Origin: Verrucomicrobiota bacterium
GTDB taxonomy: Bacteria > Verrucomicrobiota > Verrucomicrobiia > Verrucomicrobiales > V1-33
NCBI GenBank assembly: GCA_039795165.1
Contig: JBDKER010000003.1
Location: 105,220-169,219, forward strand
DNA length: 64,000 nucleotides
Direction of reading: 5' to 3'
Shown: positions 1 through 64,000 of the stretch, piece after piece
Layout: each line of letters opens with the position of its first letter
How positions within the stretch are numbered: the stretch's first letter is position 1
Notes under the pieces: model-generated
The model's database searches: none
The model's input: the letters and a program-made list of their open reading frames with translations, nothing else
What the model was told of the DNA's origin: nothing
Made by a program: the position numbers and the translations under genes

Positions 1-142
1 CCGGCCAGGTCGTCCGGTCTTTCTTGGTGGTCCGAAGTGGCGGGGTGGGCGTCTGGTTTTCGTGGTGATGCAGCGGGCGGGTGGAAAGGAAGAATGACGG
101 AAGCACCGTTGCATTCACGGGAAGCATCGGCGACGTGAGGCC

Positions 143-1012
143 ATGATTTTCAGGCCGCGGGTGATTCTGACGGGCAGTTCCGGCCGAACCGGGCGGGCCC
201 TGCGGCGGCTGCGCTCGTCCGATTGGGACATCCGGCCGTACAGCCGGAGTCGGGAGGCAGGGAGTGGCATCGGAGCGCTGGAGGAACTACTTACGGGGAG
301 TGATGGGATGGAGGGGGAAGCGGTTGTGCATGCGGCGTGGAGCGTCGTACCGGCGACCGCGGAGCGGGCGGATGGTCCTGGGCCGGATCTGGCTCTGCTG
401 GGAAAGCTGCTGGAGCGTTGCCGTGGCGTTAAGGCTCCGCCGTTGTTTGTCTTTCTGTCGACTGGGGCGGTGTATGGGGAAGCCGGTGAGTGCGCGAGCC
501 GGGAGGCTGACCTGGCTGCTCCGAAGGGGCGTTATGCGGCGGGCAAGCTGGAGGCGGAGGAGATGATCCGTGCGTCAGGGTTGCCGCATGCGATATTGCG
601 GATCAGCAACCTGTACGGGATTCCGTCGCGGCCGGACGATCCGCAGGGGGTGATTGGGAAGCTGCTGTATCTGGCCCGTGAGGGCGGTATTTTCACGAGG
701 TGGGGGCCAGACAGCCGGAAGGACTATCTGCACGGGGCTGATTTTGCGGGAGCCCTTGATGCAGTGATCCGGCGGCGGCTGGAGGGCATTTGGAACCTTG
801 CTTCCGGCGAGGCCGTGTGGTTATCGGAACTGATCGGGATGGTGGAGGCTGCGACCGGGAAGCCGATCCGTGTGGAGGAAGCTGCGGGTGTGCCGTGGGA
901 TGTGAGGGACAACCGGATTGATGCGGGTGCATTCCGTGAGGCGACTGGCTGGGAGTCGAAATTCCGTCTCAAGGACTGGCTGGAGAGCGAGGTGGGGAGG
1001 GGATCAGTGTGA
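143..1012 (+). CDS. NAD-dependent epimerase/dehydratase family protein (extended SDR, dTDP-4-dehydrorhamnose reductase-like)
   Basis: 289-aa ORF starting at ATG 143. N-terminal Rossmann glycine motif ILTGSSGRTGRAL and a Y-x3-K catalytic pair in GRYAAGKLEAE. Confidence 0.7.
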   Translation: MIFRPRVILTGSSGRTGRALRRLRSSDWDIRPYSRSREAGSGIGALEELLTGSDGMEGEAVVHAAWSVVPATAERADGPGPDLALLGKLLERCRGVKAPPLFVFLSTGAVYGEAGECASREADLAAPKGRYAAGKLEAEEMIRASGLPHAILRISNLYGIPSRPDDPQGVIGKLLYLAREGGIFTRWGPDSRKDYLHGADFAGALDAVIRRRLEGIWNLASGEAVWLSELIGMVEAATGKPIRVEEAAGVPWDVRDNRIDAGAFREATGWESKFRLKDWLESEVGRGSV

Positions 1013-1933
1013 GCCCATGAGGAAGCGTTCGCAGTCGATGGCGGCCATGCAGCCCATGCCGGCTGCGGTGATGGCCTGGCGGTAGACTTTGTCGGCACAG
1101 TCGCCGGCGACGAAGACTCCGGGGACATTGGTGCGGCTGCCGTCTTTTGGTTTGATGTAGCCGCTTTCGTCCATGTCGATGGTGCCTGCGAACAGGGAGG
1201 TATTGGGGACGAGGCCGATGGCGATGAAGACTCCGGCGCAGTCGAGGGTGGATGCTTCGCCGGTGATGGTATCGGCGAGGCGGACGCCGGTGACCTCGTC
1301 TTTGCTGACGTCGAGGATTTCCGTCACGGTTTTATTCCATGACGGTTTGATTTTCGGGTGGGAGAGGACGCGTTCGGCCATGATTTTAGATGCGCGCAGG
1401 GAATCGCGGCGGTGGACTAGGTGGACGGTCGAGGCGAAGCGGGTGAGGTAGAGGGCTTCTTCGCAGGCGGAGTCGCCGCCGCCTATGACGACGAGGGGTT
1501 TATTGCGGAACATGGGGAGGGCACCGTCGCAGGTGGCGCAGTAGGTGACGCCTTTGTTTTCGAGAAGGTGTTCGCTTGGGATGCCGAGGTGGCGGTGGCC
1601 GGCTCCGGTGGCGATGATGATGGTCTGGGATTCGATGCGTTCGCCGTCGACGGTGATGGAGAAGGGACGGCGGGAGAGGTCGACTTGTTCGACGGTGGCG
1701 AGCGAGCGGATGCGGGCTCCGAAGCGTTCCGCCTGCTGCTGCATGTTGGTCATGAGCTGGAATCCGTCGATGCCTTCGATGAAGCCCGGGTAGTTTTCGA
1801 CGATGGTGGTCGTGGTGAGGAGGCCGCCCTGCATGCGGCCGGTGATGACGAGTGGGTTGAGGTTGGCGCGGGCGGTGTAGAGGGCGGCGGTGAGGCCGGC
1901 GCAGCCGGAGCCGATGATGATGACGTTTTCCAT
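1004..1933 (-). CDS. trxB: thioredoxin-disulfide reductase
   Basis: 309 aa. FAD motif IIIGSGCAGLTAALY, redox-active CATCDG, and a second dinucleotide motif VIGGGDSACEEA. Confidence 0.95.
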   Translation of the reverse strand: MENVIIIGSGCAGLTAALYTARANLNPLVITGRMQGGLLTTTTIVENYPGFIEGIDGFQLMTNMQQQAERFGARIRSLATVEQVDLSRRPFSITVDGERIESQTIIIATGAGHRHLGIPSEHLLENKGVTYCATCDGALPMFRNKPLVVIGGGDSACEEALYLTRFASTVHLVHRRDSLRASKIMAERVLSHPKIKPSWNKTVTEILDVSKDEVTGVRLADTITGEASTLDCAGVFIAIGLVPNTSLFAGTIDMDESGYIKPKDGSRTNVPGVFVAGDCADKVYRQAITAAGMGCMAAIDCERFLMGSH

Positions 1934-2025
1934 GGTGGTGGGAGCATGGGAAAGCGGGAGGCGGCATGCAAGATCGGATTGCGGGGCGGGGTTGTGGAAT
2001 TGCCGCAGGCGTGATATGGGGGCGG

Positions 2026-2925
2026 ATGAAGTTTCTGAGCTGCTGGTTGCTGCAGGTGCTTTTGGGGGCGGCGGGGTTGCTGGCGGCCGAGCCGCTGGTG
2101 CGGCTGGAGCGTTGTGTGGCGGTGCCAGTGCCGTGGGCTGATGGGGACAGTTTCCGGGTGCGGTCGTCTGAAGGCAGGGAATTTACGGTGCGGCTGTATG
2201 GTGCTGATTGTGTGGAGTGGCATGTGGGAGATGAGACTGATGCGCGGCGGCTGCGGGAGCAGCGGCAGTATTTCGGAATCGCGTCGCAGGGAGGGAGCGT
2301 GGAGACGTCGGTTGCATTGGCGAAGTCGTTCGGGCGGATGGCTGGGGAGCGCGTGGGGGTGCTGCTGTCGCGTCCGTTTACGGTGCACACGGCGTTTACG
2401 AAGGCGCTGGGGGATGGGCGGCATGAGCGGGTGTATGGATTTGTGACACTGGAGGACGGGAGGGATCTGGCGGCTGTGCTGGTGGCGGAGGGTTTGGCGC
2501 GGGCCTTTGGGGTGCATCGGGAGACACCGGCCGGGCAGAGTCAGGATGAGTACCGGGCGGGGCTGCGGGATCTGGAACTGCAGGCGGCGAAGCTGGGTCG
2601 CGGGGTGTGGAAGCACACGGACTGGGAGCGGCTGCCGGCGGAGCGGCGGAGTCAGCGGGCGGACGACGCGGAATTGTCGGTGGCGACGGGGAAGGCGACG
2701 GGGAAAGCTATCCGGGCCGTGGATCCGAATACCGCGGCGCGGGATGAGCTGATCCGGCTGCCGGGGATTGGGGAAGCGATGGCAAATCGGCTGATTGAGG
2801 GGCGGCCTTACCGGGTGGCGGAGGATCTGCTGAGGGTGCCGGGGATGGGGGAAAAGACGCTGGGGAAGATCAGGCCGCATCTGCGGTTTTCTCCGGGAAC
2901 AGGCGGAGGGCCAGCCAGCCCGTAA
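2026..2925 (+). CDS. secreted thermonuclease (SNase)-like protein with a C-terminal ComEA-type helix-hairpin-helix DNA-binding domain
   Basis: The internal ATG at 2026 gives the signal-like N-terminus MKFLSCWLLQVLLGAAGLLAAEP. SNase-like motifs WADGDSF..VRLYGADCVE..RVYGFV..LVAEGLARAF. C-terminal HhH pair LIRLPGIGEAMANRLIE and LLRVPGMGEKTLGKI. Confidence 0.6.
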   Translation: MKFLSCWLLQVLLGAAGLLAAEPLVRLERCVAVPVPWADGDSFRVRSSEGREFTVRLYGADCVEWHVGDETDARRLREQRQYFGIASQGGSVETSVALAKSFGRMAGERVGVLLSRPFTVHTAFTKALGDGRHERVYGFVTLEDGRDLAAVLVAEGLARAFGVHRETPAGQSQDEYRAGLRDLELQAAKLGRGVWKHTDWERLPAERRSQRADDAELSVATGKATGKAIRAVDPNTAARDELIRLPGIGEAMANRLIEGRPYRVAEDLLRVPGMGEKTLGKIRPHLRFSPGTGGGPASP

Positions 2926-3496
2926 GGGCTCCGGAGGCGAGGTCGGCGAGATGGTGCTGGTGGGTCAGGAGAGTGGCGGCGCAGCCGGCGGCAAGCCAGA
3001 CGGTGGCCCATGGTTTCCATGGCTGCGGCAGTCTGGCGAGGAAGACCGGGGCGATGATGATGGCTTCGCTGACGTGGAGAGAGGGAGCCTGGTTGTAGGG
3101 CAGGTCGAACGTGTGGAGGAGGGAGAAGAGTGGGGCGGTCCAGTCGTCCGGGATGGATCTGGGGAAGCCGCAGCGGCAGGGCCAGAGGAGGAAAATGGAG
3201 CAGGAGAGGAGGAGGGCGAAGGCGAGTCTGCGCAGCAGGGTATGGAGTTGCTGGTGGAGTTGGGTGGCGAGGGGGGCTGCTACGAGCAGGATATCGATGC
3301 TCCAGTAGGGGACGACGAAGGGGGTGAGTCGTGGGATCTGCAGTTCCCATGCGAAGGCGAGGCAGCGTGTGGTATTCCGCTGATGAGCGAGCCAGTTGGC
3401 GAGGTCGTAGAGCAGGAGGAAGCCGGCTGCGATGGCGAGGCAGGCCAGCAGTCGGGTGCGGAGAGGGAGTGGTCCTTGATCCGTTTCGGGGGGCAT
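2870..3496 (-). CDS. PAP2-superfamily integral membrane protein (phosphatase/phosphotransferase-like)
   Basis: The track ORF 2870..3868 has a P/S/A-rich non-protein-like N-terminus, so I take the internal ATG at 3496. Several hydrophobic helices. PAP2 C2-like PSLH and C3-like HQHHLADLASGALTG (H-x3-D-x3-G-x3-G). Confidence 0.55.
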   Translation of the reverse strand: MPPETDQGPLPLRTRLLACLAIAAGFLLLYDLANWLAHQRNTTRCLAFAWELQIPRLTPFVVPYWSIDILLVAAPLATQLHQQLHTLLRRLAFALLLSCSIFLLWPCRCGFPRSIPDDWTAPLFSLLHTFDLPYNQAPSLHVSEAIIIAPVFLARLPQPWKPWATVWLAAGCAATLLTHQHHLADLASGALTGWLALRLFPEKTADAA

Positions 3497-3585
3497 GGGA
3501 TGCGGTGGACTGAGGAAGGATGATGAGTTGGGTATGGGTAGTTGGTAGCGAAAGATTGGGGTTTGGGGGGCGTTGCAGGGGAACG

Positions 3586-6531
3586 ATGCTGTTCCGTGCT
3601 GCGATATTGGTGGTGTTTCCTGCTGTGCTGGCGGCGGAGGAAGCGGCTGTGGAGCGTTTTCGTGCCGAGGTGGAGCCGATTCTGCGGGACCGCTGTCTCG
3701 AGTGTCATTCGCATGCCGGGGGGAAGATGAAGGGAGGGCTGACGCTGGATGCGCGTTCCGGGTGGGAGCAGGGGGGAGACGGGGGGCCTGCGTTGGTGCC
3801 TGGAAAGCCCGATGAGAGCCTGCTGATGAGGATGGTGCGGTGGGAGGATGAGGATCATCAGATGCCACCGGACGGAAAGCTCCCTGAGGGGGAGATTGCG
3901 GTGCTGGAGCGGTGGGTGCGGGAGGGTGCGGTGGATCCGCGGGTGGCGGAGGTGGCTGGTGGAAAGGATGGCGGCTGGTGGTCGCTGCGTCCGCTGGTGG
4001 CTCCGGCGGTGCCGGGTGCCGGGCACCCGGTGGATGTGTTCATTGGGAAGGCCCTGGCGGAGCAGGGTCTGGAATTCTCCGGGGAGGCGGGGCGGACTGC
4101 GCTGGTGCGGCGGCTTCATTTTGCGCTGCATGGATTGCCGCCGCAGTTGGAGGATGTGTCGGCGTGGCCGGAGGATGCATCCGGGGGATGGGAGGGGCTG
4201 GTGGACCGGTTGCTGGCGTCGCCTCGGTATGGCGAGCGTTGGGCGCGGCACTGGTTCGACGTGATCCATTTTGCGGATTCGCATGGATTCGAGCACGACG
4301 TGAAGCGTGAGAATGCGTGGCGGTTCCGGGACTATGTGATTGGGGCCTTGAATGGCGACACTCCGTGGCCGCGGTTTGTGCGGGAGCAGCTGGCGGCGGA
4401 TGTATTTTATCCGGAGGAGAGTCAGCTGATGGCGGCGCTTGGGTTTCTTGGTGCGGGGACCTACGACATGAGTGCGGCGGGCACGGCTCTGATGAGTTTC
4501 GAGTACCTGGACCGGGACGATCTGGTTACGCAGACGATGAGTGCCTTTGCGAGCACGACGGCCAACTGTGCGCGGTGTCATGCGCATAAGTTTGATCCGG
4601 TCAGTCAGGAAGATTACTTTGCCCTGCAGGCGGTGTTTGCCGGGATTGGGAAAGGGGACATTGAGTACGATGCGGATGCGCAGGTGGCGGCGGAGCGGAA
4701 GCGGTGGACGGCTCTGCGGGAGGCGGTGGCGCGGAGGGATGCGGGTGTGCTGTTGGCTGCCGGGCAGGAGGAATTGGTGGCCTCATGGGAGGCGGCGCGG
4801 GGAGGCGGCGTGGCGGCGTGGACTGTGCTGCGGCCCGAGGTTTTCTGGGCGGGAGACGGGGTGGTGCTGCGGCGGCTTGGTGATGAGTCCCTCCTCGCGT
4901 CCGGGGCCTTGCCCGACAGGGATGTGACGGTGGTGACGGCTGCGTCTGGGCTCAGGGAAGTCAGCGGATTCCGGCTGGATCTGCTGCCGGATGAGTCGCT
5001 TCCTGCGCAGGGCCCGGGTCGGCCAGCCAATGGGAATGTGCATTTGAGCGAGTTCGAGGTACGGTTGTTCCGGGCGGGAGCGGCGGAGCCTGAGCGGCTG
5101 GCATTGGCCGAAGCGTTTTCCGGGTTTTCGCAGGACTCGTTTGGAATAGCCGGCAGCATCGATGGGAAGGCGGAGACGTCGTGGGCGATTCATCCGCGTG
5201 AGGGGCAGCCGCATGCGGCTGTCTTTGTGCTGAGCCGACCGGTGGTGGTGGAACCGGGGGATCGGCTGCAGTTCACGTTGCGGCAACTGCAGGGCGGTGC
5301 GCATCTGCTGGGGCGGTGGAAGCTTTCGGTGGCTGGGGGGCCCAGAGAGTCGCTGACGCTGCTGCCCGACGGCGTGGTGGCGGCGCTGGCGGTGCCGCGT
5401 GGGCAGCGGAGCGAGGCGCAGCGGTTGGAGATTGCGGCTCATGTGCTTGGGGAATGGGTGGCGGTGCGCCTTGCGGGGTTGCCGGCTCCGGTGACGGTAT
5501 GGGCGGCGGGCCGGGCCGCACGGAACGAGCGGGGGTTGATCACGTATGCGGAGCCTAGGGAAATCCGGTTGCTGCGGCGGGGGGAGTTGGACAAGCCGGG
5601 GGCGGTGGTGAAACCGGGAGCGCTGTCGGCAGTGCCGGGGTTGCCGGGGCGGTTTCCGCTGGCGGACGGGGCACCTGAGGGATTGCGGCGGGCGGCGCTG
5701 GCCGACTGGCTGGTGGATCCGGGGAATCCACTGAGCTGGCGGAGCATAGTGAACCGGGTGTGGCATTATCATTTCGGGCGCGGGCTCTGTGACACGCCGG
5801 GTGATTTCGGGCGGATGGGGGGCGAGCCATCCCATCCGGAGCTGCTTGACTGGCTGGCGGTGTGGTTCCGGGATGAAGCGAAGGGGTCGTTGAAGGCCCT
5901 GCATCGGCTCATTGTAACCAGCCGGACGTGGAAGCAGGCGTCGCTGGAGCGATCGCGTGGGCTTGCGGTCGATCCGGAGAATCGGTTGCTGTGGCGGATG
6001 AACCGTCAGCGGCTGGATGCGGATGCATACCGCGATGCCGTGCTGGTGGTGAGTAATCGTCTGGATCCCGCGGTGGGTGGGCCGGGAATTGAGCATTTTG
6101 CGAAGAGTCCGGGGCCGCAGTCGACTCCGAAGCTGGATTACACGGCCTATGACTGGACGGCGCCCGGGGCGGGGAGGCGGAGCATTTACCGGGTGGTGTG
6201 GCGGGGCATGGCGGATCCATTCATGGAGGCGCTGGATTTTCCCGAGCTGGGATTGACGGCGCCGGTGCGGGGATTTTCGGCATCGCCACTGCAGTCGCTG
6301 GCGCTTTTGAACAATGAATTTGTGCTGCGGCACAGCGAGGCGCTGGGGCAGCGTGCAGAGACGGGCGGGTTGACGGCTGTGGAGCGGGTCCGGGCGATGT
6401 TCCGGCTGGCGCTCCTGCGGGAGCCGGATGCGGCTGAGTTGGAGGCCATGACGGGGCTGGGGGAGCGCCATGGGCTGGCTGCGGCGGCGAGGGTGCTCTT
6501 CAACGCGAGCGAATTTCAGTTCCTCGACTGA
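3586..6531 (+). CDS. PSCyt (planctomycete cytochrome c) / DUF1549 / DUF1553 domain protein
   Basis: The internal ATG at 3586 gives the signal peptide MLFRAAILVVFPAVLAAEEA. N-terminal haem motif CLECHSH. A second motif CARCHAHKFDP is typical of DUF1549, and the long C-terminal region is DUF1553-like (WHYHFGRGL..DFG). Confidence 0.85.
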   Translation: MLFRAAILVVFPAVLAAEEAAVERFRAEVEPILRDRCLECHSHAGGKMKGGLTLDARSGWEQGGDGGPALVPGKPDESLLMRMVRWEDEDHQMPPDGKLPEGEIAVLERWVREGAVDPRVAEVAGGKDGGWWSLRPLVAPAVPGAGHPVDVFIGKALAEQGLEFSGEAGRTALVRRLHFALHGLPPQLEDVSAWPEDASGGWEGLVDRLLASPRYGERWARHWFDVIHFADSHGFEHDVKRENAWRFRDYVIGALNGDTPWPRFVREQLAADVFYPEESQLMAALGFLGAGTYDMSAAGTALMSFEYLDRDDLVTQTMSAFASTTANCARCHAHKFDPVSQEDYFALQAVFAGIGKGDIEYDADAQVAAERKRWTALREAVARRDAGVLLAAGQEELVASWEAARGGGVAAWTVLRPEVFWAGDGVVLRRLGDESLLASGALPDRDVTVVTAASGLREVSGFRLDLLPDESLPAQGPGRPANGNVHLSEFEVRLFRAGAAEPERLALAEAFSGFSQDSFGIAGSIDGKAETSWAIHPREGQPHAAVFVLSRPVVVEPGDRLQFTLRQLQGGAHLLGRWKLSVAGGPRESLTLLPDGVVAALAVPRGQRSEAQRLEIAAHVLGEWVAVRLAGLPAPVTVWAAGRAARNERGLITYAEPREIRLLRRGELDKPGAVVKPGALSAVPGLPGRFPLADGAPEGLRRAALADWLVDPGNPLSWRSIVNRVWHYHFGRGLCDTPGDFGRMGGEPSHPELLDWLAVWFRDEAKGSLKALHRLIVTSRTWKQASLERSRGLAVDPENRLLWRMNRQRLDADAYRDAVLVVSNRLDPAVGGPGIEHFAKSPGPQSTPKLDYTAYDWTAPGAGRRSIYRVVWRGMADPFMEALDFPELGLTAPVRGFSASPLQSLALLNNEFVLRHSEALGQRAETGGLTAVERVRAMFRLALLREPDAAELEAMTGLGERHGLAAAARVLFNASEFQFLD

Positions 6532-6596
6532 GAGCGAGTCTCCGCGTGGAATGAGACATCGGGAGCTGTGCCTGATCTGGGTGCGTGGGGGCAGCG

Positions 6597-6670
6597 TGGC
6601 TACCCCGCAAGGATTCGAACCTTGAATAACGGAACCAAAATCCGCTGTGTTACCATTACACCACGGGGCA
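6597..6670 (-). tRNA. tRNA-Gln (anticodon UUG), CCA encoded
   Basis: I folded this 74-nt cloverleaf by hand. It has a 7-bp acceptor stem with U1:A72, D stem GTGT/ACAC, anticodon loop TTTTGGT, T arm CAAGG-TTCGAAT-CCTTG, discriminator G and CCA. Confidence 0.9.
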
Positions 6671-6845
6671 CCAGACCGGCGAACCGGAGGGAAGTGCATA
6701 GGCGGCAGCGTGAGGGATGCAAGGGGCGGCTGAGGATTTTTTGGCGGAGGCTGTCATTTGGCTGAAAAGCCATGGATGGGCACGCCGCGGCATGTTGCAG
6801 GGTCCGGCTGCGTGCCCGGATTCCCGCACGTGGCCGTGGCAAGGG

Positions 6846-9167
<2,322 letters not shown>

Positions 9168-9255
9168 GGGGGGGCGACTGGTCGGGTGCTGGAGAGGTGA
9201 AAGCGGCGTTTAGACGTTCCCTCCGGCGGATGCAAATGGTGCCCTGCGGATCCTT

Positions 9256-9295
9256 GAAAAGAAAAACCGGGCACCATGTCTTGACAGGTGGCCGG
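9256..9295 (-). terminator. putative intrinsic terminator downstream of the response regulator gene
   Basis: On the minus strand, CCGGCCACC-11 nt loop-GGTGCCCGG (one C.C mismatch) is followed by TTTTTCTTTTC. Confidence 0.45.
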
Positions 9296-9337
9296 TGTGG
9301 CGGGGCGGTGGTATGAGTGTCCGTGTGGTCTCTGGTG

Positions 9338-9997
9338 CTACGAGGATTTCTGGTTCTGGTTTTCGACCCAGCGGACGGCGTAGCGGACGAGTTCCGTGCC
9401 TGACTTCAGGTGGAGTTTGTCTTTGATGTTGGCGCGGTGGGCGTCGACGGTTTTGACGCTGACCTTGAGGTCCGAGGCGATGGCGCGGGTGCCTTTGCCC
9501 TGGCCGATCATCTGGAAGATTTCGAATTGGCGGTCGCTGAGGGCTTCGACGGGGTCCTGGGTGGTGGGGCGTCGGCCCGAGAAGATTTCGAGGATTTTGC
9601 CGGACATGGCCGGGCTGACGTAGATGTCGCCCTGGAGGACCTTGCGGACGGCTTCGAGGACGCGGCGGGCTCCTTCCTGCTTCATGATGTAGCCCTGGGC
9701 TCCGGCGCGGAGGACGCGTTCCACGTAGAGGCTTTCGTCGTGCATGGAGTGGACGAGGAGGGCAGCCTGTTTGTTGTGGGCGCGGACGTCCTTGATGAGT
9801 TCGAGGCCGTTTTTGCCGGGGAGGGAGATATCGATGATGACGAGGTCTGGGCGGAGTCCGATGATTTCCGTGAGGGCGCAGGCGGCGTCGTGGGCTTCAC
9901 CGGCGACTTCGAGGTCCGGCTCATGGTTGATGAGCTGGGCGAGGCCCTGACGCATGATCGGGTGGTCGTCGACCAGGTAGACGCGTTTCTTGATCAT
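9338..9997 (-). CDS. NarL/FixJ (LuxR-type HTH) family response regulator
   Basis: The internal ATG at 9997 gives MIKKRVYLVDDHP. Receiver domain with DLVIIDISLPG and a C-terminal LuxR HTH (LSDRQFEIFQMIGQGKGTRAIASDLKVSVKTVDAHR). Confidence 0.9.
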   Translation of the reverse strand: MIKKRVYLVDDHPIMRQGLAQLINHEPDLEVAGEAHDAACALTEIIGLRPDLVIIDISLPGKNGLELIKDVRAHNKQAALLVHSMHDESLYVERVLRAGAQGYIMKQEGARRVLEAVRKVLQGDIYVSPAMSGKILEIFSGRRPTTQDPVEALSDRQFEIFQMIGQGKGTRAIASDLKVSVKTVDAHRANIKDKLHLKSGTELVRYAVRWVENQNQKSS

Positions 9998-10107
9998 GAC
10001 AGGCCGGCGCGGTGGTGGAATTTCCACGGGATACTATCGGAAGCAGGCGAGCCTTGCAAGGTTCCTGGAGAATCCCTGTGGGAAAAATAGGGGGAAGGAG
10101 GATGGGG

Positions 10108-11781
10108 TCAGATGGTACCGAGCGTACATTGAACCGAGAGACCGGAGGAGGGGAGTCTGGTGAAGGAGAGTCGCCCCCCTATGATTCCGGCGCGGTACTG
10201 CATGACGCGGAGGCCCATGCCTGTGCTGGCGGGGGTGGAGCCGGGGAATCCGGAACCATTGTCGTCGATGGCGAGGGTGGTCTGACCGTCGCTGTGGGTG
10301 AGGCGGATACTGATTTCGGTGGCTTTCCCGTGTTTGACGGCATTGGAGACGGCTTCCTGGGCGATGCGGTATAGGTGGATGGCGGTGTCCTTGGGGATGG
10401 GGGGAGGCGATGGAGGAGTGGAGCAGTGGCAATGGACGCCGCGGAGGTGGCGGGAAGTGCTTTCGGCGAGGTCGGCGAGGGCGACGGCGAGGCCTTTTGA
10501 CTGGAGGACGACCGGGGAGAGGCCACGGGCGAGATCGCGGGTCTGGGCGATGGCTTCGCGGATGAGGCGGGTGATTTCCTCCATTTCGGCGGCCTCCGGG
10601 GCATGGCGGCTGCTGAGGCGGCTCTGGAGGACATGGCTCATGAATTCGATGCCGGTGAGGTGCTGGCCGAGGCCGTCGTGGAGGTCGTGTCCGATGCGGC
10701 TTTGTTCTTCTTCGGCGACATTGAGGACATCGGCTTCGAGGCGTTTTGTTTCGGTGATGTCGATGCCGCTGAGGATGACGTAGGCAACGCGTCCGTCGGC
10801 ACCCTGCATGGACGTGGTGGACCATGAGATGACGCGGCGGTCGCCTGAGGGGCTGAGGATGGAGCCTTCGTGGGCACTGGGAGGGGCTCCTGCGGCGATG
10901 CGGCTGAAGCTTCTGCGGGCGGCGGAGCGTTCGTCTCTGGGAAGGAAGAGGTCCCACGGGCAGGAACCGATGGTGGCATCGGCGGAGAGGCCGGTGGTGG
11001 TTTCGGCGGCGGGGTTGAAGCGGACGATGCGTCCGTCGGGGTCGAGGACGATGATGAGGGCACCGGCTCCGTTGAGGAGGGCGTGATTGAAGGCATTTTC
11101 CTGGCGGAGAGCGTCTTCGGTGCGTCGGCGTTCGAGGGCGTCGGCGATGATGGCGGCGACGATTTTCAGGAGGGAGATGGCGTCTTCCGTCCACTGCATG
11201 GCGAGGCGGACCGAATCGAGTCCGATGAAGCCGATGAGTTCGCCGCCGACGGCCATGGGGACGAAGATGACGGATTTGATGCCCTGGGAACGGAAGGTCT
11301 GCTGATCCGTGGCGGCTTCTGGTCCGAGGGTATCGACGGAATATACGGCGATGCCGTCGAGGCGGCGGAGGCGCTGAGCAGCCCATGGGATGTAGTCATC
11401 GATGGCGAGACCGGTGTGGCCGTGCCATGCGGGGGTGGAGCCGCTGGCGGACCAGTGGTGGGTGTGGTCCATGAGTTGGGAATGACTGTGCACGCGGCAG
11501 ACGTGGCAGTGGTCGACGCCGATGAATTCGCCCATCTGGCGGAGGGCTTCGGCGATGCCGGAGTCGAGGTCCTCGCTGCGGAGGCGGACGAAGAGACTGG
11601 AGATGCGGGAGACGAGGGCTTCGAATTCGACGCGCTGCTGGAGGGCGTTTTCCGTGCGGCGGATCTTGCGTGTGACGGGCCCCATGGAGGAAGAGGCGGC
11701 CTCGTCGACGAGTGGGCGGCCTGGGAGGACCTGATGGACCGTGAGTTCTTCCTGATCGTCTGATCGTTCAGCGGGGGTCAT
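10108..11781 (-). CDS. cytoplasmic GAF/PAS sensor histidine kinase (HisKA_3/NarX type)
   Basis: 557 aa with no obvious TM segment. A GAF-like region is followed by PAS, then the H-box IGHDLHDGLGQHL and the ATPase motifs DDNGSGF and GMGLRVM. It lies directly upstream of its NarL-type partner. Confidence 0.85.
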   Translation of the reverse strand: MTPAERSDDQEELTVHQVLPGRPLVDEAASSSMGPVTRKIRRTENALQQRVEFEALVSRISSLFVRLRSEDLDSGIAEALRQMGEFIGVDHCHVCRVHSHSQLMDHTHHWSASGSTPAWHGHTGLAIDDYIPWAAQRLRRLDGIAVYSVDTLGPEAATDQQTFRSQGIKSVIFVPMAVGGELIGFIGLDSVRLAMQWTEDAISLLKIVAAIIADALERRRTEDALRQENAFNHALLNGAGALIIVLDPDGRIVRFNPAAETTTGLSADATIGSCPWDLFLPRDERSAARRSFSRIAAGAPPSAHEGSILSPSGDRRVISWSTTSMQGADGRVAYVILSGIDITETKRLEADVLNVAEEEQSRIGHDLHDGLGQHLTGIEFMSHVLQSRLSSRHAPEAAEMEEITRLIREAIAQTRDLARGLSPVVLQSKGLAVALADLAESTSRHLRGVHCHCSTPPSPPPIPKDTAIHLYRIAQEAVSNAVKHGKATEISIRLTHSDGQTTLAIDDNGSGFPGSTPASTGMGLRVMQYRAGIIGGRLSFTRLPSSGLSVQCTLGTI

Positions 11782-11894
11782 GGGATGCGGAACTTTGCGG
11801 GAAAGCGATATGAGGCAAGCGGGGTGGTGGCTTGCAGAGCGGTCTTCAGGTGGAAAACGGTGGCTTTTGGCGATGACGAGGGTAACCGGATCAT

Positions 11895-13011
11895 ATGAGT
11901 AGACAGATTGCCCCTGTTGTGGTTTTCAGCACCGGCCGCTGCGGATCGACGATGATTTCGAGTCTGCTGAGCATGCATCCGGAGGTTCTGAGTCTTTCGG
12001 AGGCATTTTTGGGCACTGCCCCCGATGCGCTGCAGTCGAGCTGGATGTCCGGGGATGAATTTGCTGATCTCTGCTTAGTAACTAATCCGCTTGCAGTAAA
12101 AATGATAGGTGTGGGAATGGATTGGGACGAGGGCGTCTGTGATTTCAATGTGCCGGACATGCGATGGACCAAGACTTCCATTCCGCCGATCATCCACGCA
12201 TCAGTTCCGCACCACAGTCCGGATCCGGAGCGCTTTGATGCGGTGCATGATGAGCTGGAGGGAATGGCTGAGGCAGCAGCCGGGGCGGGCCACCGGGGAT
12301 CATTTCCGGTGTGTCTTTGATCACCTGCGGGATCGGCTGGGGCGGCGGGTCTGGGTTGAGCGGACGGGGGGATCGCTGACCTGGGCGGCGAAGCTTGTGA
12401 AGATGTTTCCCGAGGCGAGGTTTGTGCATGTGTACCGGGATGGGCGCGACACGGCCTTGTCGATGCTGCAGCATCCTGTTTTCCGGCTGGTTGCGGCGGC
12501 TCTTCATGATATGCGGGCTGACCGTGGGACGGTTCTGCTGCGGGCGAGGTGCCGCAGTGTGATGCGGCGGTTTGGATCGGTGGGGTATCTTCTCAATCCG
12601 GGAAATCCGCTGCTGCGCAGGCTGGTTCATGGGATGGAGCGGGTGGCGCTGCGGGCGCTGCTGGAGACGATTGATCTGCGCAATTTTGTGGACGATGCGG
12701 AAGTCACCTCGGCTCACATGGGGTGGCTTTGGAACGACTTGGTGATGAGGGGAGATCGGGTGCTGCGAGGGATTCCGGCCGAAAGGCGTCTGGACGTGAA
12801 GTTCGAGGATGTGCAGGCGGCACCCCGGGAGCAGCTGGAGCGGCTGATTCGGTTCATTGATCCTTCGCTGGTGGATGAGTCGTGGCTGCGGCAGGCATCT
12901 GCGGTGCCGCGGGCGGCGCGGTCGAGTTACCGGACGCTCCCTGAGGCGGAGCAGAAGCAGCTGACGGAGGTCTGCCGTCCGGCTTTGGAGCTGCTGGGGT
13001 ATCCCAGCTGA
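11895..13011 (+). pseudogene. sulfotransferase family gene split by a frameshift (or an assembly indel)
   Basis: ORF 11895..12320 carries the PAPS 5-prime-phosphosulfate loop (FSTGRCGSTMISSLL). ORF 12109..13011, in the +1 frame, carries the 3-prime-phosphate motif (FVHVYRDGRDTALSM). The two halves join sensibly near 12255-12300, for example ELEG/WLRQQPGR. Confidence 0.6.
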
Positions 13012-13023
13012 AGGCCGGTGGTT

Positions 13024-13815
13024 TCAGTTCCCTGTGCTGAGTGGGAGGAGTTCGATTTTCCGGAACCAGACGGGTTGGCCTTCGGCCTGGAGGGCGATGT
13101 GGCCGTGGGAGAGGATGGCGGGGGCTCCGGCGGCGAGGAGGTCCGAAGCCGGGGCGTTGTCGTTGGCGGGGTCGAGCTGGGGCCGCTGGTAGCGTAGGAC
13201 TTCCGTTCCGTTAATCCGGTGGATGATGGTGGAGCTGCCGCGGACTTCGATTTCGGCTTTGACCCATTGGTCCGGGGGGAAGGTGGGGGCGGAGGAAGTG
13301 ACAATGTGGCGGGTGACGAGTTTGCCGTCGATTTCGACGTGGGTGCCGGGGGTGCAGAGGTTGCCGGTGGGGCGGGGGCCCTTGCCTTCGTCGGCGAGGA
13401 ACTGCATTTCGAGGCTGGCGGGGAAGCCCTGATCGAAGCGCATGCTCTGGGGTGGCTGGGCGTGGACCATGATGCCGCTGTTGAGGTTCACGTAGGATGG
13501 GGCGTCGGGCACCATGGAGCCGGAGAAGCGGTATTCGAGGCGGAGGATGTAATGGGAATAGGAAAGGTTGGTGAATAGGTGGCCGAAGTGGCCGTCGAAC
13601 TTCTGGTAGCCGTCGTAGGAGACCTTGAGGATGCCGTCTTCGATGCGGAAGGTGCTGGCGTAGTTTTCTCCGAGGGGGCGTTTGGCGATTTTGATGGTCC
13701 AGCCGGAGAGGTCCTTGCCATTGAAGAGGGGGATCCATTGCGGCTCAGCGGCAGGGGTATCCGCTGCGAAGGCGGCGGCGAGTGCGGTGATGGCGGCGGC
13801 GAATGGGCGGATCAT
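13024..13815 (-). CDS. DUF1080 (3-keto-disaccharide hydrolase-like) secreted protein
   Basis: 263 aa with a signal peptide. Family-typical WIPLFNGKDLSGW at the N-terminus and HGHIALQAEGQPVWFRKIEL at the C-terminus. Confidence 0.85.
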   Translation of the reverse strand: MIRPFAAAITALAAAFAADTPAAEPQWIPLFNGKDLSGWTIKIAKRPLGENYASTFRIEDGILKVSYDGYQKFDGHFGHLFTNLSYSHYILRLEYRFSGSMVPDAPSYVNLNSGIMVHAQPPQSMRFDQGFPASLEMQFLADEGKGPRPTGNLCTPGTHVEIDGKLVTRHIVTSSAPTFPPDQWVKAEIEVRGSSTIIHRINGTEVLRYQRPQLDPANDNAPASDLLAAGAPAILSHGHIALQAEGQPVWFRKIELLPLSTGN

Positions 13816-13881
13816 GGGGTGGGAGGGTGTCAGGATTTCCGGCGGGAGGCAATGGAATTGGAGCCTGGAGCGTGTGGTGGG

Positions 13882-13923
13882 CGGAAAAACGGCCGTTCCC
13901 CATGAAGTGGAGAACGGCCGTTT
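13882..13923 (-). terminator. intrinsic terminator after the 13980..15626 gene
   Basis: Perfect 12-bp stem AAACGGCCGTTC / GAACGGCCGTTT with a 13-nt loop, followed by a T run on the minus strand. Confidence 0.6.
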
Positions 13924-13979
13924 CTGTGAAGGTTGGTGGTTCAGAGTTTCCCGTGGGGAGCCTTGCGAGGGCTGCGCTT

Positions 13980-15626
13980 TTACTTGAGGGGCATGAGGTT
14001 GCTTTCGCCCATGCTGCTTTCGCGGTCACCGACCTTGAGGTAGCGGTAGTAGACCTCTAGCATGAGGGTACAGAGGACGGTGCGGTAGATTTCGGCGCTG
14101 CCGCCAGCGGCGGTGGAGGTGGCGGCGGCGACTTCACCGCCTCCCTCGACCTTGTAGCTGCCGTCCTCGAGCTGGTTGGCGAGAATTTCCTTCTGGAACT
14201 GGGCATTCCATTTCTTCCATGGTTCGCCGCCCTTCTGGAAGAGGGCCTGGGTATTGTAGTACCATGTGTAGAGGTAGCAGTCAGAGTTCCAGCTGAGGGG
14301 TTCTTTTTCGAACTGATCGACGAGCCAGCGGATGCCTTTGTTGACCTTGCCGGCATTGCCTGCTCCCATGGTCTGGAGGCCGAGGAGGGCGGCGCCGGAG
14401 AGGTTCCACTGATTGTAGTGCTGGGCGCGGTCGGCGTTACCGAAGCCACCGTCGGCTGTCTGGGTGCTTTCGAGGTATTTCTCGACCTTTTTCATGGACC
14501 CGGCGAGGCCTGGGATTTTGAGATTGGTGTGTTTGGCGGCCTTGAGTGCCTGGAATTGCCAACCGGTGACGGAGAGGTCATTGCGGCCGTAGGGATCGTA
14601 GCCGATGCCGTCCTTGTAGCCCCAGGAGCCGTCCTTGGTTTGTTTTTCGATGATGATCTGCACACCGCGTTCGAAGCCTTGGCGGAGGCCGGGAAGTTCG
14701 CGTTTCCCGAGTTTGGCGAACGAGTAGACTTCGCCGAGGGCGTAGGTGGCGATGCCGTGTTCGTAGGTGCTGCGGATGCCGCTGGGGGCCTGGGAGAAGA
14801 TGCCGTTGAACTGGTTGCCGTTTTTCTGGCCGAGTTCGATGAGGAAGGTGATTCCTTTGAGGACGGTTTCTCCGTAGACTGGGGATTCCGGGGTTTCGCA
14901 GTGGCCGAGGTAGGCGAGCAGGGCCAATCCGGTCATGCCGGCGCGGTCGTTATTGCCCCATGAGCCGTCCGGGTTCTGTTTTTCCTTGAGCCATTTGAGG
15001 CCCTTCTTGACGGCGGTTTCGCATTGTTCGTTGCCGCCGTTCTCGCGCATTTTCTGGGCGCGTTCTGCGGGGGAGCAGCGGCTCTGCATGATTTTGGGGA
15101 GCGAGATGAAGCCGGCGCCTGAGCCGGGGCCCCAGCCCGAGCCAATGCCTGATCCGACGCCGCTGCCGGAACCGGTGCCGCGTCCAATGCCTTGTCCGGT
15201 GCCGAGGCCGCCGCCGCCGATGGTCATCTGGGTGAGACCGGAGAAATCGGTCATGGACGACTGGACGTCCGGGAGGGTGACGCCTGAGGATTTCGCCGAG
15301 GCGAGCTTCATTTTCGGCTGGGCGTGGCTGACGGCTCGCATCTTCTTCTGGGCGGCGTGTTTTTCGCCGCCGCCGCCGCCACCGCCGCCGCCGGGGAGGA
15401 AGTCCGGGGGTTCTTCGACGTTGTTGGAGGTCCGCCAGATGATGAAGAGGGCGAGGATGAGGAAGAGGGCGTGGACGATGATGCTGATGCTGAGGGAGCC
15501 GCCGCCGAGGCGGTGCCAGTAGCCGGTTTTGGGGCGGTCTTCGTGAGCGGGGGTGGCCTCGTAGTACTGGGGTTCCTCGTAGCCCTGGTATTCGGGTGGC
15601 GGGGGAGGTGGAGGGGGGGTGCTCAT
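13980..15626 (-). CDS. membrane-anchored protein: Pro-rich N-tail, one TM helix with S-x3-H, Gly-rich linker, prenyltransferase/squalene-cyclase-like repeat domain
   Basis: I take the ATG at 15626; the track start at 15677 is TTG. TM segment SLSISIIVHALFLILALFIIW, a G9 run and a GxGxG linker. Repeats QNPDGSWG, TKDGSWGY, TADGGFG, LEDGSY, plus the family-typical SVTGWQFQALKAA. Confidence 0.8.
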   Translation of the reverse strand: MSTPPPPPPPPEYQGYEEPQYYEATPAHEDRPKTGYWHRLGGGSLSISIIVHALFLILALFIIWRTSNNVEEPPDFLPGGGGGGGGGEKHAAQKKMRAVSHAQPKMKLASAKSSGVTLPDVQSSMTDFSGLTQMTIGGGGLGTGQGIGRGTGSGSGVGSGIGSGWGPGSGAGFISLPKIMQSRCSPAERAQKMRENGGNEQCETAVKKGLKWLKEKQNPDGSWGNNDRAGMTGLALLAYLGHCETPESPVYGETVLKGITFLIELGQKNGNQFNGIFSQAPSGIRSTYEHGIATYALGEVYSFAKLGKRELPGLRQGFERGVQIIIEKQTKDGSWGYKDGIGYDPYGRNDLSVTGWQFQALKAAKHTNLKIPGLAGSMKKVEKYLESTQTADGGFGNADRAQHYNQWNLSGAALLGLQTMGAGNAGKVNKGIRWLVDQFEKEPLSWNSDCYLYTWYYNTQALFQKGGEPWKKWNAQFQKEILANQLEDGSYKVEGGGEVAAATSTAAGGSAEIYRTVLCTLMLEVYYRYLKVGDRESSMGESNLMPLK

Positions 15627-15714
15627 GGGCGGCAGAATGGGGTTGTCCCTGTTAAGACGGATTGAAGGGGACGCCAATTAGAAAAATTGATGCGGTTTGG
15701 TACGGAAGAAGTCG

Positions 15715-15759
15715 AGACAAAAAAGGCACCGCTACGGGGGGGTGGTCCGCAGCGGTGCC
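15715..15759 (-). terminator. intrinsic terminator after the sugar phosphate isomerase gene
   Basis: On the minus strand, GGCACCGCT...AGCGGTGCC (9-bp stem with a GC-rich loop) is followed by TTTTTTGTC. Confidence 0.7.
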
Positions 15760-15790
15760 GGCCTTTGCGGCGATGGAAGGGCGTTGCTGG

Positions 15791-16819
<1,029 letters not shown>

Positions 16820-17004
16820 GGTGATGTGGGGAAGTGAGTGGTTGGGGGGGGGAGGTCACCGTGCAGCCGATGCTGCTGGTGGCAGCGGAATAGAGGCAAG
16901 CGCTGGGTGGTGTCCAGCAAAATGAACGGGCTTGGGTTTTCGCCGGGTGATTCCGTGAAGACGTGGGCTTGTCATGGAAAGATGTGTGGTGGAGTGGGGG
17001 TGGA

Positions 17005-17916
17005 ATGACCGTGGCGGAACGTCCCCTCACTCACTATGCGCTGCTGTCGCTGGCGGTCGCCGTGGTCACTTTCTTTCTGAAGCTGGCCGCGTGGCGGCTG
17101 ACGGGGTCGGTCGGCCTGCTTTCCGATGCGCTGGAATCGCTGGCGAATGTGGCGGCGGCGCTGATTGCGTATGGGTCACTGGCGTTGGCGGCCCGTCCGG
17201 CTGACGAGGATCATGCGTATGGGCACACGAAGGTGGAGTATTTTGCGGGTGGCTGCGAAGGGTTGTTCATTCTCGCGGCGGCGGTGGGGATCGGGTGGAA
17301 TGCGGTGGGGCGTCTGATTGCGCCGCAGCCCCTGGCGATGGTGGGGGTGGGGCTGGTGGTATCGGTGGTGGCGTCTCTGCTGAATCTGGTGGTGGCCCGG
17401 GTGCTGTTCCGTGTGGCGAGGGCGCGGCATTCCGTGGCGCTGGAGGCGGATGCGCAGCATCTGATGACGGACGTGTGGACATCTGCGGCGGTGGTTGTTG
17501 CGGTGGGATTGGTGGTGGTGACCGGGTGGGACTGGCTGGATCCGGTGGTGGGGCTGCTGTTGACTGCGCATATCATTGTTTCCGGGGTGAAGCTGATGCA
17601 TGCGGCCATGCTGGGATTGATCGACACGGGACTGCCGGCCGAGGAACTGGCGAGGGCGCGCGGCATTCTTGAGGCATGTGGGGAACGCGGGGTGCACTGG
17701 CATGCCCTGAGGACGCGTCAGGCCGGGACGCGGCGCTTTCTTTCCGTGCATCTGCTGATGCCCGGGGAATGGACTATTGCGCGTGGTCATGCCGAGGCCG
17801 AGGAGATCGAAGCGTCTCTGCGGGCGGCGGTGCCGCGCCTGACGGTGTTCACGCATCTTGAGCCTGTTGAGGATCCGGTTTCGTGGGAGGACACGGGACT
17901 GGACCGTGGGGCCTGA
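17005..17916 (+). CDS. cation diffusion facilitator (CDF) family metal efflux transporter
   Basis: Internal ATG at 17005. Motifs GSVGLLSDALESLANV and HAYGHTKVEYF, six TM segments and a C-terminal cytoplasmic domain. Confidence 0.9.
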   Translation: MTVAERPLTHYALLSLAVAVVTFFLKLAAWRLTGSVGLLSDALESLANVAAALIAYGSLALAARPADEDHAYGHTKVEYFAGGCEGLFILAAAVGIGWNAVGRLIAPQPLAMVGVGLVVSVVASLLNLVVARVLFRVARARHSVALEADAQHLMTDVWTSAAVVVAVGLVVVTGWDWLDPVVGLLLTAHIIVSGVKLMHAAMLGLIDTGLPAEELARARGILEACGERGVHWHALRTRQAGTRRFLSVHLLMPGEWTIARGHAEAEEIEASLRAAVPRLTVFTHLEPVEDPVSWEDTGLDRGA

Positions 17917-18067
17917 GAGCGGGGCCTATTCCTGTGATGATTTCATGCCCGGTTCACCTGATGGGGCGTTCTATTCGGGCGGGCAAATTCTCATTGCAAA
18001 GAGGGGGTCGAAACGATACACCCGGCAACCTCCGAGGCAAGAACACCCGATAGCTCCCGATTCCGCC

Positions 18068-21000
18068 GTGAAAAGAAATTCAAAATTCTCCCTGCGTCTC
18101 CTCGTACCGGTCAGCGTGTTGGCTTTAGCGGCGGCGGTTCCGGCTCAGGATGCGGCGGCACCCGATGCCAAGCCGGCTGACGCGGCGGCGGGGGACAAGG
18201 CGCCTGCGCTGCCGGCCGTGGATCTGGGTGATCCCGATGCGATCATCAAGAATGGGGATGATGCCTATGCGAAGGGGGACTGGCTCAATGCGGCGGCGAA
18301 TTATTCGGCGCTCATGACGATTGCGCAGAAGACCGGGGCGACGCCTGACAAGCTGGAGCCGCTCTACTTCACGCTGGGGGCATGTCTCTTCAACATTCCG
18401 AATTACGATTTGGCCTTCAAGACATTCACGGAGTACACGCAGAAGTATCCGACTGGGAAGAACATCCGGTATGCCCAGCTGGGGCTGGCGCGCATTATGC
18501 GGGCACAGAAGAAGTGGCCGGAGGCGGTCAAGCAGTATGAGACGCTCAAGAACGAGCCGGCGCTGCGGGACGATGTGATGATCGAGTTGGCGGATTCCTA
18601 CAAGGAGAACGAGCAGAAGGACAAGGCGATCGTGCTGCTGGAGACCACGCTGGCTCCGGGGGTGAAGACATCATCCGATGTGCGGCTGGCGCTTTATCTT
18701 GTGGATCTGTATGCGGACGACAAGCCGGAGAAGGGGGTGGCGCTGCTGGACAAGGTGAAGCGGGCACCGGGGATGCGGCCGATGATTTCGGAGATCAACT
18801 TTGCGGCGCTCAAGCTGGCCGATGCGCTCATGGGAGACAACAAGCCTGAGGAGGCGCTGCCGGCCTATCAAAATCTGCGCAAGCACAAGGAAGTGGTCGA
18901 TACGCTCAAGGAGCTGCGGGATGATTATGGGCGTCTCATCAAGAGCCTGTCGGCGCGGGTTGGTCCCAAGGATCCGAATGTGATTGCCAACCAGCAGCAA
19001 CTGGCGCGGGTGAAGCAGTACGAGGCGCAGGCCAAGGCGATGATCGAGGCCCTTGAGAAGGAGCAGAACTACGATGCGGTCGTCTTTTACCGGATCGGGC
19101 GTTGTTTTGCGGCCCTTGGGAGGTTCTGGGAAGCGCGGCTGGCCTTTCAGTACGTTCTCGATAAGTTCCCCAAGTTCGAGGATGCGCCGAGTGTGCTTTA
19201 TGCTCTTACATACTGTCATTACAATCTGACGCCTGCTGATCTGACGCAGGACAACATGAAGATGGGGGAGGAGACGCAGAAGCTGTGCCGGCAGTTCCTG
19301 AGCAAGCATCCCGATCGTGAGGAGACGCAGCAGGTTGCGGAGATGCTGATTACGATTGCGACGCGGAGCGGAGATCCTGCGAAGATCAACACGGTCTACG
19401 AGGAGGTGATGGATCTGATCAAGGACTCGCCGAACAAGAGTGTGTTTCTGGCGGTGCAGGTGCAGAACTATCTTGAGCAGTATGATTTCGACAAGGCGCG
19501 GGATGCCGCCGACAAGTTTCTCGGTTCGGCGCCCGCAGACGATCCGCAGCGGGAGGCAGTGGAGTACATGCGGGGGCTGACGTGGTTCTTCAAGAATGAC
19601 TACAACGGAGCGGTGGAGGCCCTCAAGGCGTACATTGAGAAGTATCCATCGGGTCAGTACATTGCGGATGCGAAGTACCGCCGGGCGTTCCTTGTGCTGG
19701 GGGAAGAGCGGCAGAAGAAGAACAAGAAGGGGAACCCTCAGTTCCGGAATGTGATTCAGTACGCGGAGGACATCATCAAGAACCATTTTGGCACTCCATC
19801 GGTGGCGGATGCCTATGCCCTCATCGGGGATGCCTACAAGGACATGACCGGGTCCGAGATGCAGGATGCGGGACTGACGCCGGAGACTCTGGAGACGGCC
19901 ACCGCGGATGCCTATGTCAATGCGGTGAAGAATGCGGCAGCGGAGCAGGTGGCTGAGTACAGTCTAACGCAGGCGGCGCCGATGCTGAAGGCGCAGAGCC
20001 GCTGGCCTGAACTCATCACGCTGTACGAAGGTTTCCGGAAGCAGTGGCCCGAGAACCGTCAGTCGCTTGCGGCGGTCGGGGAAATCTGCACAGCGATTGT
20101 GCGGCGGAGCGACGGGGCCTTTGCGGATGAGATAGCGGCTGCGGAGGAGAAGAAGGACGAAGCGGCGGTGAAGAAATTCATGGAACAGCGGGTGGAGTCG
20201 CGGGAGAAGGCGCAGGCGGAGAGCCGGCAGTTCCTGGCCGAGACGATCACGGAAAACATCAACAATCCGCGCAAGGATGGGGTGGAGGATCTCATGCAGC
20301 AACTGGCTGTGGCGGCCATACCCAAGCGGAAGCCGGCTCCGGTGCCGCCTGCCAATCCTGCGGCGACTACGGACCCTGCGGTGAAGAGCGAACCGCCGAA
20401 GCGTCCGCCGCCGCCGACGGTGGAGGAACTGGGCAAGCCAGCTGAGGCGGAACTGGACCGTCTGCTCGGGGAGAAGGATCTGTCGGCGATCGGCAAGGCG
20501 CGGCTAGTTTATGTGAAGTCCCTGCTGTACAGGAATCTGGAGGCCAAGCAGCCCCGGAAGAAGGACGACAAGGGGCAATATATTGTCGACAATGCGCCGA
20601 AGCGTTCGGATGAGCTGATGCAGCAGCTGACGACCGAGTTTCGCCCTGAGGATTACAGTGGGCGGCTCCTCGCGGTGGTGGGCGATCATCTGCAGAAGGC
20701 GGGCGAGCGGGACAAGGCGGCGCAATGCTATAACCGGCTGCTGCAGTTCTTCCCGCAGTCGGCCTTTGTGGATTGGGGAGCGGTGGGGCTGGGTCAGATG
20801 GCCCTTGAGGACAAGGATTACGAAACGGCTCTTGCGAAGTTCAACGTGGCCACGGAGGAATTTCCGGGAATGAAGTATGGCGAGGCGCTCCTTGGGAAAT
20901 CCCGGGCGCTCATGGAGCTGAAGCGGTTTGGGGATGCCGAGAAGGATCCGGCGAACAGTCCTGAGAAGATGCTGAAGGAACTGCTTGGGGACAAGACGAC

Positions 21001-21292
21001 GCCGCCCGAGACGAAGGCGGAGGCCACTTGGCTGCTTGGGGAAGTCCGTTTTGCGCAGCAGGATTATGGTGACGCGTTCAACTATTTCCAGCGCCTCTAT
21101 CTATCATTCCTGAAGTTTCCGAAGTGGGTGGCCCGGGGTTATCTGCGGGCAGGGGAGACGAAGGAGGCCCTGCAAAAATACACGGACGCCAAGGATGTGT
21201 ACAAGGAAGCGGTCGAGACCCCGAAGATCAGCGAGCGGATCAAGGGCGAGGCTGACTTCCAGAAGATTCAGGAAAATTACCGCAAACTCTGA
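18068..21292 (+). CDS. large secreted tetratricopeptide-repeat protein with repeated CpoB/YbgF-like units
   Basis: The track ORF starts at 17858, inside the CDF gene. The in-frame GTG at 18068 gives a classic signal peptide (KRNSKFSLRLLVPVSVLALAAAVPAQD); an alternative ATG lies at 17945. TPR units of the type F..Y..KYP.G.....A.L.LA recur throughout the protein. Confidence 0.8.
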   Translation: MKRNSKFSLRLLVPVSVLALAAAVPAQDAAAPDAKPADAAAGDKAPALPAVDLGDPDAIIKNGDDAYAKGDWLNAAANYSALMTIAQKTGATPDKLEPLYFTLGACLFNIPNYDLAFKTFTEYTQKYPTGKNIRYAQLGLARIMRAQKKWPEAVKQYETLKNEPALRDDVMIELADSYKENEQKDKAIVLLETTLAPGVKTSSDVRLALYLVDLYADDKPEKGVALLDKVKRAPGMRPMISEINFAALKLADALMGDNKPEEALPAYQNLRKHKEVVDTLKELRDDYGRLIKSLSARVGPKDPNVIANQQQLARVKQYEAQAKAMIEALEKEQNYDAVVFYRIGRCFAALGRFWEARLAFQYVLDKFPKFEDAPSVLYALTYCHYNLTPADLTQDNMKMGEETQKLCRQFLSKHPDREETQQVAEMLITIATRSGDPAKINTVYEEVMDLIKDSPNKSVFLAVQVQNYLEQYDFDKARDAADKFLGSAPADDPQREAVEYMRGLTWFFKNDYNGAVEALKAYIEKYPSGQYIADAKYRRAFLVLGEERQKKNKKGNPQFRNVIQYAEDIIKNHFGTPSVADAYALIGDAYKDMTGSEMQDAGLTPETLETATADAYVNAVKNAAAEQVAEYSLTQAAPMLKAQSRWPELITLYEGFRKQWPENRQSLAAVGEICTAIVRRSDGAFADEIAAAEEKKDEAAVKKFMEQRVESREKAQAESRQFLAETITENINNPRKDGVEDLMQQLAVAAIPKRKPAPVPPANPAATTDPAVKSEPPKRPPPPTVEELGKPAEAELDRLLGEKDLSAIGKARLVYVKSLLYRNLEAKQPRKKDDKGQYIVDNAPKRSDELMQQLTTEFRPEDYSGRLLAVVGDHLQKAGERDKAAQCYNRLLQFFPQSAFVDWGAVGLGQMALEDKDYETALAKFNVATEEFPGMKYGEALLGKSRALMELKRFGDAEKDPANSPEKMLKELLGDKTTPPETKAEATWLLGEVRFAQQDYGDAFNYFQRLYLSFLKFPKWVARGYLRAGETKEALQKYTDAKDVYKEAVETPKISERIKGEADFQKIQENYRKL

Positions 21293-22230
21293 TGGCCTGT
21301 CCTTCTGTCATGAATTTCTCAATCAGATCCCTGACTGCCGCGGCTTCTCTGCTGCTGGTTCTATCTGCGGGCCCGGCGGGTGCGCAGCGGCTCTATTTCG
21401 CCAATGGGGCGGACGTCGACTGGAGCGAGGTGACTCTTTCCGGCAGCAACATTCAGAAGAAGATCCGCCAAGCGGATGGCCGGGATGGCTATGCGAGCAT
21501 TCCGGCGTCGAATGTGGCCCGGGTGGACTGGCCGTTTCCGGCCGAACTGGCGGATGCGGGCGAGGCCCTCAGCCGTGGCAATTACGATGAAGCGCTCAAG
21601 AATGCGGAGGCCGTGCGGGCGATTCACCGGAACTGGAAGGACAAGCCGGGGTCGTGGTACGTTCCTGCGACGCTCATTGCGCTCGAATGTCATATCCGGA
21701 AGAACAACAATGCGGAGGCCGACAAGATTTTTCCGGAGCTGCGCAACATGCAGCTGAGCAGTGACTACCAGAAGGGTGCCGGGATGATGGAGGCGCTTCA
21801 GCAGTTTCAGAAGGGGATGACTGGTCCGGCCCTGCAGAAGGCCAACACGCTGCTGGCGGGAACGGAAAATTCCGCGGTGCTTGCCCGACTTTACAATCTG
21901 ATTGGCGACATTCAGTTCAAGAGGGAGGCGTACAAGGAGGCCCTTGATGCCTATCTGCAGATTCCGGTGTTTTTCGGAACCCAGGCCGCTCTGCTGCCGG
22001 GTGCGGAGTTCGGGGCCGCGCGTTCCCTCATGCGGCTGCGGCGGCTGGAAGATGCCAATGTGGCACTTGATCGGATTCTCCAGCGCTACAAGGGAACGTG
22101 GGTGGAGGCACCGGCGCGCAAGGAGAAAGAAGATCTTGAGAAGGTGATTGGCGCCGGTGGGGCCGAGGCGGCCGGCAAAGAGGCTGGTGAAAAGCCGGCC
22201 GAAGGTGCGGCTCCTGAAAAAACCGAATGA
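21292..22230 (+). CDS. secreted TPR-like protein
   Basis: Its ATG overlaps the upstream stop (TGATG); an alternative start at 21310 (MNFSIRSL..) gives a signal peptide. Helical-repeat composition with a K/E/A-rich tail. Confidence 0.6.
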   Translation: MACPSVMNFSIRSLTAAASLLLVLSAGPAGAQRLYFANGADVDWSEVTLSGSNIQKKIRQADGRDGYASIPASNVARVDWPFPAELADAGEALSRGNYDEALKNAEAVRAIHRNWKDKPGSWYVPATLIALECHIRKNNNAEADKIFPELRNMQLSSDYQKGAGMMEALQQFQKGMTGPALQKANTLLAGTENSAVLARLYNLIGDIQFKREAYKEALDAYLQIPVFFGTQAALLPGAEFGAARSLMRLRRLEDANVALDRILQRYKGTWVEAPARKEKEDLEKVIGAGGAEAAGKEAGEKPAEGAAPEKTE

Positions 22231-22328
22231 TTTCCGAGAAAAAGCCTACCCAAGAGCGAATCCTGTTTCCTAGAATCTGTCAAAAGCGACCCCATCCGAA
22301 CCATCATCGAATTTCCCAAACACCTGCC

Positions 22329-23141
22329 ATGAACGCCAAACGTCTTCTGCGTCCCTTCCCCATTGCCACCGTTTTTTCCCTGCTCGCCACTCCGCTTGTG
22401 CTGGCGGCCGAGGAAGAAGCGAAGGGTGGATTCTCCGAAAAGTCTCTCTGGGACATGATTGTCCTCGGGGGGCCGGTGATGATCTTTCTTTTCCTGTTCT
22501 CGATCGGGATGGTCTGGCTGGTGATTGACGGGGTGCAGCGTTCCTCGCTCAAGCGGCTCATGCCGGAAGGCGAGCTGGAGAAGATGCGGAACTATTTCCG
22601 GGCGGGCGACTATGTGGGAGCTCACCAGAGCTGCGTGGACAATCCCTGTGCCTTCAACAATGTGGTGCGGGCTGGTCTGGTGAACGTGGGGGATGGCAAG
22701 GATGCGACCGAGGAAGCGATCCTTGCGGAGATCAACCGCGAGCAGCAGCGTCAGGCGACGCGGCTGTCCTATCTTTCCGTCATTGGGGTTTGCACGCCGA
22801 TGGTGGGTCTGATTGGAACGGTGTTCGGGATGATCGGGGCCTTCGGAGAACTGGGCAAAGGCGGAGCCACCCAGAACACGGAAGCGCTTTCCGAGAAAAT
22901 CGGCGAGGTGCTGGTGGCGACGGCATCTGGTCTGGTGATCGCGGTGCCAGCCTTCATGGGCTTCTACTTCCTGCGCAACCGTCTCCAGGGATCGGTGCAC
23001 GAGATGGAGAACGAAGTGGCCAACCTCTTCCGGAAGTTCCCGTATCATCTGGCTGAGGGAGTTCACGTGGGCGACCAGGAACTCTACGCCAATGCGCCGG
23101 CCTGGGTGGAAGGTGGCGCGGGCGACGCCGTGCAGGCCTGA
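22329..23141 (+). CDS. MotA/TolQ/ExbB proton-channel family protein
   Basis: The ATG at 22329 gives a signal-like N-terminus; an alternative ATG at 22227 overlaps the upstream stop (ATGA). Conserved core TPMVGLIGTVFGMI and GEVLVATASGLVIAVPAF. Confidence 0.9.
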   Translation: MNAKRLLRPFPIATVFSLLATPLVLAAEEEAKGGFSEKSLWDMIVLGGPVMIFLFLFSIGMVWLVIDGVQRSSLKRLMPEGELEKMRNYFRAGDYVGAHQSCVDNPCAFNNVVRAGLVNVGDGKDATEEAILAEINREQQRQATRLSYLSVIGVCTPMVGLIGTVFGMIGAFGELGKGGATQNTEALSEKIGEVLVATASGLVIAVPAFMGFYFLRNRLQGSVHEMENEVANLFRKFPYHLAEGVHVGDQELYANAPAWVEGGAGDAVQA

Positions 23142-23186
23142 GCCTGACGGATAAATTACTTCAACCAACCTTCACTCTAAAAACCT

Positions 23187-23633
23187 ATGGGCGGCGGCGG
23201 CGGCGGCATGGAAAGCGGGGAGCCTGAGTTTCAGGTCGCTCCGATGATTGACGTGCTCCTTGTGATTCTCATTTTCTTCATGAGCATCACGACGGCGCAG
23301 ATTGAGAAGCTCGACAAGTCGATTGCGCTTCCGGTGGCACCTGATGCCAAGGAGCGGAAGCCTGACAAGAACCAGCGGACGGTGAACGTGCGCTGGAACA
23401 AGAACGAGCAGAAGGCCCTTATGACCTTCGGGGGGCTAGAGTGGCAGGACCGGGAGGGACTGGCCGAGGAACTCCGGAAGATTGCGGACACCATGCCGGA
23501 CGGCAAGGGGGGTACGCGACTGGAGATTCTGGTGCGGGCTGACCGGGCGACGCCTGCCAAGGAAGTGCAGGCGGCCATTGCGGTCATTGCTCAATCAACT
23601 GCTGCGGTGGCCTACGCCACGCACAACCGCTGA
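23187..23633 (+). CDS. ExbD/TolR family protein (copy 1)
   Basis: 148 aa. The TM segment with the conserved Asp is FQVAPMIDVLLVILIFFM, followed by a periplasmic domain. Confidence 0.9.
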   Translation: MGGGGGGMESGEPEFQVAPMIDVLLVILIFFMSITTAQIEKLDKSIALPVAPDAKERKPDKNQRTVNVRWNKNEQKALMTFGGLEWQDREGLAEELRKIADTMPDGKGGTRLEILVRADRATPAKEVQAAIAVIAQSTAAVAYATHNR

Positions 23634-23642
23634 ACTATCTTC

Positions 23643-24077
23643 ATGAAGCGACACCGCCATCAGAGTCAGAAGGAAGAGGAAGTGGGCTTTCAGATTGCCC
23701 CAATGATCGACGTGGTCTTTGTGATCATGCTCTTCTTCATGGTGCAGGCGGGGAACCGCCAGGTGGAGACCGAGTTGAAGATGAAGCTGCCATCGACGGA
23801 GCCAGGGGATGACGCGAGTGACACTCCGATGGAGGAACAGGTATCGGTCGATCAGGACGGGGCGATCAGCCACAATGATGAGCCGGTATCGCAGGGGGAG
23901 CTGAAGGCGAACTTCAAACGGCTGGCGCAGCAGGCGAAGGCCGAAGGAGGGACGCCGATCATTGTGACGATCACTGCGGAGTCGACGACTCCGTGGGAGA
24001 AGGTTGTGGATGTCATGAATGCGATGCAGTTTGCGGGCATTGCGAACGTTACTTTTTCAGTCAATGAGGAATTCTGA
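23643..24077 (+). CDS. ExbD/TolR family protein (copy 2)
   Basis: 144 aa, TM segment FQIAPMIDVVFVIMLFFMV. It starts 9 nt after copy 1 ends. Confidence 0.9.
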   Translation: MKRHRHQSQKEEEVGFQIAPMIDVVFVIMLFFMVQAGNRQVETELKMKLPSTEPGDDASDTPMEEQVSVDQDGAISHNDEPVSQGELKANFKRLAQQAKAEGGTPIIVTITAESTTPWEKVVDVMNAMQFAGIANVTFSVNEEF

Positions 24078-24172
24078 TGGTGGCTTCCGGTTTCTCCAGG
24101 AAAGCCCGGCAGTGGGCCGTTCCGGGATGAGCTGTATTGTCTGAGAGCACGACTAAACCTGAGGAATCTGCT

Positions 24173-25411
24173 ATGAAGCCATCCCGTTCTCCTGTTTCTC
24201 CGGAAGTGAAGCCTGTGGTTCCGCCGTCGCTGCCCGGGGATGCTTCTGCGGGTGACTTGCTGGATGGGGAGGAAGCTCCGAAGAAGGATGGGCCGTTCAT
24301 GGCCTACTGGAAGAAGATTGGCGGCGGATCGTTCACGATTTCGCTGCTGCTGCATATTCTCTTTCTGATTGCGGCGATTCTGATCGTCTGGACGACCTCG
24401 AATGCGGGGACGGAGGAGAACATTGACTTTCTGAGTGGCGGGGGAGGCGGGACGGAAGGGAACACGAAGATCAACGAGAAGCGGCGTCAGATGATGGTGA
24501 ACAAGGCTCCTGCGATGAAGATTGCGGCGAAGACGAGCGGGGCCATCACGCTGCCGGATACGTCGTCGACGCTGGCGGACATGAGCACGCTGTCGGTGAC
24601 GTCCGGGATGATGAGCGGGACGCCGGGGAGCGGTGGCGGCTTTGGTGGCGGCAAGGGAACGGGGCGTGGAACCGGGATGGGATCGGGTTTCGGGCCGGGG
24701 AGTCAGCCTGGGTTCACGGCGAACTTTCTGGGGCTGACGTCGATGGGGAACAACATCATTTTCTGCATCGACACATCTGGCAGCATGCGGACGAATCTGT
24801 CAGCGGCGGGGATTACCGCGCTGCGGCGTGAGTTGAAGAAGGTGATTGATGGGCTGCCTCCGTCGGCGCAGTTCAACATCATCTGTTTTGGTCAGAACGG
24901 GGATTTGTTCAAATCGAAGAGTGTCACGGCGACGCAGGAGATGAAGAACGAGGCGACGCGGTTCATGGAAGGGTACTATGGGGGCGGAAGTGCGGATTTC
25001 GGGCGGACGAGGACGGAGAAGTACGGGCGGGCCGGCAAGGATGCCCTTGGCATCGAGTACACGGCGATTCTCACCGAGGACATCCAGGAGCTGGCGGGAA
25101 CGGAGGGAGGCAGTCGGATTGATCTGGCGATGGTGGCGGCCTTTGAGCGGAAGCCGACGACGCTCTATGTGCTGAGCGACGGTGCACCGGGAACGCGCAT
25201 GGCGGGTGAACCGGCCATGGACAAGGATGACATCATCAAGCTGATCTACACGAAGTTCGAGAAGATGCTGGGGAAGACGTCCAAGATGCAGGTGAATACG
25301 ATTTCGATTTATTCGAATTCCGAGGAAGGACGGGAAGGGGAGAAGTTTCTGAAGAAGCTGGCGGCGAAGTTCGGGGGCAAGCACAAGGAGATCAAGCCTG
25401 ACAAGTTGTGA
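24173..25411 (+). CDS. TonB/TolA-position membrane-anchored protein: TM helix with S-x3-H, Gly-rich linker, von Willebrand factor A domain
   Basis: ATG at 24173 preceded by GAGGAA; the track start at 24137 is TTG. TM segment SFTISLLLHILFLIAAILIVW, then a G5 run and a GxGxG linker. vWA MIDAS motif IIFCIDTSGSM with a later VLSDGAPG. Confidence 0.8.
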   Translation: MKPSRSPVSPEVKPVVPPSLPGDASAGDLLDGEEAPKKDGPFMAYWKKIGGGSFTISLLLHILFLIAAILIVWTTSNAGTEENIDFLSGGGGGTEGNTKINEKRRQMMVNKAPAMKIAAKTSGAITLPDTSSTLADMSTLSVTSGMMSGTPGSGGGFGGGKGTGRGTGMGSGFGPGSQPGFTANFLGLTSMGNNIIFCIDTSGSMRTNLSAAGITALRRELKKVIDGLPPSAQFNIICFGQNGDLFKSKSVTATQEMKNEATRFMEGYYGGGSADFGRTRTEKYGRAGKDALGIEYTAILTEDIQELAGTEGGSRIDLAMVAAFERKPTTLYVLSDGAPGTRMAGEPAMDKDDIIKLIYTKFEKMLGKTSKMQVNTISIYSNSEEGREGEKFLKKLAAKFGGKHKEIKPDKL

Positions 25412-26400
25412 GGAAGCTGCGGCAGGTTGTGGCGGCGGTCGCGGTTTTCCTTCCTTGCCTCTGCGGGGCAGCGGAACCGGGAAGTGACCTGCGGGTTGTT
25501 CCTGCGGGCAATGGCCGGGCGTTTCAGCTGCGGGATCGGTCGTTCAGCGATCTGAGTGGGCTGACGTGGGTGGGTGGCAACCGCTATGCTGCGGTGTCCG
25601 ACAAGGTGGCGGCGGTGATTCCGCTGATTCTGGCGGTGGATGGGCGGGGTCAGGTGACTGGGGTGGAGCCGGCGGCTCCGGTTCCGGTGGTGACGAAGCT
25701 GAAGGATTTCGAGGGGATTGCATGGGATGGGGTGTCGGGTCGGTTTCATGTGAGTGCGGAGGGCGGGCCGGGAATTCAGGCGTTTGCGGCGGCGGATGGC
25801 CGGGCTTCTGCGCCGTGGCGGCTCCCGTCCGAGTTTGCGATGGTGCGGCCGAATCTGGCACTGGAGTCACTGACCTTGGAGTCGTCCTCGGGGCGATGCT
25901 GGACGGCCAATGAGGAAGCGCTTTCCGTCGATGGTCCGGTGGCGGGCCGGGCGCAGGGAACGGCGGTGCGGCTGCAGGAATTTTCTCAGGAGGGGCGGCC
26001 GCTGCGGCAGTTCTGCTGGGTGACGGAACCGGCCGGAGCGAGGTTTCAGGGGGCAGGCAATGGGGTGGCGGACCTATGTCTGCTGCCTGGCGGATTGCTG
26101 CTGCTGCTCGAGCGGGGGTTTGCATCCGGCGGGCTGCATGCGAGGATTTTCCTTGCGGATTTCCGTGGGGCGACACCGACTGATGGTTTGGCTTCTCTTG
26201 TGGGCGAGGCGGTGCGACCGGTGCGGAAGCGGCTGTTGCTGGATTTGCCCTGTGGATTCACGAACTACGAAGGGCTGTGTGCGGGACCGGAGCTGGCGGA
26301 TGGATCCCGGCTGCTGGTCATGGTGGCCGACAGCAATGGCGGGGACCGTCACAGTTTCCTCGGGTTGCGGCTGAGTGGCCTGCCGGAGCGGAAGCGCTGA
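25408..26400 (+). CDS. secreted phytase-like (esterase-like activity of phytase family) beta-propeller protein
   Basis: The GTG start overlaps the upstream stop (GTGA). Signal peptide present. Family motifs LSGLTWVGGNRYAAVSD, FEGIAWDG..FHVSAEG, NLALESLTL and NYEGLCAGPELADGSRLLVMVADSN. Confidence 0.7.
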   Translation: MRKLRQVVAAVAVFLPCLCGAAEPGSDLRVVPAGNGRAFQLRDRSFSDLSGLTWVGGNRYAAVSDKVAAVIPLILAVDGRGQVTGVEPAAPVPVVTKLKDFEGIAWDGVSGRFHVSAEGGPGIQAFAAADGRASAPWRLPSEFAMVRPNLALESLTLESSSGRCWTANEEALSVDGPVAGRAQGTAVRLQEFSQEGRPLRQFCWVTEPAGARFQGAGNGVADLCLLPGGLLLLLERGFASGGLHARIFLADFRGATPTDGLASLVGEAVRPVRKRLLLDLPCGFTNYEGLCAGPELADGSRLLVMVADSNGGDRHSFLGLRLSGLPERKR

Positions 26401-26479
26401 TGTTTGCCGCGCCGCTTTACAAGGCGTTGGGCCGCTCGTAGGCTTGGCAGTTCGTTTCGTTATTTTCTTCTGCACTGGA

Positions 26480-28282
26480 ATGTCTGTCGCCACCCAAACC
26501 CGCAATTTCTCGATCATTGCCCACATTGACCACGGCAAGACGACGCTGTCCGACCGTCTTCTGGAGGCGACGCGCACGGTGACGCAGCGGGAGATGCAGG
26601 ATCAGCTTCTTGATGCCATGGATCTGGAGCGCGAGCGCGGCATCACGATCAAGTGCCATCCGGTGACGATGGCGTACAAGGCGCGCGACGGGAAGACATA
26701 TAAGCTGAACCTCATTGATACGCCGGGGCATGTGGATTTTGCGTATGAGGTGAGCCGGAGTCTGGGGGCCTGCGAGGGGGCGGTGCTGCTGGTGGATGCG
26801 GCGCAGGGGGTGGAGGCGCAGACGGTGGCGAACCTTCATCTGGCGATGGGGCAGAATCTGAAGATTGTTCCGGTGATCAACAAGATCGATCTGCCTTCGA
26901 GCAATCTTCCGGCGGTCTACAAGCAACTGGAGGACATTCTGGCGATTCCGCATGAGGAGGCCATCAAGGCGAGTGCCAAGATGGGGATTGGGATCGAAGA
27001 CATTCTGGAAGCGGTCATTGAGCGGGTGCCGCCGCCGGAGGTTCCGGAGGATGGGCTGCTGCGGGCCAGTGTCTTTGATAGTGTCTTTGATTCGTACCGA
27101 GGGGTGGTGATGTACGTACGGGTGGTCAGCGGGACCTTGAAGCGCGGGGTGGGCATCACGATGTATGCGACCAACAAGTCGTATGAGATCAAGGAAGTGG
27201 GCATATTCACGCCCAAGCAGGCGCGCTGCGAGTCACTGGTTGCCGGGGATGTGGGGTATGTGGTGGCCAGCATGAAGAGCACGGCGGAGGTGAAGATCGG
27301 GGACACCATCATGGAGACGACGCGGATGGCCCCGGAGCCGCTGCCGGGCTTCAAGGAGATTCAGCCGATGGTTTTCAGCGGGATTTATCCGGTGAGTTCG
27401 GATGATTTCGAGCAACTCAAGCTGGCGATGGGCAAGCTGCAGATCAACGACAGTGCCTTCCGCTATCAGCAGGAGTCATCGGCGGCGCTGGGCTTCGGAT
27501 TCCGCTGTGGTTTCCTTGGGCTGCTGCACATGGAGATCGTGGTCGAGCGGCTGCGGCGCGAGTACAGCATGGACATTATTTCCACGTATCCGAGCGTGGT
27601 TTATGAGATCACGCTGACGAACGGCGAGGAGCTGAAGATCGACAATCCGACGTACATGCCGGATCCGGGGACCATCGAGGAGATCCGCGAACCGACGGTG
27701 CGGGCCTTCATTCTGATTCCGAATGACTGCATTGGAGACATCATGAAGCTGGTGGCGGAGAAGCGGGGGGCTCTGGAGAACACGGAAACTCTTGATAGTC
27801 ATCGGGTCATGCTGACCTGCGTCCTGCCGCTCAACGAGATTCTGGTCGACTTCAATGACAAGCTGAAGAGCATCACGCGTGGGTATGGGAGCATGGATTA
27901 TGAGCATGCGGGGTATCGTGGGGAGCGTCTTGTGAAGATGGAGATGCTGATCAACGGGGATCCGGTGGATGCGTTTGCGACAATTGTGCACCGGGAGAAG
28001 GCAGAGAGCCGGGGGCGTGCGCTGGCGAAGAAGCTGTCCGAGGTGATTCCGCGGCAGTTGTTCACGGTGGCGATTCAGGCGGCGATTGGTGGGAAGATCA
28101 TTGCGCGGGAGAGCCTCGGGGCGATGCGCAAGAATGTAACGGCCAAGTGCTATGGGGGGGACATCACGCGGAAGCGCAAGCTGCTGGAGAAGCAGAAGGA
28201 GGGGAAGAAGCGCATGAAGATGATTGGCAAGGTGAACATTCCGCAGGAGGCCTTTGTGGAGGTGCTCAAGACGGGAGACTGA
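26480..28282 (+). CDS. lepA: translation elongation factor 4 (LepA)
   Basis: Internal ATG at 26480. G1 motif AHIDHGKTTL, then DTPGH and NKID. The C-terminal LepA-specific region ends ..GKVNIPQEAF. Confidence 0.97.
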   Translation: MSVATQTRNFSIIAHIDHGKTTLSDRLLEATRTVTQREMQDQLLDAMDLERERGITIKCHPVTMAYKARDGKTYKLNLIDTPGHVDFAYEVSRSLGACEGAVLLVDAAQGVEAQTVANLHLAMGQNLKIVPVINKIDLPSSNLPAVYKQLEDILAIPHEEAIKASAKMGIGIEDILEAVIERVPPPEVPEDGLLRASVFDSVFDSYRGVVMYVRVVSGTLKRGVGITMYATNKSYEIKEVGIFTPKQARCESLVAGDVGYVVASMKSTAEVKIGDTIMETTRMAPEPLPGFKEIQPMVFSGIYPVSSDDFEQLKLAMGKLQINDSAFRYQQESSAALGFGFRCGFLGLLHMEIVVERLRREYSMDIISTYPSVVYEITLTNGEELKIDNPTYMPDPGTIEEIREPTVRAFILIPNDCIGDIMKLVAEKRGALENTETLDSHRVMLTCVLPLNEILVDFNDKLKSITRGYGSMDYEHAGYRGERLVKMEMLINGDPVDAFATIVHREKAESRGRALAKKLSEVIPRQLFTVAIQAAIGGKIIARESLGAMRKNVTAKCYGGDITRKRKLLEKQKEGKKRMKMIGKVNIPQEAFVEVLKTGD

Positions 28283-28306
28283 CGCCCCACGTACCGAGAT
28301 TTCCCC

Positions 28307-29584
28307 ATGATACCGTTCTTCACACCGCCGTGGCTCAGGAAGTTCCGTGATCTCTCCAAGGGCGTGGACAAGTTTGTGGCGTACCAGCGGGATCTCATGC
28401 CGCCGGAGCGGCTGCAGGAGGTCGAGGACATGCGGTCGGCGTTCCGCAAGGCGCTCAAGGAGCGGGATCGGTCGGCGTTGACGGAGATTGAGCCGAAGCT
28501 GATCCGGAGCTGTGAGACGGCGGTGCCGGGGTATCGTTCTTCGCCATTCCGGGAGAATTTGGAAGTGATCATTGTGGCGGTGATTGTGGCGCTTGGGATC
28601 CGGGCGTACTATCTGCAGCCGTTCAAGATTCCGACGGCGTCGATGCAGCCGACGCTCAATGGGATCACGGCGAAGCGGGTGGAGGACCGGAAGGAGTTGC
28701 CGAATTTTGCCGTGAAGGGCTGGGAGTATGTGTGGCGGGGACGGAATTATGTGGACCGGGAGATTCCGAAGGAGTGGGGCGAGGCGGAATTTCTTGGCTA
28801 CCGGCAGCGGTCGAAGGTCAATTTCTTCACGTTCACCGATCTGTATTTCGACAAGGGTCAGCTGACGGTGTATGCGCCGGCGCGGCAGTTGCTTGGTGAG
28901 TTGTGCATGGATGCGGCGGTGCGGTCGCTCAGTGTGAATATCCGGGCGGATGACAGTCCGGGGGCGCAGTTTGAGAAGCTGAGGACGGGAGCGGATTCTA
29001 CTGGCAGGCCGCGGCGGCTGGTGTTCCGGGGCGGGGATGTTTTTGCGCGGGGCTACATTGATTCGGGCGACCAGTTGCTGGTCGACAAGATGTCGTATCA
29101 CTTCCGGCGGCCATCGCGTGGGGAGGTGTTTGTCTTCAGCACGAATGGGATTACGGGGATTGTGCCGCCGCCGGGTACGAAGTCGCAGCATTACATCAAG
29201 CGGCTGACGGGGTTGCCTGGGGATCGGCTGCAGGTACGGCCGCCGCAGTTGCTGGTGAATGGGGTTCCGGCGCAGGATCCTGGTATTCGCAAGGTGATGG
29301 AGTGCGGGCCATCGGTGACGGGCTATGATTATCCCGGGTACCAGATGCCGTCGATGCCGCAGCCGCCGCTGGTGGCCAACTACCTTGGTTTTGTGAATGT
29401 GGCGGAAACCGACGAGGTGACGCTGCCTGCCGAGCCTGGTCAGCGGGGTTACATGGCGATGGGGGACAACAGTCCGCATAGTTTCGACAGCCGGAACTGG
29501 GGTCCGGTGCCTGAGCGGAATCTGGTGGGACCTGCCTTTGTGGTGTACTGGCCGTTCCGGCCGCACTGGGGGCTGATCCGCTGA
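28307..29584 (+). CDS. lepB: signal peptidase I (long form)
   Basis: 425 aa. S26 family boxes GDQLLVDKMSY, HYIKRLTGLPGD and MGDNSPHSFDSRNWG. It lies directly after lepA, the classic synteny. Confidence 0.9.
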   Translation: MIPFFTPPWLRKFRDLSKGVDKFVAYQRDLMPPERLQEVEDMRSAFRKALKERDRSALTEIEPKLIRSCETAVPGYRSSPFRENLEVIIVAVIVALGIRAYYLQPFKIPTASMQPTLNGITAKRVEDRKELPNFAVKGWEYVWRGRNYVDREIPKEWGEAEFLGYRQRSKVNFFTFTDLYFDKGQLTVYAPARQLLGELCMDAAVRSLSVNIRADDSPGAQFEKLRTGADSTGRPRRLVFRGGDVFARGYIDSGDQLLVDKMSYHFRRPSRGEVFVFSTNGITGIVPPPGTKSQHYIKRLTGLPGDRLQVRPPQLLVNGVPAQDPGIRKVMECGPSVTGYDYPGYQMPSMPQPPLVANYLGFVNVAETDEVTLPAEPGQRGYMAMGDNSPHSFDSRNWGPVPERNLVGPAFVVYWPFRPHWGLIR

Positions 29585-29594
29585 GTCTGCGGGG

Positions 29595-30602
29595 ATGAAC
29601 TCTCCCGGATGGCAGCTGTGGGCGTGGGTGGCATCGGCGTTCGTGTGTTCCGCTGCGGTGCTGTGGTTGAATCCGTGCCGTGGGGTTTTCCGGGAGGGGG
29701 TGCGGCTGCTGGGTCGGCAGGCATGGCTGCTGTGGGTGCCTGCGCTGATGGCTGTGGGGGATTTGCTGCGCGGGGGTGGGTTTTTCGCACGGGACGGGCA
29801 AGGCCGGGTTGCGGAGGGAGCGGTGGAACTGGGATCGATGTCGCTGTACTGGCTGGTACTGAGCGACTGGCCGGCGCTGCTGCTGGTGGTGGGTCTGGCG
29901 GTTGGTTTTCCGGGAGTCCGGGACGGCTGGCGTGCGGGATTCGAGGGGTTTGCTCCGGTGGTCCGACGGGTGTTCCCTGGCCTGGCGGTGGCGGGGGCGG
30001 CTGCGCTGGTCTGGCTTGCGTGGACGGGGGACGAGGGTTTGGTGGGAAAGGCGGCGGTTCTCCTGGCGGTGCCGCTGGTGGTGATGGGAAACGCGGTCAT
30101 GGCGGAACGATGGCGGATCGGGCTGTCGTCGGCGGTTCCGGTTGGCTGGAGTGATGGCTGGAGGCAGTCGGTTTACATGGGCTTGCGCGACTGGGTTCGG
30201 CTTGTGGTGGCGGTTGTGGTGACGGGGTTGGCGGTCTTTTTGCCGGAGCCCTTTGGGGTGGTGGCGCTTGGGATTGGGGCTTTGGCGCTGGCGGCAGGGC
30301 GATGGTGGGAGCATCGGGCTGGAGGGATGGCGGCGCTGCTGTCGTGGATTTGCGTGGCGGCGGCGTGGATTCTGACGGCCGAAGTGCTGGTGGTGCTGGC
30401 GGTGAAGAGGCTGCCGCCTCCGTTGGCGGTGGTGGCCGTCGTGCTGCGGACGGCGGTGGTGGTCGTTCTCTTTGCCGGCCTTGTGCAGACTGGCGAGGCG
30501 GGGCGGTCGGGTGGGCCAAGGACGCTGAGGCTGCGGGCGGGCCGGGAATCCGGCAAGCCGGGCCGTCGGGAGGCTGGGCGGATGAAGCCAAGGGGCCGCT
30601 AG
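29595..30602 (+). CDS. polytopic membrane protein of unknown function
   Basis: 335 aa with multiple hydrophobic W/L/A/V-rich segments and an Arg-rich tail. It starts 10 nt after the lepB stop. I recognise no family. Confidence 0.5.
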   Translation: MNSPGWQLWAWVASAFVCSAAVLWLNPCRGVFREGVRLLGRQAWLLWVPALMAVGDLLRGGGFFARDGQGRVAEGAVELGSMSLYWLVLSDWPALLLVVGLAVGFPGVRDGWRAGFEGFAPVVRRVFPGLAVAGAAALVWLAWTGDEGLVGKAAVLLAVPLVVMGNAVMAERWRIGLSSAVPVGWSDGWRQSVYMGLRDWVRLVVAVVVTGLAVFLPEPFGVVALGIGALALAAGRWWEHRAGGMAALLSWICVAAAWILTAEVLVVLAVKRLPPPLAVVAVVLRTAVVVVLFAGLVQTGEAGRSGGPRTLRLRAGRESGKPGRREAGRMKPRGR

Positions 30603-30677
30603 CCACGGAGTGCAGACTGGGCGTCTGCGGAGCGCATCTGCTGCTGGAGGGGAAAGCTGATTCCTGAAACGCAGAAC

Positions 30678-30708
30678 GCCGCGGGCTGTTCGAGGAACAA
30701 CCCGCGGC
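30678..30708. terminator. hairpin between convergent genes (possible bidirectional terminator)
   Basis: GCCGCGGGCTGTT-cgagg-AACAACCCGCGGC (13-bp stem with one mismatch), with weak T tracts on both sides. Confidence 0.45.
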
Positions 30709-30731
30709 GTCTTGTCAGAGGAGAGTGGAAC

Positions 30732-32276
30732 TCAGTTCGGCTGCGGTTTGGTGACCGCTTCCATCACGCGTTCCAGGTTGAAGCTGCCTGGCTTCTGCCG
30801 CGGGGGGAATTCGCGGAAGCTCTGGAGCCATTGGCCCACGTATCCGGCGGCTGGGGCGATGAGGAACATGCGGTCGAGGTACCAGCGCTGGTAGCCCATG
30901 GCATTTTCCTCTTCGGCGCGCTCGAAGGGATCCATGCGGAGGTTGGTGATGAGCGGGGCGCGGAGTTCCGTGAAGGGTTCCTGCCAGACCTTGAGGCCTT
31001 CGGCTTCCTGTTTGAGGAAGGTGATCTTCCAGTTGCCGTAGCGGAGGGCGGCCACGCTACCGTCGTCGGTCCAGTAGATGAATTCCTTCCGGGGCCATGG
31101 GGCGGTTCCCTTGAGGGCGGGGGCGAGGTCGTAGCCGTCGAGGTGGACTTTGTAGGTGCGGTCGCCGATGGTGCGGCCTTTCTTGAGGTCCGCGACGACG
31201 GTGGAGTCGCCGGCGGCGGCGGCGAAGGTGGTCAGCATGTCTTCGTGGGCGGCGATGTCATTGATGACGGTGCCGGGTTTGATGACGCCGGGCCAGCGGA
31301 TGAGGGTGGGAACGCGGTAGCCGCCCTCCCACTGGGTATTCTTTTCACCGCGGAACATGGTGGTGCCGCCATCGGGCCAGGTGAAGGTTTCCGCGCCGTT
31401 GTCGGTCGAGTACATGACGATGGTATTGTCTTCGAGGCCGAGTTCCTTGAGTTTGTCGAGGACCTGACCGACGTGGCCGTCATGTTCCACCATGCCGTCG
31501 GCGTAGACACCGAGGCCGGTTTTGCCTTCGGATTCGGCCTTCAGGTGGGTGAAGATGTGCATGCGGGTGGAGTTCCACCAGAGGAAGAATGGTTTCTGGG
31601 CCTTTTTGGCGCGTTCCATGAAGTCGAGGGCCTTGGTGGTCACCTCTTCATCGATGGTCTCCATGCGCTTGCGGGTGAGGGGTCCGGTGTCGGTGACACG
31701 GCCATCGGAGAAGCTGTGGATGACGCCGCGGGGGCCGAACTGCTTCTTGAAGGCGGGATCCTTCGGGTAGTCGGGGTTTTCGGGTTCCTCTTCCGCGTTG
31801 AGGTGGTAGAGGTTTCCGAAGAACTCGTCGAAGCCGTGGTTGCTGGGGAGCATTTCGTCACGGTCGCCGAGGTGATTCTTGCCGAATTGGCCGGTCATGT
31901 ATCCCTGGGCGCGGAGGACGGTGGCGATGGTGGGGTCTTCCTTCTTCATGCCTTCCGGCGCACCGGGGAGACCGACTTTGGTGAGGCCCGAGCGGATGGG
32001 GGACTGGCCGGTGATGAAGGCGGCGCGTCCGGCGGTGCAGCTCTGCTGGCCGTACCAGTCCGTGAAAAGGGCTCCTTCGGTGGCGAGTCGGTCGATGTTG
32101 GGAGTGCGGTATCCCATCATGCCGCGGTTGTAGGCACTGATATTGAACTGGCCGATGTCATCGCCCCAGATCACGAGGATATTGGGTTTGGCGGCTTCCG
32201 CGGCGCCGACCGAGGCCGGAGCGATGGCGGCGCAGAGGGCGACGCCAAGGAGTTTTAGGATGGAGTGCTTTTTCAC
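30732..32276 (-). CDS. arylsulfatase (Cys-type, formylglycine-dependent)
   Basis: 514 aa with a signal peptide. Sulfatase signature SCTAGRAAFITGQ (C-x-A-x-R) followed by GKNHLGD. Confidence 0.92.
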   Translation of the reverse strand: MKKHSILKLLGVALCAAIAPASVGAAEAAKPNILVIWGDDIGQFNISAYNRGMMGYRTPNIDRLATEGALFTDWYGQQSCTAGRAAFITGQSPIRSGLTKVGLPGAPEGMKKEDPTIATVLRAQGYMTGQFGKNHLGDRDEMLPSNHGFDEFFGNLYHLNAEEEPENPDYPKDPAFKKQFGPRGVIHSFSDGRVTDTGPLTRKRMETIDEEVTTKALDFMERAKKAQKPFFLWWNSTRMHIFTHLKAESEGKTGLGVYADGMVEHDGHVGQVLDKLKELGLEDNTIVMYSTDNGAETFTWPDGGTTMFRGEKNTQWEGGYRVPTLIRWPGVIKPGTVINDIAAHEDMLTTFAAAAGDSTVVADLKKGRTIGDRTYKVHLDGYDLAPALKGTAPWPRKEFIYWTDDGSVAALRYGNWKITFLKQEAEGLKVWQEPFTELRAPLITNLRMDPFERAEEENAMGYQRWYLDRMFLIAPAAGYVGQWLQSFREFPPRQKPGSFNLERVMEAVTKPQPN

Positions 32277-32362
32277 TGATGGGTGTTATGGGTTAGCTGG
32301 GTCGCGAATCGACCGGTAGGTATCCTACCATTTCCGGAGGGCGCATGCAATGAAACTAAAGT

Positions 32363-33829
32363 TTATGATGGGGGTGGAAGATTTCCCTGTGAGGGTGCGA
32401 CGGGAAGAACGAGGTGGAAGACGGCGCCGGTGGGGGAGCCGGGTTCAGCCCAGATCTGGCCGTGGTGGGCTTCGGTGATGGAGCGGCAGATGGGGAGGCC
32501 CATGCCGAGGCCCTGTTCCTTGGTGGTGTGGAATGGGGTGAAGACGGATTCGGGGTCGGGTGGCAGGCCGCGGCCTGAGTCTTTGAGGGTGAGGTGGATG
32601 AAGTCGTTGCTGTGGCGGGTGGACAGGTGGAGCCGGCGCTGGTCTGGCGGCGAATTTTCCATAGCTTCGCAGGCATTGAGGACGAGGTTGAGGAGAACCT
32701 GCTGCATCTGGATGGGGTCGGCGAGGATGGGGGGGGGAGTGGGGTCGAGATCACAGGTGACAGCGACATGCTGATCGCGGAGGATTGGTCCGGCGAGGCT
32801 GAGGACTTCCGATGCGATGGTGTTGAGGAGGACCGGCTGCTGGCGGACTTCTCCGCGGCGGAGGAGGTCGCGCGTGCGGCGGATGACTTCGGAGGCGCGG
32901 CGGTTCTCGCTGATGATGTCGGCAATGATCTGGCGGACGGTGGCGAGGTCCGGGTGATCTTTGGCGAGGAGGCGCTGAGCCGCCTGGGCGTTGCTGAGGA
33001 TGATTCCGAGGGGTTGATTCATCTCGTGGGCGAGGGACACGGAGAGACCGCTGACGGTGGCGACGCGCCCGAGGTGAGCCACTTCCTGACGGCGGTCTTC
33101 TTTGGTGGTGCGGAGTTCTTCGGCGAGGCTTCCGGCGCGGAGGGTATCGCGGCTCAGTTCGAAAGCCATGGTGGCGATCATGCCGAGGAAGTATAGGCAG
33201 GCTGCCATGGGGACATCGGCGAGGCCCCAAAACGAGAGAATGGCGTGGGCGGTGCCTCCGGCGATCCATGCGGCCATGGTGGCAGGGACGAGGATGGCGC
33301 GGCTTTTCTCGCCGCGTTTCCAGACGGTGATGGCGGCATCGATGAGGTAGGCGATGAGGAGGAACAGCGAAAGCTGTGCGACCGGCATGAAGGGGTTGGG
33401 CGGGCCTGCTGGAATGGTCACGGCTTCGCCGAGGAAGGAGATGGTCCGGAGACTCGTGATCGCGGCGAAGTTGACATTGACGCCGGAGGTGAAATTCAGA
33501 AAGAGGGCGATGGTTCTGGTGAGGATGCCCAGGGAGCCGAGCCATGGTCGTCCGGCCTTGAGGTGCCATGAAGTGAACAGGACGACAGCGGTATAGTTGA
33601 CCCAGACGGGGATCTGGTACCATCGGAGCAGGCTGGCGCTGGCATCGGTGGAAGCTGAGCGCATGAGGGCCAGTTCCGTGAAGGCCATGGCTGCGGTGGC
33701 GAGGCAGTGGATGCCGAGGGCGACGCGGTCGCGGCTCTGGCGGTGGCGCGACCAGACGAGGAGGTGGATGGCCGCGAGCACGAGGCAGGCCGAGGCCACC
33801 ATGGACCAGATGATGGTGACTTGGCTCAT
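32363..33829 (-). CDS. membrane sensor histidine kinase with a polytopic N-terminal domain; no adjacent response regulator
   Basis: About 7 N-terminal TM segments. H-box SLAHEMNQPL, N-box LLNLVLNACEAM, G-boxes DSGRGL and GMGLPI. Confidence 0.8.
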   Translation of the reverse strand: MSQVTIIWSMVASACLVLAAIHLLVWSRHRQSRDRVALGIHCLATAAMAFTELALMRSASTDASASLLRWYQIPVWVNYTAVVLFTSWHLKAGRPWLGSLGILTRTIALFLNFTSGVNVNFAAITSLRTISFLGEAVTIPAGPPNPFMPVAQLSLFLLIAYLIDAAITVWKRGEKSRAILVPATMAAWIAGGTAHAILSFWGLADVPMAACLYFLGMIATMAFELSRDTLRAGSLAEELRTTKEDRRQEVAHLGRVATVSGLSVSLAHEMNQPLGIILSNAQAAQRLLAKDHPDLATVRQIIADIISENRRASEVIRRTRDLLRRGEVRQQPVLLNTIASEVLSLAGPILRDQHVAVTCDLDPTPPPILADPIQMQQVLLNLVLNACEAMENSPPDQRRLHLSTRHSNDFIHLTLKDSGRGLPPDPESVFTPFHTTKEQGLGMGLPICRSITEAHHGQIWAEPGSPTGAVFHLVLPVAPSQGNLPPPS

Positions 33830-33856
33830 GGGTGGGGAGCCTCCGGGTGGGTTGGC

Positions 33857-34924
33857 TCAGCGGGCGGGTTTCACGCAGCGGAAGCCGACGTGATTGCTGG
33901 CCGTTTTTTCTTCGCCTTTGCCGCGGGAGCCGACGAGGTAGCGGGTGCAGTACTGAACCGAGCAGAGGAACGAGCCGCCGCGGTGAACGCGTTTCTTTTC
34001 GGTGGGTTCCGTGGGGTCGTAGGGGGCGGATGGGCCGGTGGGATTCCGTTCGATGGTGCCGAGCAGTTTGCGGCGGGCGTAGGTATCGGGCCGGTACCAG
34101 TCGCTGACCCATTCCCATGCATTGCCGCCCATGTCGAAGAGGCCGTAGGGGTTGGGCGGGAAGGACTGCACGGGGGCAAGGCCGGGGAAACCATCGTCGC
34201 CGGAGTCATTCACGGGAAACTTCCCCTGATGGGTATTGGCCATCCAGCGTCCGCCGGGTTTGAGTTCCCGGCCCCATGTGTAGGGTTCTCCGGCGCGTCC
34301 GCCGCGGGCGGCGAATTCCCATTCGGCTTCGGTGGGGAGGCGTTTGCCGGCCCATTTGGCGTAGGCGGCGGCGTCCGGGTAGGCGATCTGGACGACGGGG
34401 AATTTTTCCCTGCCGCGGATATGCGATTTTGGGCCTTCGGGGTGTTTCCAGCAGGCGCCCACTTCGTAGCGCCACCACTGGAAGTAGTTGTCGAGTTTGA
34501 CGGGCTTTTCGGTGGGGGTGAAGACCGTGGAACCGGCTACGAGGTTTTCCGGGGGAGCGGTGGGGAATTCCTCCTTGGTCGGGGCGATTTCGGCGATGGT
34601 GCGGTAGCCCGTGGCGGCGACGAAGGCGGCGAATTCCTCATTGGTGACCTCGTGGCTGTCCATCCAGAAGCCATCGACGTAGACGCGGTGGACGGGCTGG
34701 GCGTCGCGGGTGACGCCTGGTTGTTCGCAGAGCGATTCGTCTTTCGCATCCGATCCCATGGAGAATTCCCCGCCGGGGATCCAGACCATGCCGGCGGGGG
34801 CGGGTCCGGGAGCCGGGGATTTGTTCTCGATGGTGTGCTGGAACGGGGACGTGGCGGAAGACTGGGCGCGGGCCGTGGCGGCGCAGAGGCCGAGGAGGGT
34901 GCAGACCGTGAGTTGCCGGAGCAT
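33857..34924 (-). CDS. formylglycine-generating enzyme (SUMF1/FGE family)
   Basis: The internal ATG at 34924 gives the signal peptide MLRQLTVCTLLGLCAATARA. Motifs MVWIPGGEFSMG, HRVYVDGFWMD.HEVTN, RVHRGGSFLC and GFRCV. Confidence 0.9.
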   Translation of the reverse strand: MLRQLTVCTLLGLCAATARAQSSATSPFQHTIENKSPAPGPAPAGMVWIPGGEFSMGSDAKDESLCEQPGVTRDAQPVHRVYVDGFWMDSHEVTNEEFAAFVAATGYRTIAEIAPTKEEFPTAPPENLVAGSTVFTPTEKPVKLDNYFQWWRYEVGACWKHPEGPKSHIRGREKFPVVQIAYPDAAAYAKWAGKRLPTEAEWEFAARGGRAGEPYTWGRELKPGGRWMANTHQGKFPVNDSGDDGFPGLAPVQSFPPNPYGLFDMGGNAWEWVSDWYRPDTYARRKLLGTIERNPTGPSAPYDPTEPTEKKRVHRGGSFLCSVQYCTRYLVGSRGKGEEKTASNHVGFRCVKPAR

Positions 34925-34925
34925 T

Positions 34926-36419
34926 TCAGGGAATGGGTTCGATATCTGGGAGAACCCAGGAACGGTCGAAATATGCCTGGGTTGGTCCATAGAGACGGAA
35001 GTAGGTGAACCAGCCTTTGCCGGGGAGAGTCTTGATCCAGTTGCTTTCGGGTTTGCCGGAGGGTGGGGTGGGACCAAAGTAGAGGTCGACGGAGCCGTCG
35101 GGGTTTCTGACGATGTTGTCGCGGGAGGAGCGGTCCGGGGGAACGCCAGTATCCACGAAACAGCGGGTCTCATTGTCATAGACGGTGAATGACCAGAACT
35201 GAGCGACGGGTGCGTCCTTGGGGACGGTGAGTTTGTAGGTTTTGCTGCCATCGAGCCATTCCCCGGATTTGTCCTTGGACGACTCGAGGTACACTTGGCC
35301 GAAGCCGACCGTGCGGCCCATCATGCCGACCGAAACCCCGACCGCTTCGTAGAACCACGAGCTGCGTTCATCGAGTTGGGTGTGGTGGGGTGCCTCCTGG
35401 TTGGTTTCCTTGAGGCAGAGCGAGATTTCCCAGTTTTTTCCGGGCCATACCTTTACGCCTTCGAAGCGTTTTTCATAGCCGATCGTGCGGGCCATCACTT
35501 CGCCGACCATGGTGGCATCAGTGAGAATTGCTTTCAGGCGATCGGTCGGGTTGAACTGCTTGCCCTTTTCGATGCCGAGCGGTTGGAGCATGCCCATCAT
35601 TATGCGGTCGCGTTCGATGACCGGTTCCTCGTTGATGACTTTTGAAAGCCCTTCCCAGTAGGCGAGTCCGCGTGGTTGTTCGCCGCTCCATTTGCGGCCG
35701 GCGGGTGAGATGTGGCGGGTGGGAGGTGGGTTGCTGCGTTGGCTGTAGGGGTAGATGCGCAGAGCGTCGACGAGTGCTTTGGCTTTTACGGGATCGGGAT
35801 CGAGGGCGCGGTGAGCGGACCAGATGTTCACCGTTGGCGAGCGGAAGACATAGTAGCCTTCGGGGCGGATCTCCGGATCGTCGGGACCGAGAATGAGGTA
35901 TTTGCCGCCCGCGCCTTTGTCGGGGCCGGTCTGGCCGGAGTCGGTGATGGGGCGCTGCCAGAAGTCGGTGAAGCCGCCGGCGGTGGGTCCGGCGGGGACT
36001 TCGAAGACGAGTGGGCCGGTCTCCTTCATGTTGGGGAACGACATGATGTACGGCGTGGTGGCGTTGGCGGTGAGGAGGCCGAGTTTGTCCTTGAAGGTGA
36101 GGTAGTCGACGTAGTCCAGATTGCCTGCACCGAATTTGGTGAGGTGTTCCTGCTGCCACTGCTGCATGGCCATGAGGGGAAGAGCCCAGAGGTATGCCTG
36201 GCAGGCGCGCTGGTGATCGATGGAGTCGAAGACTCTGGCCGCAGATTCCTGAGTCGGGTAGCCATTCCTGAGTTCGAGTGTTCCGATCCGCGTCTCGACA
36301 GTGCCCGTGGTGGGGAGAGTCTGAGCGGAGATGCTGGAGGCTGCGATCAGCGTTACGAGCGCAGTGAGAGTCAGAGATGGGGCGACGTGAGGAAAGTGCA
36401 TAGGTGGTAAGGAATGCAT
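34926..36419 (-). CDS. DUF1254/DUF1214 domain secreted protein
   Basis: Internal ATG at 36419 (or 36401), preceding a signal-like segment. The DUF1214-typical C-terminus is FWSFTVYDN..NPDGSVDLYFGP..NWI.T.PGKGWFTYFRLYGP. Its stop lies 1 nt before the FGE start. Confidence 0.8.
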   Translation of the reverse strand: MHSLPPMHFPHVAPSLTLTALVTLIAASSISAQTLPTTGTVETRIGTLELRNGYPTQESAARVFDSIDHQRACQAYLWALPLMAMQQWQQEHLTKFGAGNLDYVDYLTFKDKLGLLTANATTPYIMSFPNMKETGPLVFEVPAGPTAGGFTDFWQRPITDSGQTGPDKGAGGKYLILGPDDPEIRPEGYYVFRSPTVNIWSAHRALDPDPVKAKALVDALRIYPYSQRSNPPPTRHISPAGRKWSGEQPRGLAYWEGLSKVINEEPVIERDRIMMGMLQPLGIEKGKQFNPTDRLKAILTDATMVGEVMARTIGYEKRFEGVKVWPGKNWEISLCLKETNQEAPHHTQLDERSSWFYEAVGVSVGMMGRTVGFGQVYLESSKDKSGEWLDGSKTYKLTVPKDAPVAQFWSFTVYDNETRCFVDTGVPPDRSSRDNIVRNPDGSVDLYFGPTPPSGKPESNWIKTLPGKGWFTYFRLYGPTQAYFDRSWVLPDIEPIP

Positions 36420-36442
36420 GCTAGGGTGCAGCCACCGAAAGT

Positions 36443-37432
36443 TCAATCTGCTTTCGGCGGATGAATCTGCGACCACTCGTCTTTCATGCTGACAACGGTC
36501 CATCCGCGTTTGGCGGCTTCGTCGAGGCCTTGGTCGAGTCGGCCGATGGGCGAGGTGCGGTCGTAGGCGAACTCGCGGGCGGCGTCGTTGTGGTGGACGA
36601 GGAGGCCGAAGCGCGGGCCTGGGCCGGAGGTGGTCCATTCGAGCATCTGGAAATCGCCGTCTGAGTTGCCGAAGGCCATGAGGGGTCGGCGGCCGATGTG
36701 CTGCTGGATGCCGACGGGTTTACCGGCTTTGTCGTCGATGAAGTTGACTTCCGGGAGTCTGGCGAGGGATGGCTTGCCGTCGGTGACTTCGTATTTTGTG
36801 CGGATGCTGGAGCCGATGACTTGTTCCGGGGGGATGCCGTAGACGCGTTCGGTCCATGGGCGCATGAATTCGATGCCGCCGCCGGAGACGATGAAGGTTT
36901 TGAATCCTTTGGAGCGGAGGAAGCCGAGCAGTTCGAGCATGGGCTGGTAGATCATTTCGGTGAAGGGCCGGCCGGTTTTCGGGTGGCGGGCCGTGGCGAT
37001 CCAGTCGGTCACGGTTTTCTCGAAGTCCTCGGTGCTCATGCCGGCGTGGGTGGCCATGATCATTTCGACGAGGGCGTGTTCGCCGCCGGCGAGGGCTTTG
37101 GCTGGTTCTCCGCGGAGGACTGAGGCGAAGGGTTCCTTTTCCTTCCATTCCGGGTGCTGCGGGGCGAGGGCGCGGACGCGGTCGAAGGCGAAGAAGGCCT
37201 GGAAGTACATGGGTTGTTCGCTCCAGAGGGTTCCGTCGTTGTCGAACGTGGCGATGCGCTGGGGCTGGGGGACAAAGTCCGGGGAACCTTCCGTGGTGAC
37301 GCGGGTCACGAATGAAAGGATGGCCTTGCGGGCGGGTCCTTCGTTCCATGAGGGGAGGGGATTTTCCTCTGCGAGGGCGGCGGCAGGGAGGAAGATGGCA
37401 GTGAGGGCGGAGAGCAAGCGTCCGATTTTCAT
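36443..37432 (-). CDS. secreted HAD-superfamily (subfamily IB-like) hydrolase/phosphatase
   Basis: The ATG at 37432 gives MKIGRLLSALTAIFLPAAALA. HAD motif I is ATFDNDGTLW and motif IV is AFGNSDGD. Confidence 0.7.
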   Translation of the reverse strand: MKIGRLLSALTAIFLPAAALAEENPLPSWNEGPARKAILSFVTRVTTEGSPDFVPQPQRIATFDNDGTLWSEQPMYFQAFFAFDRVRALAPQHPEWKEKEPFASVLRGEPAKALAGGEHALVEMIMATHAGMSTEDFEKTVTDWIATARHPKTGRPFTEMIYQPMLELLGFLRSKGFKTFIVSGGGIEFMRPWTERVYGIPPEQVIGSSIRTKYEVTDGKPSLARLPEVNFIDDKAGKPVGIQQHIGRRPLMAFGNSDGDFQMLEWTTSGPGPRFGLLVHHNDAAREFAYDRTSPIGRLDQGLDEAAKRGWTVVSMKDEWSQIHPPKAD

Positions 37433-37575
37433 GACTGGCACTGTGGTCGCGGACGGGGGACAGGCAAGATCAGTGATGTTATACGAAAGTTTACAGGGGC
37501 AACCCGGGTGGAGAACGTGGGCCTGGTGCGTGCGGGTGCAAAAGCGGGTCGGGTGGAACGTATGGGGAGGGGGAA

Positions 37576-39012
37576 ATGAAGAAGATGGATGCTGCCGATG
37601 CTGGTTGCCGGATGAGCCGGCGGGAAGTTCTGTGGCAGGCGGGTGGTGGTTTGGCGGGTTTGGCCTTTGCGCAGATGCTGACGCGCGAGGCGGTGGCTGG
37701 CGGAGCGGAGCTGAATGGCGGCCTGCATCATCCGGCGAAGGTGAAACGGGTGATTCAGCTGTTCATGAATGGCGGGGCGAGTCCGATGGATACTTTTGAT
37801 TACAAGCCGGCTCTGGAGAAGCACCATGGGCAGATGCTGGGGCCGAAGGTGCGGCCCGAGGGGCAGACCGGCGACTGCGGAGCGGTCATGAAGAGTCCGT
37901 TTGCGTTTCAGCAGCACGGTCAGTCCGGGCGGTGGGTATCGAGTGTCTTTCCGGAGCAGGCGAAGCAGGTCGACCGGATGGCTTTCCTGATGGCCATGAC
38001 ATCGAAGACGAGTGTGCATGGACCGGCCAGCTACATGATGAACACGGGCTTTGTGCTGCCGGGTTTTCCGTGCATGGGGGCATGGATTTCGTATGCGCTG
38101 GGGAGCCTCAGTCAGAATCTTCCGGAGTTCGTGGTGCTGCCTGATGCGCGGGGTCTTCCGTACAATCAGCGGGCGAATTTCAGTGCTGGGTTTCTTCCGG
38201 CGCGGCATCAGGGAACGGTGATTCAGGCCGGGGCGGAGCAGCCGGTGCCAGATCTCTTTCCGCTGCGGAAGCGATCGTTCACTGGTGGGGATGCGGACCG
38301 CGAGGCAAGGGAGGTACTGCGGGCGATGAACGTGCGTCATGCCGCGGAGCGGCCCGGGGACACGCGGCTGGAGGCGCGGCTGGCGAGTTATGAACTGGCG
38401 GCGCAGATGCAGCTCAGTGCGCCGGAGGCCTTTGATCTTTCGCGGGAATCGGAAGTGACGCGCAGGAATTACGGGATGGAGAGGAAGGAGACTGAGGATT
38501 TCGGGCGGCGCTGTCTGCTGGCGCGGCGGCTTATTGAGCGGGGCACGCGGATGGTGCAGGTCTGGAGCGGGCCGCAGGGTGCGGCGGACAACTGGGACAA
38601 TCATGGGAACATCCAGACGGAGCTGCCGGCGATTGCGGTGAGTGTGGACCAGCCGATTGCGGCCTTGCTGGAGGATCTGGCGCAGCGCGGGCTGCTGGAC
38701 GACACGCTGGTGATCTGGACCACGGAGTTCGGGCGGACACCATTCACGCAGGGGAATGCCGGGCGTGACCACAACGGCGGGAGTTTTGTGACGTGGCTGG
38801 CAGGGGCGGGTATCCGTGCCGGGGTGTCGCATGGGAGTAGCGACGAACTGGGCGGTAAAGCGGCCGAGGGGGTGACATGGTGTTATGATCTGCACGCGAC
38901 GGTGCTGCATCTCATGGGAATCGACCACGAACGGCTCACGTTCCGGACCGCGGGGGTGGACCGGCGGCTGACTGATGTGCATGGCCATGTCATCAATGGG
39001 ATTCTGGCGTAG
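37576..39012 (+). CDS. DUF1501 (sulfatase-like) protein with a twin-arginine signal
   Basis: 478 aa, with GGGGAGGGGG upstream of the ATG. Tat motif SRREVLW. Family-typical FMNGGASPMDTFDYKP and WTTEFGRTP..GRDHN. Confidence 0.88.
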   Translation: MKKMDAADAGCRMSRREVLWQAGGGLAGLAFAQMLTREAVAGGAELNGGLHHPAKVKRVIQLFMNGGASPMDTFDYKPALEKHHGQMLGPKVRPEGQTGDCGAVMKSPFAFQQHGQSGRWVSSVFPEQAKQVDRMAFLMAMTSKTSVHGPASYMMNTGFVLPGFPCMGAWISYALGSLSQNLPEFVVLPDARGLPYNQRANFSAGFLPARHQGTVIQAGAEQPVPDLFPLRKRSFTGGDADREAREVLRAMNVRHAAERPGDTRLEARLASYELAAQMQLSAPEAFDLSRESEVTRRNYGMERKETEDFGRRCLLARRLIERGTRMVQVWSGPQGAADNWDNHGNIQTELPAIAVSVDQPIAALLEDLAQRGLLDDTLVIWTTEFGRTPFTQGNAGRDHNGGSFVTWLAGAGIRAGVSHGSSDELGGKAAEGVTWCYDLHATVLHLMGIDHERLTFRTAGVDRRLTDVHGHVINGILA

Positions 39013-39250
39013 TCGGATCCTTCTGCGGCTGTGCCGGGAGCGGTGTTTCCGGGCGATCTGAAGCTACGGTCTGCCGTGGCGGGACCGCTGCAGATCAGTG
39101 GGGAATGGATGGATCCGGGCGGTCCCGTGGTGCTGCTGCGGGCATGCGGCCGGCTGCGTCAATGGCAGGTCTTCCGGGTGAAAGCGGGGTCCGTTCAACC
39201 GTCTGCAGTGTGCGATTGACGGCGGGAAGAGGGGGACGGAAGGCAGTCCG

Positions 39251-39949
39251 ATGCGCAAGACTATTCTTACAGCACTGTTGTCGCTGGCCTCGGCTGGCAT
39301 GATGCAAGCCCAGGAAGGCAAAGGTGCCGCCGCCGTGCCGGCCGAGCCGACCGCTTCGGATGTGGGCTATGCCCTTGGCTGCCTGATCGGCAAGAACATT
39401 TCGTCGCAGGGACTCAAGCCCGACTTCGAAGCGCTCGTAAAGGGCCTCAAGGAAACCATGGAAGGCAAGAAGCCATCCCTCAGCGACCAGCAGCTGCAGG
39501 AGACGATTCAGAAGCATCAGATGGCGGCGGCCGCGGCGGCAGGCCCGAAGAATACCGAGGCCGGCAAGGCTTTTCTTGAGAAGAACGGCAAGCGCGAAGG
39601 CGTCAAGACGACCGCAAGCGGGCTCCAGTATGAAGTTCTCAAGGCTGGCGAGGGAGCCAAGCCAGCGGCGACCGACACGGTCAAGGTGCATTATCATGGC
39701 ACTCTCATTGACGGTTCGGTGTTTGACAGTTCCGTGGACCGTGGTGAACCGATTTCGTTTCCGCTGAACCGGGTCATCAAGGGATGGACGGAAGGCGTTC
39801 AGCTCATGCCGGTGGGATCCAAGTACAAGTTCGTGATTCCTTCCGATCTTGCCTATGGGGCTCAGGGAGCGGGTGGAAAGATCGGGCCGAATGCCACGCT
39901 GATTTTCGAGGTGGAACTGCTGGCCATTGAGCCTGCGGCAGCCAACTGA
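39251..39949 (+). CDS. FKBP-type peptidyl-prolyl cis-trans isomerase (Mip/FkpA-like, secreted)
   Basis: Signal peptide, a helical dimerisation region, and an FKBP core VHYHGTLIDGSVFDSS..FPLNRVIKGW..LAYG..IGPNATLIFEVELL. Confidence 0.92.
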   Translation: MRKTILTALLSLASAGMMQAQEGKGAAAVPAEPTASDVGYALGCLIGKNISSQGLKPDFEALVKGLKETMEGKKPSLSDQQLQETIQKHQMAAAAAAGPKNTEAGKAFLEKNGKREGVKTTASGLQYEVLKAGEGAKPAATDTVKVHYHGTLIDGSVFDSSVDRGEPISFPLNRVIKGWTEGVQLMPVGSKYKFVIPSDLAYGAQGAGGKIGPNATLIFEVELLAIEPAAAN

Positions 39950-39979
39950 GCGCGGGCGGAAGCCGAAACAATGACAGGG

Positions 39980-40017
39980 AAGGCTCCGGGGCTTGTGCTC
40001 CGGGGCCTTTTCTCTTT
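39980..40017 (+). terminator. intrinsic terminator after the FKBP gene
   Basis: AAGGCTCCGGGGC-ttgt-GCTCCGGGGCCTT (13-bp stem with 2 G.U pairs) followed by TTCTCTTTG. Confidence 0.7.
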
Positions 40018-40077
40018 GTCAGAGAAGGATGGGGCTGTGCTGGACAGCGGGGTGGAACTGCGGCAGATGTCAGGGTC

Positions 40078-41328
40078 ATGACTCCTTCCAACGCTCCGGC
40101 ATCTGTCGTCCAACCCTCTGCGGTCGCCTGGGACCGCTGGGCGGTGGTCTGGGCGCTGGCGGGTCTGATTGCGCTGATTCCTGCGTATTTTGTTCCGGCG
40201 ATGCTGGTGGCCAATGCGGTGGATGGACCGCGGTGGTACTCGGTGTGGTCCGGGATCCGGGATTTCTACGGGACGGGGAATCATTTTCTGGCGCTACTGA
40301 TCTTCACTTTCAGCATGGTGTTTCCGCTCGTGAAGCTGCTGCTTTGTCTGCTGTGTGCGGCGGGTCAGCACTGGCTGCCGAGAGGGCTGCGGCATGGGAT
40401 TATTCAGGTGACGTCTTGGTCGGCCAAGTATTCGATGCTGGATGTGCTGGTGATCGCGATGGCGATCATGCTGGTGAAGGTGGGTGATTATGTGAGGATC
40501 ATGCCCTCGATGGGGATCTATCTGTTTTCCTTTGCGATTCTGTGTTCGGCGGTTTCGGGGTGGCTGCTGCAGAGGGCGCTGGCGAACGAGGCGCGCGGAT
40601 TGTGGCCGGCCGCTCCGCGCTGGGGGGTGGCTCTGCTGCTGCTGGTTCCCGGTTTGCCGCTGGCGGTGATGGGCTTGCAGGAGGTTCTGAGGGAGCGCGG
40701 GGGGCGTGTGGAATCCGTGCGGCTGACCCGGTTGACGCAGCGTGGGGAACTGAAGCGCAGTGTGGAGAAGACGCTCGCGCTGAAGGAACTGATCAAGGAG
40801 GATCACAAGCTCTTCTCGAAGGACACGCTGCGGCGCATGCTGGAGTTCAGCCAGGCCGTGAGTACCGATGCTGGCTGGCAGGAAGCGGACGTTTATGTCG
40901 CGGTGGACCGGAAGAGCGGAGGCAGTCTGGAGTCCGGCCGGATCCGGGGATTGGATTTCGAGGCGCGCGAGGTGAATGTTGATTTCACGCTGCCGTCGGC
41001 GGTGCCATGGGAAGACGTGGCGGCGGTGCGGTTGGTCTCGACGGTGAAGTATGCCGGGTTGGTGAATGCGCCGATCGAGGAGGAGAACGTGCGGGCCGAG
41101 GGGGATCCGTTCCGTGAATGGACGCGGCAGTGGCACGGCCGGGTGTTCAGTTTTGACCTGCGTGGGCCGCGCGGCGCGCAGTTTGTGCGTGCCTGTGTGA
41201 TGGCTGGGGCTGGCGTGCTACTGTCGCTCTGGGCGCTCAGCGGGCTTCTCTGTGGTGGCAGGCGCCGGCGGCCGGGGATGTCAGAGCAATCCGCGGCGCT
41301 TGAAGTCGAAAAGGTTGATGCGCTGTGA
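40078..41328 (+). CDS. PqiA-like membrane protein fused to an uncharacterised ~210-aa domain and a C-terminal TM anchor
   Basis: The N-terminal ~170 aa match a single PqiA repeat (FTFSMVFPLVKLL.., WSAKYSMLDVLVIAMAIMLVKVG). The C-terminal domain has no motif I recognise, and the protein ends with a TM segment plus RRRRP. Confidence 0.65.
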   Translation: MTPSNAPASVVQPSAVAWDRWAVVWALAGLIALIPAYFVPAMLVANAVDGPRWYSVWSGIRDFYGTGNHFLALLIFTFSMVFPLVKLLLCLLCAAGQHWLPRGLRHGIIQVTSWSAKYSMLDVLVIAMAIMLVKVGDYVRIMPSMGIYLFSFAILCSAVSGWLLQRALANEARGLWPAAPRWGVALLLLVPGLPLAVMGLQEVLRERGGRVESVRLTRLTQRGELKRSVEKTLALKELIKEDHKLFSKDTLRRMLEFSQAVSTDAGWQEADVYVAVDRKSGGSLESGRIRGLDFEAREVNVDFTLPSAVPWEDVAAVRLVSTVKYAGLVNAPIEEENVRAEGDPFREWTRQWHGRVFSFDLRGPRGAQFVRACVMAGAGVLLSLWALSGLLCGGRRRRPGMSEQSAALEVEKVDAL

Positions 41329-41805
41329 TTTCTGGATCATTTCGATGGTGAAGCGGAGCAGGCTGATTTCCCATGTGTCATCGACTCCCTGAATGACGGC
41401 GACGAGGGGATTTCCGGAGGAGCGGGCTTCAGCGATGACGCGGTCGCTGACGGCGGCGAGGGAATCGTGCACGAGGCTTTCGGTGACATCGCTTTTGCGG
41501 AAGCTGAAGCCGTAGCGGAGGAGGGCGGAGCTTTCGAGGCGTTCCTTGAGCCATTCTGCGAAGGCCCGGGCGGGTTCACCGAATCCTTCGAAGTCGAGTT
41601 CACCGAAGGGTTCTGGTTTGAGGATGCGGGGTTTTTCCGCAGTGATGCGGCCGCTGCGGACTCTGATTTGTCCGACGTCGTCCATGAGTTCCGAGATGAG
41701 GCGGAATTCGAAGCTGGTGGATCCGAAGGTATCGATGCGCCGGTCCGGTTCGTGCAGTACCTCGGTGGTTTCGAGGGCGTACTGAATATCGTCGTCGGAA
41801 TACAT
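41281..41805 (-). CDS. hypothetical cytoplasmic protein (acidic, 174 aa)
   Basis: Protein-like composition and a clean ATG start, but no family I recognise. Its 3-prime end overlaps the convergent PqiA-like gene by 48 nt. Confidence 0.55.
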   Translation of the reverse strand: MYSDDDIQYALETTEVLHEPDRRIDTFGSTSFEFRLISELMDDVGQIRVRSGRITAEKPRILKPEPFGELDFEGFGEPARAFAEWLKERLESSALLRYGFSFRKSDVTESLVHDSLAAVSDRVIAEARSSGNPLVAVIQGVDDTWEISLLRFTIEMIQKSQRINLFDFKRRGLL

Positions 41806-41922
41806 CCGGGGACATTGGCGCGGTCCGTGCGGACGTCATCCGGCAATTTGGCGGCTGAGGTTGGCTATTTCCGGATTTCCGGTGGCGCGGGGGGTAGTGG
41901 TGGTGTTGTGATCGCGCCTTTC

Positions 41923-42576
41923 ATGAAGGCGCATCTCCCGAATCATCCGACGCAGCTGTATCTGATCCGGCATGGAGAAGTTGAGGACCGCTATCACCGG
42001 GTTTTCGGGGGATCGCAGATTGACATGGGTTTGTCGGCGGTGGGGCGGGCTCAGGGGGAAGCGGTGGAGCGCTGGATGGATGGGGTGGCGCTGGATGCGG
42101 TTTACATGAGTCCGATGCGGCGTGTGAGGGAGACCGTGGAGCCGCTGCTGCGGAGGACGGGGCTGGATCCGGTGGTGCTGCCGGATCTCCGGGAGGTGGA
42201 TTTCGGTGGATGGACGGGATTGCGCTGGGAGGAAGTGCAGGAGAAGTTCGGGGTGAGTGCCTTTGACTGGCTGGAGGTGCTGGATGGGAGTGGCATTCCC
42301 GGCGGGGAATCGGCCGCGGCGCTGGTGGAGCGGGTGGGGCCGTGTCTGCTCAAAATCCTCGCGGAGAATCCGCATCGGCGTGTCGCGGTGGCCTGTCACG
42401 GGGGCATCATCCGGGTGATTCTGGCGATGCTGCTGGGGCAGCGGCTGGCGAACATGGCGCACTTCCACATTGAGTATGGCTCGGTGACAGTGGTGGAGCG
42501 TCAGCCCGAGAAGAAGCACGCAGTGGAGATCGAACTTCTCAATTTCTGTCCACTCCGGGATAATCGGATGGTGTAG
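41923..42576 (+). CDS. histidine phosphatase family protein (phosphoglycerate mutase-like)
   Basis: The internal ATG at 41923 is used; the first ~150 codons of the track ORF are antisense to the previous gene. Catalytic LIRHGE motif, then SPMRRVRET and a late CHGG. Confidence 0.85.
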   Translation: MKAHLPNHPTQLYLIRHGEVEDRYHRVFGGSQIDMGLSAVGRAQGEAVERWMDGVALDAVYMSPMRRVRETVEPLLRRTGLDPVVLPDLREVDFGGWTGLRWEEVQEKFGVSAFDWLEVLDGSGIPGGESAAALVERVGPCLLKILAENPHRRVAVACHGGIIRVILAMLLGQRLANMAHFHIEYGSVTVVERQPEKKHAVEIELLNFCPLRDNRMV

Positions 42577-42605
42577 GCAGGTCTGCTCTTCCCGAGCGGG
42601 GACTC

Positions 42606-43517
42606 TTACGGTATGCGGCTGCCGCGGGCGGCTTCGGTGAGGGCGTACCAGTCTTCGCGTTCGAGTGTCATGGCGGCTCCGCGGGCAAACTGTGCGAGGC
42701 GGTCGGCCCTTGTGGTGCCGCTGATGACCTGCGGTGATGACGGGTGGCTGAGGATCCATGCGCAGCAGAGTTGGTCGGCAGTGGCTCCTCCGTATTTTGC
42801 GGAGAGCGATGCTGCTGTGTCGCGGAAGCGTCTGGCGGCTTCGTCATCTTCCTTGAAGAGGCGTCCGCCGCCGGTGGGAGACCATGCCATCGGTCGGATG
42901 CCGCGGGCGAAGCACTGGTCGAGAGAGCCGTCGAAGATTGGGTCGCAGTGGAACGGGCTGAATTCGATCTGGTTAGTGACGAGTGGCTGGTCCATGAAGC
43001 GGCTCAGGGCATCGAACTGGGAAGGAGTGTAATTGGAAACGCCGACCGAGCGGGCCTTGCCCGACTGGAGGAGCTGATTGAGCCCGGCGGCGGTGTCTTC
43101 CGGGTGGGTGAACCAGTCGGGTCGGTGGACGAGGAAGAGGTCGAGGGTTTCGAGGCCGAGGAAGCGCAGGGATTTCTCGGCGCTGCGGACGAGCCGGCTG
43201 GCGCTGGTGTTGTAGAAGGAAGTGCGGCGTTCCGGGTGGAATTCGCAGGGAGCGTAGATGCCGGCCTTGGTGATGAATTCGAAACGGGTGCGGAGGGAAG
43301 GGTCGTGCTGGAGGGCGTCGCCGATGCGTTCTTCGACCCGGTAGGTTCCGTAGATTTCGGCGGTGTCGATGGTTGTGATGCCGGCATCGAGGCAGGTGTG
43401 CAGCAGTGAGAGGAGATCGCTGGCGGAGGCTTCCGTGCCGTGGCGGATGAGGCGCCATGTACCGAAGGCGATGGCGGAGAATTCGGGCGAACCGGGAGCG
43501 AGGCGGAATCGTTGCAT
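42606..43517 (-). CDS. aldo/keto reductase family oxidoreductase
   Basis: The internal ATG at 43517 gives MQRFRLAPG. AKR motifs FGTWRL, IDTAEIYG, LFLVHRPD and GVSNY. Confidence 0.88.
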   Translation of the reverse strand: MQRFRLAPGSPEFSAIAFGTWRLIRHGTEASASDLLSLLHTCLDAGITTIDTAEIYGTYRVEERIGDALQHDPSLRTRFEFITKAGIYAPCEFHPERRTSFYNTSASRLVRSAEKSLRFLGLETLDLFLVHRPDWFTHPEDTAAGLNQLLQSGKARSVGVSNYTPSQFDALSRFMDQPLVTNQIEFSPFHCDPIFDGSLDQCFARGIRPMAWSPTGGGRLFKEDDEAARRFRDTAASLSAKYGGATADQLCCAWILSHPSSPQVISGTTRADRLAQFARGAAMTLEREDWYALTEAARGSRIP

Positions 43518-43527
43518 GGGTGGCTGA

Positions 43528-43842
43528 TCAGCGGGGCAGGTTTCTGGCGAGTGAACGGGTGCCTGAGACCGGATGGGTGAGGAGGGCGGGCCAGACCGGA
43601 TGACCGGATCGGCGGACCTGGATGGGATCACCGGGCCGCCAGCGCAGCGAGGCGCTTTGTCCGGCGGGTTGGACGAGCCAGCGGCTGCCGTCGGCGAGGT
43701 CGATCCGTCCGTCTGGGAATTGCCCGCGCAGGGGGATTCCGGACGGAGAATTCATGGGCAGGGGACGGCTTTGCTGGCAGGAGGAAAGGACGAGCGCGGT
43801 GGCGGCCAGAGCCCGCAGGATTTTTGTGGAGCGCATGGGCAT
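43528..43842 (-). CDS. small putative lipoprotein
   Basis: 104 aa with a lipobox-like LVLSSC after a basic N-terminus. It is wedged between the SDR gene (6-nt gap) and the AKR gene (10-nt gap) on the same strand. Confidence 0.5.
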   Translation of the reverse strand: MPMRSTKILRALAATALVLSSCQQSRPLPMNSPSGIPLRGQFPDGRIDLADGSRWLVQPAGQSASLRWRPGDPIQVRRSGHPVWPALLTHPVSGTRSLARNLPR

Positions 43843-43848
43843 GGCCGT

Positions 43849-44625
43849 TCAGATGGTCATGGCACTGTATCCGCCATCGACCACGAGTTCGGAGCCGGTG
43901 ATGAAGCTGCCGGCCTGATCCGAGGCGAGGAGGAGAGTGGCTCCGGCCAGTTCCCCTGCGCTTCCGAAGCGCTGCATGGGAGTGTGGCGCAGGATGCTTT
44001 CGACGCGTTCCGGATTGAGGACTTTGCGGTTTTGTTCGGCGGGGAAGAAGCCTGGCACGAGGGTGTTGACCCGGATGCCGTGCGGGGCCCATTCGCGGGC
44101 GAGGTTGCGGCTGAGGTTATGGACAGCGGCCTTGGTCATGGAATAGGTGAAGACCCGGCTGAGGGGGAGGAGACCGCTCATGCTGCCGACATTGATGATG
44201 GAGGCGCGGATCTGGTTTTCCAGGAAGTACCTGCCGAAGATCTGGCAGGCCATGAAGACCGCGGTCGTATTGATGCGGAAAAGCCGTTCGTATTCTTCGT
44301 CGGTGATCTCCAGGAACGGGGTTGGGGAATTTGCACCGGCTCCATTGATGAGGATATCGATCTTGCCGTGGGCAGCGAGGGTGGTGGCGAGCAGTTCCGA
44401 GAGGCTGCCGCGTTCGGCAGCTTCGACCGGGATGAAGGATCCGTGGCCGCCCGAACTTCTGATCCTCGTCAGCCGGGCCTCGGCCTTTTCCGCGCTGCGT
44501 CCTGCGAGAACGGCGTGGGCTCCCGATGCGGCCAGGGCTTCGGCCATGGCTCCGCAGAGTTCGCCGGTGCCGCCGATGATGACCGCCGTCTTTCCGCTGA
44601 GATCAAAGAGGCTGGCTGGCTGCAT
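43849..44625 (-). CDS. short-chain dehydrogenase/reductase (SDR) family oxidoreductase
   Basis: The internal ATG at 44625 gives [29 protein letters not shown] and Y-x3-K (YSMTKAA) motifs are present. Confidence 0.88.
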
Positions 44626-44972
44626 CTGTGCAGTCAAGGCATCCGCGCCGGGTGCGCGCAAACGCGAAATGGAGTGGAATCTGTCAGGCAAAAAAAATGT
44701 TGCCAAGCAGGCGCGGTGCGGGCACTCTGCGGCATAAGTTTCCTCTGACGGCTGAATCCACCCTGTGGTCAGCCGGGCGTTTCCGGGAGCCGGGACTTCA
44801 GAAACTGTCCAGCTTCCGATGCGCCGGAGACATTGCCCCTGACGGGTTTCCTCCCGGGCGGATGGCTGCATCTGAATCTCCCCGTACATCTGGGCGGCGG
44901 ATGCCTGTCATTCTCCGGAACCGCAAGTTGGCCCTCTTCTTCATTTCCCCATTTCTCATTACCCCAGCAACC

Positions 44973-45725
44973 ATGGCCGGACACAATAAGTGGTCGAAGG
45001 TTAAGCACATCAAAGAGCGTGTCGACGCGAAGAAGGGCAAGGTCTTCTCGAAGATCTCGCGGGAAGTCACCATGGCGGCCCGCCTTGGTGGCCGGGATCC
45101 CGAGTTGAATCCCCGTCTGCGCACAGCCCTGCTCGCGGCGCGGGCGGCCAACATGCCTAACGACAACATTGACCGTGCCATTCGCAAGGGACTGGGGGAG
45201 CTGGAGGGGGCGATTCCGGAAGAAATCACCTATGAAGGCTACGGGCCCGGAGGGGTGGCGATGCTGGTGGAGTGCGTGACGGACAACAAGAACCGGTCAT
45301 CGGCCGATGTGCGTTCCGCCTTCAATAAGGGTGGTGGCACGATGGGAAGTGCCGGCAGCGTCGCGCATTTGTTTCTGCGGGTTGGGGAAATCCGGCTTCC
45401 CGTCGAAGCGGCGGGAGAGGATGAGGTCATGGAAGTGGCGCTTGAGGCTGGAGCCGACGACATTCAGACGGATGAGGGCGAGCACCTCGTGGTGACGGCT
45501 CCCGACAAACTGTACTCGGTGGCGGGACAACTGCGGGCCAGGGGGTGGCAAGCTACGTCGATCCGTCTCAATTACCAGCCGTCCGTGGCTGCGCCCGTCA
45601 CGGACGTGGCTGTGGCGCGGCAGATTCTGAAGCTGCTCGATTCCCTCGATGACCTTGATGACGCGCAGAACGTTTACGCGAACTTTGAATTTTCCGACGA
45701 AGTGGCGGCGCAGCTTGATGAATGA
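44973..45725 (+). CDS. YebC/PmpR family DNA-binding transcriptional regulator
   Basis: The internal ATG at 44973 gives the family-defining N-terminus MAGHNKWSKVKHIK. About 250 aa. Confidence 0.93.
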   Translation: MAGHNKWSKVKHIKERVDAKKGKVFSKISREVTMAARLGGRDPELNPRLRTALLAARAANMPNDNIDRAIRKGLGELEGAIPEEITYEGYGPGGVAMLVECVTDNKNRSSADVRSAFNKGGGTMGSAGSVAHLFLRVGEIRLPVEAAGEDEVMEVALEAGADDIQTDEGEHLVVTAPDKLYSVAGQLRARGWQATSIRLNYQPSVAAPVTDVAVARQILKLLDSLDDLDDAQNVYANFEFSDEVAAQLDE

Positions 45726-45764
45726 CGCCGGCTTCCTCGATCAACCCATTCCCTGACTGATCTC

Positions 45765-47780
45765 ATGACCGATTCCGAATTGGATTCCCCGGAGCCTGTG
45801 GTTCCTGCCCGCAAGCGAACGGCGGCGAAGAAAGTGTCTGCCCGCAAGGCTGTGGCGAAGAAGGTGCTGCCTGCTGCGGAGGTGGTGCCTGCCATCGAGG
45901 TGGCTGCGCCGGTGCGGAAGGTGGCGCGGAAGGCAGCGGCGAAGAAGAAGATCACGCCGGAAGTTCGGGAGCCTGAGCTGCCTGCGGCGCTTGCGGTGAA
46001 GGAGGCTGTGGAAGTTCCGGTGCCTGTGAGGAAGAAGGTGGTCCGGCGGGTGGCGGCGAAGAAGGCAGTGGTGTCAGCGGAGGATGCCCCGGCGGAAGCT
46101 GCTGCGCCCGAGCCTCTGGTGATTCCGGTGAGGGTTCCGGCGGCGCCCGCCGAACCGGTCGCCGCCGCAACGGTTTTGGAGGAGCCGGCGGAGGCTGTGC
46201 CTGCGGCCGGGGAAAGTTTTGGCGGTCAGCCGCCGCGTGATCGGCGGGAGCCGGGGTTTGCTCCTACTGGCCGGGGTCGTCCGGGACGTTCCGGCAATCG
46301 TGATGCCCGTGCCCCGGCAAGAGGGGCGGAGCGGGACCGGGACGGCCAAGGCCGATCCGACCGCCGGGGTGAAGGTCGAGGCCACGATGGGCGGCGTCCG
46401 GCGATGCCCCGGATGCCGGAGGGTGACGAAGCGCCGGGGGAAACCGGTGGGCCTTCTCCTGCAGGCGCTGGTGCCGACCCGTCCCGCCGGCTCACGAAAT
46501 GGGAACGGTGGAAACAGCGGAAGGAGAAGTTCCGGCTTCTCAAGCAGCAGCGTTACCTTGACCGGCAGGCGCAGATGCCGCCGGGAGGTCAGCCGCAGGA
46601 TGGGCCAGTGGGCACAGCGGGACCGGATCGTGGTCCGCGCCCTGAACCGGTGCTCGGTCCCCCGGAGGACTGCAGCGGGATTCTCGAGATTTCACCGGGC
46701 AAGGAATTTGGTTTTCTGCGGCCCCGGGAGCGCGGCTTTCAGCCGATGCCTTCGGATGCCTTCGTCAGTCCTGAACTGGTGCGCGAGCATGGTCTGCGCG
46801 AAGGGGTTTGGATTGACGGAGTGATGCGCCGCGGCGGGAGGGGGCCGCAGATTGTCGAAATCCGGACGGTTAATGGCCGCGCTCCCGATGTCTACCGGAC
46901 GCTGCCTCTGTTCGAAGAACTGACGGCGATTAATCCGAACAAGCGCTACCTCCTGGAGACTGTTCCGGGAAGGCATACGACCAGGCTCATCGACTTCATT
47001 GCGCCGGTCGGGCGCGGGCAGCGCGGGCTCATCGTGGCCCCGCCGAGGGCGGGCAAGACGACCATTCTGCAGCACATCGCGGAAGCAGTGCAGGAAAACT
47101 ACGAGGACACCAAGCTGATGGTGCTGCTTGTTGATGAGCGGCCCGAGGAAGTCACTGAGATCGCGAGGGCTTTGCCCCGTGCCGAGGTCATGGCCAGCAA
47201 CAACGACCGGGATCCGCGCGAGCACATCCGCATTGCGCACCTCGCGATTGAGCGTGCCAAGCGGCTTGTCGAGGCCGGCGAGCATGTCTTCATGCTGCTG
47301 GATTCCATCACCCGGCTGGCGCGGGCCTTCAATAATGCGATGCGTGGTCATGGCAGCGGCAAGGGAAGTCTTTCAGGCGGAGTGGATGCCCGGGCGCTCG
47401 AGGGTGCGCGGCGTCTCTTTGCGTCGGCACGCAACACGCGTGAGGCTGGGTCGCTCACGATTGTGGCGACGGCGCTGGTCGAGACCAACAGCCGGGCGGA
47501 TGAACTGATTTTTCAGGAGTTCAAGGGTACCGGCAACATGGAACTGGTACTCGACCGGAGGATCGCGCAGCAGTATATATACCCGGCGGTGGATATCTTC
47601 AAAAGCGGAACCCGCCGGGAGGAACTGCTGCTGCCGCCGCATCAGATGGAGAAAATCCATCTGATCCGTCGCGGACTGGCGGGTCACAAGCCCGTCGAAG
47701 CGGCCGAGCGCCTGATTCATTTCATGAACAAGTTTCCGAGCAATGCCCAGATGCTCATCGAGATCAAATCCCGTGAGTGA
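45765..47780 (+). CDS. rho: transcription termination factor Rho with a ~300-aa N-terminal low-complexity extension
   Basis: Core motifs FGFLRP, Walker A APPRAGKTTILQ, and LLVDERPEEV..LLDSITRLARA..GSLT. The N-terminal 303 aa are K/A/P/V-rich and then R/G/D-rich. Confidence 0.93.
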   Translation: MTDSELDSPEPVVPARKRTAAKKVSARKAVAKKVLPAAEVVPAIEVAAPVRKVARKAAAKKKITPEVREPELPAALAVKEAVEVPVPVRKKVVRRVAAKKAVVSAEDAPAEAAAPEPLVIPVRVPAAPAEPVAAATVLEEPAEAVPAAGESFGGQPPRDRREPGFAPTGRGRPGRSGNRDARAPARGAERDRDGQGRSDRRGEGRGHDGRRPAMPRMPEGDEAPGETGGPSPAGAGADPSRRLTKWERWKQRKEKFRLLKQQRYLDRQAQMPPGGQPQDGPVGTAGPDRGPRPEPVLGPPEDCSGILEISPGKEFGFLRPRERGFQPMPSDAFVSPELVREHGLREGVWIDGVMRRGGRGPQIVEIRTVNGRAPDVYRTLPLFEELTAINPNKRYLLETVPGRHTTRLIDFIAPVGRGQRGLIVAPPRAGKTTILQHIAEAVQENYEDTKLMVLLVDERPEEVTEIARALPRAEVMASNNDRDPREHIRIAHLAIERAKRLVEAGEHVFMLLDSITRLARAFNNAMRGHGSGKGSLSGGVDARALEGARRLFASARNTREAGSLTIVATALVETNSRADELIFQEFKGTGNMELVLDRRIAQQYIYPAVDIFKSGTRREELLLPPHQMEKIHLIRRGLAGHKPVEAAERLIHFMNKFPSNAQMLIEIKSRE

Positions 47781-47897
47781 CCCTTCCGGGTTGGGAAAGG
47801 CATCCCCGAAAAAAGAGCCTCCCCGAAAAAAGAACCGAAATTCAGTTGAAACCTTAACACAACCCGTCAATACAACCCCCGCCAAAACCTGGTAAAT

Positions 47898-48446
47898 ATG
47901 AACAAAACCACCATCTCCATCTTTGCTGCCGCAGCTTGCGGCCTCGCTACCGCAACAGCCGGTACCCCGTCCCTTGGCAAGGCTCCGGCCAAAGGCCCGG
48001 TGCCCGACCTTAAGGTTCCGGGCGTGTGCGACTGCTTCAATGCCGGTTCTTCCTCCGTGAGCGTCTATGCTTCCGGCCTTCTCCCGAACGGGGGTGGCGA
48101 GCTTGACGACGCCTTCGGCGGCGGTCTTGCCTACGACTACTTCTTCACGCCGAATGTCGGTTTCATGGTCGATGCGACTTGGTCGGCTACGGACAGCGTG
48201 ACTCACCTCTTCACGGGAAGCCTCGTGCTCCGTGCCCCGATCAGCAGCCTCTGCCTCGCTCCTTATGTGTTTGGCGGTGGCGGTTACCACACCAATGGCG
48301 AAAACCAGGACGTGTGGCATGCTGGCGGCGGTCTTGACTACCGCGTGAGCAACTGCTGGGGTCTCTTCGCTGACGCCCGTTACACATGGGCGTCCGACAC
48401 GCAGGACTACACCGTCGTCCGCGCCGGTGTCCGCTTCGGCTTCTGA
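47898..48446 (+). CDS. small outer-membrane beta-barrel protein (OmpW/OmpA-barrel-like)
   Basis: 182 aa with a signal peptide, alternating beta-strand pattern, glycine-rich turns and a C-terminal VRAGVRFGF ending in Phe. Confidence 0.7.
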   Translation: MNKTTISIFAAAACGLATATAGTPSLGKAPAKGPVPDLKVPGVCDCFNAGSSSVSVYASGLLPNGGGELDDAFGGGLAYDYFFTPNVGFMVDATWSATDSVTHLFTGSLVLRAPISSLCLAPYVFGGGGYHTNGENQDVWHAGGGLDYRVSNCWGLFADARYTWASDTQDYTVVRAGVRFGF

Positions 48447-48476
48447 TCCACAGGATTCAGCAACGCTGATCTCTTA

Positions 48477-48510
48477 CGAGCCGGCTCCTTTCGGGGAGCC
48501 GGCTCTCTTG
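48477..48510 (+). terminator. intrinsic terminator after the OM barrel gene
   Basis: Perfect 11-bp stem GAGCCGGCTCC / GGAGCCGGCTC with a 6-nt loop, followed by TCTTGTCTG. Confidence 0.75.
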
Positions 48511-48607
48511 TCTGCATGCTACGCGGATGCGTAGGCTGGTGGTCTTCCCCTTGTCCGAAGGCGTGTGCGAACTTGATAGTCTAACCACCACCAACCAACG
48601 ACGACAT

Positions 48608-49054
48608 ATGGGCATGTTCTCCAACTTCATGGGACGGATTTTCGGCAAGAAAGAGTCAGAGGAAACTCCGCAGGCGGCTCCGGCGGCATCGGCTGCTGTG
48701 GCTGATGAGGTTTCCGCTGGCGAGGTGGTGACGGAGGTGGCGAAGGTGGCATCGAAGGCAGCGGTCGCTGCGGAGGAAGTGGTGCTGGCGCGTGATTTCG
48801 ATGTGACGGCCTATCTTGATGGTCTGACGAAGGCTTCGAAGGAGAAAGGGCTGGATTGGAGGAAATCGATTGTGGACATGATGAAGCTGGTGGGCATTGA
48901 CAGCAGTCTGTCGTCCCGGCGCGAACTCGCGGAGGAACTGGGTTATCAGGGAGACATGAAGGATTCCGCGAAGATGAACATCTGGCTGCACCGGGAAATG
49001 CTGCAGCGCATCGCGGCGAACGGCGGGCAGCTTCCGGCCGATCTCCTGGATTGA
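48608..49054 (+). CDS. DUF3597 domain protein
   Basis: The internal ATG at 48608 gives MGMFSNFMGRIFG. The C-terminus LDWRKSIVDMMKLVGIDSSLSSRRELAEELGY..MNIWLHREML matches my memory of the DUF3597 family. Confidence 0.7.
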   Translation: MGMFSNFMGRIFGKKESEETPQAAPAASAAVADEVSAGEVVTEVAKVASKAAVAAEEVVLARDFDVTAYLDGLTKASKEKGLDWRKSIVDMMKLVGIDSSLSSRRELAEELGYQGDMKDSAKMNIWLHREMLQRIAANGGQLPADLLD

Positions 49055-49174
49055 CGGGGATTTGGCGGCCGAGCGGGTGCGGTGCGGGCTTGGTGTGCCC
49101 ATTGGCATCGTTTTCCCCGGCGGTGGCGGCGAGGCGCATCTTGCATTGGCGCTGGCAGCGGTTAAGCACAGGCG

Positions 49175-50173
49175 ATGCAAAGGCAATTCATGGAGGATCA
49201 GCTGTCCCGGTTCCGGGGGCTGCGGGTCATGGTGATCGGCGACATCATGCTGGATCGGTTCATCTGGGGGAATGTGACGCGGATTTCCCCCGAGGCTCCC
49301 GTTCCTGTGGTACATGTGGTTCGGGAGGATGCCTATCCGGGAGGGGCGGCCAACGTGGCGCGCAACCTGGCCCCATTTGCTGGGCGGGTTGATGTGCTGG
49401 GGGTGACGGGAGCGGGGCTTCTGACTGACCAGTTGCTGGGGCTCCTGGAGGCTGGCGGCATTGCCACGGATGGGATTCTGGTCAGTCATGAACACGAGAC
49501 CATTGTGAAGACGCGCATCATTGCGCGCAGTCAGCAGATGGCGCGGATTGACCGGGAAACCATCCGTCCGCCTTCACCGGAGACACTTGCGCGGGCCCTT
49601 GCCTGGTTCCGGGCGCAGTTGCCGGAGACGGATGCGGTGATCCTTGAGGATTATGCGAAGGGATTTCTGACGCAGGAACTGGTCGATGTGGTGCTGCGGG
49701 AAGCGGCGGCGGCGGGAGTGCTGGTTTCAGTGGATCCGAATCCGGGCAATCCGCTGAGATGGCATGGGGCCACGGTGATCAAGCCGAACCGCCGGGAAGC
49801 CTTTGCGGCGGCTGGGCTGATGGATCCTGGTGATGTGAGTGAAGCGGAGCTGATGAAAGCGCTGGTATCGCTGGGCGAGGCCCTGTTTGCGAAATGGGAG
49901 ACGCGCATGCTGCTGATCACGCTGGGGGAGCATGGCATGGCCTTGCTGGAACCGGGCAAGCCGGTCTATCACACGCCGACGCGGGCGCGGGAGGTTTTTG
50001 ATGTGTCGGGCGCGGGGGACACAGCGATTGCTCTCTTTACGTTGGCGCTTGCGGCGGGAGCCAGCGCGCCGGATGCGGCGGAACTGTCGAACATGGCGAG
50101 CGGCATTGTCGTGGGGAAGGTCGGAACGGCCACGCTCAGTCCGGACGAACTGCTGGCGGCGTGCGAAAAGTAG
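49175..50173 (+). CDS. rfaE: D-glycero-beta-D-manno-heptose-7-phosphate kinase (RfaE domain I, PfkB family)
   Basis: 332 aa. N-terminal VIGDIMLDRFIWGNVTRISPEAPVPVV and the PfkB C-terminal motif DVSGAGDT. Confidence 0.85.
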   Translation: MQRQFMEDQLSRFRGLRVMVIGDIMLDRFIWGNVTRISPEAPVPVVHVVREDAYPGGAANVARNLAPFAGRVDVLGVTGAGLLTDQLLGLLEAGGIATDGILVSHEHETIVKTRIIARSQQMARIDRETIRPPSPETLARALAWFRAQLPETDAVILEDYAKGFLTQELVDVVLREAAAAGVLVSVDPNPGNPLRWHGATVIKPNRREAFAAAGLMDPGDVSEAELMKALVSLGEALFAKWETRMLLITLGEHGMALLEPGKPVYHTPTRAREVFDVSGAGDTAIALFTLALAAGASAPDAAELSNMASGIVVGKVGTATLSPDELLAACEK

Positions 50174-50231
50174 GATAACCGGGTGACCGCTCTGCCTTTA
50201 CAGGAACCGTGGATGGGCGCATAACGGAGGA

Positions 50232-51479
50232 ATGCTTTTCCGCCTTCCGATGATTCCGGCACTGCTGGTGTTGCCTTGCGTGGCTGCGGCGGAGCTGCGG
50301 ATTCCCGGTGGCACGGCCTACAGTCATCCGGATCCCGAGGCCATTGAGATGTCGGAACGGGAACAGGTGGTGCGCAGCTGGAGTGATTCTGGCCAGCAGG
50401 CAGTCTGGTTCGGGCAGTTTTCGTCTGGTGGAGAGCTGAAGATTCAACTCGCCGTGAAGCTGAAGGCGGGAGCTACGTCGGAGCTGCGGTTGGAAGTGGC
50501 GGGTCAGTCGAGGGAACGGAAGTTCACGGGAACCGGAGACGTACAGCGGCTGGATTTCGGGACCTTTGCGGTACCCGGTCCGGGGTACGGGCGGATTGCG
50601 CTGGCGCCGGCGGGTCCGCAGGGTTCGGAGACCGGGGACATTGTCGAGCTGGTGCTGGACGGGGCAGCCGCCGGGGGAGCGCATTTCAACCGGAAGCCGC
50701 GTCGCAATGCGGCGTCGGTGCATCTTGCCTATCAGGTACCGAAGGATCTGGAAGTGGCTGGATTCTACAATGAGGTCACGGCCGTGGACGATCCGGTGAC
50801 GACCTTCTACATGGCCTGCGGATTTGCGCGTGGCTACTTTGGCATGCAGGTGAATTCGGCGACGGAGCGCCGCATTATCTTCTCGGTCTGGGATGCGGCG
50901 GAAGGGGCTGGGGCGGATTCCCGGAAGGACGTTCGTCCGGAGAATCACGTGCAGCTGCTTGCGAAGGGGGAAGGTGTCGAGGCCAGTGCGTTTGGCGGCG
51001 AGGGTACCGGCGGGCACAGTCATCTCGTCTACCCATGGAAGACTGGAGAAGCGCAGAAGTTCTGGCTGACCTGCCGTCCCGAGGGTGGGCATACGGATTA
51101 CACCGGTTGGTGGTACCATCCCGGGCAGCAGCGATGGTTCCGGCTGGCGACCTTCCGCGCACCGAAGGACGGCAAGTGGCTGCGCGGGCTGCATTCGTTC
51201 AGCGAGAATTTCTGGGGAACGACTGGGCATCTGCGGCGCAAGGCCCTGTTTGGCCCGCAGTGGATTCGTTCAGCATCGGGAGCCTGGTCGGAGCTGACGT
51301 CGGCTACCTTCAGTCATGATGCCACTGGGCGGGAGGACCGGCGCGACCGGTTCATGGGAGTGGAGCGCGGGAGATTCTTTCTGAGTCACGGTGGTTTCGC
51401 GGATGGGTTCACCCGGTTCGGGGAACCATTTGAGCGGGCTGCCAGCGGGCAGTCGCCTCCGGCGGGGCTGCCGCAGTAG
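50232..51479 (+). CDS. secreted DUF5077/DUF3472 domain protein
   Basis: Signal peptide. The core GYFGMQVNSATERRIIFSVWD..FGGEGTGGHSHLVYPWKTGE matches the DUF3472 pattern from memory. Confidence 0.75.
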   Translation: MLFRLPMIPALLVLPCVAAAELRIPGGTAYSHPDPEAIEMSEREQVVRSWSDSGQQAVWFGQFSSGGELKIQLAVKLKAGATSELRLEVAGQSRERKFTGTGDVQRLDFGTFAVPGPGYGRIALAPAGPQGSETGDIVELVLDGAAAGGAHFNRKPRRNAASVHLAYQVPKDLEVAGFYNEVTAVDDPVTTFYMACGFARGYFGMQVNSATERRIIFSVWDAAEGAGADSRKDVRPENHVQLLAKGEGVEASAFGGEGTGGHSHLVYPWKTGEAQKFWLTCRPEGGHTDYTGWWYHPGQQRWFRLATFRAPKDGKWLRGLHSFSENFWGTTGHLRRKALFGPQWIRSASGAWSELTSATFSHDATGREDRRDRFMGVERGRFFLSHGGFADGFTRFGEPFERAASGQSPPAGLPQ

Positions 51480-51506
51480 GAAAGGGAGAGCCACCAGATT
51501 TTTGCC

Positions 51507-52697
51507 ATGTACGGAGACTACCAGAAGCATGTTGCCGCCACGCTCGAGACCATCCGGGGGGATGGGCTCTTCAAGACCGAGCGTCTCATCCAAAGTCCGC
51601 AGGGAGGAAGGGCGAAGCTGGCCGATGGCCGCGAGGTCGTCATCATGTGTGCCAACAACTACCTTGGGCTGGGCAATCATCCCGAAGTGATTGCGGCGGC
51701 GCATGAGGCCCTTGACCGCTGGGGCTACGGGATGGGCAGTGTGCGCTTCATCTGCGGGACCCAGACGCTGCACCAGGAGCTGGAGCAGGCGATTTCCGCC
51801 TATGTGGGGACGGAGGATACGATTCTCTATTCGTCTTGCTTCGATGCCAATGGAGGGCTTTTCGAGACGCTCCTTACGGAGGAAGACGCGGTGATTTCCG
51901 ATGCGCTCAATCATGCCAGCATCATTGATGGGATCCGGCTGTGCAAGGCACGGAGATTCCGCTATCAGAACCGTGACATGGAGGATCTCGAGGCGAAGCT
52001 GCGCGAGGCCCGGGAGGGAGGTGCGCGGTATGTGATGATTGCCACGGATGGGGTATTCAGCATGGATGGCACGTATGCGCCGATGGGGGAGATCTGCGAT
52101 CTGGCCGACCGCTATGGTGCGCTGGTGATGATGGATGACTCGCATGCGGTGGGATTTGTGGGGCCGACGGGACGGGGCACGCATGAGAAGTTCGGGGTCA
52201 TGGACCGTGTGGACATCATCACGGGCACGCTTGGCAAGGCGCTGGGGGGAGCCAGTGGTGGCTATACGAGCGGGCGGCGCGAGATCATCAGTCTGCTGCG
52301 GCAGCGGTCGAGGCCCTATCTGTTCTCTAATACGCTCGCTCCGGTGATTGCGGCGGTTTCCGTGAAGGTGCTGGAGATGCTGAGCCGGGACAGTTCCTTC
52401 CGGGACACGCTCTGGGAGAACACGCGGTGGTATGTGGAGGCGATGCGGGCGGCGGGCTTCGAGATTTCCGCCGGGGAACATCCGATTGTTCCCATCATGC
52501 TGGGTGACGCGCGGCTGGCGCAGGAAATGGCGTCGCTGCTGCTGGAATCGGGTGTTTATGCAGTTGGTTTCTTCTTCCCGGTGGTGCCGCAGGGGAAGGC
52601 GCGGATCCGCACGCAGGTGAGCAGTGCGCTGACGCGGGCGGATCTGGAACAGGCGGTTTCGGCGTTCGTGAAGGCACGGGCGGCTGCCACAAAGTAA
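51507..52697 (+). CDS. kbl: glycine C-acetyltransferase (2-amino-3-ketobutyrate CoA ligase)
   Basis: 396 aa, near-collinear with E. coli Kbl as I recall it ([48 protein letters not shown]-Lys in [21 protein letters not shown]). Confidence 0.93.
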
Positions 52698-52712
52698 CCT
52701 GTTGATGCTGTC

Positions 52713-53048
52713 ATGATCCGCGTGCTGGCCATTCTTCCGTTGCTTCTGCTGACGGCAGCCGGTGTGGAGCCGCAGTCTTCCGAGGATGCGGAGGCCCTCG
52801 CGCTGGGGCGGCAGATTCTGGCGGTGCAGCGGGCACTGGGGGATCCGGACAAGCCGGAAAGCCTGAAGGCGGTGACGGCGCTGGGAACGGACTCGCGTCA
52901 CTATGTGATGGTGCGTGGCTGGCTCGTGCAGTTGCTCGCGGGGGATGAATCGATTGCCGAGGCAGCGGGCGGCAAGCCAGCCGAGGCCGTGGCGGCCCGC
53001 ATCCGGTTTCTGCGCAAGGCTATCCGCGCCATTGATCTCGAGAAGTAA
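52713..53048 (+). CDS. small secreted hypothetical protein
   Basis: 111 aa with signal peptide MIRVLAILPLLLLTAAG and a helical A/L/E-rich body. No family recognised. Confidence 0.45.
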   Translation: MIRVLAILPLLLLTAAGVEPQSSEDAEALALGRQILAVQRALGDPDKPESLKAVTALGTDSRHYVMVRGWLVQLLAGDESIAEAAGGKPAEAVAARIRFLRKAIRAIDLEK

Positions 53049-53074
53049 AGCAAGCGGACCTCTCTGGCGCGGCA

Positions 53075-54118
53075 TCAGAAGCGCCAGACGAGCCCGGCGC
53101 GGAGGGTGAAGTCTGGTGATTCTCTGGTCAGTCCGAAGCCGGCTCCGGCGCGGATGAGGGTCCGGTGCCCTGGAGACCAGTAGGCACCGGCCATGAGTTC
53201 GTGCATCCCATCCGGGGAGAAGTCGCCGATTCCTTCCATGCCTACGGCGAAGGAGTGGCTGAAGGAATGGCGGTAGCCGGCGGCGTAGCCCCATGCGGGT
53301 TTGCCGGTTTCCGGGAAGATGGCGATGAGATTGCAGAGAACTTTGTCAGCGGTGGAGAGGTCGGCTTCCATGATGAGTCTGGCGAAGGCGTGATTCACTC
53401 CGTGCTGGTGGATGCCGCGGTGGGCGTGCAGAATGTCGTCGGAGGTCAGGCTGCCGGCTGAATGGAGGTGAGCATCTGCGGAGTCGGTGTGGTCGTGAGC
53501 GCTGGAGGAGTCGTGGTCGTGGGAACTGGAAGTGCCGTGATCGTGCGAGGAGTGGTCGTGCGGTGGCGTGGCGGAAGGGTCATCGCATGGCGGGGCATCG
53601 GGGCCGTAGTCGGGACCGCAGGCTACGGGTGGGGCCGGTGCCGGTGGGGTTGGCGCAGGCGCGGCGGCGGTACTGCGCAGAGGTTTGGATTTCGTGGCGG
53701 AGGGTGTGGTTTTGGCAGCCGGGGCATGGTGGTGGCCATGGTGGTCGTGGCTGCGGGTCACGGCGTAGTTCCATCCCGCGATGGCGGCGATGCGGAGAGG
53801 GAAGCGGGCATCCGGTGGAGTCAGTTGACACTGCACGTAGGGAGCGACGGCACTGAAATTCCAGCCCGTGCCTTCGTCTCCCCCTTTGAGATTGACTCCG
53901 AGACCGGTGCGGGGAGCGACTCCGGAGAATACGCCCGTTTCCATTTCCATGGTGTCCGACGGCTGCTGCGAGGCCCATTCGAATCCGCCCGTGATGACGC
54001 CTGAGAAGGGCACCGGGATGCTGTAGTCCTGGAGGAGGAGGAAGTCTCGGCCGTGGTGGGCATGGCCGGTGGAAGCGCAGAGCGCGGAAAGGACGACGGG
54101 GTACCGCAGGAATTTCAT
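53075..54118 (-). CDS. putative outer-membrane beta-barrel protein with a long histidine-rich insertion
   Basis: I take the ATG at 54118; the track start at 54130 is TTG. Signal peptide present. C-terminal LRAGLVWRF ends in an aromatic residue. The central ~120 aa are low-complexity, with HDHHGHHH and four HDH units. Confidence 0.6.
   Translation of the reverse strand: MKFLRYPVVLSALCASTGHAHHGRDFLLLQDYSIPVPFSGVITGGFEWASQQPSDTMEMETGVFSGVAPRTGLGVNLKGGDEGTGWNFSAVAPYVQCQLTPPDARFPLRIAAIAGWNYAVTRSHDHHGHHHAPAAKTTPSATKSKPLRSTAAAPAPTPPAPAPPVACGPDYGPDAPPCDDPSATPPHDHSSHDHGTSSSHDHDSSSAHDHTDSADAHLHSAGSLTSDDILHAHRGIHQHGVNHAFARLIMEADLSTADKVLCNLIAIFPETGKPAWGYAAGYRHSFSHSFAVGMEGIGDFSPDGMHELMAGAYWSPGHRTLIRAGAGFGLTRESPDFTLRAGLVWRF
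53489..53560 (-). repeat. imperfect short coding repeat (GTGGTCGTG / GTGATCGTG on the plus strand) encoding HDH units
   Basis: The 9-mer occurs at 53489, 53513, 53537 (one substitution) and 53552, giving spacings of 24, 24 and 15 nt inside the His-rich loop. Confidence 0.5.
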
Positions 54119-54197
54119 AAGGGGGAGCAAGGGGGGCGGCGGGAGCGAGGGCCGCTGCCGGAACCGCGGGGTGGTTCCGGCAGCGGGCGGGGCATTT

Positions 54198-54902
54198 TCA
54201 GGAACGGCGCCGGCGGAATGCGGCGAGTGAGGCCAGCGATGCGAGGGCGGCCGCGGATGGTTCCGGGATCGTGTTCATGGTGGCGCGGTATCCCTGGCGC
54301 TGGGTGTCCGTGGCGGGAGCATTGCTGCCGAGCACGATACTGTAGTTTCCGGCAGGCAGATTCCATGATCGTTCCACTGCGGTCAGCGTGGAGTTGTCGA
54401 GATGATCGAGGTAGTTGAGGTCTTCGGCCCAGCTGATGTCGCCGCGGTTGTTGTAGGTATGGTTGTCGGCCCCATCGCCGTCCCAGCCTGCCCAGATCGA
54501 GAAGCTGGGGAACATGGATGCGGTGCCGGCGACGGCGTTGGGGTTTCCCGAGGTGGGGGCGGGAACGCCTTCCTGGCGTTCGAGACGGAGTGTGAAGATG
54601 GCTGGGGCGGTCAGGGAGAGAGCGACCCAGTCCGAGGTATGGGTCCATCCGACGGGGGGCTCTCCGGCGCCCTGATTGAAAAGGCTGTTGTCTTCCCAGC
54701 TCCATGCTCCCACGTGGCGCTGGAAGGTGGCGGAGTCATTATCGGCCATGGTGACGGTCCAGCGGTAGCCGATGCCGCCATCGGTTGGTGGTCCGGCGGT
54801 GTTGGGAACGGGGTCGCCGAGGGTGACGGTGGAGGCGGTTGCTGCCAGCAGAGGCGCGAGCACCAGTGCGGTGACGAGGCTGTGTTTCATGGATGTCTTC
54901 AT
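54198..54902 (-). CDS. PEP-CTERM sorting-domain secreted protein (Trp-rich, domain of unknown function)
   Basis: The internal ATG at 54902 gives the signal peptide MKTSMKHSLVTALVLAPLLAA. The C-terminal IPEPSAAALASLASLAAFRRRRS is a PEP motif plus TM plus Arg cluster. Confidence 0.8.
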   Translation of the reverse strand: MKTSMKHSLVTALVLAPLLAATASTVTLGDPVPNTAGPPTDGGIGYRWTVTMADNDSATFQRHVGAWSWEDNSLFNQGAGEPPVGWTHTSDWVALSLTAPAIFTLRLERQEGVPAPTSGNPNAVAGTASMFPSFSIWAGWDGDGADNHTYNNRGDISWAEDLNYLDHLDNSTLTAVERSWNLPAGNYSIVLGSNAPATDTQRQGYRATMNTIPEPSAAALASLASLAAFRRRRS

Positions 54903-54957
54903 TTTGGTTTCGTGGTTTTTGTTGAGAGCTGTGGGTTCTGGATAAATCGTGGGGATG

Positions 54958-57567
54958 TCACCATGTGCGGCGGAGGCGCAGGAAGCCCGCCGGACCCTGA
55001 GGGGGAATGGCATCGATGGAGGAACTGCTGACGCGGATCGGTCCGGGCATGGGCAGCCATGGACCGGCGGGAGAGAGGGCGTGTTCAGGAGACCAGTCCG
55101 GTGCGGCGGCGGTCCAGTTCAGAACGATGCCGGTGCCCTGGTGCCATGAGAGTTGAGGCGAAGGTGATGGCTCACTGCGGTCGGGCACACCATCGCCATC
55201 GCGGTCGCCGCCAGGCCTTCCTCCCTGGCTTGGGAGGGTTCCCATGAAGGTGAGGGCATCTTCGTTTCCGAGCTGGGCGAGCAGTTCCTGCCGGCTCAGC
55301 GGAGGTTCTGCGGCATGGTCCGGGCGGTAGCGCTGCAGGGCACGGTCGTACAGGAAGCGGCGGTGCTTTCCGGCAAGGGATCCGTGCACGGCGAGGTCGC
55401 TGGTGGCATTGATGCGCGCCTGCGATTCGAGCAGGGTGAGTTCGGTGGCGGCTGCGGCGGCGGTGCTCGCCGTCACGGTGATCTGGCGGCAGGCTGCGGG
55501 TGCGGTGCCCGTATCGAAGCAGAGAACGAAGGCGGTTACGTCTGCGAAGTCGGCTGGGGTGACCAGTTCATCGAGGACGTAGGGATGGACGGTGGGCAGC
55601 GCGAAGCCTGTGCCGTCGTGTCCGAGGCCGAAGCCGCTGCGGGAACTGGCTCCGGGACGCGGGTCGAAGAAGGTGCGCTGGTAAGTGGTGCGCAGGGAAG
55701 GATTTTTGAGTGGCTGTGCTGATCCGACCTCCTGGGGTAGATCGATGTTTCCGTCCGAGCCTGTGGGCAGGGCGTGACAGATGGCGCAGTGGTTGTTGTG
55801 GAGGTTGTAGAGATCGCGTCCGCGCACCGGATTGCCTCCTGCGGTGGAAGAGGGGAGAGTGCGGTCGGGCTGGCGGTTGGGGTTGGGGTGATGGCGGATC
55901 GTGAGGAGGTAGGCAGCGAGATCTTCCATGTCGGCGGCGGGGAGTACCGATCCTCCGAGGAGAGCGTCGAAGGTGGGATTGAAGCTCTGGAGCGTGGGGC
56001 GGTCGCCGCGCCAGTGGAAGGGGGCGCCGTTCTGGAGGCCGCGGAGTGTCTGAGTCACCATGGGGCCTTTCATGGGGTGCATGGTGCGGGGACGCGGGGT
56101 GGTGTCGTGGGCGGAGAGGTTCGCTCCCGCGACCGTGAGCATGGCACCGGCGGGGTCGCCGAGATCCCATGCGAGTCCATCGGTGTCGGCATCGAGGTGG
56201 CAGGTTCCACAGCTCACGGTTCCGTTGGAAGAGAGCCGGGCATCGAAGAGGAAGCCGCGTGCTTCGGCGACCGGGCGCGGGAGAGCAGGGTGGGAACTGA
56301 CAGGGCGTTCGTAGATCACCTTGCCGTCCGTGGTGTTGATGACCGTGAGCGAATCGGATAGTTTCCCGAGTACGTAGAGCCGCGGGGAGGTGGGGTGCAG
56401 GGCGAGTCCGCGTGGGCCGCGCATCTGGCGGCTTCCGGCCGGAGGTGGCCGGAGGTCGGTGATGTGCGTCACGCGGCCGTTGGCTGTGCTGATGCGGGCG
56501 ATGCGGTCCGAGGCGAAGGCGGCGACCCACAGGTGCGATCCGCTGGCTTCGAAGGCGAGCGCGTGGGGTTGGGCGAGGGCCTTGCCGATAGCGTCAGGGA
56601 AAGGCTCGCCGTCGCTGCCGATTTCCGGATTGAGGTCATGGATGGCTGCGATGGTGTGCTGCGGGGAAACGACCGAAAGCCGGTGACGGGCGAAGCGGCC
56701 GCGGAGGGCGGGTTCGGTGGGGATGAGGTTGAGCGATTCCGAATTAGCGATCCAGAGCTGGCCGGTTTGCGGGTTGGGTGCGATGGCGAAGAGGTGGGTG
56801 CCGAGGCCGGAAACCGTGGCGGTGACGGCAGGCGAGGCACCTGTACTGATGGCGATGAGATCATGGTCTCCGACCTTCCATGCAACGCGTGGGTCGGTGG
56901 CTGGGACGATGAGAGCCGTGCGGGGTGGTATCGGCAGTGAGGGGTCGGACGGGTTAGGCTGTGGTGGTGCTGCTGAAGGCGGGATGACGGTTGTTCCGTT
57001 GCCGGAGAGCAGACACACTGTGTAGATGAACTGCCCTGAGGGATCGGCAGCGAGTGCGCGGGGGTAGAGTCCCGGAACCGGGATGGTGTGCAGAAGACTG
57101 CGGGAGACCGGGTCGAAGACGCGGATGAGGTTGCTGCGGGCACAGCTGACCCATGCGCGGCCTGCGGCGAAGATGACGTCGGCGGGTTCATCCGCGCAGG
57201 GGATGGTGGCCGTGGTGATGCCCTTGCTCAGCGAGATGACGGAAATGCTGTCGCTCGCTTCATTGACGACCCATGCTTCGTCATTGGTGCGGGTGCGGAC
57301 GCTGACAGGTTCCTGTCCCGTCTGGATCTCCGTGCGCAGGGCAGGGAAGTCGGCGGCGGCTCCGTGGATATCGAAAACGCAGAGGCGGCCTTCCGTGCTG
57401 GAGAGCAGAAGGAGGGTGGAGCCGTCCGGAGTGATCTCGGCAGGGTGAACCAGCCGTGCCTCAAAGTGTGCCTGGGCCGTCTGGGCATGCGCAGCGGGAT
57501 GCAGAAGCAGCGAACACAGGAGGATGGGAAGCGCGATGATCTGGCGCGATGGGATGATCGGAATCAT
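54958..57567 (-). CDS. beta-propeller (YVTN/lactonase-like repeats) fused to a di-haem cytochrome c peroxidase/MauG-like domain
   Basis: I take the ATG at 57567; the track start is TTG. Signal peptide present. Repeated ..LYV/LWV..S.S..VI.. blade motifs. Two CxxCH motifs (SCGTCHLD, HCAICHAL) with a FHWRGDRPTL box between them. Confidence 0.8.
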   Translation of the reverse strand: MIPIIPSRQIIALPILLCSLLLHPAAHAQTAQAHFEARLVHPAEITPDGSTLLLLSSTEGRLCVFDIHGAAADFPALRTEIQTGQEPVSVRTRTNDEAWVVNEASDSISVISLSKGITTATIPCADEPADVIFAAGRAWVSCARSNLIRVFDPVSRSLLHTIPVPGLYPRALAADPSGQFIYTVCLLSGNGTTVIPPSAAPPQPNPSDPSLPIPPRTALIVPATDPRVAWKVGDHDLIAISTGASPAVTATVSGLGTHLFAIAPNPQTGQLWIANSESLNLIPTEPALRGRFARHRLSVVSPQHTIAAIHDLNPEIGSDGEPFPDAIGKALAQPHALAFEASGSHLWVAAFASDRIARISTANGRVTHITDLRPPPAGSRQMRGPRGLALHPTSPRLYVLGKLSDSLTVINTTDGKVIYERPVSSHPALPRPVAEARGFLFDARLSSNGTVSCGTCHLDADTDGLAWDLGDPAGAMLTVAGANLSAHDTTPRPRTMHPMKGPMVTQTLRGLQNGAPFHWRGDRPTLQSFNPTFDALLGGSVLPAADMEDLAAYLLTIRHHPNPNRQPDRTLPSSTAGGNPVRGRDLYNLHNNHCAICHALPTGSDGNIDLPQEVGSAQPLKNPSLRTTYQRTFFDPRPGASSRSGFGLGHDGTGFALPTVHPYVLDELVTPADFADVTAFVLCFDTGTAPAACRQITVTASTAAAAATELTLLESQARINATSDLAVHGSLAGKHRRFLYDRALQRYRPDHAAEPPLSRQELLAQLGNEDALTFMGTLPSQGGRPGGDRDGDGVPDRSEPSPSPQLSWHQGTGIVLNWTAAAPDWSPEHALSPAGPWLPMPGPIRVSSSSIDAIPPQGPAGFLRLRRTW

Positions 57568-57914
57568 GTGCGTGGGAGGCAGAGCGGACGGCAAGGAATT
57601 TTCCCCGGGGCGCTCGCGTGAGACCGGGGAAGAGTGATGGTGGAGGCTCCGCTGGGCGATGGCGCGGGCGGTAAACCCACAACGGAAAACGCCTGCAGTC
57701 CGCCGGTATCCAGTCGGCGGCCATGCGCACAGCGGAGCACTCCAAATTGGCTCGGACGGGGAGTGGAGGAGAGATGCCGTGAAATCGGCGGCCGTGCGTT
57801 GCCCTGTGGGCTCACGAGGCTGCCTGCGGGCATCCGCGTCCCTGTCCGTGGTTCCGGCCGGGCGTTCCGGCGCTCAGCGGGAAGGCGGAAAACCGGAATT
57901 GGCAGGAGGGGTGC

Positions 57915-58325
57915 TCAGGCTACCGTCCGCGGGGGCGGTACGGGGGGGCTTGCTGCCATCCGGGAAGCGGGCACGATTGGCTCGGTAAAGCCCGCTTCGG
58001 CGGGGTGGGCGGCAGCGCATGCCGGGGTTGCGGGATTCTCGGTCAGCCAGAGGATTTCCTTGGTCAGCCGTTCGATGGAGACCGGCAGAGTGGAGAGGGG
58101 AGATCCGCTGTTCTCGTCCGGATTTTCAGCGGATGCGATTGCGTGGCACAGTGGGCAGGGATGTTCGCCGTCGAATGTTCTGCGCAGGCCTTCCGAGACA
58201 CCGGATTCCGCGGAATACGAGATGGCCATGCCCGTCCACGCCATGACTTGGAGGAATCCAAGACCGCCTCCGCAGAGATGCACGCACCCCATCAGAATGA
58301 GCAGAGACTGGAAGAAGCGGCGCAT
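57915..58325 (-). CDS. small membrane protein with a CPLC motif (unknown family)
   Basis: This is the C-terminal 136 codons of track ORF 57915..59129; the remainder is antisense to the PqaA-like gene. Sequence MRRFFQSLLILMGCVHLCGGGLGFLQVMAWTGMAISY then TFDGEHPCPLCH. The start is uncertain, with an alternative at 58346. Confidence 0.5.
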   Translation of the reverse strand: MRRFFQSLLILMGCVHLCGGGLGFLQVMAWTGMAISYSAESGVSEGLRRTFDGEHPCPLCHAIASAENPDENSGSPLSTLPVSIERLTKEILWLTENPATPACAAAHPAEAGFTEPIVPASRMAASPPVPPPRTVA

Positions 58326-58481
58326 GAACGGAATTCTACACTTCATCAGCAGGACGTCCGGTCGGTGCAAGCACGATTTGGCACTGGACATGCCGAACCC
58401 GGCCACGAGGAGGGAATGGATGACACCGCAGGCACAGTCGTGTATGGTCCTCATGAAATTCTCCATGACTGCGAACTGACC

Positions 58482-59822
58482 ATGAAACGATTCCTGCTTT
58501 CCCTTCTTCTGGCTGGGCTGATTCCTGCGCGTGCCGATCTGCAGGCGTACCTTGCGCGTCCCGAGCCTGCCTTCCAGTGGAGCGAGGCATCGAAAACGGT
58601 GCTTAACGGGTGTGAAGTCCGCCTGCTCAGGCTGACTTCGCAGGAGTGGCAGGGGATCCGGTGGGAGCACGATGTTATTGTCTTCCGGCCGCTGGAGACC
58701 CCTTTTGCGGGCAAGCTTTTTCTGATGAACAGCGGGGGCTCCGCGAAGGAGAAGGATTACCCGTATGGAGCGATGCTGGCCGCGAGGATCAAGGCTCCGG
58801 TGGCCTTTCTGCTGGGAATACCGCGTCAGCCGCTCTTTGGCGGGAAGAAGGAAGATGCGCTGATTGCGGAAACCTTTGTCCGCTATCTTGAGACGGGTGA
58901 TGCTTCGTGGCCGCTGCTGTTTCCGATGACCAAGAGTCTGGTGAAGTGCATGGATGCCCTGCAGGAATGCTTCCGGCGGGAATGGCAGGAGGAACTGAAG
59001 AGCTTCATTGTGAGCGGGGCCTCCAAGCGTGGCTGGACAACGTGGCTGACGGCAGCGTCGGACCCGCGGGTCGAGGCGATTGCCCCTATGGTGATTGATA
59101 CGCTGAACATGCGGGAGCAGCTGCCGCATCAGGTAAAGATGTTCGGGCGGGTGAGCGACAGCATCCGGGACTACACCGAGCGGGGGCTTGTACCGATTCC
59201 CGATACGGAGAATGCGAAGCGGCTCTGGGGCTGGGTGGATCCCTTTCTGTACCGCGACAAGTTCACCATGCCCAAGCTGATCGTGTGCGGGACCAATGAT
59301 CCCTACTGGAGCACGGATGCGCTCAACCTGTACTGGGACGGGCTCCCGGCGCGGAAGTGGATTTCCTATTCACCGAATGCCGGGCATAACCTTGACTGCG
59401 ACGGCAGTGGCGGCGAGCCGAAAGGACCGTGGCGTGCCATCAACAGCGTGGCCGCCTTCGTGAGGCATCAGATCACCGGTCAGCCCCTTCCCAGCGTTTC
59501 ATGGAAGCACGGGGACTCGGGCGATGGCCGGCTGCAGCTGAGCATGACGGCCGAGCCAGCACCAAAGGAAGTGCGGCTGTGGCGTGCGGTCAGTGACAGC
59601 ACGGATTTCCGTGCGGCGAAGTGGACATCGGAGAAGGTGACGGCAGAGGCTGCCGTTGCGGGCATTGCGGTGGAGCGGCCGTCCGCCGGGCACATTGCCT
59701 TCTTTGCGGATGCTGGTTATGAGATTGACGAGATACCATTTACATTATGCACACAGATGAGAATTGCGGCCGCGGTGACGGCGGACTCCGGAACCGGGGC
59801 TGGAGGAAAAGCAACGCCATGA
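58482..59822 (+). CDS. PhoPQ-activated pathogenicity-related protein (PqaA-type alpha/beta hydrolase-like family), secreted
   Basis: The internal ATG at 58482 gives the signal peptide MKRFLLSLLLAGLIPARA. Family core FPMTKS.VKCMDA, SGASKRGWTTWLTAASDPRVEAIAPMVID and GTNDPYW. Confidence 0.8.
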   Translation: MKRFLLSLLLAGLIPARADLQAYLARPEPAFQWSEASKTVLNGCEVRLLRLTSQEWQGIRWEHDVIVFRPLETPFAGKLFLMNSGGSAKEKDYPYGAMLAARIKAPVAFLLGIPRQPLFGGKKEDALIAETFVRYLETGDASWPLLFPMTKSLVKCMDALQECFRREWQEELKSFIVSGASKRGWTTWLTAASDPRVEAIAPMVIDTLNMREQLPHQVKMFGRVSDSIRDYTERGLVPIPDTENAKRLWGWVDPFLYRDKFTMPKLIVCGTNDPYWSTDALNLYWDGLPARKWISYSPNAGHNLDCDGSGGEPKGPWRAINSVAAFVRHQITGQPLPSVSWKHGDSGDGRLQLSMTAEPAPKEVRLWRAVSDSTDFRAAKWTSEKVTAEAAVAGIAVERPSAGHIAFFADAGYEIDEIPFTLCTQMRIAAAVTADSGTGAGGKATP

Positions 59823-62092
59823 AACAGAGAGCGGCAGCAGGGTTGCTGGGGGCTGTGGCCATGATGCTTCCGTCGCGGGCGGCGGAACTGCTGGTCGAAG
59901 CCGAGTCGTTTGCGGGGCATGGGGGCTGGACTCTTGACACGCAGTTCATTGAAATCATGGGGTCGCCCTACCTGCTGGCCCATGGGCTTGGGCGTCCGGT
60001 GGCGGATGCGGAGACCCGGGTGCGCATTCCGGCGGCGGGCCGCTGGCGTCTCTTTGTGAGGACCAAGGACTGGGTTGCGCCATGGGAAGCGCCCGGTGCG
60101 CCGGGGCGGTTTCAGTTGCGCATCAACGGAAAGCCTCTGCCTCAGGAATTCGGGACCGTGGGTGGCTGGCACTGGCAGCCGGGAGGATCCGTGGATCTGC
60201 CGGAGGGCGAGGTGACGCTGGCGCTGCATGACCTGACTGGTTTTGATGGCCGCTGCGATGCCATTTACCTGACGAATGAGGAATCGGCGGCGCCGCCGGA
60301 GACGGCAGAGTCGAGGCGGAAGCTGCTGGGCTGGCCGGCCGAGGCTCCTGAATCGGGGCCATATGATCTGGTGGTTTGCGGCGGTGGTTACGCTGGGATG
60401 AGCGCGGCGATGGCGGCAGCGCGTCAGGGACTGACGGTGGCCCTCATTCAGAATCGCCCGGTGCTTGGCGGCAATGGTTCCAGCGAGATTCAGGTCTGGG
60501 CCCAGGGTGGGACGATGCGGGGGCTTTATCCGCACCTTGGAGAGATCACGGAGGAATATGCGGACCGGGCGACGCACTCGCCGGGGATCGCGGAGGAATT
60601 CGGCGATGCCCGCAAGGAAGCCATCATCCGTGCCGAGCGGGGCATTTCCCTTTATCTCAATCACCATGTCGTGGCCGTGGAGCAGGGCGAACCGCCATCA
60701 CCCGGGCACCGGGTGATCCGCAGCGTGACTGCCCTTGATACCCGGACGGGCCGGGAAACCCGTTTCCGGGGCACCTTGTTTGCCGACTGCACGGGCCACG
60801 GCACTGTCGGAGCGCTCGCGGGGGCCTCGTTCACCATGCTGGAGAAGGGCCATCTGGGGATGAGCAACATGTGGAGCTGGAAGCCTTCTCCTGCTCCGAC
60901 TCCGTGGCCGGAGACCCCTTGGGCTCTGGCGCTGGAGCCGGGCGACTTCCCGCCGACTCGGCGGGCGGGCGAGTCCGGCGATGTCTTTCACAAGGGTGAA
61001 TGGTTCTGGGAAAGCGGATTCGACCGTCATCCTCTGCGGGACCTCGAACTGGTGCGCGACTGGAATCTGCGGGCCGTCTACGGTGCCTTCGGGGCCTTGC
61101 GGAAGCATGGGAATCCCGAGGCTGAACTGGCCTGGGTGGCGGCCATGGGCGGAACGCGGGAGAGCCGTCTGCTGGAGGGCGATGTCGTGCTGACCGACCG
61201 TGACATTGTCGAAAAGCGTCCCTTTCCCGATGGTTGTGTGCCGACGACGTGGGATCTGGATCTTCATTACCCGAAGGAGCAGTATGCGAAGAAGTTTCCG
61301 GATAACCCGTTCATCAGCCGGGCGCATTTCGGAAAGGGTGTGGACCGTGAGAATGGCTATCCCATTCCCTACCGCTGCCTGTATTCGAAGGACGTGGACA
61401 ATCTCTTCATGGCGGGCCGCTGCATCAGTGTGACACATGAGGCGCTCGGCACCGTCCGGGTCATGAGAACGTGCGGCATGATGGGCGAGGTGGTCGGTAA
61501 GGCTGCGTGGGTGGCGGTGACCCGCGGAACGACGCCGCGCGGCGTCTACCAGAGTCATCTTGAGGAGTTGAGGGAACTCTGGAAGCAGCCGGGCGGGGCG
61601 CGTCGGGATGCGTTGCGGGCTCCGCTGAAAGTGCCGGATGGCTGGGTTCCGCCGGGTGCCCCGGGGAAGCCGAAGCCGGGCCTGAAGCCGACGGCCTTTC
61701 CTGGACTGGTGGTCGATGATGACCAGGCTGAACTGACGGGTGAGTGGACGAAGGGGACGGGTCTGCCGGGGTATGTGGGGACGGGTTACCGCTATGCGGC
61801 GGGCGGCAGCGGGGCAGTAGCGGTCTTCACGGCGAAACTGCCGTCCGACGGCGCGTGGGATGTGAGGCTGCGGTGGGTGGCCCATGAGAACCGGGCGGAC
61901 AATGCGGTCTGTGAAATCAATGGCCGGAGCGTCGTGCTCAACCAGCGGAAGGCTCCGGGACGACCGGACGGATTCCACAGCCTTGGTCTAGTCACTGGCA
62001 AGGCGGGAGATGCTGTGAAGATCAGACTTTCGTCGCAAGGGGCGCGGGGATTTGTGCATGCCGATGCGCTCTGGCTGGCTCCGGTGCCGTGA
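59819..62092 (+). CDS. FAD-dependent oxidoreductase with N- and C-terminal beta-sandwich-like (carbohydrate-binding-like) domains
   Basis: The ATG overlaps the upstream stop (ATGA). Signal peptide present. Dinucleotide motif YDLVVCGGGYAGMSAAMAAARQG and a late FMAGRCISVTHEALGT. Confidence 0.85.
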   Translation: MKQRAAAGLLGAVAMMLPSRAAELLVEAESFAGHGGWTLDTQFIEIMGSPYLLAHGLGRPVADAETRVRIPAAGRWRLFVRTKDWVAPWEAPGAPGRFQLRINGKPLPQEFGTVGGWHWQPGGSVDLPEGEVTLALHDLTGFDGRCDAIYLTNEESAAPPETAESRRKLLGWPAEAPESGPYDLVVCGGGYAGMSAAMAAARQGLTVALIQNRPVLGGNGSSEIQVWAQGGTMRGLYPHLGEITEEYADRATHSPGIAEEFGDARKEAIIRAERGISLYLNHHVVAVEQGEPPSPGHRVIRSVTALDTRTGRETRFRGTLFADCTGHGTVGALAGASFTMLEKGHLGMSNMWSWKPSPAPTPWPETPWALALEPGDFPPTRRAGESGDVFHKGEWFWESGFDRHPLRDLELVRDWNLRAVYGAFGALRKHGNPEAELAWVAAMGGTRESRLLEGDVVLTDRDIVEKRPFPDGCVPTTWDLDLHYPKEQYAKKFPDNPFISRAHFGKGVDRENGYPIPYRCLYSKDVDNLFMAGRCISVTHEALGTVRVMRTCGMMGEVVGKAAWVAVTRGTTPRGVYQSHLEELRELWKQPGGARRDALRAPLKVPDGWVPPGAPGKPKPGLKPTAFPGLVVDDDQAELTGEWTKGTGLPGYVGTGYRYAAGGSGAVAVFTAKLPSDGAWDVRLRWVAHENRADNAVCEINGRSVVLNQRKAPGRPDGFHSLGLVTGKAGDAVKIRLSSQGARGFVHADALWLAPVP

Positions 62093-62237
62093 ACTGGAGT
62101 TCATCACGGGATGCGGGCGGGCTGGTCCCGCGGATGGGATGGTTCGTCCCATGGCGCTGGCGGGAACGGTGTGCCGATGGAATCATGGGCCCACACCGCC
62201 GCCATGAGGCTTCTCTGCCGGCGGGAATTCCAGACCA

Positions 62238-63548
62238 ATGACCATGCGGGACGCAGCTGATGTCGTGGACGCGCAGGACGACGCAGGGACTCCGTTCCCG
62301 GGGCCTGCGGGGGAGTCCGTGGCTGCGGGCGAACGACCGTTTTCCGGGTGGCAGCCATTCTTCGTCTCGGTCCTTGCCCTTGCGGGGGTGTGGACGGGAT
62401 TGGTTCTGCTGTTTGCGGCGCAGTTTGTGCTGACGGGTCCGCTGGAATGGAGCGAGGCACTGCAGCGGTCGGTGAGCTTCTGGCAACCGTGGCTGCTGCT
62501 GCTTCCGCTCGTGCTGCTGCTGACGCGCTGGCTGCTCTGGCGGAAGGTTCCGCTTCCAGCGAACCTGCTCGCGCATGCGGCGGGCTGCACGCTGGCAGTG
62601 CTCGTCTGCCATTGGCTCACGCCCGAACGTCTGCCGCGGGGGCCGGGCGACCGTGTTCCGGGGCAGCAGGGACCGCCGCTGAATCAAGGATCTCCCCAGG
62701 ATCGCGGACCGGGACCTCCAGGCATGCGTGGAGAGCGGCCCGGACCGCCGCGGGGAATGGCGGGAGGAAGACCTGCTGCGGGAAACCCCTTTCCCGGAGG
62801 AGCCGGACGGCCAAGGGGACCGTTCGGGCCCTTCGGTTTCCGGACCGTGATTGATGCCGTGATCTACGGCGGGGTGGTCAGCGTGACCTGTGCTCTGTCT
62901 TTTCTGCGGCGTTCGCAGCAGAGGGAGCGGAGGGCACTGGAACTGGAGGCAAGTCTCGCCAACGCCCGGCTCGATGCCCTCCGCCTGCAGATCAACCCTC
63001 ACTTTCTCTTCAATACCCTCAATGCGGCTGCCTCGCTGGTGCACACGCGTCCGGAGGCAGCCGATGAGATGATTCTGAGTCTGAGCGAGTTGCTGCGGGC
63101 GTCGCTGCAGGGCACGGGTACGCACGAAGTCCCGCTGGCGAGGGAAATGGAACTGCTGCGGCTGTACACGGACATCGAACGGACGCGCTTCGGCGACCGC
63201 ATTTCCTTCCGCGAGGAAGTTCCTTCGGAACTGCTGAGGGCGCTTGTGCCGGCGCTGGTGCTCCAGCCGGTCGTGGAGAATGCGGTGCGGCATGGAGTCG
63301 AGCCCCGCCCGGGTCCGGGGACGGTTACGGTGGCGGCCCGCCGGGAAGCCGATCGCCTGATCCTGTCCGTGAGCGATGACGGGGTTGGTTTTGCAGGTGG
63401 TTCGGCGGCCCGCGGCGGCGGCATTGGGCTGGCCAATACGCGGGACCGGCTGAGGGCGCTTTACGGAGGAGCGCAGGATCTCCGCATGGAAGCACTTCCG
63501 GAAGGCGGCACCCGCATTGTGATTTCCCTCCCATGGCATCTCCCCTGA
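62238..63548 (+). CDS. LytS/YehU-type sensor histidine kinase (His_kinase family)
   Basis: Four TM segments. H-region LRLQINPHFLFNTLN and ATPase region VENAVRHG..DDGVGF..GIGLANTRDRL. Confidence 0.85.
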   Translation: MTMRDAADVVDAQDDAGTPFPGPAGESVAAGERPFSGWQPFFVSVLALAGVWTGLVLLFAAQFVLTGPLEWSEALQRSVSFWQPWLLLLPLVLLLTRWLLWRKVPLPANLLAHAAGCTLAVLVCHWLTPERLPRGPGDRVPGQQGPPLNQGSPQDRGPGPPGMRGERPGPPRGMAGGRPAAGNPFPGGAGRPRGPFGPFGFRTVIDAVIYGGVVSVTCALSFLRRSQQRERRALELEASLANARLDALRLQINPHFLFNTLNAAASLVHTRPEAADEMILSLSELLRASLQGTGTHEVPLAREMELLRLYTDIERTRFGDRISFREEVPSELLRALVPALVLQPVVENAVRHGVEPRPGPGTVTVAARREADRLILSVSDDGVGFAGGSAARGGGIGLANTRDRLRALYGGAQDLRMEALPEGGTRIVISLPWHLP

Positions 63549-64000
63549 ATCTCCGAGCCGTCATTGCCGATGACGAACCTCCGGCGCGCGAACGCGTCCG
63601 TCACCTCCTGCGCAGCCATCCGGACATCGCGGTGGTGGCCGAGTGTGCGGATGGGAACGAAGCGGTGGCGGCAGTGCGGGAACACCATCCCGATCTGCTC
63701 TTTCTCGATATTCAGATGCCGGGCCGCGACGGCTTCGGGGTTCTCGAGGCTCTCCCCAGGGAGGAATGGCCAATCGTGATTTTCATGACGGCATGGGATC
63801 AGCATGCCGTCCGGGCATTCGACGCACACGCACTCGATTATCTGCTCAAGCCCTGCAAGCCGGCGAGGTTTGCCGAAGCGCTGCAGCGGGCACGGGATCA
63901 CATGGCGCGTCGGGATTCCGGTCAGGAAGCACGCCGCCTCATGGAACTGCTGGCGGATCTCAGTCAGCGCCATCTGGCGAGACTTCCGGTGAAGTCGGGC
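63533..64000 (+). CDS. LytR/AlgR (LytTR) family response regulator, 3-prime truncated by the window end
   Basis: This open frame is absent from the ORF track because it has no stop in the window. MASPLNLRAVIADDEPPARE..DLLFLDIQMPGRDGF..FMTAWDQHAV..DYLLKP. It overlaps the kinase stop by 16 nt. Confidence 0.85.
   Translation, partial: MASPLNLRAVIADDEPPARERVRHLLRSHPDIAVVAECADGNEAVAAVREHHPDLLFLDIQMPGRDGFGVLEALPREEWPIVIFMTAWDQHAVRAFDAHALDYLLKPCKPARFAEALQRARDHMARRDSGQEARRLMELLADLSQRHLARLPVKSG

Follow-up and report, generated by a model that had tools for sequence, protein, structure and literature searches.

A putative force-transducing arm with an (alpha/alpha)6 toroid head on a TolA-like membrane anchor in Verrucomicrobiota

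Described transducers and the anchor module

To our knowledge, TonB and TolA were for a long time the only known arms by which 5:2 proton motors of the inner membrane pass energy to the outer envelope. TonB paralogues can share one ExbBD motor, as in the case of HasB of Serratia (cited in PMC12905483). A vWA-headed class of periplasmic force transducers from PVC bacteria joined these arms in 2025 (Mol Biol Evol 2025, PMC12204202). In AF3 models of the vWA-type transducers the His lies on the motor, as it does in the cryo-EM structures of TonB and TolA; the same study reports a second class of TM-tethered vWA proteins, in which a TolR-like helix crosses the pore and which accompany tolQ where tolR is absent (PMC12204202). 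Toroid, cyclase or PA14 heads are unmentioned in that paper, and a literature search turned up no transducer with any of them. Relative to the literature found, the toroid and PA14 heads considered here are new, and the vWA-headed type is already known.

The window, the 64,000-nucleotide stretch of Verrucomicrobiota DNA analysed here, encodes both a vWA protein of the kind described in PMC12204202 and, on the opposite strand 8 kb from the motor genes, a protein whose head is instead an (alpha/alpha)6 toroid (Table 1). The original prediction held that the two share a collinear N-terminal module, and BLASTP with composition adjustment aligns their N-terminal ~150 aa collinearly (E=2e-22, 149 aa aligned, 39% of them identical). 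In Smith-Waterman comparison against 2000 shuffles the whole module reached z=45, the transmembrane (TM) part z=19 and the part after the Gly run, taken alone, z=11.7, and none of the 2000 shuffles matched any observed score; the likeness therefore goes beyond TM or low-complexity composition. The S-x3-H anchor, Gly run, K/R-rich stretch, TLPD motif and GxGxG linker are all present in both proteins, as had been proposed, and both anchors are retrieved by a shared module profile. In the vWA paralogue the module lies at about 24302-24736, with the codon for His73 at 24353-24355. Its head has a MIDAS DxSxS motif with invariant D212, S214 and S216, and Foldseek matches its AF2 model to vWA folds; comparison of the toroid and vWA heads gives an hhalign probability of 0.3%. 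The window contains these two copies of the module only.

The module is predicted to have a single TM helix (residues 44-67 in the AF2 model of the toroid protein) and a cytoplasmic N-terminus, whose Pro-rich tail varies in length among orthologs and has low pLDDT. The TM His (H52, codon 15471-15473) is invariant in 105/105 and 137/137 family modules, with S/A at -4 and A/G at +7 in ~98-100%, and acidic residues are absent from the helix in 133 of 137 modules, that of the window protein among them. Beyond the membrane, the DF-PGGG motif is conserved across all head classes (F 99%, GGG ~85%), and the TLPD motif is conserved family-wide (L 83%, P 97%). The repeat encoding the nine-Gly run had been placed at about 15363-15395; the run itself was correctly recognized, with corrected coordinates of 15366-15392. 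The suggestion that its length might vary is contradicted, since the run is nine residues in the window protein and in 25 related proteins, all 25 having that run length, and is kept down to ~62% full-length identity despite synonymous GGC/GGT changes. Residues 75-175 have pLDDT < 50, and the Gly/Ser-rich linker is long enough to cross the periplasm.

The anchor resembles domain I of E. coli TolA in having an S-x3-H TM helix that ends in W, an acidic stretch and a Gly run. Profile comparison with TolA residues 14-52 (sequence verified against PDB 9k49_H) gives an hhalign probability of 72% (E=3.3e-5) over these features, where TolA domain I continues with a short disordered segment and the R-box, whereas E. 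coli TonB aligns over only 11 TM columns with a probability of 1%. Judged by sequence, the anchor thus appears closer to TolA than to TonB, which corrects the TonB analogy of the original prediction. TonB does share the S-x3-H TM helix, the long flexible linker and the globular head, and its paralogues likewise provide several arms per genome, some of them apart from motor genes. However, the periplasmic spacer of TonB is Pro-rich, while that of the window protein is rich in Gly, Ser and Lys and its Pro-rich stretch is cytoplasmic. Unlike TonB, the window protein has no Pfam match to the TonB_C domain, which binds TonB boxes, and unlike TolA it lacks helical domain II and the TolA C-terminal domain (no Pfam TolA_C match).

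Of the four-residue SHLS motif of TonB and TolA (Ser-x3-His-x6-Leu-x3-Ser), the family keeps only S (85%, otherwise A) and H (100%), with A/G at H+7 and V/I at H+11 in place of L and S. We counted this reduction against a transducer reading, along with the finding that the module has no match among Pfam families or, by profile, among PDB chains, and with the shortness of the TonB alignment.

Table 1. Coordinates of features in the window
Feature	Position	Strand	Basis or remark
Longest ORF of the toroid-headed anchor-module protein	13980..15677	-	TTG start, 565 aa
Probable CDS of the toroid protein	13980-15626	-	ATG start 15626, 548 aa + stop
Pro-rich cytoplasmic N-terminal tail (aa 1-35 of 548)	15522..15626	-	orthologs, model
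Juxtamembrane W-x3-GGG and single TM helix (aa 36-67)	15426..15521	-	S48-x3-H52-x6-A59
DFLP motif and G9 run (aa 75-87)	15366..15404	-	family conservation; Gly run 15366-15392
K/R-rich stretch and (V/I)TLPD motif (aa 88-125)	15252..15365	-	aligns with vWA paralogue
Gly/Ser-rich (GxGxG) linker, disordered (aa 126-177)	15096..15251	-	AF2, sequence
Single (alpha/alpha)6 toroid head (aa 178-531)	14034..15095	-	Pfam, orthologs, AF2, Foldseek, motif scan
Intrinsic-terminator-like hairpin and U-run, 3' of stop codon	13880..13925	-	folding
Terminator-like hairpin of upstream gene (15791-16819)	15719..15759	-	folding
Secreted TPR protein, 1144 aa	17858-21292	+	Pfam TPR_6 / YfiO-like matches (TPR pair)
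Secreted TPR protein, 312 aa	21292-22230	+	Pfam TPR_6 / YfiO-like matches (TPR pair)
ExbB/TolQ-like motor gene	22227-23141	+	Pfam MotA_ExbB 1.5e-25
First ExbD/TolR-like gene	23187-23633	+	Pfam ExbD 1.8e-14
Second, different ExbD/TolR-like gene	23643-24077	+	Pfam ExbD 3e-23
vWA-headed paralogue, resident transducer of the motor operon	24137..25411	+	Pfam, AF2, Foldseek

The toroid head and its isolated gene

The C-terminal ~350 aa of the toroid protein had been read as repeats of the prenyltransferase/squalene-cyclase type, a description borne out by a Pfam SQHop_cyclase_C match (1e-10, 41.7 bits against a cut-off of 26.1), four QW-like motifs in a motif scan, and structure comparison. The AF2 model of the head is all-helical with pLDDT > 90. 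Foldseek matches it to squalene-hopene cyclase and to single-domain toroids resembling class II terpene cyclases; PDB entries 1sqc, 8paj and 6sbe, which share the (alpha/alpha)6 fold and QW repeats, match with E values of 5e-6 to 4e-4, target-normalised TM-scores of at most 0.65 and 11-16% identity. Equally broad likeness is found to the sugar-binding toroids AprG, GH76 and glucoamylase and to complement TED domains. A TED-like thioester function was rejected from sequence, the stretch nearest to the CGEQ motif being GHCETP. Among orthologs, the head has many invariant polar residues, listed as C243-E244, Y288-E289-H290, D350, W356-Q357 and W455-Y456-Y457. C243, H290 and D350 are among them, and the Zn site of the protein prenyltransferase beta subunit consists of Asp, Cys and His. 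These residues would also suit a motor-free enzyme, an observation that we counted against a transducer reading.

The predicted ORF is confirmed on the minus strand, and the ATG is the likely start because a 98%-identical JGI/database protein (P0001) measures 548 aa. Strong hairpins lie at both ends of the gene, at -29.7 kcal/mol (z=-7.5) beyond its stop codon and at -32.3 kcal/mol (z=-5.3) on the other side. The latter ends the upstream gene and so leaves the toroid gene transcriptionally isolated, in agreement with the proposal of a monocistronic gene with its own hairpin terminator. Both hairpins have loops too long for a terminator scan with an 8-nt loop limit, which missed them, and were confirmed by folding. 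No sigma-70-type site was found in a promoter scan. The neighbouring genes, for a 3-keto-disaccharide hydrolase, a xylose-isomerase-like TIM barrel and a CDF transporter, are unrelated. As had been noted, no exbBD genes stand beside it; nor does the window hold a TonB-dependent receptor linked to it.

The motor cassette and the exchange of heads

The slot that follows TPR-TPR-ExbB-ExbD-ExbD in the window is occupied by the vWA protein, an arrangement that matches the TPR-tolQ-tolR-tolR cassette to which the vWA transducers of PMC12204202 are tied. The anchor of the toroid protein is homologous to theirs, with a conserved His in the TM helix, a disordered linker and a box-like strand. The toroid protein differs from them both in lacking a vWA head with a MIDAS and in the position of its gene, which does not follow such a cassette. 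The best NCBIfam matches of the motor proteins are TolQ and TolR, and the presence of a CpoB/BamD-like TPR protein in the operon is a further likeness to the Tol system, but neither tolB nor pal is adjacent. Both TPR proteins are kept in every cassette examined, and the complete six-gene cassette (TPR, TPR, ExbB, ExbD, ExbD, module protein) is the sole conserved neighbourhood.

Exhaustive search of representatives with the module profile retrieved 373 cluster representatives. Among the best 150 of these, the classifiable ones carry vWA heads of two subfamilies, PA14-like heads or toroid heads, which gives three head folds on one anchor. A word-indexed search with the same profile returned only 38 short fragments without domains, and a genome-collection scan with a 3-sequence alignment returned nine loci, mostly of close relatives. 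The toroid-type family has more than 1,600 matches among database cluster representatives, and the best 120 of these, the ones inspected, all share its architecture. The modules are not grouped by head class, identities within and between classes all being 0.31-0.33. Cross-paralogue module identity is 0.42 for the window pair, a value equalled or exceeded by 19 of 42 vWA orthologs of other lineages, and it drops with lineage distance (r=0.6-0.7). In another pair, probably from a single genome (P0015 and P0295), identity between the TM helices is 73% by hand count, and that to their respective orthologs is 55-59%; the window pair shows the reverse trend. The test for anchor co-adaptation or gene conversion covered these two pairs.

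In other lineages the toroid type is frequently linked to the motor. Toroid-headed members directly follow ExbB-ExbD-ExbD in three loci, L019, L020 and L021, the first of which has two copies in tandem. ExbD genes lie directly upstream in 16 of 17 metagenome loci that bear the module, and in all 13 with a recognisable head it is a toroid that directly follows TPR-TPR-ExbB-ExbD-ExbD. Over ~370 aa, these operon-resident toroid heads share 38-52% identity with that of the window protein. The window copy is thus an orphan member of a motor-linked family, given that its toroid-headed relatives occupy the cassette slot, and the proposed family of one anchor with interchangeable heads, tied to motors of the ExbB/ExbD type, is supported by both the head folds and these loci. 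The module adjoins such motors, and the refuting outcome named in the original prediction, a module mostly in genomes that lack them, was not observed.

The orphan state is specific to the lineage of the window, and in many other lineages the toroid type sits in the operon. The proximity of toroid gene and motor (8 kb) is confined to close relatives (L004-L008) and has been lost in four further loci (L001, L002, L010 and L012) and in the probable same-genome pair, which lies on different contigs. In most genomes of its own clade the toroid gene is unlinked to any motor, which we counted against a transducer reading, and linkage is likewise missing for members of the PA14 type and of the second vWA type.

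Alternative readings and the proposed arm

The module might be a lineage-specific membrane anchor and spacer for assorted periplasmic domains, with the toroid acting as a tethered enzyme or binder independent of any motor. In its favour, the window gene, like most of its close orthologs, is monocistronic and unlinked to motor genes; linkage is also missing for the members with PA14-type and second vWA-type heads, and the density of invariant polar residues in the head is enzyme-like. However, a plain anchor needs neither an invariant TM His with a conserved face of small residues nor two strictly conserved juxtamembrane motifs, and genes for toroid- and vWA-headed members repeatedly close an ExbB-ExbD-ExbD cassette. 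We therefore consider this reading unlikely.

It is very improbable that the protein is a true enzyme of membrane isoprenoid chemistry of the hopanoid or sterol-like kind, a terpene cyclase or prenyltransferase whose helix only positions it at the membrane. The Pfam match above cut-off and the best Foldseek matches agree with such an enzyme, as do the family names in databases ('terpene cyclase/mutase', 'prenyltransferase/squalene oxidase repeat'). Yet sequence similarity to squalene-hopene cyclase, like the PDB profile matches, is restricted to the QW repeats, no D-x-D-[DE] motif occurs anywhere in the protein although class II cyclases have DxDD, and there is one toroid where the cyclase body has two domains. 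NCBIfam cyclase models score only 31-37 bits against cut-offs of 323-851, and Pfam Prenyltrans stays under its cut-off (18.7 against 26.5 bits). Moreover, the head is predicted to be periplasmic, apart from the cytoplasmic isoprenoid diphosphates, and its Foldseek matches extend to the non-cyclase toroids named above. Least credible of all is a role as part of the stator, with the helix plugging the pentamer like that of ExbD, TolR or MotB. The TolQ-only vWA proteins tethered by a trans-pore helix (PMC12204202) offer a precedent, but the conserved TM Asp of such plugs is absent from the window protein, nearly all family modules having the TonB/TolA-type His and no TM acidic residue, and the cassettes already hold two ExbD genes.

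The toroid protein is probably a bitopic force-transducing arm of the TolA/TonB type, likely using the same type of motor in trans. In such an arm, a cytoplasmic N-terminus, one TM helix and ~110 disordered residues would lead to the periplasmic toroid. The TM helix would dock outside the TolQ/ExbB pentamer through the face formed by S48, H52 and A59, and the DF-PGGG and TLPD strands, just beyond the membrane, might contact the TolR/ExbD dimer, a role for the DFLP/G9 segment that we infer with the use of the D-box/R-box spacing from PMC12905483. The Gly/Ser linker would allow the head to reach peptidoglycan or the outer membrane, where the conserved central pocket of the toroid could hold a putative partner (a glycan or else an envelope protein), which the motor, driven by proton flow, would then pull or reposition. 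Transcribed alone, the arm would most likely act in trans with this type of motor, in the manner of TonB paralogues, and may share the motor encoded 8 kb away, as originally suggested.

More tentatively, we hypothesize that TPR-TPR-TolQ-TolR-TolR-X forms an envelope machine akin to Tol in Verrucomicrobiota and related bacteria, whose arm has received a new head at least three times (toroid, vWA, PA14-like), and that within one cell an operon-encoded arm and orphan arms with different heads alternate on one stator. If so, the machine would be a proton-driven multi-tool for pulling on different glycans or proteins of the envelope, the toroid would mark the first use of an (alpha/alpha)6 ring at the working end of a 5:2 motor, and binding or catalysis by the head might be gated by mechanical force.

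One anchor serves as a portable module on at least three unrelated head folds, among which the toroid that resembles squalene cyclase is often the one encoded in the operon. The signature W-x3-GG-x5-S-x3-H ... DF-PGGG ... LP could be used to find more arms, and the family of more than 1,600 cluster representatives now labelled 'prenyltransferase' or 'terpene cyclase' would call for re-annotation. The locus may also offer a concrete system for how several arms share one stator, and for how PVC bacteria use motor power in place of canonical Tol-Pal.

Anchor module shared by two window proteins and a wider family

Residues ~35–195 of the toroid protein are collinear with residues ~53–205 of the vWA paralogue, with 39% identity over 149 aa (BLASTP with compositional adjustment, E = 2e-22). 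When scores were compared with 2000 shuffles segment by segment, none of the shuffles reached the score of the whole module (z = 45), the transmembrane (TM) segment (z = 19) or the segment after the Gly run (z = 11.7). Therefore, hydrophobic or low-complexity composition does not account for the similarity, and the common module of the original prediction holds beyond both. The proposed S-x3-H is present; of the SHLS motif, no positions other than S and H are kept. A search of the window with an HMM of both copies revealed no third one. In the vWA paralogue, AF2 places a short helix within the K/R-rich stretch of the module; in the toroid protein, the model leaves the matching region disordered.

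A profile search with the module (A1) among 1.84 billion cluster representatives recovered 373 at E ≤ 1e-3, including 168 at E ≤ 1e-10. Heads were classed for the best 150 of the 373, and were long enough in 94. Four sequence groups hold all but one of these: PA14-like heads (35 representatives, Pfam PA14 down to 7e-8), vWA group 1 (17), vWA group 2 (35, related to group 1 with an hhalign probability of 96%) and toroid heads (6, few because this group is well conserved). The full-length toroid protein matched 1,650 cluster representatives (90% identity clusters), and the best 120 of these all have the same architecture; whatever taxon names they carry are verrucomicrobial, including Prosthecobacter and Phragmitibacter. 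These results support the core of the original interpretation, a single anchor family with interchangeable heads.

Across all head classes the TM His is invariant (105/105 and 137/137 modules), with S or A at position −4 relative to it and A or G at position +7. Acidic residues are absent from the helix in 133 of 137 modules, and the F of the DF motif and the P of the LP motif are conserved at 99% and 97%, respectively. Such a pattern would be expected of a partner-packing helix followed by short strands docking just outside the membrane, and not of a passive anchor. About 10 residues separate the helix from the DF-PGGG motif that follows it; the TonB D-box and TolA R-box have a like spacing of ~10 residues (PMC12905483), which suggests that DF-PGGG may be their counterpart. 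The Gly run, predicted to be length-variable, turned out otherwise: it is nine residues long in the window protein and in 25/25 related proteins with that run length, and is kept down to ~62% full-length identity despite differing codons (GGC/GGT). More distant clades have runs of six or three. In these sequences, run length is under selection.

Toroid gene and its head

The toroid gene probably starts at the ATG at 15626, as a 98%-identical database protein has 548 aa. Folding identified strong hairpin and U-run structures on both sides (−29.7 kcal/mol, z = −7.5; −32.3 kcal/mol, z = −5.3), and the neighbors, a 3-keto-disaccharide hydrolase, a xylose-isomerase-like TIM barrel and a CDF transporter, are unrelated. 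The gene is thus monocistronic, as predicted.

Features of the window, the toroid protein and related loci
Feature	Location	Strand	Remarks
Toroid protein ORF	window 13980–15677	−	numbering follows 548-aa form
Motor cassette	window 17858–25411	+	two secreted TPR proteins, ExbB/TolQ-like, two different ExbD/TolR-like, TM-anchored paralogue
vWA paralogue	window 24137–25411	+	AF2 short helix, residues 110–121
PSCyt1/PSCyt2/PSD1 (DUF1549/DUF1553) and DUF1501 proteins	window 3520–6531; 37576–39012		PVC-typical
Rho	window 45765–47780		671-aa ORF; Pfam domain from ~residue 304
YebC/TACO1	window 44628–45725		365-aa ORF; Pfam domain from ~residue 120
Pro-rich cytoplasmic tail	residues 1–35
W37-x3-GGG, then TM helix	helix 44–67		S48-x3-H52-x6-A59
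D75-F-L-P + G9	Gly run 79–87
K/R-rich stretch	(V/I)TLPD 117–120		(V/I)TLPD at its end
Gly/Ser linker	to ~residue 177		disordered; pLDDT <50 over 75–175
Head	~residues 178–531		all-helical; pLDDT mostly >90
Three ExbD genes, two tandem 637-aa toroid-headed transducer genes	L019 (OZ260079.1) 8001–12425
360-aa toroid-type protein	L020 1004–2086		lacks anchor module
Second ExbB-ExbD pair	L021 7712–8980
~140–150-aa gene	L002 9421–9873; L013 9267–9689; L001 9375–9830		opposite strand in L001

The window also shows unusually strong strand asymmetry over positions 1–64000. The plus-strand GC skew is 0.23 overall with no sign change, and (G−C)/(G+C) at third codon positions is +0.40 in plus-strand genes and −0.60 (coding sense) in minus-strand genes. 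This is apparently well above usual replication skews, and a single replichore appears to contain the entire window. The Rho and YebC/TACO1 ORFs have long N-terminal extensions that could be genuine or could stem from a wrongly placed start in the longest ORF.

Foldseek places the modelled head among (alpha/alpha)6 toroids, with matches to squalene-hopene cyclase 1sqc (E = 4.7e-6), the single-domain cyclase-like 8paj/8pak (target-normalised TM-score 0.62–0.65), MstE, sugar-binding AprG, GH76, glucoamylase and the complement C3 TED domain. A true cyclase is very unlikely: sequence similarity to cyclases is confined to the QW repeat (four QW-like motifs), a motif scan of the protein found no DxDD, and scores against curated cyclase models fall short of the cut-offs by an order of magnitude. 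The head is therefore a cyclase-type ring, and not a credible cyclase. A dense set of invariant residues common to 73 orthologs (e.g. C243-E244, Y288-E289-H290, D350, W356-Q357 and W455-Y456-Y457) argues for a specific pocket. Speculatively, analogy with PA14 and with sugar-binding toroids hints that the ligand may be a glycan.

Genomic link to ExbB/ExbD motors

Within the clade to which the window belongs, the toroid gene is an orphan. Its 8-kb distance from the operon is found only in close relatives (L004–L008); L004 and L005 are MAG contigs near-identical to the window and point to a verrucomicrobial origin, with which the PVC-typical genes of the window agree. Neither ExbB nor ExbD occurs within 10 kb of the toroid gene in four other loci (L001, L002, L010 and L012), and in one case the two paralogues sit on separate megabase contigs of one assembly (46x and 48x coverage), probably from a single genome. 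The PA14-type (L013, L018) and vWA group 2 (L017, L024) members seen in context are also orphans. A gene of ~140–150 aa without a Pfam match, grouped by size and position, occurs just upstream of orphan toroid- or PA14-type transducers at three unrelated loci.

Elsewhere, toroid-headed genes reside in the motor operon: in the 6.4-Mb genome of L019 two tandem copies follow three ExbD genes, and in L020 and L021 the order is TPR-TPR-ExbB-ExbD-ExbD-toroid. A degenerate DNA pattern for [VI]DF[LV]PGGGG, which biases the sample, retrieved 120 metagenome stretches, 17 of which encode the module. ExbD genes are directly upstream on the same strand in 16 of the 17; on contigs of sufficient length, ExbB and TPR genes are present as well. 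Each of the 13 recognisable heads is a toroid, with 38–52% identity to the window head over ~370 aa. No neighborhood other than the six-gene cassette is conserved. The association of toroid-headed proteins with it is unambiguous, the pattern-biased sample notwithstanding, and bears out the predicted tie of the module family to ExbB/ExbD motors. Just upstream of the L020 cassette is a toroid-type protein, 27% identical to the window head (E = 6e-23) and perhaps a relative of it that is soluble or secreted. The second ExbB-ExbD pair directly downstream of the L021 cassette indicates that some lineages have several motors side by side.

A putative Tol-like arm

The vWA paralogue head adopts a vWA fold (Foldseek: ITIH1 vWA, 2.4e-9; bacterial vWA 4fx5, 1.2e-6), and its DxSxS MIDAS motif is invariant. 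In AF3 models of recently described vWA-headed transducers, the TM His lies on the motor, in line with TonB and TolA structures (PMC12204202). Toroid, cyclase, terpene or PA14 heads are not mentioned there, and none were found in a wider literature search.

The system resembles Tol more closely than Ton. The window motor proteins score best as TolQ/TolR, the cassette holds a CpoB/BamD-like TPR protein, and the module aligns with E. coli TolA domain I (TolA sequence checked against PDB 9k49_H; hhalign probability 72%, E = 3.3e-5) across S-x3-H, W, the acidic stretch and the Gly run, whereas its alignment with TonB is only 11 columns long.

We consider it probable that the toroid protein is motor-coupled. 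As a TolA/TonB-type arm, its TM helix would dock outside a TolQ/ExbB pentamer via the S48/H52/A59 face, and the juxtamembrane strands would engage a TolR/ExbD dimer. The flexible linker would span the periplasm, and the toroid would grip a partner pulled by the motor. In this genome the toroid and vWA arms most likely compete for, or take turns on, one kind of stator; this may be the motor 8 kb away, as originally suggested, or a second set at some other genomic site. In our reading, the toroid is a new head on the TolA/TonB-like force transducers described recently, the PA14-like head is a further variant, and a large family annotated as ‘prenyltransferase/terpene cyclase’ is re-annotated.

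Follow-up and report, generated by a model that had tools for sequence, protein, structure and literature searches.

The window analysed here is a 64,000-nucleotide stretch from a Verrucomicrobiota bacterium. Seven same-strand genes at positions 18068–26400 (g1 to g7) encode, in order, two TPR proteins, an ExbB/TolQ protein, two ExbD/TolR proteins, a single-pass vWA protein and a phytase-like propeller, and a second transducer-type gene is found on the opposite strand:

18068..21292, + strand: g1 (TPR-L), a secreted 1074-aa TPR solenoid, first gene of the conserved module
21292..22230, + strand: g2 (TPR-S), secreted, 312 aa; small beta domain at residues 33–79, TPR solenoid at residues 84–295
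22329..23141, + strand: g3, ExbB/TolQ-type proton-channel subunit; Pfam MotA_ExbB 1.5e-25; the ORF opens at 22227
23187..23633, + strand: g4, ExbD/TolR paralogue 1; Pfam ExbD 1.8e-14; TM Asp22 at 23250–23252
23643..24077, + strand: g5, ExbD/TolR paralogue 2; Pfam ExbD 3e-23; TM Asp23 at 23709–23711
24173..25411, + strand: g6, vWA force-transducer candidate, 412 aa, with cytoplasmic tail, TM anchor, linker and vWA head
24326..24400, + strand: g6 TM helix, residues 52–76 (AF2 helix, pLDDT 75–92)
24503..24724, + strand: g6 Gly-rich disordered linker, residues 111–184 (AF2 pLDDT <50)
24542..24559, + strand: g6 AITLPD segment, residues 124–129; P128 invariant; candidate motor box
24740..25408, + strand: g6 vWA head, residues 190–412 (AF2 pLDDT ~90)
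25408..26400, + strand: g7, secreted phytase-like beta-propeller; Pfam Phytase-like 7e-46
13980..15629, − strand: second transducer-type gene, with S-x3-H (SIIVH), TLPD, a Gly linker and an alpha/alpha-toroid (squalene-hopene-cyclase-like) head

Direct reading of the ORFs confirmed the gene order and tight junctions given in the initial annotation: the g2 ATG at 21292 overlaps the g1 stop (TGATG, 21290–21294), 9 nt (23634–23642) separate the two exbD genes g4 and g5, and the TGA stop of g6 overlaps the GTG start of g7 (GTGA, 25408–25411). Spacing is wider at g3–g4 (45 nt) and g5–g6 (95 nt), and a Shine-Dalgarno-like GAGGAA lies 8 nt upstream of the g6 ATG at 24173. The g1 start is ambiguous (GTG at 18068 or an upstream TTG at 17858), and g2 and g3 might also overlap (ATGA, 22227–22230) if g3 opens at 22227; ATG 22329 is the likelier g3 start, since homologues align from MNAKRLL. 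As promoter and terminator scans of the locus scored no better than shuffles, it is spacing and conserved synteny alone that suggest co-transcription. The surroundings include the housekeeping genes lepA and lepB. The habitat of this Verrucomicrobiales locus is freshwater.

Domain searches returned the anticipated MotA_ExbB, ExbD (twice), TPR and Phytase-like matches, whereas the expected VWA matches in g6 stayed below Pfam cut-offs (VWA_2, VWA_3 and VWA, 18–21 bits, covering the N-terminal half of the models only). The best NCBIfam match of g3 was tolQ (73 bits, under the equivalog cut-off), and TolQ/TolR were the best-scoring models for the motor subunits. Both g4 and g5 translations contain APMIDV with the TM Asp, as had been noted, and the two proteins are heterologous, with cross-matches between the paralogues just 23–30% identical.

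The motifs originally described in the 412-aa g6 protein are all present: SLLLH (S57-x3-H61, 24341–24355) within a single TM helix, GGGGG and GxGxG in the linker, and a MIDAS consisting of D200-T-S202-G-S204 (DTSGS, 24770–24784) plus D336. In aligned relatives the GxGxG runs form nearly invariant Gly columns, and D200, S202, S204 and D336 are invariant. A g6 family profile matched the ITIH4 vWA in the PDB at 8e-10, and the best Foldseek matches of the AF2 model were the vWA domains of ITIH4, ITIH1, alpha2delta and CLCA1 (E 3e-11 to 1e-5), confirming the vWA assignment despite the sub-threshold Pfam scores. Neither TonB_C nor a TolA C-terminal domain was detected in g6 by Pfam or NCBIfam, even at E<=10, and the model gives the head a vWA fold; the earlier reading of a transducer with no such domain hidden in it holds.

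The g6 family comprises 1405 members at E<1e-10, and anchor statistics were taken from 131 TM-bearing representatives. The TM His occurs in 123 of these, and the residue at H-4 is Ser in 95 and Thr in 5 (100/131); among 25 aligned g6 relatives, H61 is invariant. Two of the eight His-less representatives (P0197 and P0270) have an Asn somewhere in the TM. Asn is the one substitution known to be tolerated at His20 of E. coli TonB. The proposal that orthologues keep S-x3-H is borne out by most of the 131 representatives but fails in a marine clade, whose members carry Ala-x3-His and lack a motor within 10 kb, and in the motor-linked Opitutales orthologue L039 (P0272), which lacks the TM His. These alignments mark S-x3-H in the anchor as a signature of the family and not a chance occurrence. 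Further along the protein, h-x-L-P-(D/E) is found ~55 residues past the TM in 57 of 110 family representatives (strict regular expression).

Linkage to exbBD, likewise proposed for orthologues, persists down to 28–40% identity and in very distant members; it is lost in the marine clade and in P0329. The g6 gene comes straight after exbB-exbD-exbD in Verrucomicrobiales loci L002–L011, L014, L016, L017, L023, L026, L027 and L033, directly 3' of the same genes in the Opitutales MAG (L039), and in the same order in the very distant members L045, L046 and L048. In distant members, exbD2 and the transducer gene share a start/stop overlap. The TPR pair lies upstream wherever the contig extends that far, and TPR-TPR-ExbB-ExbD-ExbD was present at all 80 metagenome loci with enough sequence, ExbB always being next after g2; a g1 homologue itself precedes g2 at 38 of the 42 with room, and also in L045 and L048. 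ExbD2 is followed by an anchor protein at 15 of 27 metagenome loci, and 12 of 27 are motor operons without an adjacent transducer. There are also genomes with two vWA paralogues (L008, L007/L012). Comparison of related loci revealed no outer-membrane partner gene conserved in the operon.

The second transducer-type gene of the window shares the TLPD segment with g6 and is 45% identical to g6 residues 37–141 (BLASTP, 4e-21), and its head matches Pfam SQHop_cyclase_C (1e-10; 41.6 bits, cut-off 26.1). In 11 other loci an alpha/alpha-toroid head lies directly 3' of ExbD2. The anchor carries a PA14 head in L113, in the slot after ExbD2, and in L045, where two tandem genes with identical anchor and linker have a vWA and a PA14 head, respectively. 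PA14 and GLEYA are carbohydrate-binding folds. From these sequence comparisons, the anchor behaves as a portable module that is swapped, together with the linker, between heads.

In g1, many TPR families match; Pfam matches include TPR_6, TPR_12, TPR_2 and YfiO, and its YbgF-like units score 91.1 bits against NCBIfam tol_pal_ybgF, a total over several repeats. In g2 (AF2 pLDDT 86.8), TPR matches in Pfam and NCBIfam are weak, and the best Foldseek match is BamD, a generic TPR likeness. Residues 33–164 of g2 align to profile positions 33–164 of NCBIfam NF052542, the Mul1B family (32 bits, E 7e-8; cut-off 75); this model is matched by 7 of 11 g2 family members, g2 being the best, in their N-terminal non-TPR part. 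The propeller gene follows g6 only in L001–L005, L013 and L049–L052 and is absent after g6 in the remainder of L006–L014. We conclude that g7 is, by its distribution, a lineage-specific accessory and not a core member, which weakens the suggested analogy to TolB.

An independent computational study of 2025 ('Origin and Evolution of Bacterial Periplasmic Force Transducers', Mol Biol Evol, msaf138; PMC12204202) predicted a class of 'vWA force transducers' encoded in a PVC operon, in species without recognisable TolA or TonB; its AlphaFold3 models place the TM His where TonB and TolA dock on the motor. The locus in the window is a new member of this class, and the initial statement that it is not a described system is outdated. 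In a comparison by features, it has all that the paper lists for the TMH-SHLS type, including Ser and His in the TM, a motor box within a disordered linker, and a vWA at the C terminus. By analogy to that study, AITLPD is a candidate motor box. Of the published SHLS motif only S and H are retained here, H+7 being mostly Ala/Leu and H+11 Val/Ile; the paper names one TPR gene, whereas two are conserved here, and it names vWA heads only. What is new is that the same anchor and linker also carry toroid and PA14/GLEYA heads in the post-ExbD2 slot.

The lack of TonB_C and TolA domains, the conservation of the anchor, the exbBD linkage and the published class (PMC12204202) support the original proposal of a Tol/Ton-like motor with a vWA-headed transducer, and we consider it probable that the locus encodes a PMF-driven machine of this type with g6 as its motor-coupled transducer. 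In such a machine, g3 would form the inner-membrane channel ring, and the unlike g4 and g5 proteins the proton-binding pair inside it. The g6 TM helix would dock on the motor exterior via Ser57 and His61, TLPD, just past the membrane, would engage the periplasmic domains of ExbD, and a flexible Gly-rich linker of ~110 residues would take the metal-dependent vWA head across the periplasm to bind a partner. By analogy to CpoB for TolA, g1 and g2 may be a conserved periplasmic TPR scaffold, and the toroid-headed paralogue probably shares the motor. Counting against the PMF-driven reading are the reduction of SHLS to S and H, a linker that is Gly-rich and neither Pro-rich nor helical, the His-less L039, the marine clade, the 12 motor operons with no transducer next to them, the missing conserved outer-membrane partner and the sub-threshold Pfam vWA scores.

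Likeness to the Ton system extends to the 5:2-type motor genes, the ExbD TM Asp, the single-pass transducer, in which S-x3-H is followed by a flexible linker spanning the periplasm and then a globular head, and the exbB-exbD-exbD-transducer order is that of Bacteroidota-type Ton clusters. Unlike in Ton, there is no TonB_C and no TonB-dependent receptor nearby, the linker is not Pro-rich, and the head would bind through its MIDAS metal site where TonB uses beta-strand addition at the TonB box. Domain searches bore out the earlier remark that Pal, TolB, TonB_C and a TonB-dependent receptor are missing from the cluster.

A substitute for Tol-Pal, its vWA transducer and CpoB-like TPR proteins serving outer-membrane stability or tethering at division and not uptake, seems rather unlikely. 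It would fit the TolQ/TolR models, the YbgF/CpoB-like units of g1 (91 bits), the JGI label 'TolA-binding protein' for g2 homologues, the housekeeping surroundings and the occurrence of the class in species without recognisable TolA/TonB (PMC12204202). A beta-propeller gene after the transducer in this lineage is also shared with Tol-Pal, but g7 is phytase-like and its occurrence confined to close relatives, and TolA domain III is lacking. Against the substitute, neither Pal, TolB nor a peptidoglycan-binding protein was found in or near the operon by domain searches and comparison of related loci; interchangeable heads, PA14 included, suit ligand capture better than a single tethering job, and the genomes with two vWA paralogues also argue against it.

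We think it quite unlikely that g6 is a passive inner-membrane vWA scaffold or adhesin of the BatA/BatB kind, merely co-transcribed with the motor, with a canonical TonB elsewhere and a structural TM His. An N-terminal TM is common in vWA proteins, and the marine clade and P0329, the His-less orthologue and the 12 motor operons without a neighbouring transducer are consistent with such a role, but domain searches found neither a BatA N-terminal domain nor another Bat signature in g6. A structural role would hardly account for the conservation of His and Ser/Thr in a TM helix over 131 diverged representatives, the anchor and linker swap heads as one unit yet hold the post-ExbD2 slot, and the exbD2 overlaps of distant members and the published AF3 docking (PMC12204202) favour coupling. 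Surface adhesion or gliding, with the vWA head working as in the myxobacterial CglB pathway, was suggested by the authors of PMC12204202 and has a precedent in the TolQR-type motor, vWA adhesin and TPR components of Myxococcus Agl-Glt; it is very improbable here: CglB is an outer-membrane surface adhesin whereas g6 is an inner-membrane-anchored fusion that a ~130-residue tether keeps from the cell surface, Glt-like outer-membrane or periplasmic components are absent from the operon, and Pfam/NCBIfam searches detected no homology of g6 to GltG or GltJ, which carry TonB_C-type domains.

The role that we prefer for the motor-coupled vWA transducer, over gliding or outer-membrane tethering, would be to power the capture or import of glycans, or of other macromolecules, at the outer membrane. 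In Akkermansia muciniphila, of the same order Verrucomicrobiales, mul1A mutants are unable to use mucin (PMC12570417). RefSeq places ExbD/TolR (Amuc_0546) and MotA/TolQ/ExbB (Amuc_0548) beside mul1A (Amuc_0544) and mul1B (Amuc_0543) of this MUL1 locus, and g2 is weakly Mul1B-like; unlike here, the motor is on the other side of mul1A/mul1B, and the g2 match lies far under the family cut-off. No MUL1 synteny is reported for aquatic Akkermansiaceae (PMC13174399). A glycan-related role is hinted at by this weak match and the ExbB/ExbD genes near MUL1, by the PA14/GLEYA heads, and by the fucosidase, GH2 and GH39 genes that flank L045 and L048.

The seven plus-strand open reading frames of the operon (g1–g7, 18068–26400) and the junctions claimed for them in the initial annotation were read directly in the sequence: g1 and g2 meet in TGATG (21290–21294), the two exbD genes (g4 and g5) are separated by a 9-nt gap (23634–23642), and g6 and g7 overlap in GTGA (25408–25411). 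A further overlap is possible between g2 and g3 (ATGA, 22227–22230); since the alignment of homologues begins at the ATG at 22329, this is the likelier start of ExbB (g3). The ATG of g6 at 24173 lies 95 nt beyond g5 and is preceded by a GAGGAA motif. Promoter and terminator scans gave counts no better than those of shuffled sequences. As that annotation also expected, Pfam and NCBIfam placed g1–g5 and g7 in their respective families, the exception being the vWA domain of g6, which matched only below threshold (18–21 bits). The g1 product is a TPR protein with YbgF-like units, g2 has weak TPR matches and g7 is Phytase-like, while g3 (MotA_ExbB), g4 and g5 (both ExbD) score above the Pfam cut-offs, and both ExbD proteins keep the transmembrane Asp within APMIDV (Asp22 in g4, Asp23 in g5). 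Because the scores of g3–g5 stay below the cut-offs of the NCBIfam equivalogs tolQ, tolR, exbB and exbD, we consider the motor genes to be neither orthodox Tol nor orthodox Ton. Against TIGR02795 (CpoB/YbgF), g1 attains 91.1 (cut-off 90.1) only through the summing of 3–5 repeat stretches of a 119-position model over a 1074-aa protein. The Pfam and NCBIfam scans found no Tol-Pal context around g1, and TolB and Pal are absent from the cluster.

In the AF2 model of g6, the candidate force transducer of 412 aa, a transmembrane helix (residues 52–76) is followed by a helix at 95–110, a disordered stretch at 111–184 that is rich in Gly, and an alpha/beta domain (190–412) with a pLDDT of about 90. 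Foldseek comparison of this head with the PDB retrieved the vWA domains of ITIH4, ITIH1, alpha2delta and CLCA1 (E 3e-11 to 1e-5), and the g6 sequence profile matched the ITIH4 vWA domain at 8e-10. Neither Pfam nor NCBIfam gave a TonB_C match in g6 even at E ≤ 10; matches to TolA were at noise level and fell on the transmembrane region (E 9.7), with no domain III. The claim that g6 hides no TonB_C or TolA head is thus borne out, and the identification of g6 as TonB or TolA was rejected by these domain tests. From the model, the Foldseek and profile matches and the absence of TonB_C and TolA, we conclude that g6 has a true vWA head and that its MIDAS is intact. Invariant positions in the alignment of g6 relatives are H61 in the transmembrane helix, P128 in the ITLPD segment, the MIDAS residues D200, S202, S204 and D336, and many Gly columns of the linker. 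We also considered and rejected the BatA/BatB aerotolerance proteins, for which the Pfam and NCBIfam scans found no BatA N-terminal domain, MoxR, DUF58 or BatC/D/E in g6 or its neighbours.

A full HMMER search with a g6-family profile, covering 1.84 billion representatives, yielded 7870 proteins with E < 1e-3, of which 1405 had E < 1e-10. Among the 150 best family members, 131 have an N-terminal transmembrane helix, and 123 of these 131 carry a His within it; the residue four positions before the His is Ser in 95, Ala in 17 and Thr in 5. In g6 the predicted helix carries S57-x3-H61, and the His is invariant in 25 relatives. The TonB/TolA-like S-x3-H anchor first noticed in g6 is therefore a signature of the family. 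Two of the eight representatives that lack the His have an Asn somewhere in the helix; at His20 of E. coli TonB, Asn is the sole substitution known to be tolerated. About 55 residues past the helix, an h-x-L-P-(D/E) segment follows the strict pattern in 57 of 110 representatives; in g6 it is the conserved AITLPD. This segment, TLPD at its core, is a candidate ‘motor box’. An Opitutales orthologue encoded after exbB-exbD-exbD (L039, 6616–7938; P0272) has a transmembrane helix with neither a His nor Ser-x3-His, a naturally occurring departure from the anchor signature. Some members carry cytoplasmic domains before the anchor helix, namely a Ser/Thr protein kinase (P0203) or a SAM domain (P0192, P0264 and P0211), which may point to a regulatory or signalling route by way of the transducer. 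Which phyla the family spans is taken from a published statement together with the record titles of MAGs.

Inner-membrane-tethered vWA proteins have been described as a class in which a transmembrane helix with an SHLS motif and a His is followed by a linker, disordered and bearing a motor box, and then a C-terminal vWA domain (PMC12204202; Mol Biol Evol 2025;42(6):msaf138). In that study, AF3 models of other members put the His in the place on the motor where TonB and TolA dock; the function of the class is given as unknown and no deletion phenotypes are reported. g6 resembles this class in its transmembrane helix with a conserved His and in its C-terminal vWA fold. Its operon context agrees with the class too, and is conserved in related loci. 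The disordered stretch at 111–184 and the conserved AITLPD segment could correspond to the linker and motor box described. Of the SHLS motif, the first S and the H alone are retained, the L and the second S not being kept. The initial annotation was accordingly right to propose a force transducer, but its view that the system was, as far as it knew, undescribed is out of date, since the class had already been predicted. We conclude that the locus in the window is a new member of a predicted, uncharacterised vWA transducer class. The toroid paralogue, the swapping of heads, the cytoplasmic domains and the weak link to MUL1 go beyond PMC12204202, which mentions neither PA14 nor toroid heads.

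Scanning GTDB species genomes with g6 turned up 41 loci. Their bacteria are all uncultured and, with few exceptions, belong to Verrucomicrobiales; the closest loci are 98% and 95% identical. The order TPR-TPR-ExbB-ExbD-ExbD-g6 is retained down to about 37% identity, and also in an Opitutales MAG at 28%. Very distant members lie directly 3' of exbB-exbD-exbD, with start/stop overlaps in L046, L047 and L048; two TPR genes precede the motor in L045 and L048. Linkage to exbB-exbD-exbD, proposed from the window, is thus kept in orthologues to about 37% identity and in very distant members, and is lost in a marine clade of about 17 loci, where the g6 homologue carries Ala-x3-His instead of Ser-x3-His:

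L018–L022, L025, L028–L032, L034–L036, L038: marine-clade loci, Ala-x3-His, no motor within 10 kb

In 14 marine loci a secreted DUF3616/phytase-like propeller gene stands immediately upstream of the g6 homologue, and uvrB precedes it in all six loci whose neighbours were read; L018 has in addition a convergent BamB-like (PQQ_2) propeller downstream. An HMM built from 15 copies of the marine propeller did not match g7, the phytase-like propeller of the window (25408–26400), and the two are treated as analogous at most. Since g7 follows g6 in the closest relatives only, we regard it as an accessory gene. Single genomes have a second vWA-transducer paralogue, which in L008 (13151–14446) lies 2 kb downstream of the first copy; the paralogue locus L012 and L007 belong to the same MAG. 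The operons at L016 (8019–9320) and L096 (3271–4736) have three ExbD-like genes, not two. Four environmental MAGs with the locus (L001, L009, L010 and L033) are labelled ‘Akkermansia sp.’ or ‘Akkermansia muciniphila’, which probably reflects placement at family level, not the genus or gut Akkermansia.

A metagenome scan with g2, the second TPR gene, gave 80 loci, and g2 is followed by ExbB-ExbD-ExbD in every one with room for it; g1 lies upstream of g2 in 38 of 42. Where at least 4.2 kb was available downstream, an anchor protein follows ExbD2 in 15 of 27 loci, the rest ending at ExbD2. Motors without a transducer and transducers without a motor both exist, which recalls E. coli Ton, where tonB is unlinked to exbBD. 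One transducer-less motor is followed by a gene for a 663-aa protein with weak matches to beta-barrel porins (DUF2490, BBP2_2; L107, 9742–11733), the only candidate for an outer-membrane component seen beside the operon.

The window holds a second anchor-bearing gene:

13980–15629, minus strand: toroid paralogue, 549 aa, with an S-x3-H (SIIVH) anchor, TLPD segment, Gly linker and squalene-hopene-cyclase-like alpha/alpha-toroid head
13024–13815, minus strand: 3-keto-disaccharide hydrolase gene, following the toroid paralogue

The first ~135 residues of the toroid paralogue are 45% identical to g6 residues 37–141, and the two proteins have in common the anchor, a DFLPGGGGG stretch, the TLPD segment and the Gly linker. 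The paralogue occupies the same position in L002, L003, L005 and L049–L052, and in 11 metagenome loci a toroid-type protein directly follows ExbD2. In L113 the transducer slot is taken by a protein with a PA14/GLEYA head, and two tandem genes of L045, one for a vWA and one for a PA14-like protein, encode anchors and linkers of identical sequence. The loci examined contain 20 anchor-vWA, 18 anchor-toroid and 3 anchor-PA14 genes. Since vWA, toroid and PA14 heads are found on like anchors, the anchor is a portable module. At least three head types share one anchor in one slot, an argument for the anchor as the element that couples to the motor, and these head-swapped proteins are natural chimeras for testing it. 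At L045 (8001–12095), exbD2 is followed by three genes in tandem that all encode a cytoplasmic SAM domain. The vWA and PA14-like genes are the first two; the third encodes a different transmembrane helix, with no His. On its flanks the locus has genes for alpha-L-fucosidase and GH2. P0061, an anchor protein with a PA14-like head, was tried as a test of motor linkage. Its relatives at L042 (4956–10752) number three, two adjacent and the third ~1.6 kb upstream beyond two opposite-strand genes, and no motor genes lie within 8 kb of them, so coupling is neither supported nor refuted by these copies.

A possible connection to Akkermansia came from g2, which matches NCBIfam NF052542 (‘Mul1B family putative transporter subunit’) with 32 bits and E 7e-8, below the 75-bit cut-off. 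The match spans the N-terminal, non-TPR part, and the model also matches 7 of 11 relatives at E < 0.01, none of them near 75 bits. Word-index searches with g2, as a single protein and as a profile, returned environmental Verrucomicrobiales only and no protein named Mul1B. The RefSeq annotation of A. muciniphila (supplement table) places ExbD/TolR (Amuc_0546) and MotA/TolQ/ExbB (Amuc_0548) genes beside mul1A and mul1B; however, the gene order of MUL1 differs from that of the window operon, and a 2026 study found no MUL1 synteny in aquatic Akkermansiaceae (PMC13174399). Together these data suggest, but do not show, that MUL1 is a relative of the window operon. As mul1A mutants are unable to use mucin (PMC12570417), a real link would tie the class to an existing mutant phenotype.

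The whole is probably best explained by a motor driven by proton-motive force. The TolQ/ExbB ring and a heterodimeric ExbD pair would turn this force into movement, g6 and the toroid paralogue would use S57/H61 and the TLPD segment for docking, and the Gly-rich tether would carry ligand-binding heads across the periplasm, with the two secreted TPR proteins (g1 and g2) as a putative conserved scaffold. To our knowledge, Ton and Tol are the only well-understood systems that deliver energy from the inner to the outer membrane in Gram-negative bacteria; a third class, whose transducer has a head for metal-dependent adhesion, would broaden this repertoire. The role that we infer and favour is energised capture or import of glycans or other macromolecules. 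Three things speak for it: the PA14 heads, the hint from Mul1B and the neighbouring glycoside hydrolases at L045 and L048. A Tol-like role in the envelope ranks second to capture or import. Gliding comes last, as a tether of about 130 residues that starts at the inner membrane would be too short for its head to reach the cell surface. The class may explain how those PVC bacteria that bring whole polymers into the periplasm energise this uptake. A broader and rather doubtful proposal is that PVC bacteria use TPR-TPR-TolQ-TolR-TolR as one general ‘plug-in’ motor. Interchangeable ligand-binding heads (vWA, PA14/GLEYA or alpha/alpha-toroid), sometimes with cytoplasmic SAM or kinase domains, would be joined to it by a portable cassette of S-x3-H anchor, TLPD motor box and Gly linker. 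The system would then be an environmental counterpart of Akkermansia MUL1, powered by proton-motive force and serving the TonB-box-independent capture or import of glycans into the periplasm. If true, this would give the ‘vWA force transducer’ class of 2025 its first phenotype.

The operon is bordered upstream by a CDF cation-efflux transporter gene and downstream by lepA and lepB. Two JGI metagenome contigs, L049 (Ga0315906_10001608) and L050 (Ga0315899_10001010), encode a g2 that is 100% identical to that of the window. Their gene order agrees with it as well, starting at the toroid paralogue and running to lepA in L049 and into g6, where the contig stops, in L050. An origin in the population of the window is very probable for both. 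The wider window carries a PSCyt1/PSCyt2/PSD1 protein, a sulfatase and a sulfatase-modifying (FGE) enzyme, and looks like a PVC genome. GC skew, (G−C)/(G+C), is positive in all 2-kb bins of the window (1–64000), from +0.09 to +0.41 irrespective of gene strand, which is unusually strong for a bacterial chromosome.

Follow-up and report, generated by a model that had tools for sequence, protein, structure and literature searches.

A recurrent verrucomicrobial gene cassette pairing a CorA/MopE-like protein with a propeller-fused di-haem enzyme: a probable surface copper-capture module

The window analysed here is a stretch of 64,000 nucleotides from a Verrucomicrobiota bacterium (GCA_039795165.1 JBDKER010000003.1:105220-169219). 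Between positions 53075 and 58325 it contains four open reading frames on the minus strand, exactly where a first-pass annotation had placed four same-strand genes. In the order in which they are read, these encode a small membrane protein of 136 aa (C, 57915..58325), a secreted protein of 869 aa that combines a propeller with a di-haem domain (H, 54958..57567), a secreted PEP-CTERM protein of 234 aa with a predicted beta-sandwich fold (P, 54198..54902) and a His-rich putative outer-membrane beta-barrel of 351 aa (B, 53075..54130). C and B were characterised from their ORFs and the family alignments A3 and A4, respectively; H from its ORF, Pfam, NCBIfam, an AF2 model, Foldseek and a profile search of the PDB; and P from its ORF, profile, AF2, Foldseek, Pfam and hhalign. 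The spacings of 55 nt between H and P and of 67 nt between P and B hold as annotated, and the ORF coordinates leave a gap of 347 nt between C and H. Reading the sequence of this C-H spacer (57568..57914, minus strand), we recognised nothing in it: no promoter-like or terminator-like site was seen on the cassette strand, and Rfam gave no credible match. The sole Rfam match, P10 (E 0.0055, below the gathering score), falls within the coding region of C. C has an alternative ATG start at 58346; for B, the ATG at 54118, which gives 347 aa, is the more likely start from comparison with the near-identical MAG L001.

For comparison we used 80 verrucomicrobial genome loci, each with a homologue of H. 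P was present in 66 of them, nearly always directly downstream of H and often 3-60 nt away, and a C homologue lay upstream of H in 62. B was found in 38 loci, in some following P and in others lying between C and H, and was missing from about half. The adjacency of H and P spans several orders while the flanks vary; the genes flanking the cassette in the window are shared, among the 80 loci, only with L001. Conservation of the gene order had been put forward as a check on the original proposal, and in these loci the order is kept across Verrucomicrobiota. The cassette recurs in dozens of species with differing flanks, an arrangement far more than chance would give; Luteolibacter sp. Populi, Haloferula sp. 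BvORR071 and Prosthecobacter algae are among its cultured hosts. About a fifth of the related loci carry extra SCO1, HMA or cytochrome c genes (18 of the 80 have SCO1/SenC, 17 encode a periplasmic HMA protein with CxxC, and 19 encode a mono-haem cytochrome c). Beside the cassette in the window, we saw no copper-responsive regulator, CopA, TonB-dependent receptor, SCO1 or HMA gene.

P contains exactly nine Trp and a PEP-CTERM tail, in agreement with its first description as a Trp-rich secreted protein. The tail, IPEPSAAALASLASLAAFRRRRS, combines a PEP motif with a hydrophobic helix and a basic end; in the window copy it scores 16.7 bits with the Pfam PEP-CTERM model against a cut-off of 20.7, and 49 of the 52 members of the P family match PEP-CTERM models. 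Four independent routes place P, as a divergent member, among the copper(I)-binding proteins of the CorA/MopE family. The profile of the P family alignment A2 matched CorA (4bz4) at E 0.0034 and MopE (2vov) at E 0.07 in the PDB, and both matches cover the GWTHxSxW motif. The Pfam model Cu_bind_CorA (PF18252) matched 48 of the 52 relatives at E<=1 (best 4.9e-5), with one of them, P0168, above the gathering score (29.4 bits vs 27). The window P alone gave no match to this model, and the connection to Cu_bind_CorA stands at the level of the family, not from the window copy alone. When A2 was compared in hhalign with A6, an alignment of 22 CorA-like proteins, the two matched across 100 columns (Prob 95%, E 3.5e-8). 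Foldseek of the AF2 model of P (pLDDT 81.8) against the PDB ranked CorA first (9.5e-6) and MopE seventh (3.5e-5), at modest TM-scores of 0.39-0.49 that are similar to those of generic beta-sandwiches such as CPE C-terminal, PPC and collagen-binding domains.

The alignment also points to a specific site. In CorA, the copper ligands are Kyn62, His64 and His114 (PMC3912023). Residues W86, H88 and H148 of P align with CorA Kyn62 (W62), His64 and His114; H148 sits in the motif HTYNN and aligns with the His of the CorA-family HFYxQ, which is the H114 position of CorA. Among the 52 relatives, W86 and H88 are each kept in all 52 and H148 in 50. There are also giant P proteins with 3-4 tandem domains, in which each repeat keeps both motifs at a spacing of 63 residues. 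The region of the CorA-family DxDG calcium motif, on the other hand, was not cleanly aligned with P by hhalign. The putative copper site of P consists of W86, as the kynurenine precursor, together with H88 and H148. The gene directly upstream and co-oriented with P, that for H, provides a di-haem peroxidase-like neighbour, and CorA-like metagenome loci also have a di-haem gene adjoining. The suggestion that P resembles the partner proteins of di-haem peroxidases is borne out by its profile similarity, and by the modest fold similarity of its model, to the known partners CorA and MopE. As for the metal, for which copper, zinc and nickel had been named, copper is the most likely, because the kin of P are CorA and MopE, the triad is conserved and the gene order is conserved; the presence of SCO1 and HMA genes at some of the related loci is consistent with this.

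H was first described as a secreted protein with propeller blades and two CxxCH sites, and both elements were found, the haem motifs being CGTCH at residue 453 and CAICH at 594. A signal peptide is followed by a roughly seven-bladed YVTN/lactonase-type beta-propeller (residues ~40-425), a di-haem domain of the CCP/MauG superfamily (~430-720) and a C-terminal beta domain (~724-869). Pfam gave Lactonase/YVTN propeller matches, a Cytochrom_C match and a weak CCP_MauG match; PF03150 scores 24.6 bits on the window H, just below the cut-off of 25.6, and is pre-computed for most of its homologues, which number more than 2225. Both CxxCH motifs, 141 residues apart, are invariant in 69 sequences. The haem domain further carries a DxDxDG...WDLGD motif after haem 1, an invariant HWRGD motif, and the invariant residues H661 and Y663, which are candidate distal ligands of haem 2. 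At this position, the ligand is Tyr in MauG and BthA, Met in CCP and His in the gamma subunit of hydrazine synthase (HZS). These features place H in the CCP/MauG superfamily as a di-haem protein.

The best solved relatives of the main domains of H are the HZS subunits beta and gamma. The AF2 model (pLDDT 90, pTM 0.92) had HZS beta as its first Foldseek match (1.9e-16), and the H profile matched HZS beta in the propeller (2e-12) and HZS gamma in the haem domain (2e-11), with which H shares a CxxCH...GL.WDLGD motif. BthA (6e-7), CCPs (2e-6 to 0.8) and MauG (about 0.1) were matched locally in the same search, and the haem-domain alignments are reliable in the haem-1 region only. We rejected an assignment of H as HZS beta-gamma proper: the NCBIfam hydrazine_beta and beta-gamma fusion models score 32.7 and 26.7 bits against cut-offs of 560 and 1250, the haem domain conserves no third haem-linking Cys (only the four Cys of the CxxCH motifs are invariant), and the cassette has no HZS-alpha-like gene. 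The likeness goes no further than architecture and distant homology. Orthology to MbnH, MauG, CorB or SACCP was rejected as well. The NCBIfam models for MbnH (TIGR04039, E 0.0052, 15.9 bits vs a cut-off of 363) and MauG (TIGR03791, E 0.004, 16.4 bits vs 444) each match ~30 residues of H around the first CxxCH, whereas the CorB-like protein L082 reaches 106 bits with the MbnH model (E 1.9e-30) and 94 bits with the MauG model. Between the H alignment A7 and the CorB-like protein, hhalign gave a Prob of 32%; phmmer found no match.

The two remaining proteins belong to families for which we found no characterised homologue. In C, the CPLC noted at the outset occupies residues 57-60, within a TFDGEHPCxLC motif that lies between an N-terminal hydrophobic anchor and a C-terminal PPPR. 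Its residues P56, C57 and C60 are invariant in the 15 sequences of A3; the CPLCH of the window copy resembles a haem motif, but the family does not conserve its His. C has no Pfam or PDB match, and carries a putative periplasmic Cu(I)-thiolate site. The His-rich loop of ~120 aa ascribed to B is likewise real: of the 28 His in the window copy, 21 lie within residues 125-250. Cleavage of the signal peptide leaves a mature N-terminus HHG(R/Q)DF; the His-rich insert (~125-250) is variable with conserved GPDAPP, HDHxxHDHG and GIHxHG motifs; and the C-terminal RAGLVWRF, ending in an aromatic residue, fits a BAM beta-signal. Full-length B matched no Pfam or PDB family. With the insert trimmed, Pfam OMP_b-brl (PF13505) was weakly matched by six of ten members (best E 0.0017), and the window copy gave no match. 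B is a putative outer-membrane beta-barrel, a call drawn from these weak matches, the signal peptide, alternating hydrophobicity and the C-terminal beta-signal only.

Known systems offer several points of comparison. In CorA-CorB of Methylomicrobium album BG8 and MopE-SACCP/MCA2590 of Methylococcus capsulatus Bath, a surface beta-sandwich protein is accompanied by an adjoining di-haem enzyme (PMC3912023, PMC3621798). The cassette repeats this pairing of a secreted surface protein, here a predicted beta-sandwich, with an adjacent CCP/MauG-superfamily enzyme. In the Cu(I) site of CorA and MopE, two His act together with a kynurenine derived from Trp, and all three residues align in the homologous P. 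Karlsen in 2005 reportedly described the gene order MCA2590-mopE, the same as H-then-P. The enzymes nevertheless differ: CorB-like proteins have ~709 aa, no propeller, haem motifs ~321 residues apart and strong MbnH/MauG model matches, whereas H belongs to a different clade, with its N-terminal propeller, closer haem motifs and C-terminal beta domain. P has a PEP-CTERM anchor, whereas CorA and MopE are either secreted or bound to the surface non-covalently, and P also occurs in arrays of 3-4 tandem domains. The hosts here are non-methanotrophic Verrucomicrobiota, unlike those of CorA and MopE, and the cassette conserves two further genes, C and B.

In the MbnP-MbnH system, a MauG-like enzyme turns a Trp of its partner into kynurenine and so makes a copper site, often beside an outer-membrane transporter; for no other pair has the enzymatic step been demonstrated (PMC11951088, PMC3621798). 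MbnP differs from P in fold and in its site (His, Met and Kyn, with a WxW motif) (PMC11951088), the kinship of MbnH with H is remote, and the outer-membrane partner is a TonB-dependent transporter there and a small His-rich putative barrel here. With MauG, BthA and CCP, H has in common two c-type haems, the haem-1 context RGxxLFxDxRLSxNGxxSCxxCH and, from reading the alignment, a conserved Trp motif between the haems (HWRGD in H, FWDGR in the others); H has extra propeller and beta domains, and the match is local only. HZS beta/gamma of Kuenenia (5C2V) combine a cofactor-less seven-bladed propeller with a CCP/MauG-like di-haem module, as H does, and the two subunits are fused in some anammox bacteria (NCBIfam NF052342). 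Apart from the missing alpha partner, the missing Cys and the low model scores, H differs from HZS in its constant neighbour, which is a copper-binding-family protein instead of nitrogen-cycle genes.

From these observations, we consider it reasonably probable that the cassette is a surface copper-capture module built around the CorA/MopE-type protein, with H oxidising a tryptophan of P. Judged by homology, P is exported and held at the cell surface via its PEP-CTERM tail. The di-haem domain of H would then oxidise Trp86 to kynurenine with peroxide or O2 and thereby complete the Cu(I) site, and the propeller and the C-terminal beta domain would probably dock P. We propose this step because of the strict H-then-P pairing and the precedents of MbnH-MbnP, SACCP-MopE and CorB-CorA: MbnH makes the kynurenine of MbnP, and an equivalent activity is suspected for CorB and SACCP, whose genes are transcribed together with those of CorA and MopE (PMC11951088, PMC3912023, PMC3621798). 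More speculatively, copper captured by P could pass to the His-rich B in the outer membrane, from there to C, which is anchored in the membrane and has its HPCxxC site in the periplasm, and in some species on to SCO1 or HMA chaperones that would supply cuproenzymes, cytochrome oxidase for example. Several findings weigh against this reading: H is distant from the enzymes that partner MbnP, CorA and MopE, its nearest solved relatives catalyse nitrogen chemistry, the window P alone misses the Cu_bind_CorA model, the TM-scores to CorA and MopE are modest, B is missing from about half of the loci, and the window shows no other copper genes beside the cassette.

The sequence is compatible with copper flow towards uptake or towards sequestration, and in one alternative the cassette serves copper detoxification or sequestration, with P and the His-rich loop of B forming a surface Cu sponge and H oxidising Cu(I) or removing peroxide. 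The homology of P to CorA/MopE and its conserved residues fit this equally well, as do the 3-4 sites of the giant P proteins, and resistance systems also contain His-rich outer-membrane proteins and HMA proteins. However, CorA, MopE and their peroxidases are copper-repressed and tied to acquisition (PMC3912023, PMC3621798), the SCO1 of 18 loci is a cuproenzyme-assembly chaperone, and we saw no CopA, Cus or multicopper oxidase genes beside the cassette; we give this alternative a minor but real chance. It is improbable, in our judgement, that H is instead primarily a redox enzyme for a small molecule (for example NO, hydroxylamine or peroxide, with chemistry resembling that of HZS beta-gamma) and that P, far from being its substrate, serves it as a copper-containing accessory or electron-transfer partner. 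Such a role would suit the structural kinship of both main domains of H with HZS beta and gamma and the weak matches to the two NCBIfam HZS models, and the mono-haem cytochrome c of 19 loci could donate electrons. Against it, H is without the third conserved Cys of the triply linked haem in HZS gamma-I, a three-Cys linkage described in PMC12607021; the HZS-alpha-like gene is absent; the HZS model scores are tiny beside their cut-offs (33 vs 560 and 27 vs 1250); and the constant partner of H is of the CorA/MopE type, whose kin are peroxidase partners or substrates.

Two further readings seem to us very improbable. One takes P and H as an MbnP/MbnH-type pair, in which P would belong to the MbnP family (WxW, His/Met/Kyn site) and H to the MbnH family, beside an outer-membrane transporter. 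The logic of a di-haem enzyme next to a Trp-rich secreted partner is the same, and H does match the MbnH and MauG models weakly. But MbnP, which the first-pass annotation had offered as an example, shows no relationship to P. Its model, TIGR04052, gave no match to the window P at E<=0.1 and none among the 52 relatives, for which the families listed at E<=10 are C-terminal sorting tails. CorA and MopE lead the Foldseek matches of P, with MbnP outside the top 50 PDB matches, and the MbnP fold is reported to be unlike those of MopE and CorA (PMC11951088). The MbnH model separates the CorB-like enzyme (1.9e-30) from H (0.005), and the cassette itself has no TonB-dependent transporter gene. The other, already disfavoured, sees no functional unit at all, with P as a generic PEP-CTERM beta-sandwich, for example an adhesin, that happens to lie next to an unrelated haem protein. 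Generic beta-sandwiches do score near CorA in Foldseek, and the window P alone misses the CorA Pfam model. Yet H and P adjoin in 66 of 80 loci over several orders with varying flanks, the W/H/H triad is essentially invariant and aligned with the CorA ligands, and the hhalign Prob is 95%.

In the literature cited here, protein-bound kynurenine as an element of a copper site is described for MopE, CorA and MbnP, all linked to methanotrophs or methanobactin. Our results suggest that CorA/MopE-like copper capture is used far beyond methane-oxidising bacteria, since they would place a site of this type in hundreds of Verrucomicrobia that are not methanotrophs and come from soil, freshwater and gut-associated settings. 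New relative to the known pairs are the PEP-CTERM anchoring, the multi-site giant P proteins and the different architecture of the haem enzyme. The cassette offers a tractable system for asking whether adjoining di-haem enzymes make the kynurenine of CorA/MopE-type proteins, a question standing since the structures of 2008 and 2014, and it nominates C and B, two uncharacterised families, as copper-relay components. Anammox bacteria and Verrucomicrobiota both belong to the PVC superphylum, and the likeness of H to HZS beta and gamma hints at where part of the key enzyme of anammox may have come from in evolution. In its widest form, which we put forward only tentatively and regard as somewhat unlikely, the proposal would be that kynurenine-based copper capture is phylum-wide in Verrucomicrobiota, that the propeller-fused di-haem oxidase is an unrecognised enzyme class sharing ancestry with anammox HZS beta-gamma, and that B, with its His-His N-terminus, and C are two new metal-handling proteins that complete a relay from surface to periplasm. 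If true, this would suggest that HZS beta-gamma was recruited out of a family of enzymes that modify proteins across the PVC superphylum.

Between 53075 and 58325 the window carries four minus-strand open reading frames, which we call, in cassette order, C (membrane protein with an HPCxxC motif), H (propeller plus di-haem protein), P (PEP-CTERM protein) and B (His-rich, barrel-like protein). The CPLC of C (57915-58325; 136 aa) occupies residues 57-60, and the two haem motifs of H (54958-57567; 869 aa) are CGTCH at 453 and CAICH at 594. P (54198-54902), 234 aa long, contains 9 Trp and 5 His but lacks Cys, and its C-terminal region reads IPEPS...FRRRRS. B (53075-54130) has 351 aa with 28 His, 21 of which lie within residues 125-250; the ATG at 54118 is the more likely start. 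The intergenic gaps are 347 nt (C-H), 55 nt (H-P) and 67 nt (P-B). The lengths, motifs, Trp count and two short gaps described in the first-pass annotation were all recovered in our ORF analysis. None of the flanking genes is related to metals: a PhoPQ_related protein gene starts at 58482, divergent from the cassette, and the others encode a FAD oxidoreductase, a DUF3472 protein, a Kbl-type aminotransferase and a LytS-type kinase. Scanning the cassette for promoters, terminators and Rfam families produced no usable signal. Rfam matched Pseudomonas sRNA P10 at 57940-57990 (minus strand), inside the C coding region, but at 25.2 bits (E 0.0055) this match stays below the gathering score of 37 and is most likely due to chance.

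The cassette is real and conserved. More than 2225 homologues of H were found; the top 120 are 49-62% identical over the full length, and nearly all are unnamed or carry generic names such as 'YVTN/YncE beta-propeller'. Scanning GTDB with one genome for each species returned at least 561 relatives, and the best 80 of these loci all belong to Verrucomicrobiota, with labels covering Chthoniobacterales, Verrucomicrobiales, Limisphaerales, Opitutia and Cerasicoccus. Partner genes were counted by jackhmmer on six-frame ORFs of these best 80 loci. A P homologue was present in 66 of them, almost always starting a few bases past H, and a C homologue lay upstream in 62. B was found in 38 of the 80, where it follows P or sits between C and H. 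The genes flanking the cassette in the window recurred in a single one of these loci, L001 (CAZSDE010000101.1), the closest public contig, a metagenome-assembled genome with 96% protein identity and identical gene order including the flanks. The comparison of gene order in relatives that the first-pass annotation had proposed therefore shows four genes that travel together while their surroundings vary.

The public title of L001 is 'uncultured Akkermansia sp.', and several further environmental MAGs are titled Akkermansia muciniphila. The GC content of the window is 59-67% (2-kb bins), and its GC skew, (G-C)/(G+C), is positive throughout positions 1-64000 (0.09-0.41), an unusually strong strand asymmetry without a sign change over 64 kb. 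Because of this GC content and the gene content, the Akkermansia titles look like coarse taxonomic assignments rather than true Akkermansia.

Four independent routes show computationally that P belongs to the CorA/MopE family and carries the complete copper-site triad. An alignment of 52 P relatives revealed the invariant or near-invariant motifs HVGAWSWED, PVGWTHTSDW, MFPSFT.W, HTYNN, WAEDL, LGSNAP and RQGY. Searching the PDB with this profile gave only two credible matches, CorA of Methylomicrobium album (4BZ4, E 0.0034) and MopE of Methylococcus capsulatus (2VOV, E 0.07), both spanning GWTHxSxW and aligning W86/H88 of P with W62/H64 of CorA and W130/H132 of MopE. The Cu(I) ligands of CorA are Kyn62, His64 and His114 (PMC3912023). 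Among the 52 relatives, 48 matched the Pfam family Cu_bind_CorA (PF18252) at E<=1, one of them above the gathering score; the window's own P gave no match to this model. A 70-aa CorA fragment taken from the PDB alignment retrieved a single 90-aa fragment, P0241, which served as bait in an exhaustive HMMER search that yielded 24 further CorA-like proteins. When 22 of these were aligned and compared with the P family by hhalign, the two profiles matched over 100 columns (probability 95%, E 3.5e-8), pairing GWTHTSDW with GWTHxSxWG, HTYNN with HFYxQ and AGxYSIVLGSNAPA with TGxYQFVVGGINPD. By residue count against the CorA fragment the His of HFYxQ is CorA His114, which makes H148 the equivalent residue in P. 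All 52 P relatives have W86 and H88, and 50 of them have H148. An AF2 model of P (pLDDT 81.8, pTM 0.78) is a beta-sandwich, for which Foldseek ranked CorA first in the PDB (E 9.5e-6) and MopE seventh, with modest TM-scores of 0.39-0.49. P also carries, again as shown computationally, a PEP-CTERM tail of the surface-anchoring kind.

The partner protein expected by the first-pass annotation thus has a different identity, since by profile and fold it resembles CorA and MopE and not MbnP, the example cited there. P showed neither a sequence nor a fold match to MbnP, and membership in that family was rejected, MbnP being absent from both the NCBIfam and the Foldseek matches. The MbnP fold is reported to be unlike that of MopE and CorA (PMC11951088).

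Prosthecobacter-type loci encode giant forms of P, about 1300-1440 aa long with 3-4 tandem CorA-like domains (L040:12292-16299, L019:12366-16343, L037:7855-11826, L053:5819-10000 and L066:12119-16444). Each repeat has GW[TS]H and H.YNN at the 63-residue spacing of the window's P, so each giant P would hold 3-4 putative sites. The adjoining H is about 1440 aa long and has extra Ig-like domains. Some giant P proteins lack an obvious PEP-CTERM tail.

The computational evidence shows H to be a secreted member of the CCP/MauG superfamily with two haem sites, and Pfam, the AF2 model and PDB profile matches all support the fusion to a propeller noted at first reading. Pfam gave Lactonase/YVTN propeller matches, a Cytochrom_C match and CCP_MauG slightly below the cut-off. 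The AF2 model, built from 69 sequences (pLDDT 90, pTM 0.92), comprises a signal peptide, a propeller with some seven blades (~40-425), a helical di-haem domain (~430-720) and a C-terminal beta domain (724-869). Its best solved Foldseek match was the beta subunit of hydrazine synthase (HZS; 5C2V_B, E 1.9e-16, TM 0.73 on the target), and the remaining matches were propellers. The full-length H profile likewise matched HZS beta (2e-12) and gamma (1.5e-8) in the PDB, while the haem-domain profile ranked HZS gamma first (2e-11; common motif SCxSCH...GL.WDLGD), followed by BthA (6e-7), bacterial CCPs (2e-6 to 0.8) and MauG (~0.1).

Two readings of H had to be weighed against these matches. If H were the counterpart of CorB or SACCP, it should resemble the di-haem neighbours of CorA-like genes, which we retrieved from metagenome loci. 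The gene after the CorA-like gene encoded a CorB-like di-haem protein in 5 of 5 loci. The one in L082 is 709 aa long, has no propeller, carries its haem motifs 321 residues apart and scored 1.9e-30 and 7e-27 against the MbnH and MauG models, whereas H reached only marginal values (0.005 and 0.004). An hhalign comparison of the H haem domain with this protein gave 32% probability, and a phmmer search of H against it gave zero matches. Orthology of H to CorB, SACCP or MbnH was rejected by this comparison, and the weak model scores, low hhalign probability and blank phmmer search place H, as judged from sequence, in a separate clade within the CCP/MauG superfamily. In L084 (1932-4140) and L085 (6713-8921) the CorB-like gene is split into two overlapping ORFs, which could reflect a frameshift, a sequencing error or a pseudogene.

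The second reading, a small-molecule redox role for H, is possible and draws on its hydrazine-synthase-like features. The propeller plus di-haem module parallels the HZS beta-gamma architecture, but H lacks the third haem-linking Cys and the alpha partner of HZS (PMC12607021). Since both main domains of H best match HZS subunits (beta for the propeller, gamma for the di-haem domain), there is a hint of common ancestry between the anammox beta-gamma module and the verrucomicrobial H family within the PVC superphylum.

Neither of the other two proteins matched a known family over its full length. The C family has basic residues followed by an N-terminal hydrophobic anchor, an invariant Q..AW..M, TFDGEHPCxLC and a C-terminal PPPR, and gave zero matches in Pfam, NCBIfam and the PDB. 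A haem site at CPLCH was rejected because its His varies across the family. Members of the B family have a signal peptide, a predicted mature N-terminus HHG(R/Q)DF, strands of alternating hydrophobicity, a C-terminal ...LRAGLVWRF that fits the BAM beta-signal, and an insert of varying length in which GPDAPP, HDHxxHDHG and GIHxHG are conserved. Full-length B matched no known family, Pfam and NCBIfam included; with the insert trimmed, 6 of 10 members weakly matched Pfam OMP_b-brl (best E 0.0017), and matches of the trimmed profile to RNA polymerase alpha were taken as a spliced-junction artefact. At about 215 aa without the insert, and by a crude strand count, B is compatible with a putative barrel of ~10-12 strands. 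The His-rich character noted initially is borne out, and the outer-membrane barrel is a putative assignment from the strands, the candidate beta-signal and weak family matches. Across the family the predicted mature N-terminus is His-His-Gly, rarely Asp-His-Gly, near residue 24 in the window's B; a histidine-brace-type copper site there would be pure speculation.

Copper-chaperone genes accompany the cassette in some genomes. Clustering the remaining ORFs of the best 80 of at least 561 loci gave a mono-haem cytochrome c in 19 (e.g. L042:3668-4255), SCO1/SenC in 18 (PF02630, E 3.9e-15; e.g. L068:1782-2486), a periplasmic HMA-domain protein with CxxC in 17 (PF00403, E 9.4e-8; e.g. L065:13171-13539), an ABC ATPase in 10 and a planctomycete-type cytochrome c protein in 9. 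No cytochrome c, SCO1, HMA or ABC ATPase gene adjoins the cassette in the window. An ORF of ~1003 aa at 3514-6528 (plus strand), about 50 kb away, is similar to the planctomycete-type protein (phmmer E 1.4e-18).

Pairs of a kynurenine-type copper protein and a di-haem enzyme are a kind already known. MbnH makes the kynurenine of MbnP, and the same reaction is suspected for CorB and SACCP, which are transcribed together with CorA and MopE (PMC11951088, PMC3912023, PMC3621798). From these precedents we infer that H may oxidise W86 of P to kynurenine and so complete a Cu(I) site. More speculatively, the propeller and C-terminal domain of H would dock P, and copper would pass from P to the His-rich B and then to C, at its periplasmic CxxC, with SCO1 or HMA chaperones as the next recipients in some genomes. 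The first-pass annotation knew of no PEP-CTERM partner beside a propeller fusion, and we found no description of the verrucomicrobial cassette in the searchable literature. Several features appear undescribed there: the occurrence in this phylum, the anchoring of P by PEP-CTERM, P variants with multiple sites in tandem, a clade of propeller-fused haem enzymes with a relationship to HZS beta-gamma, and the two extra conserved proteins, C and B. For these bacteria, the cassette may serve copper uptake or sequestration.
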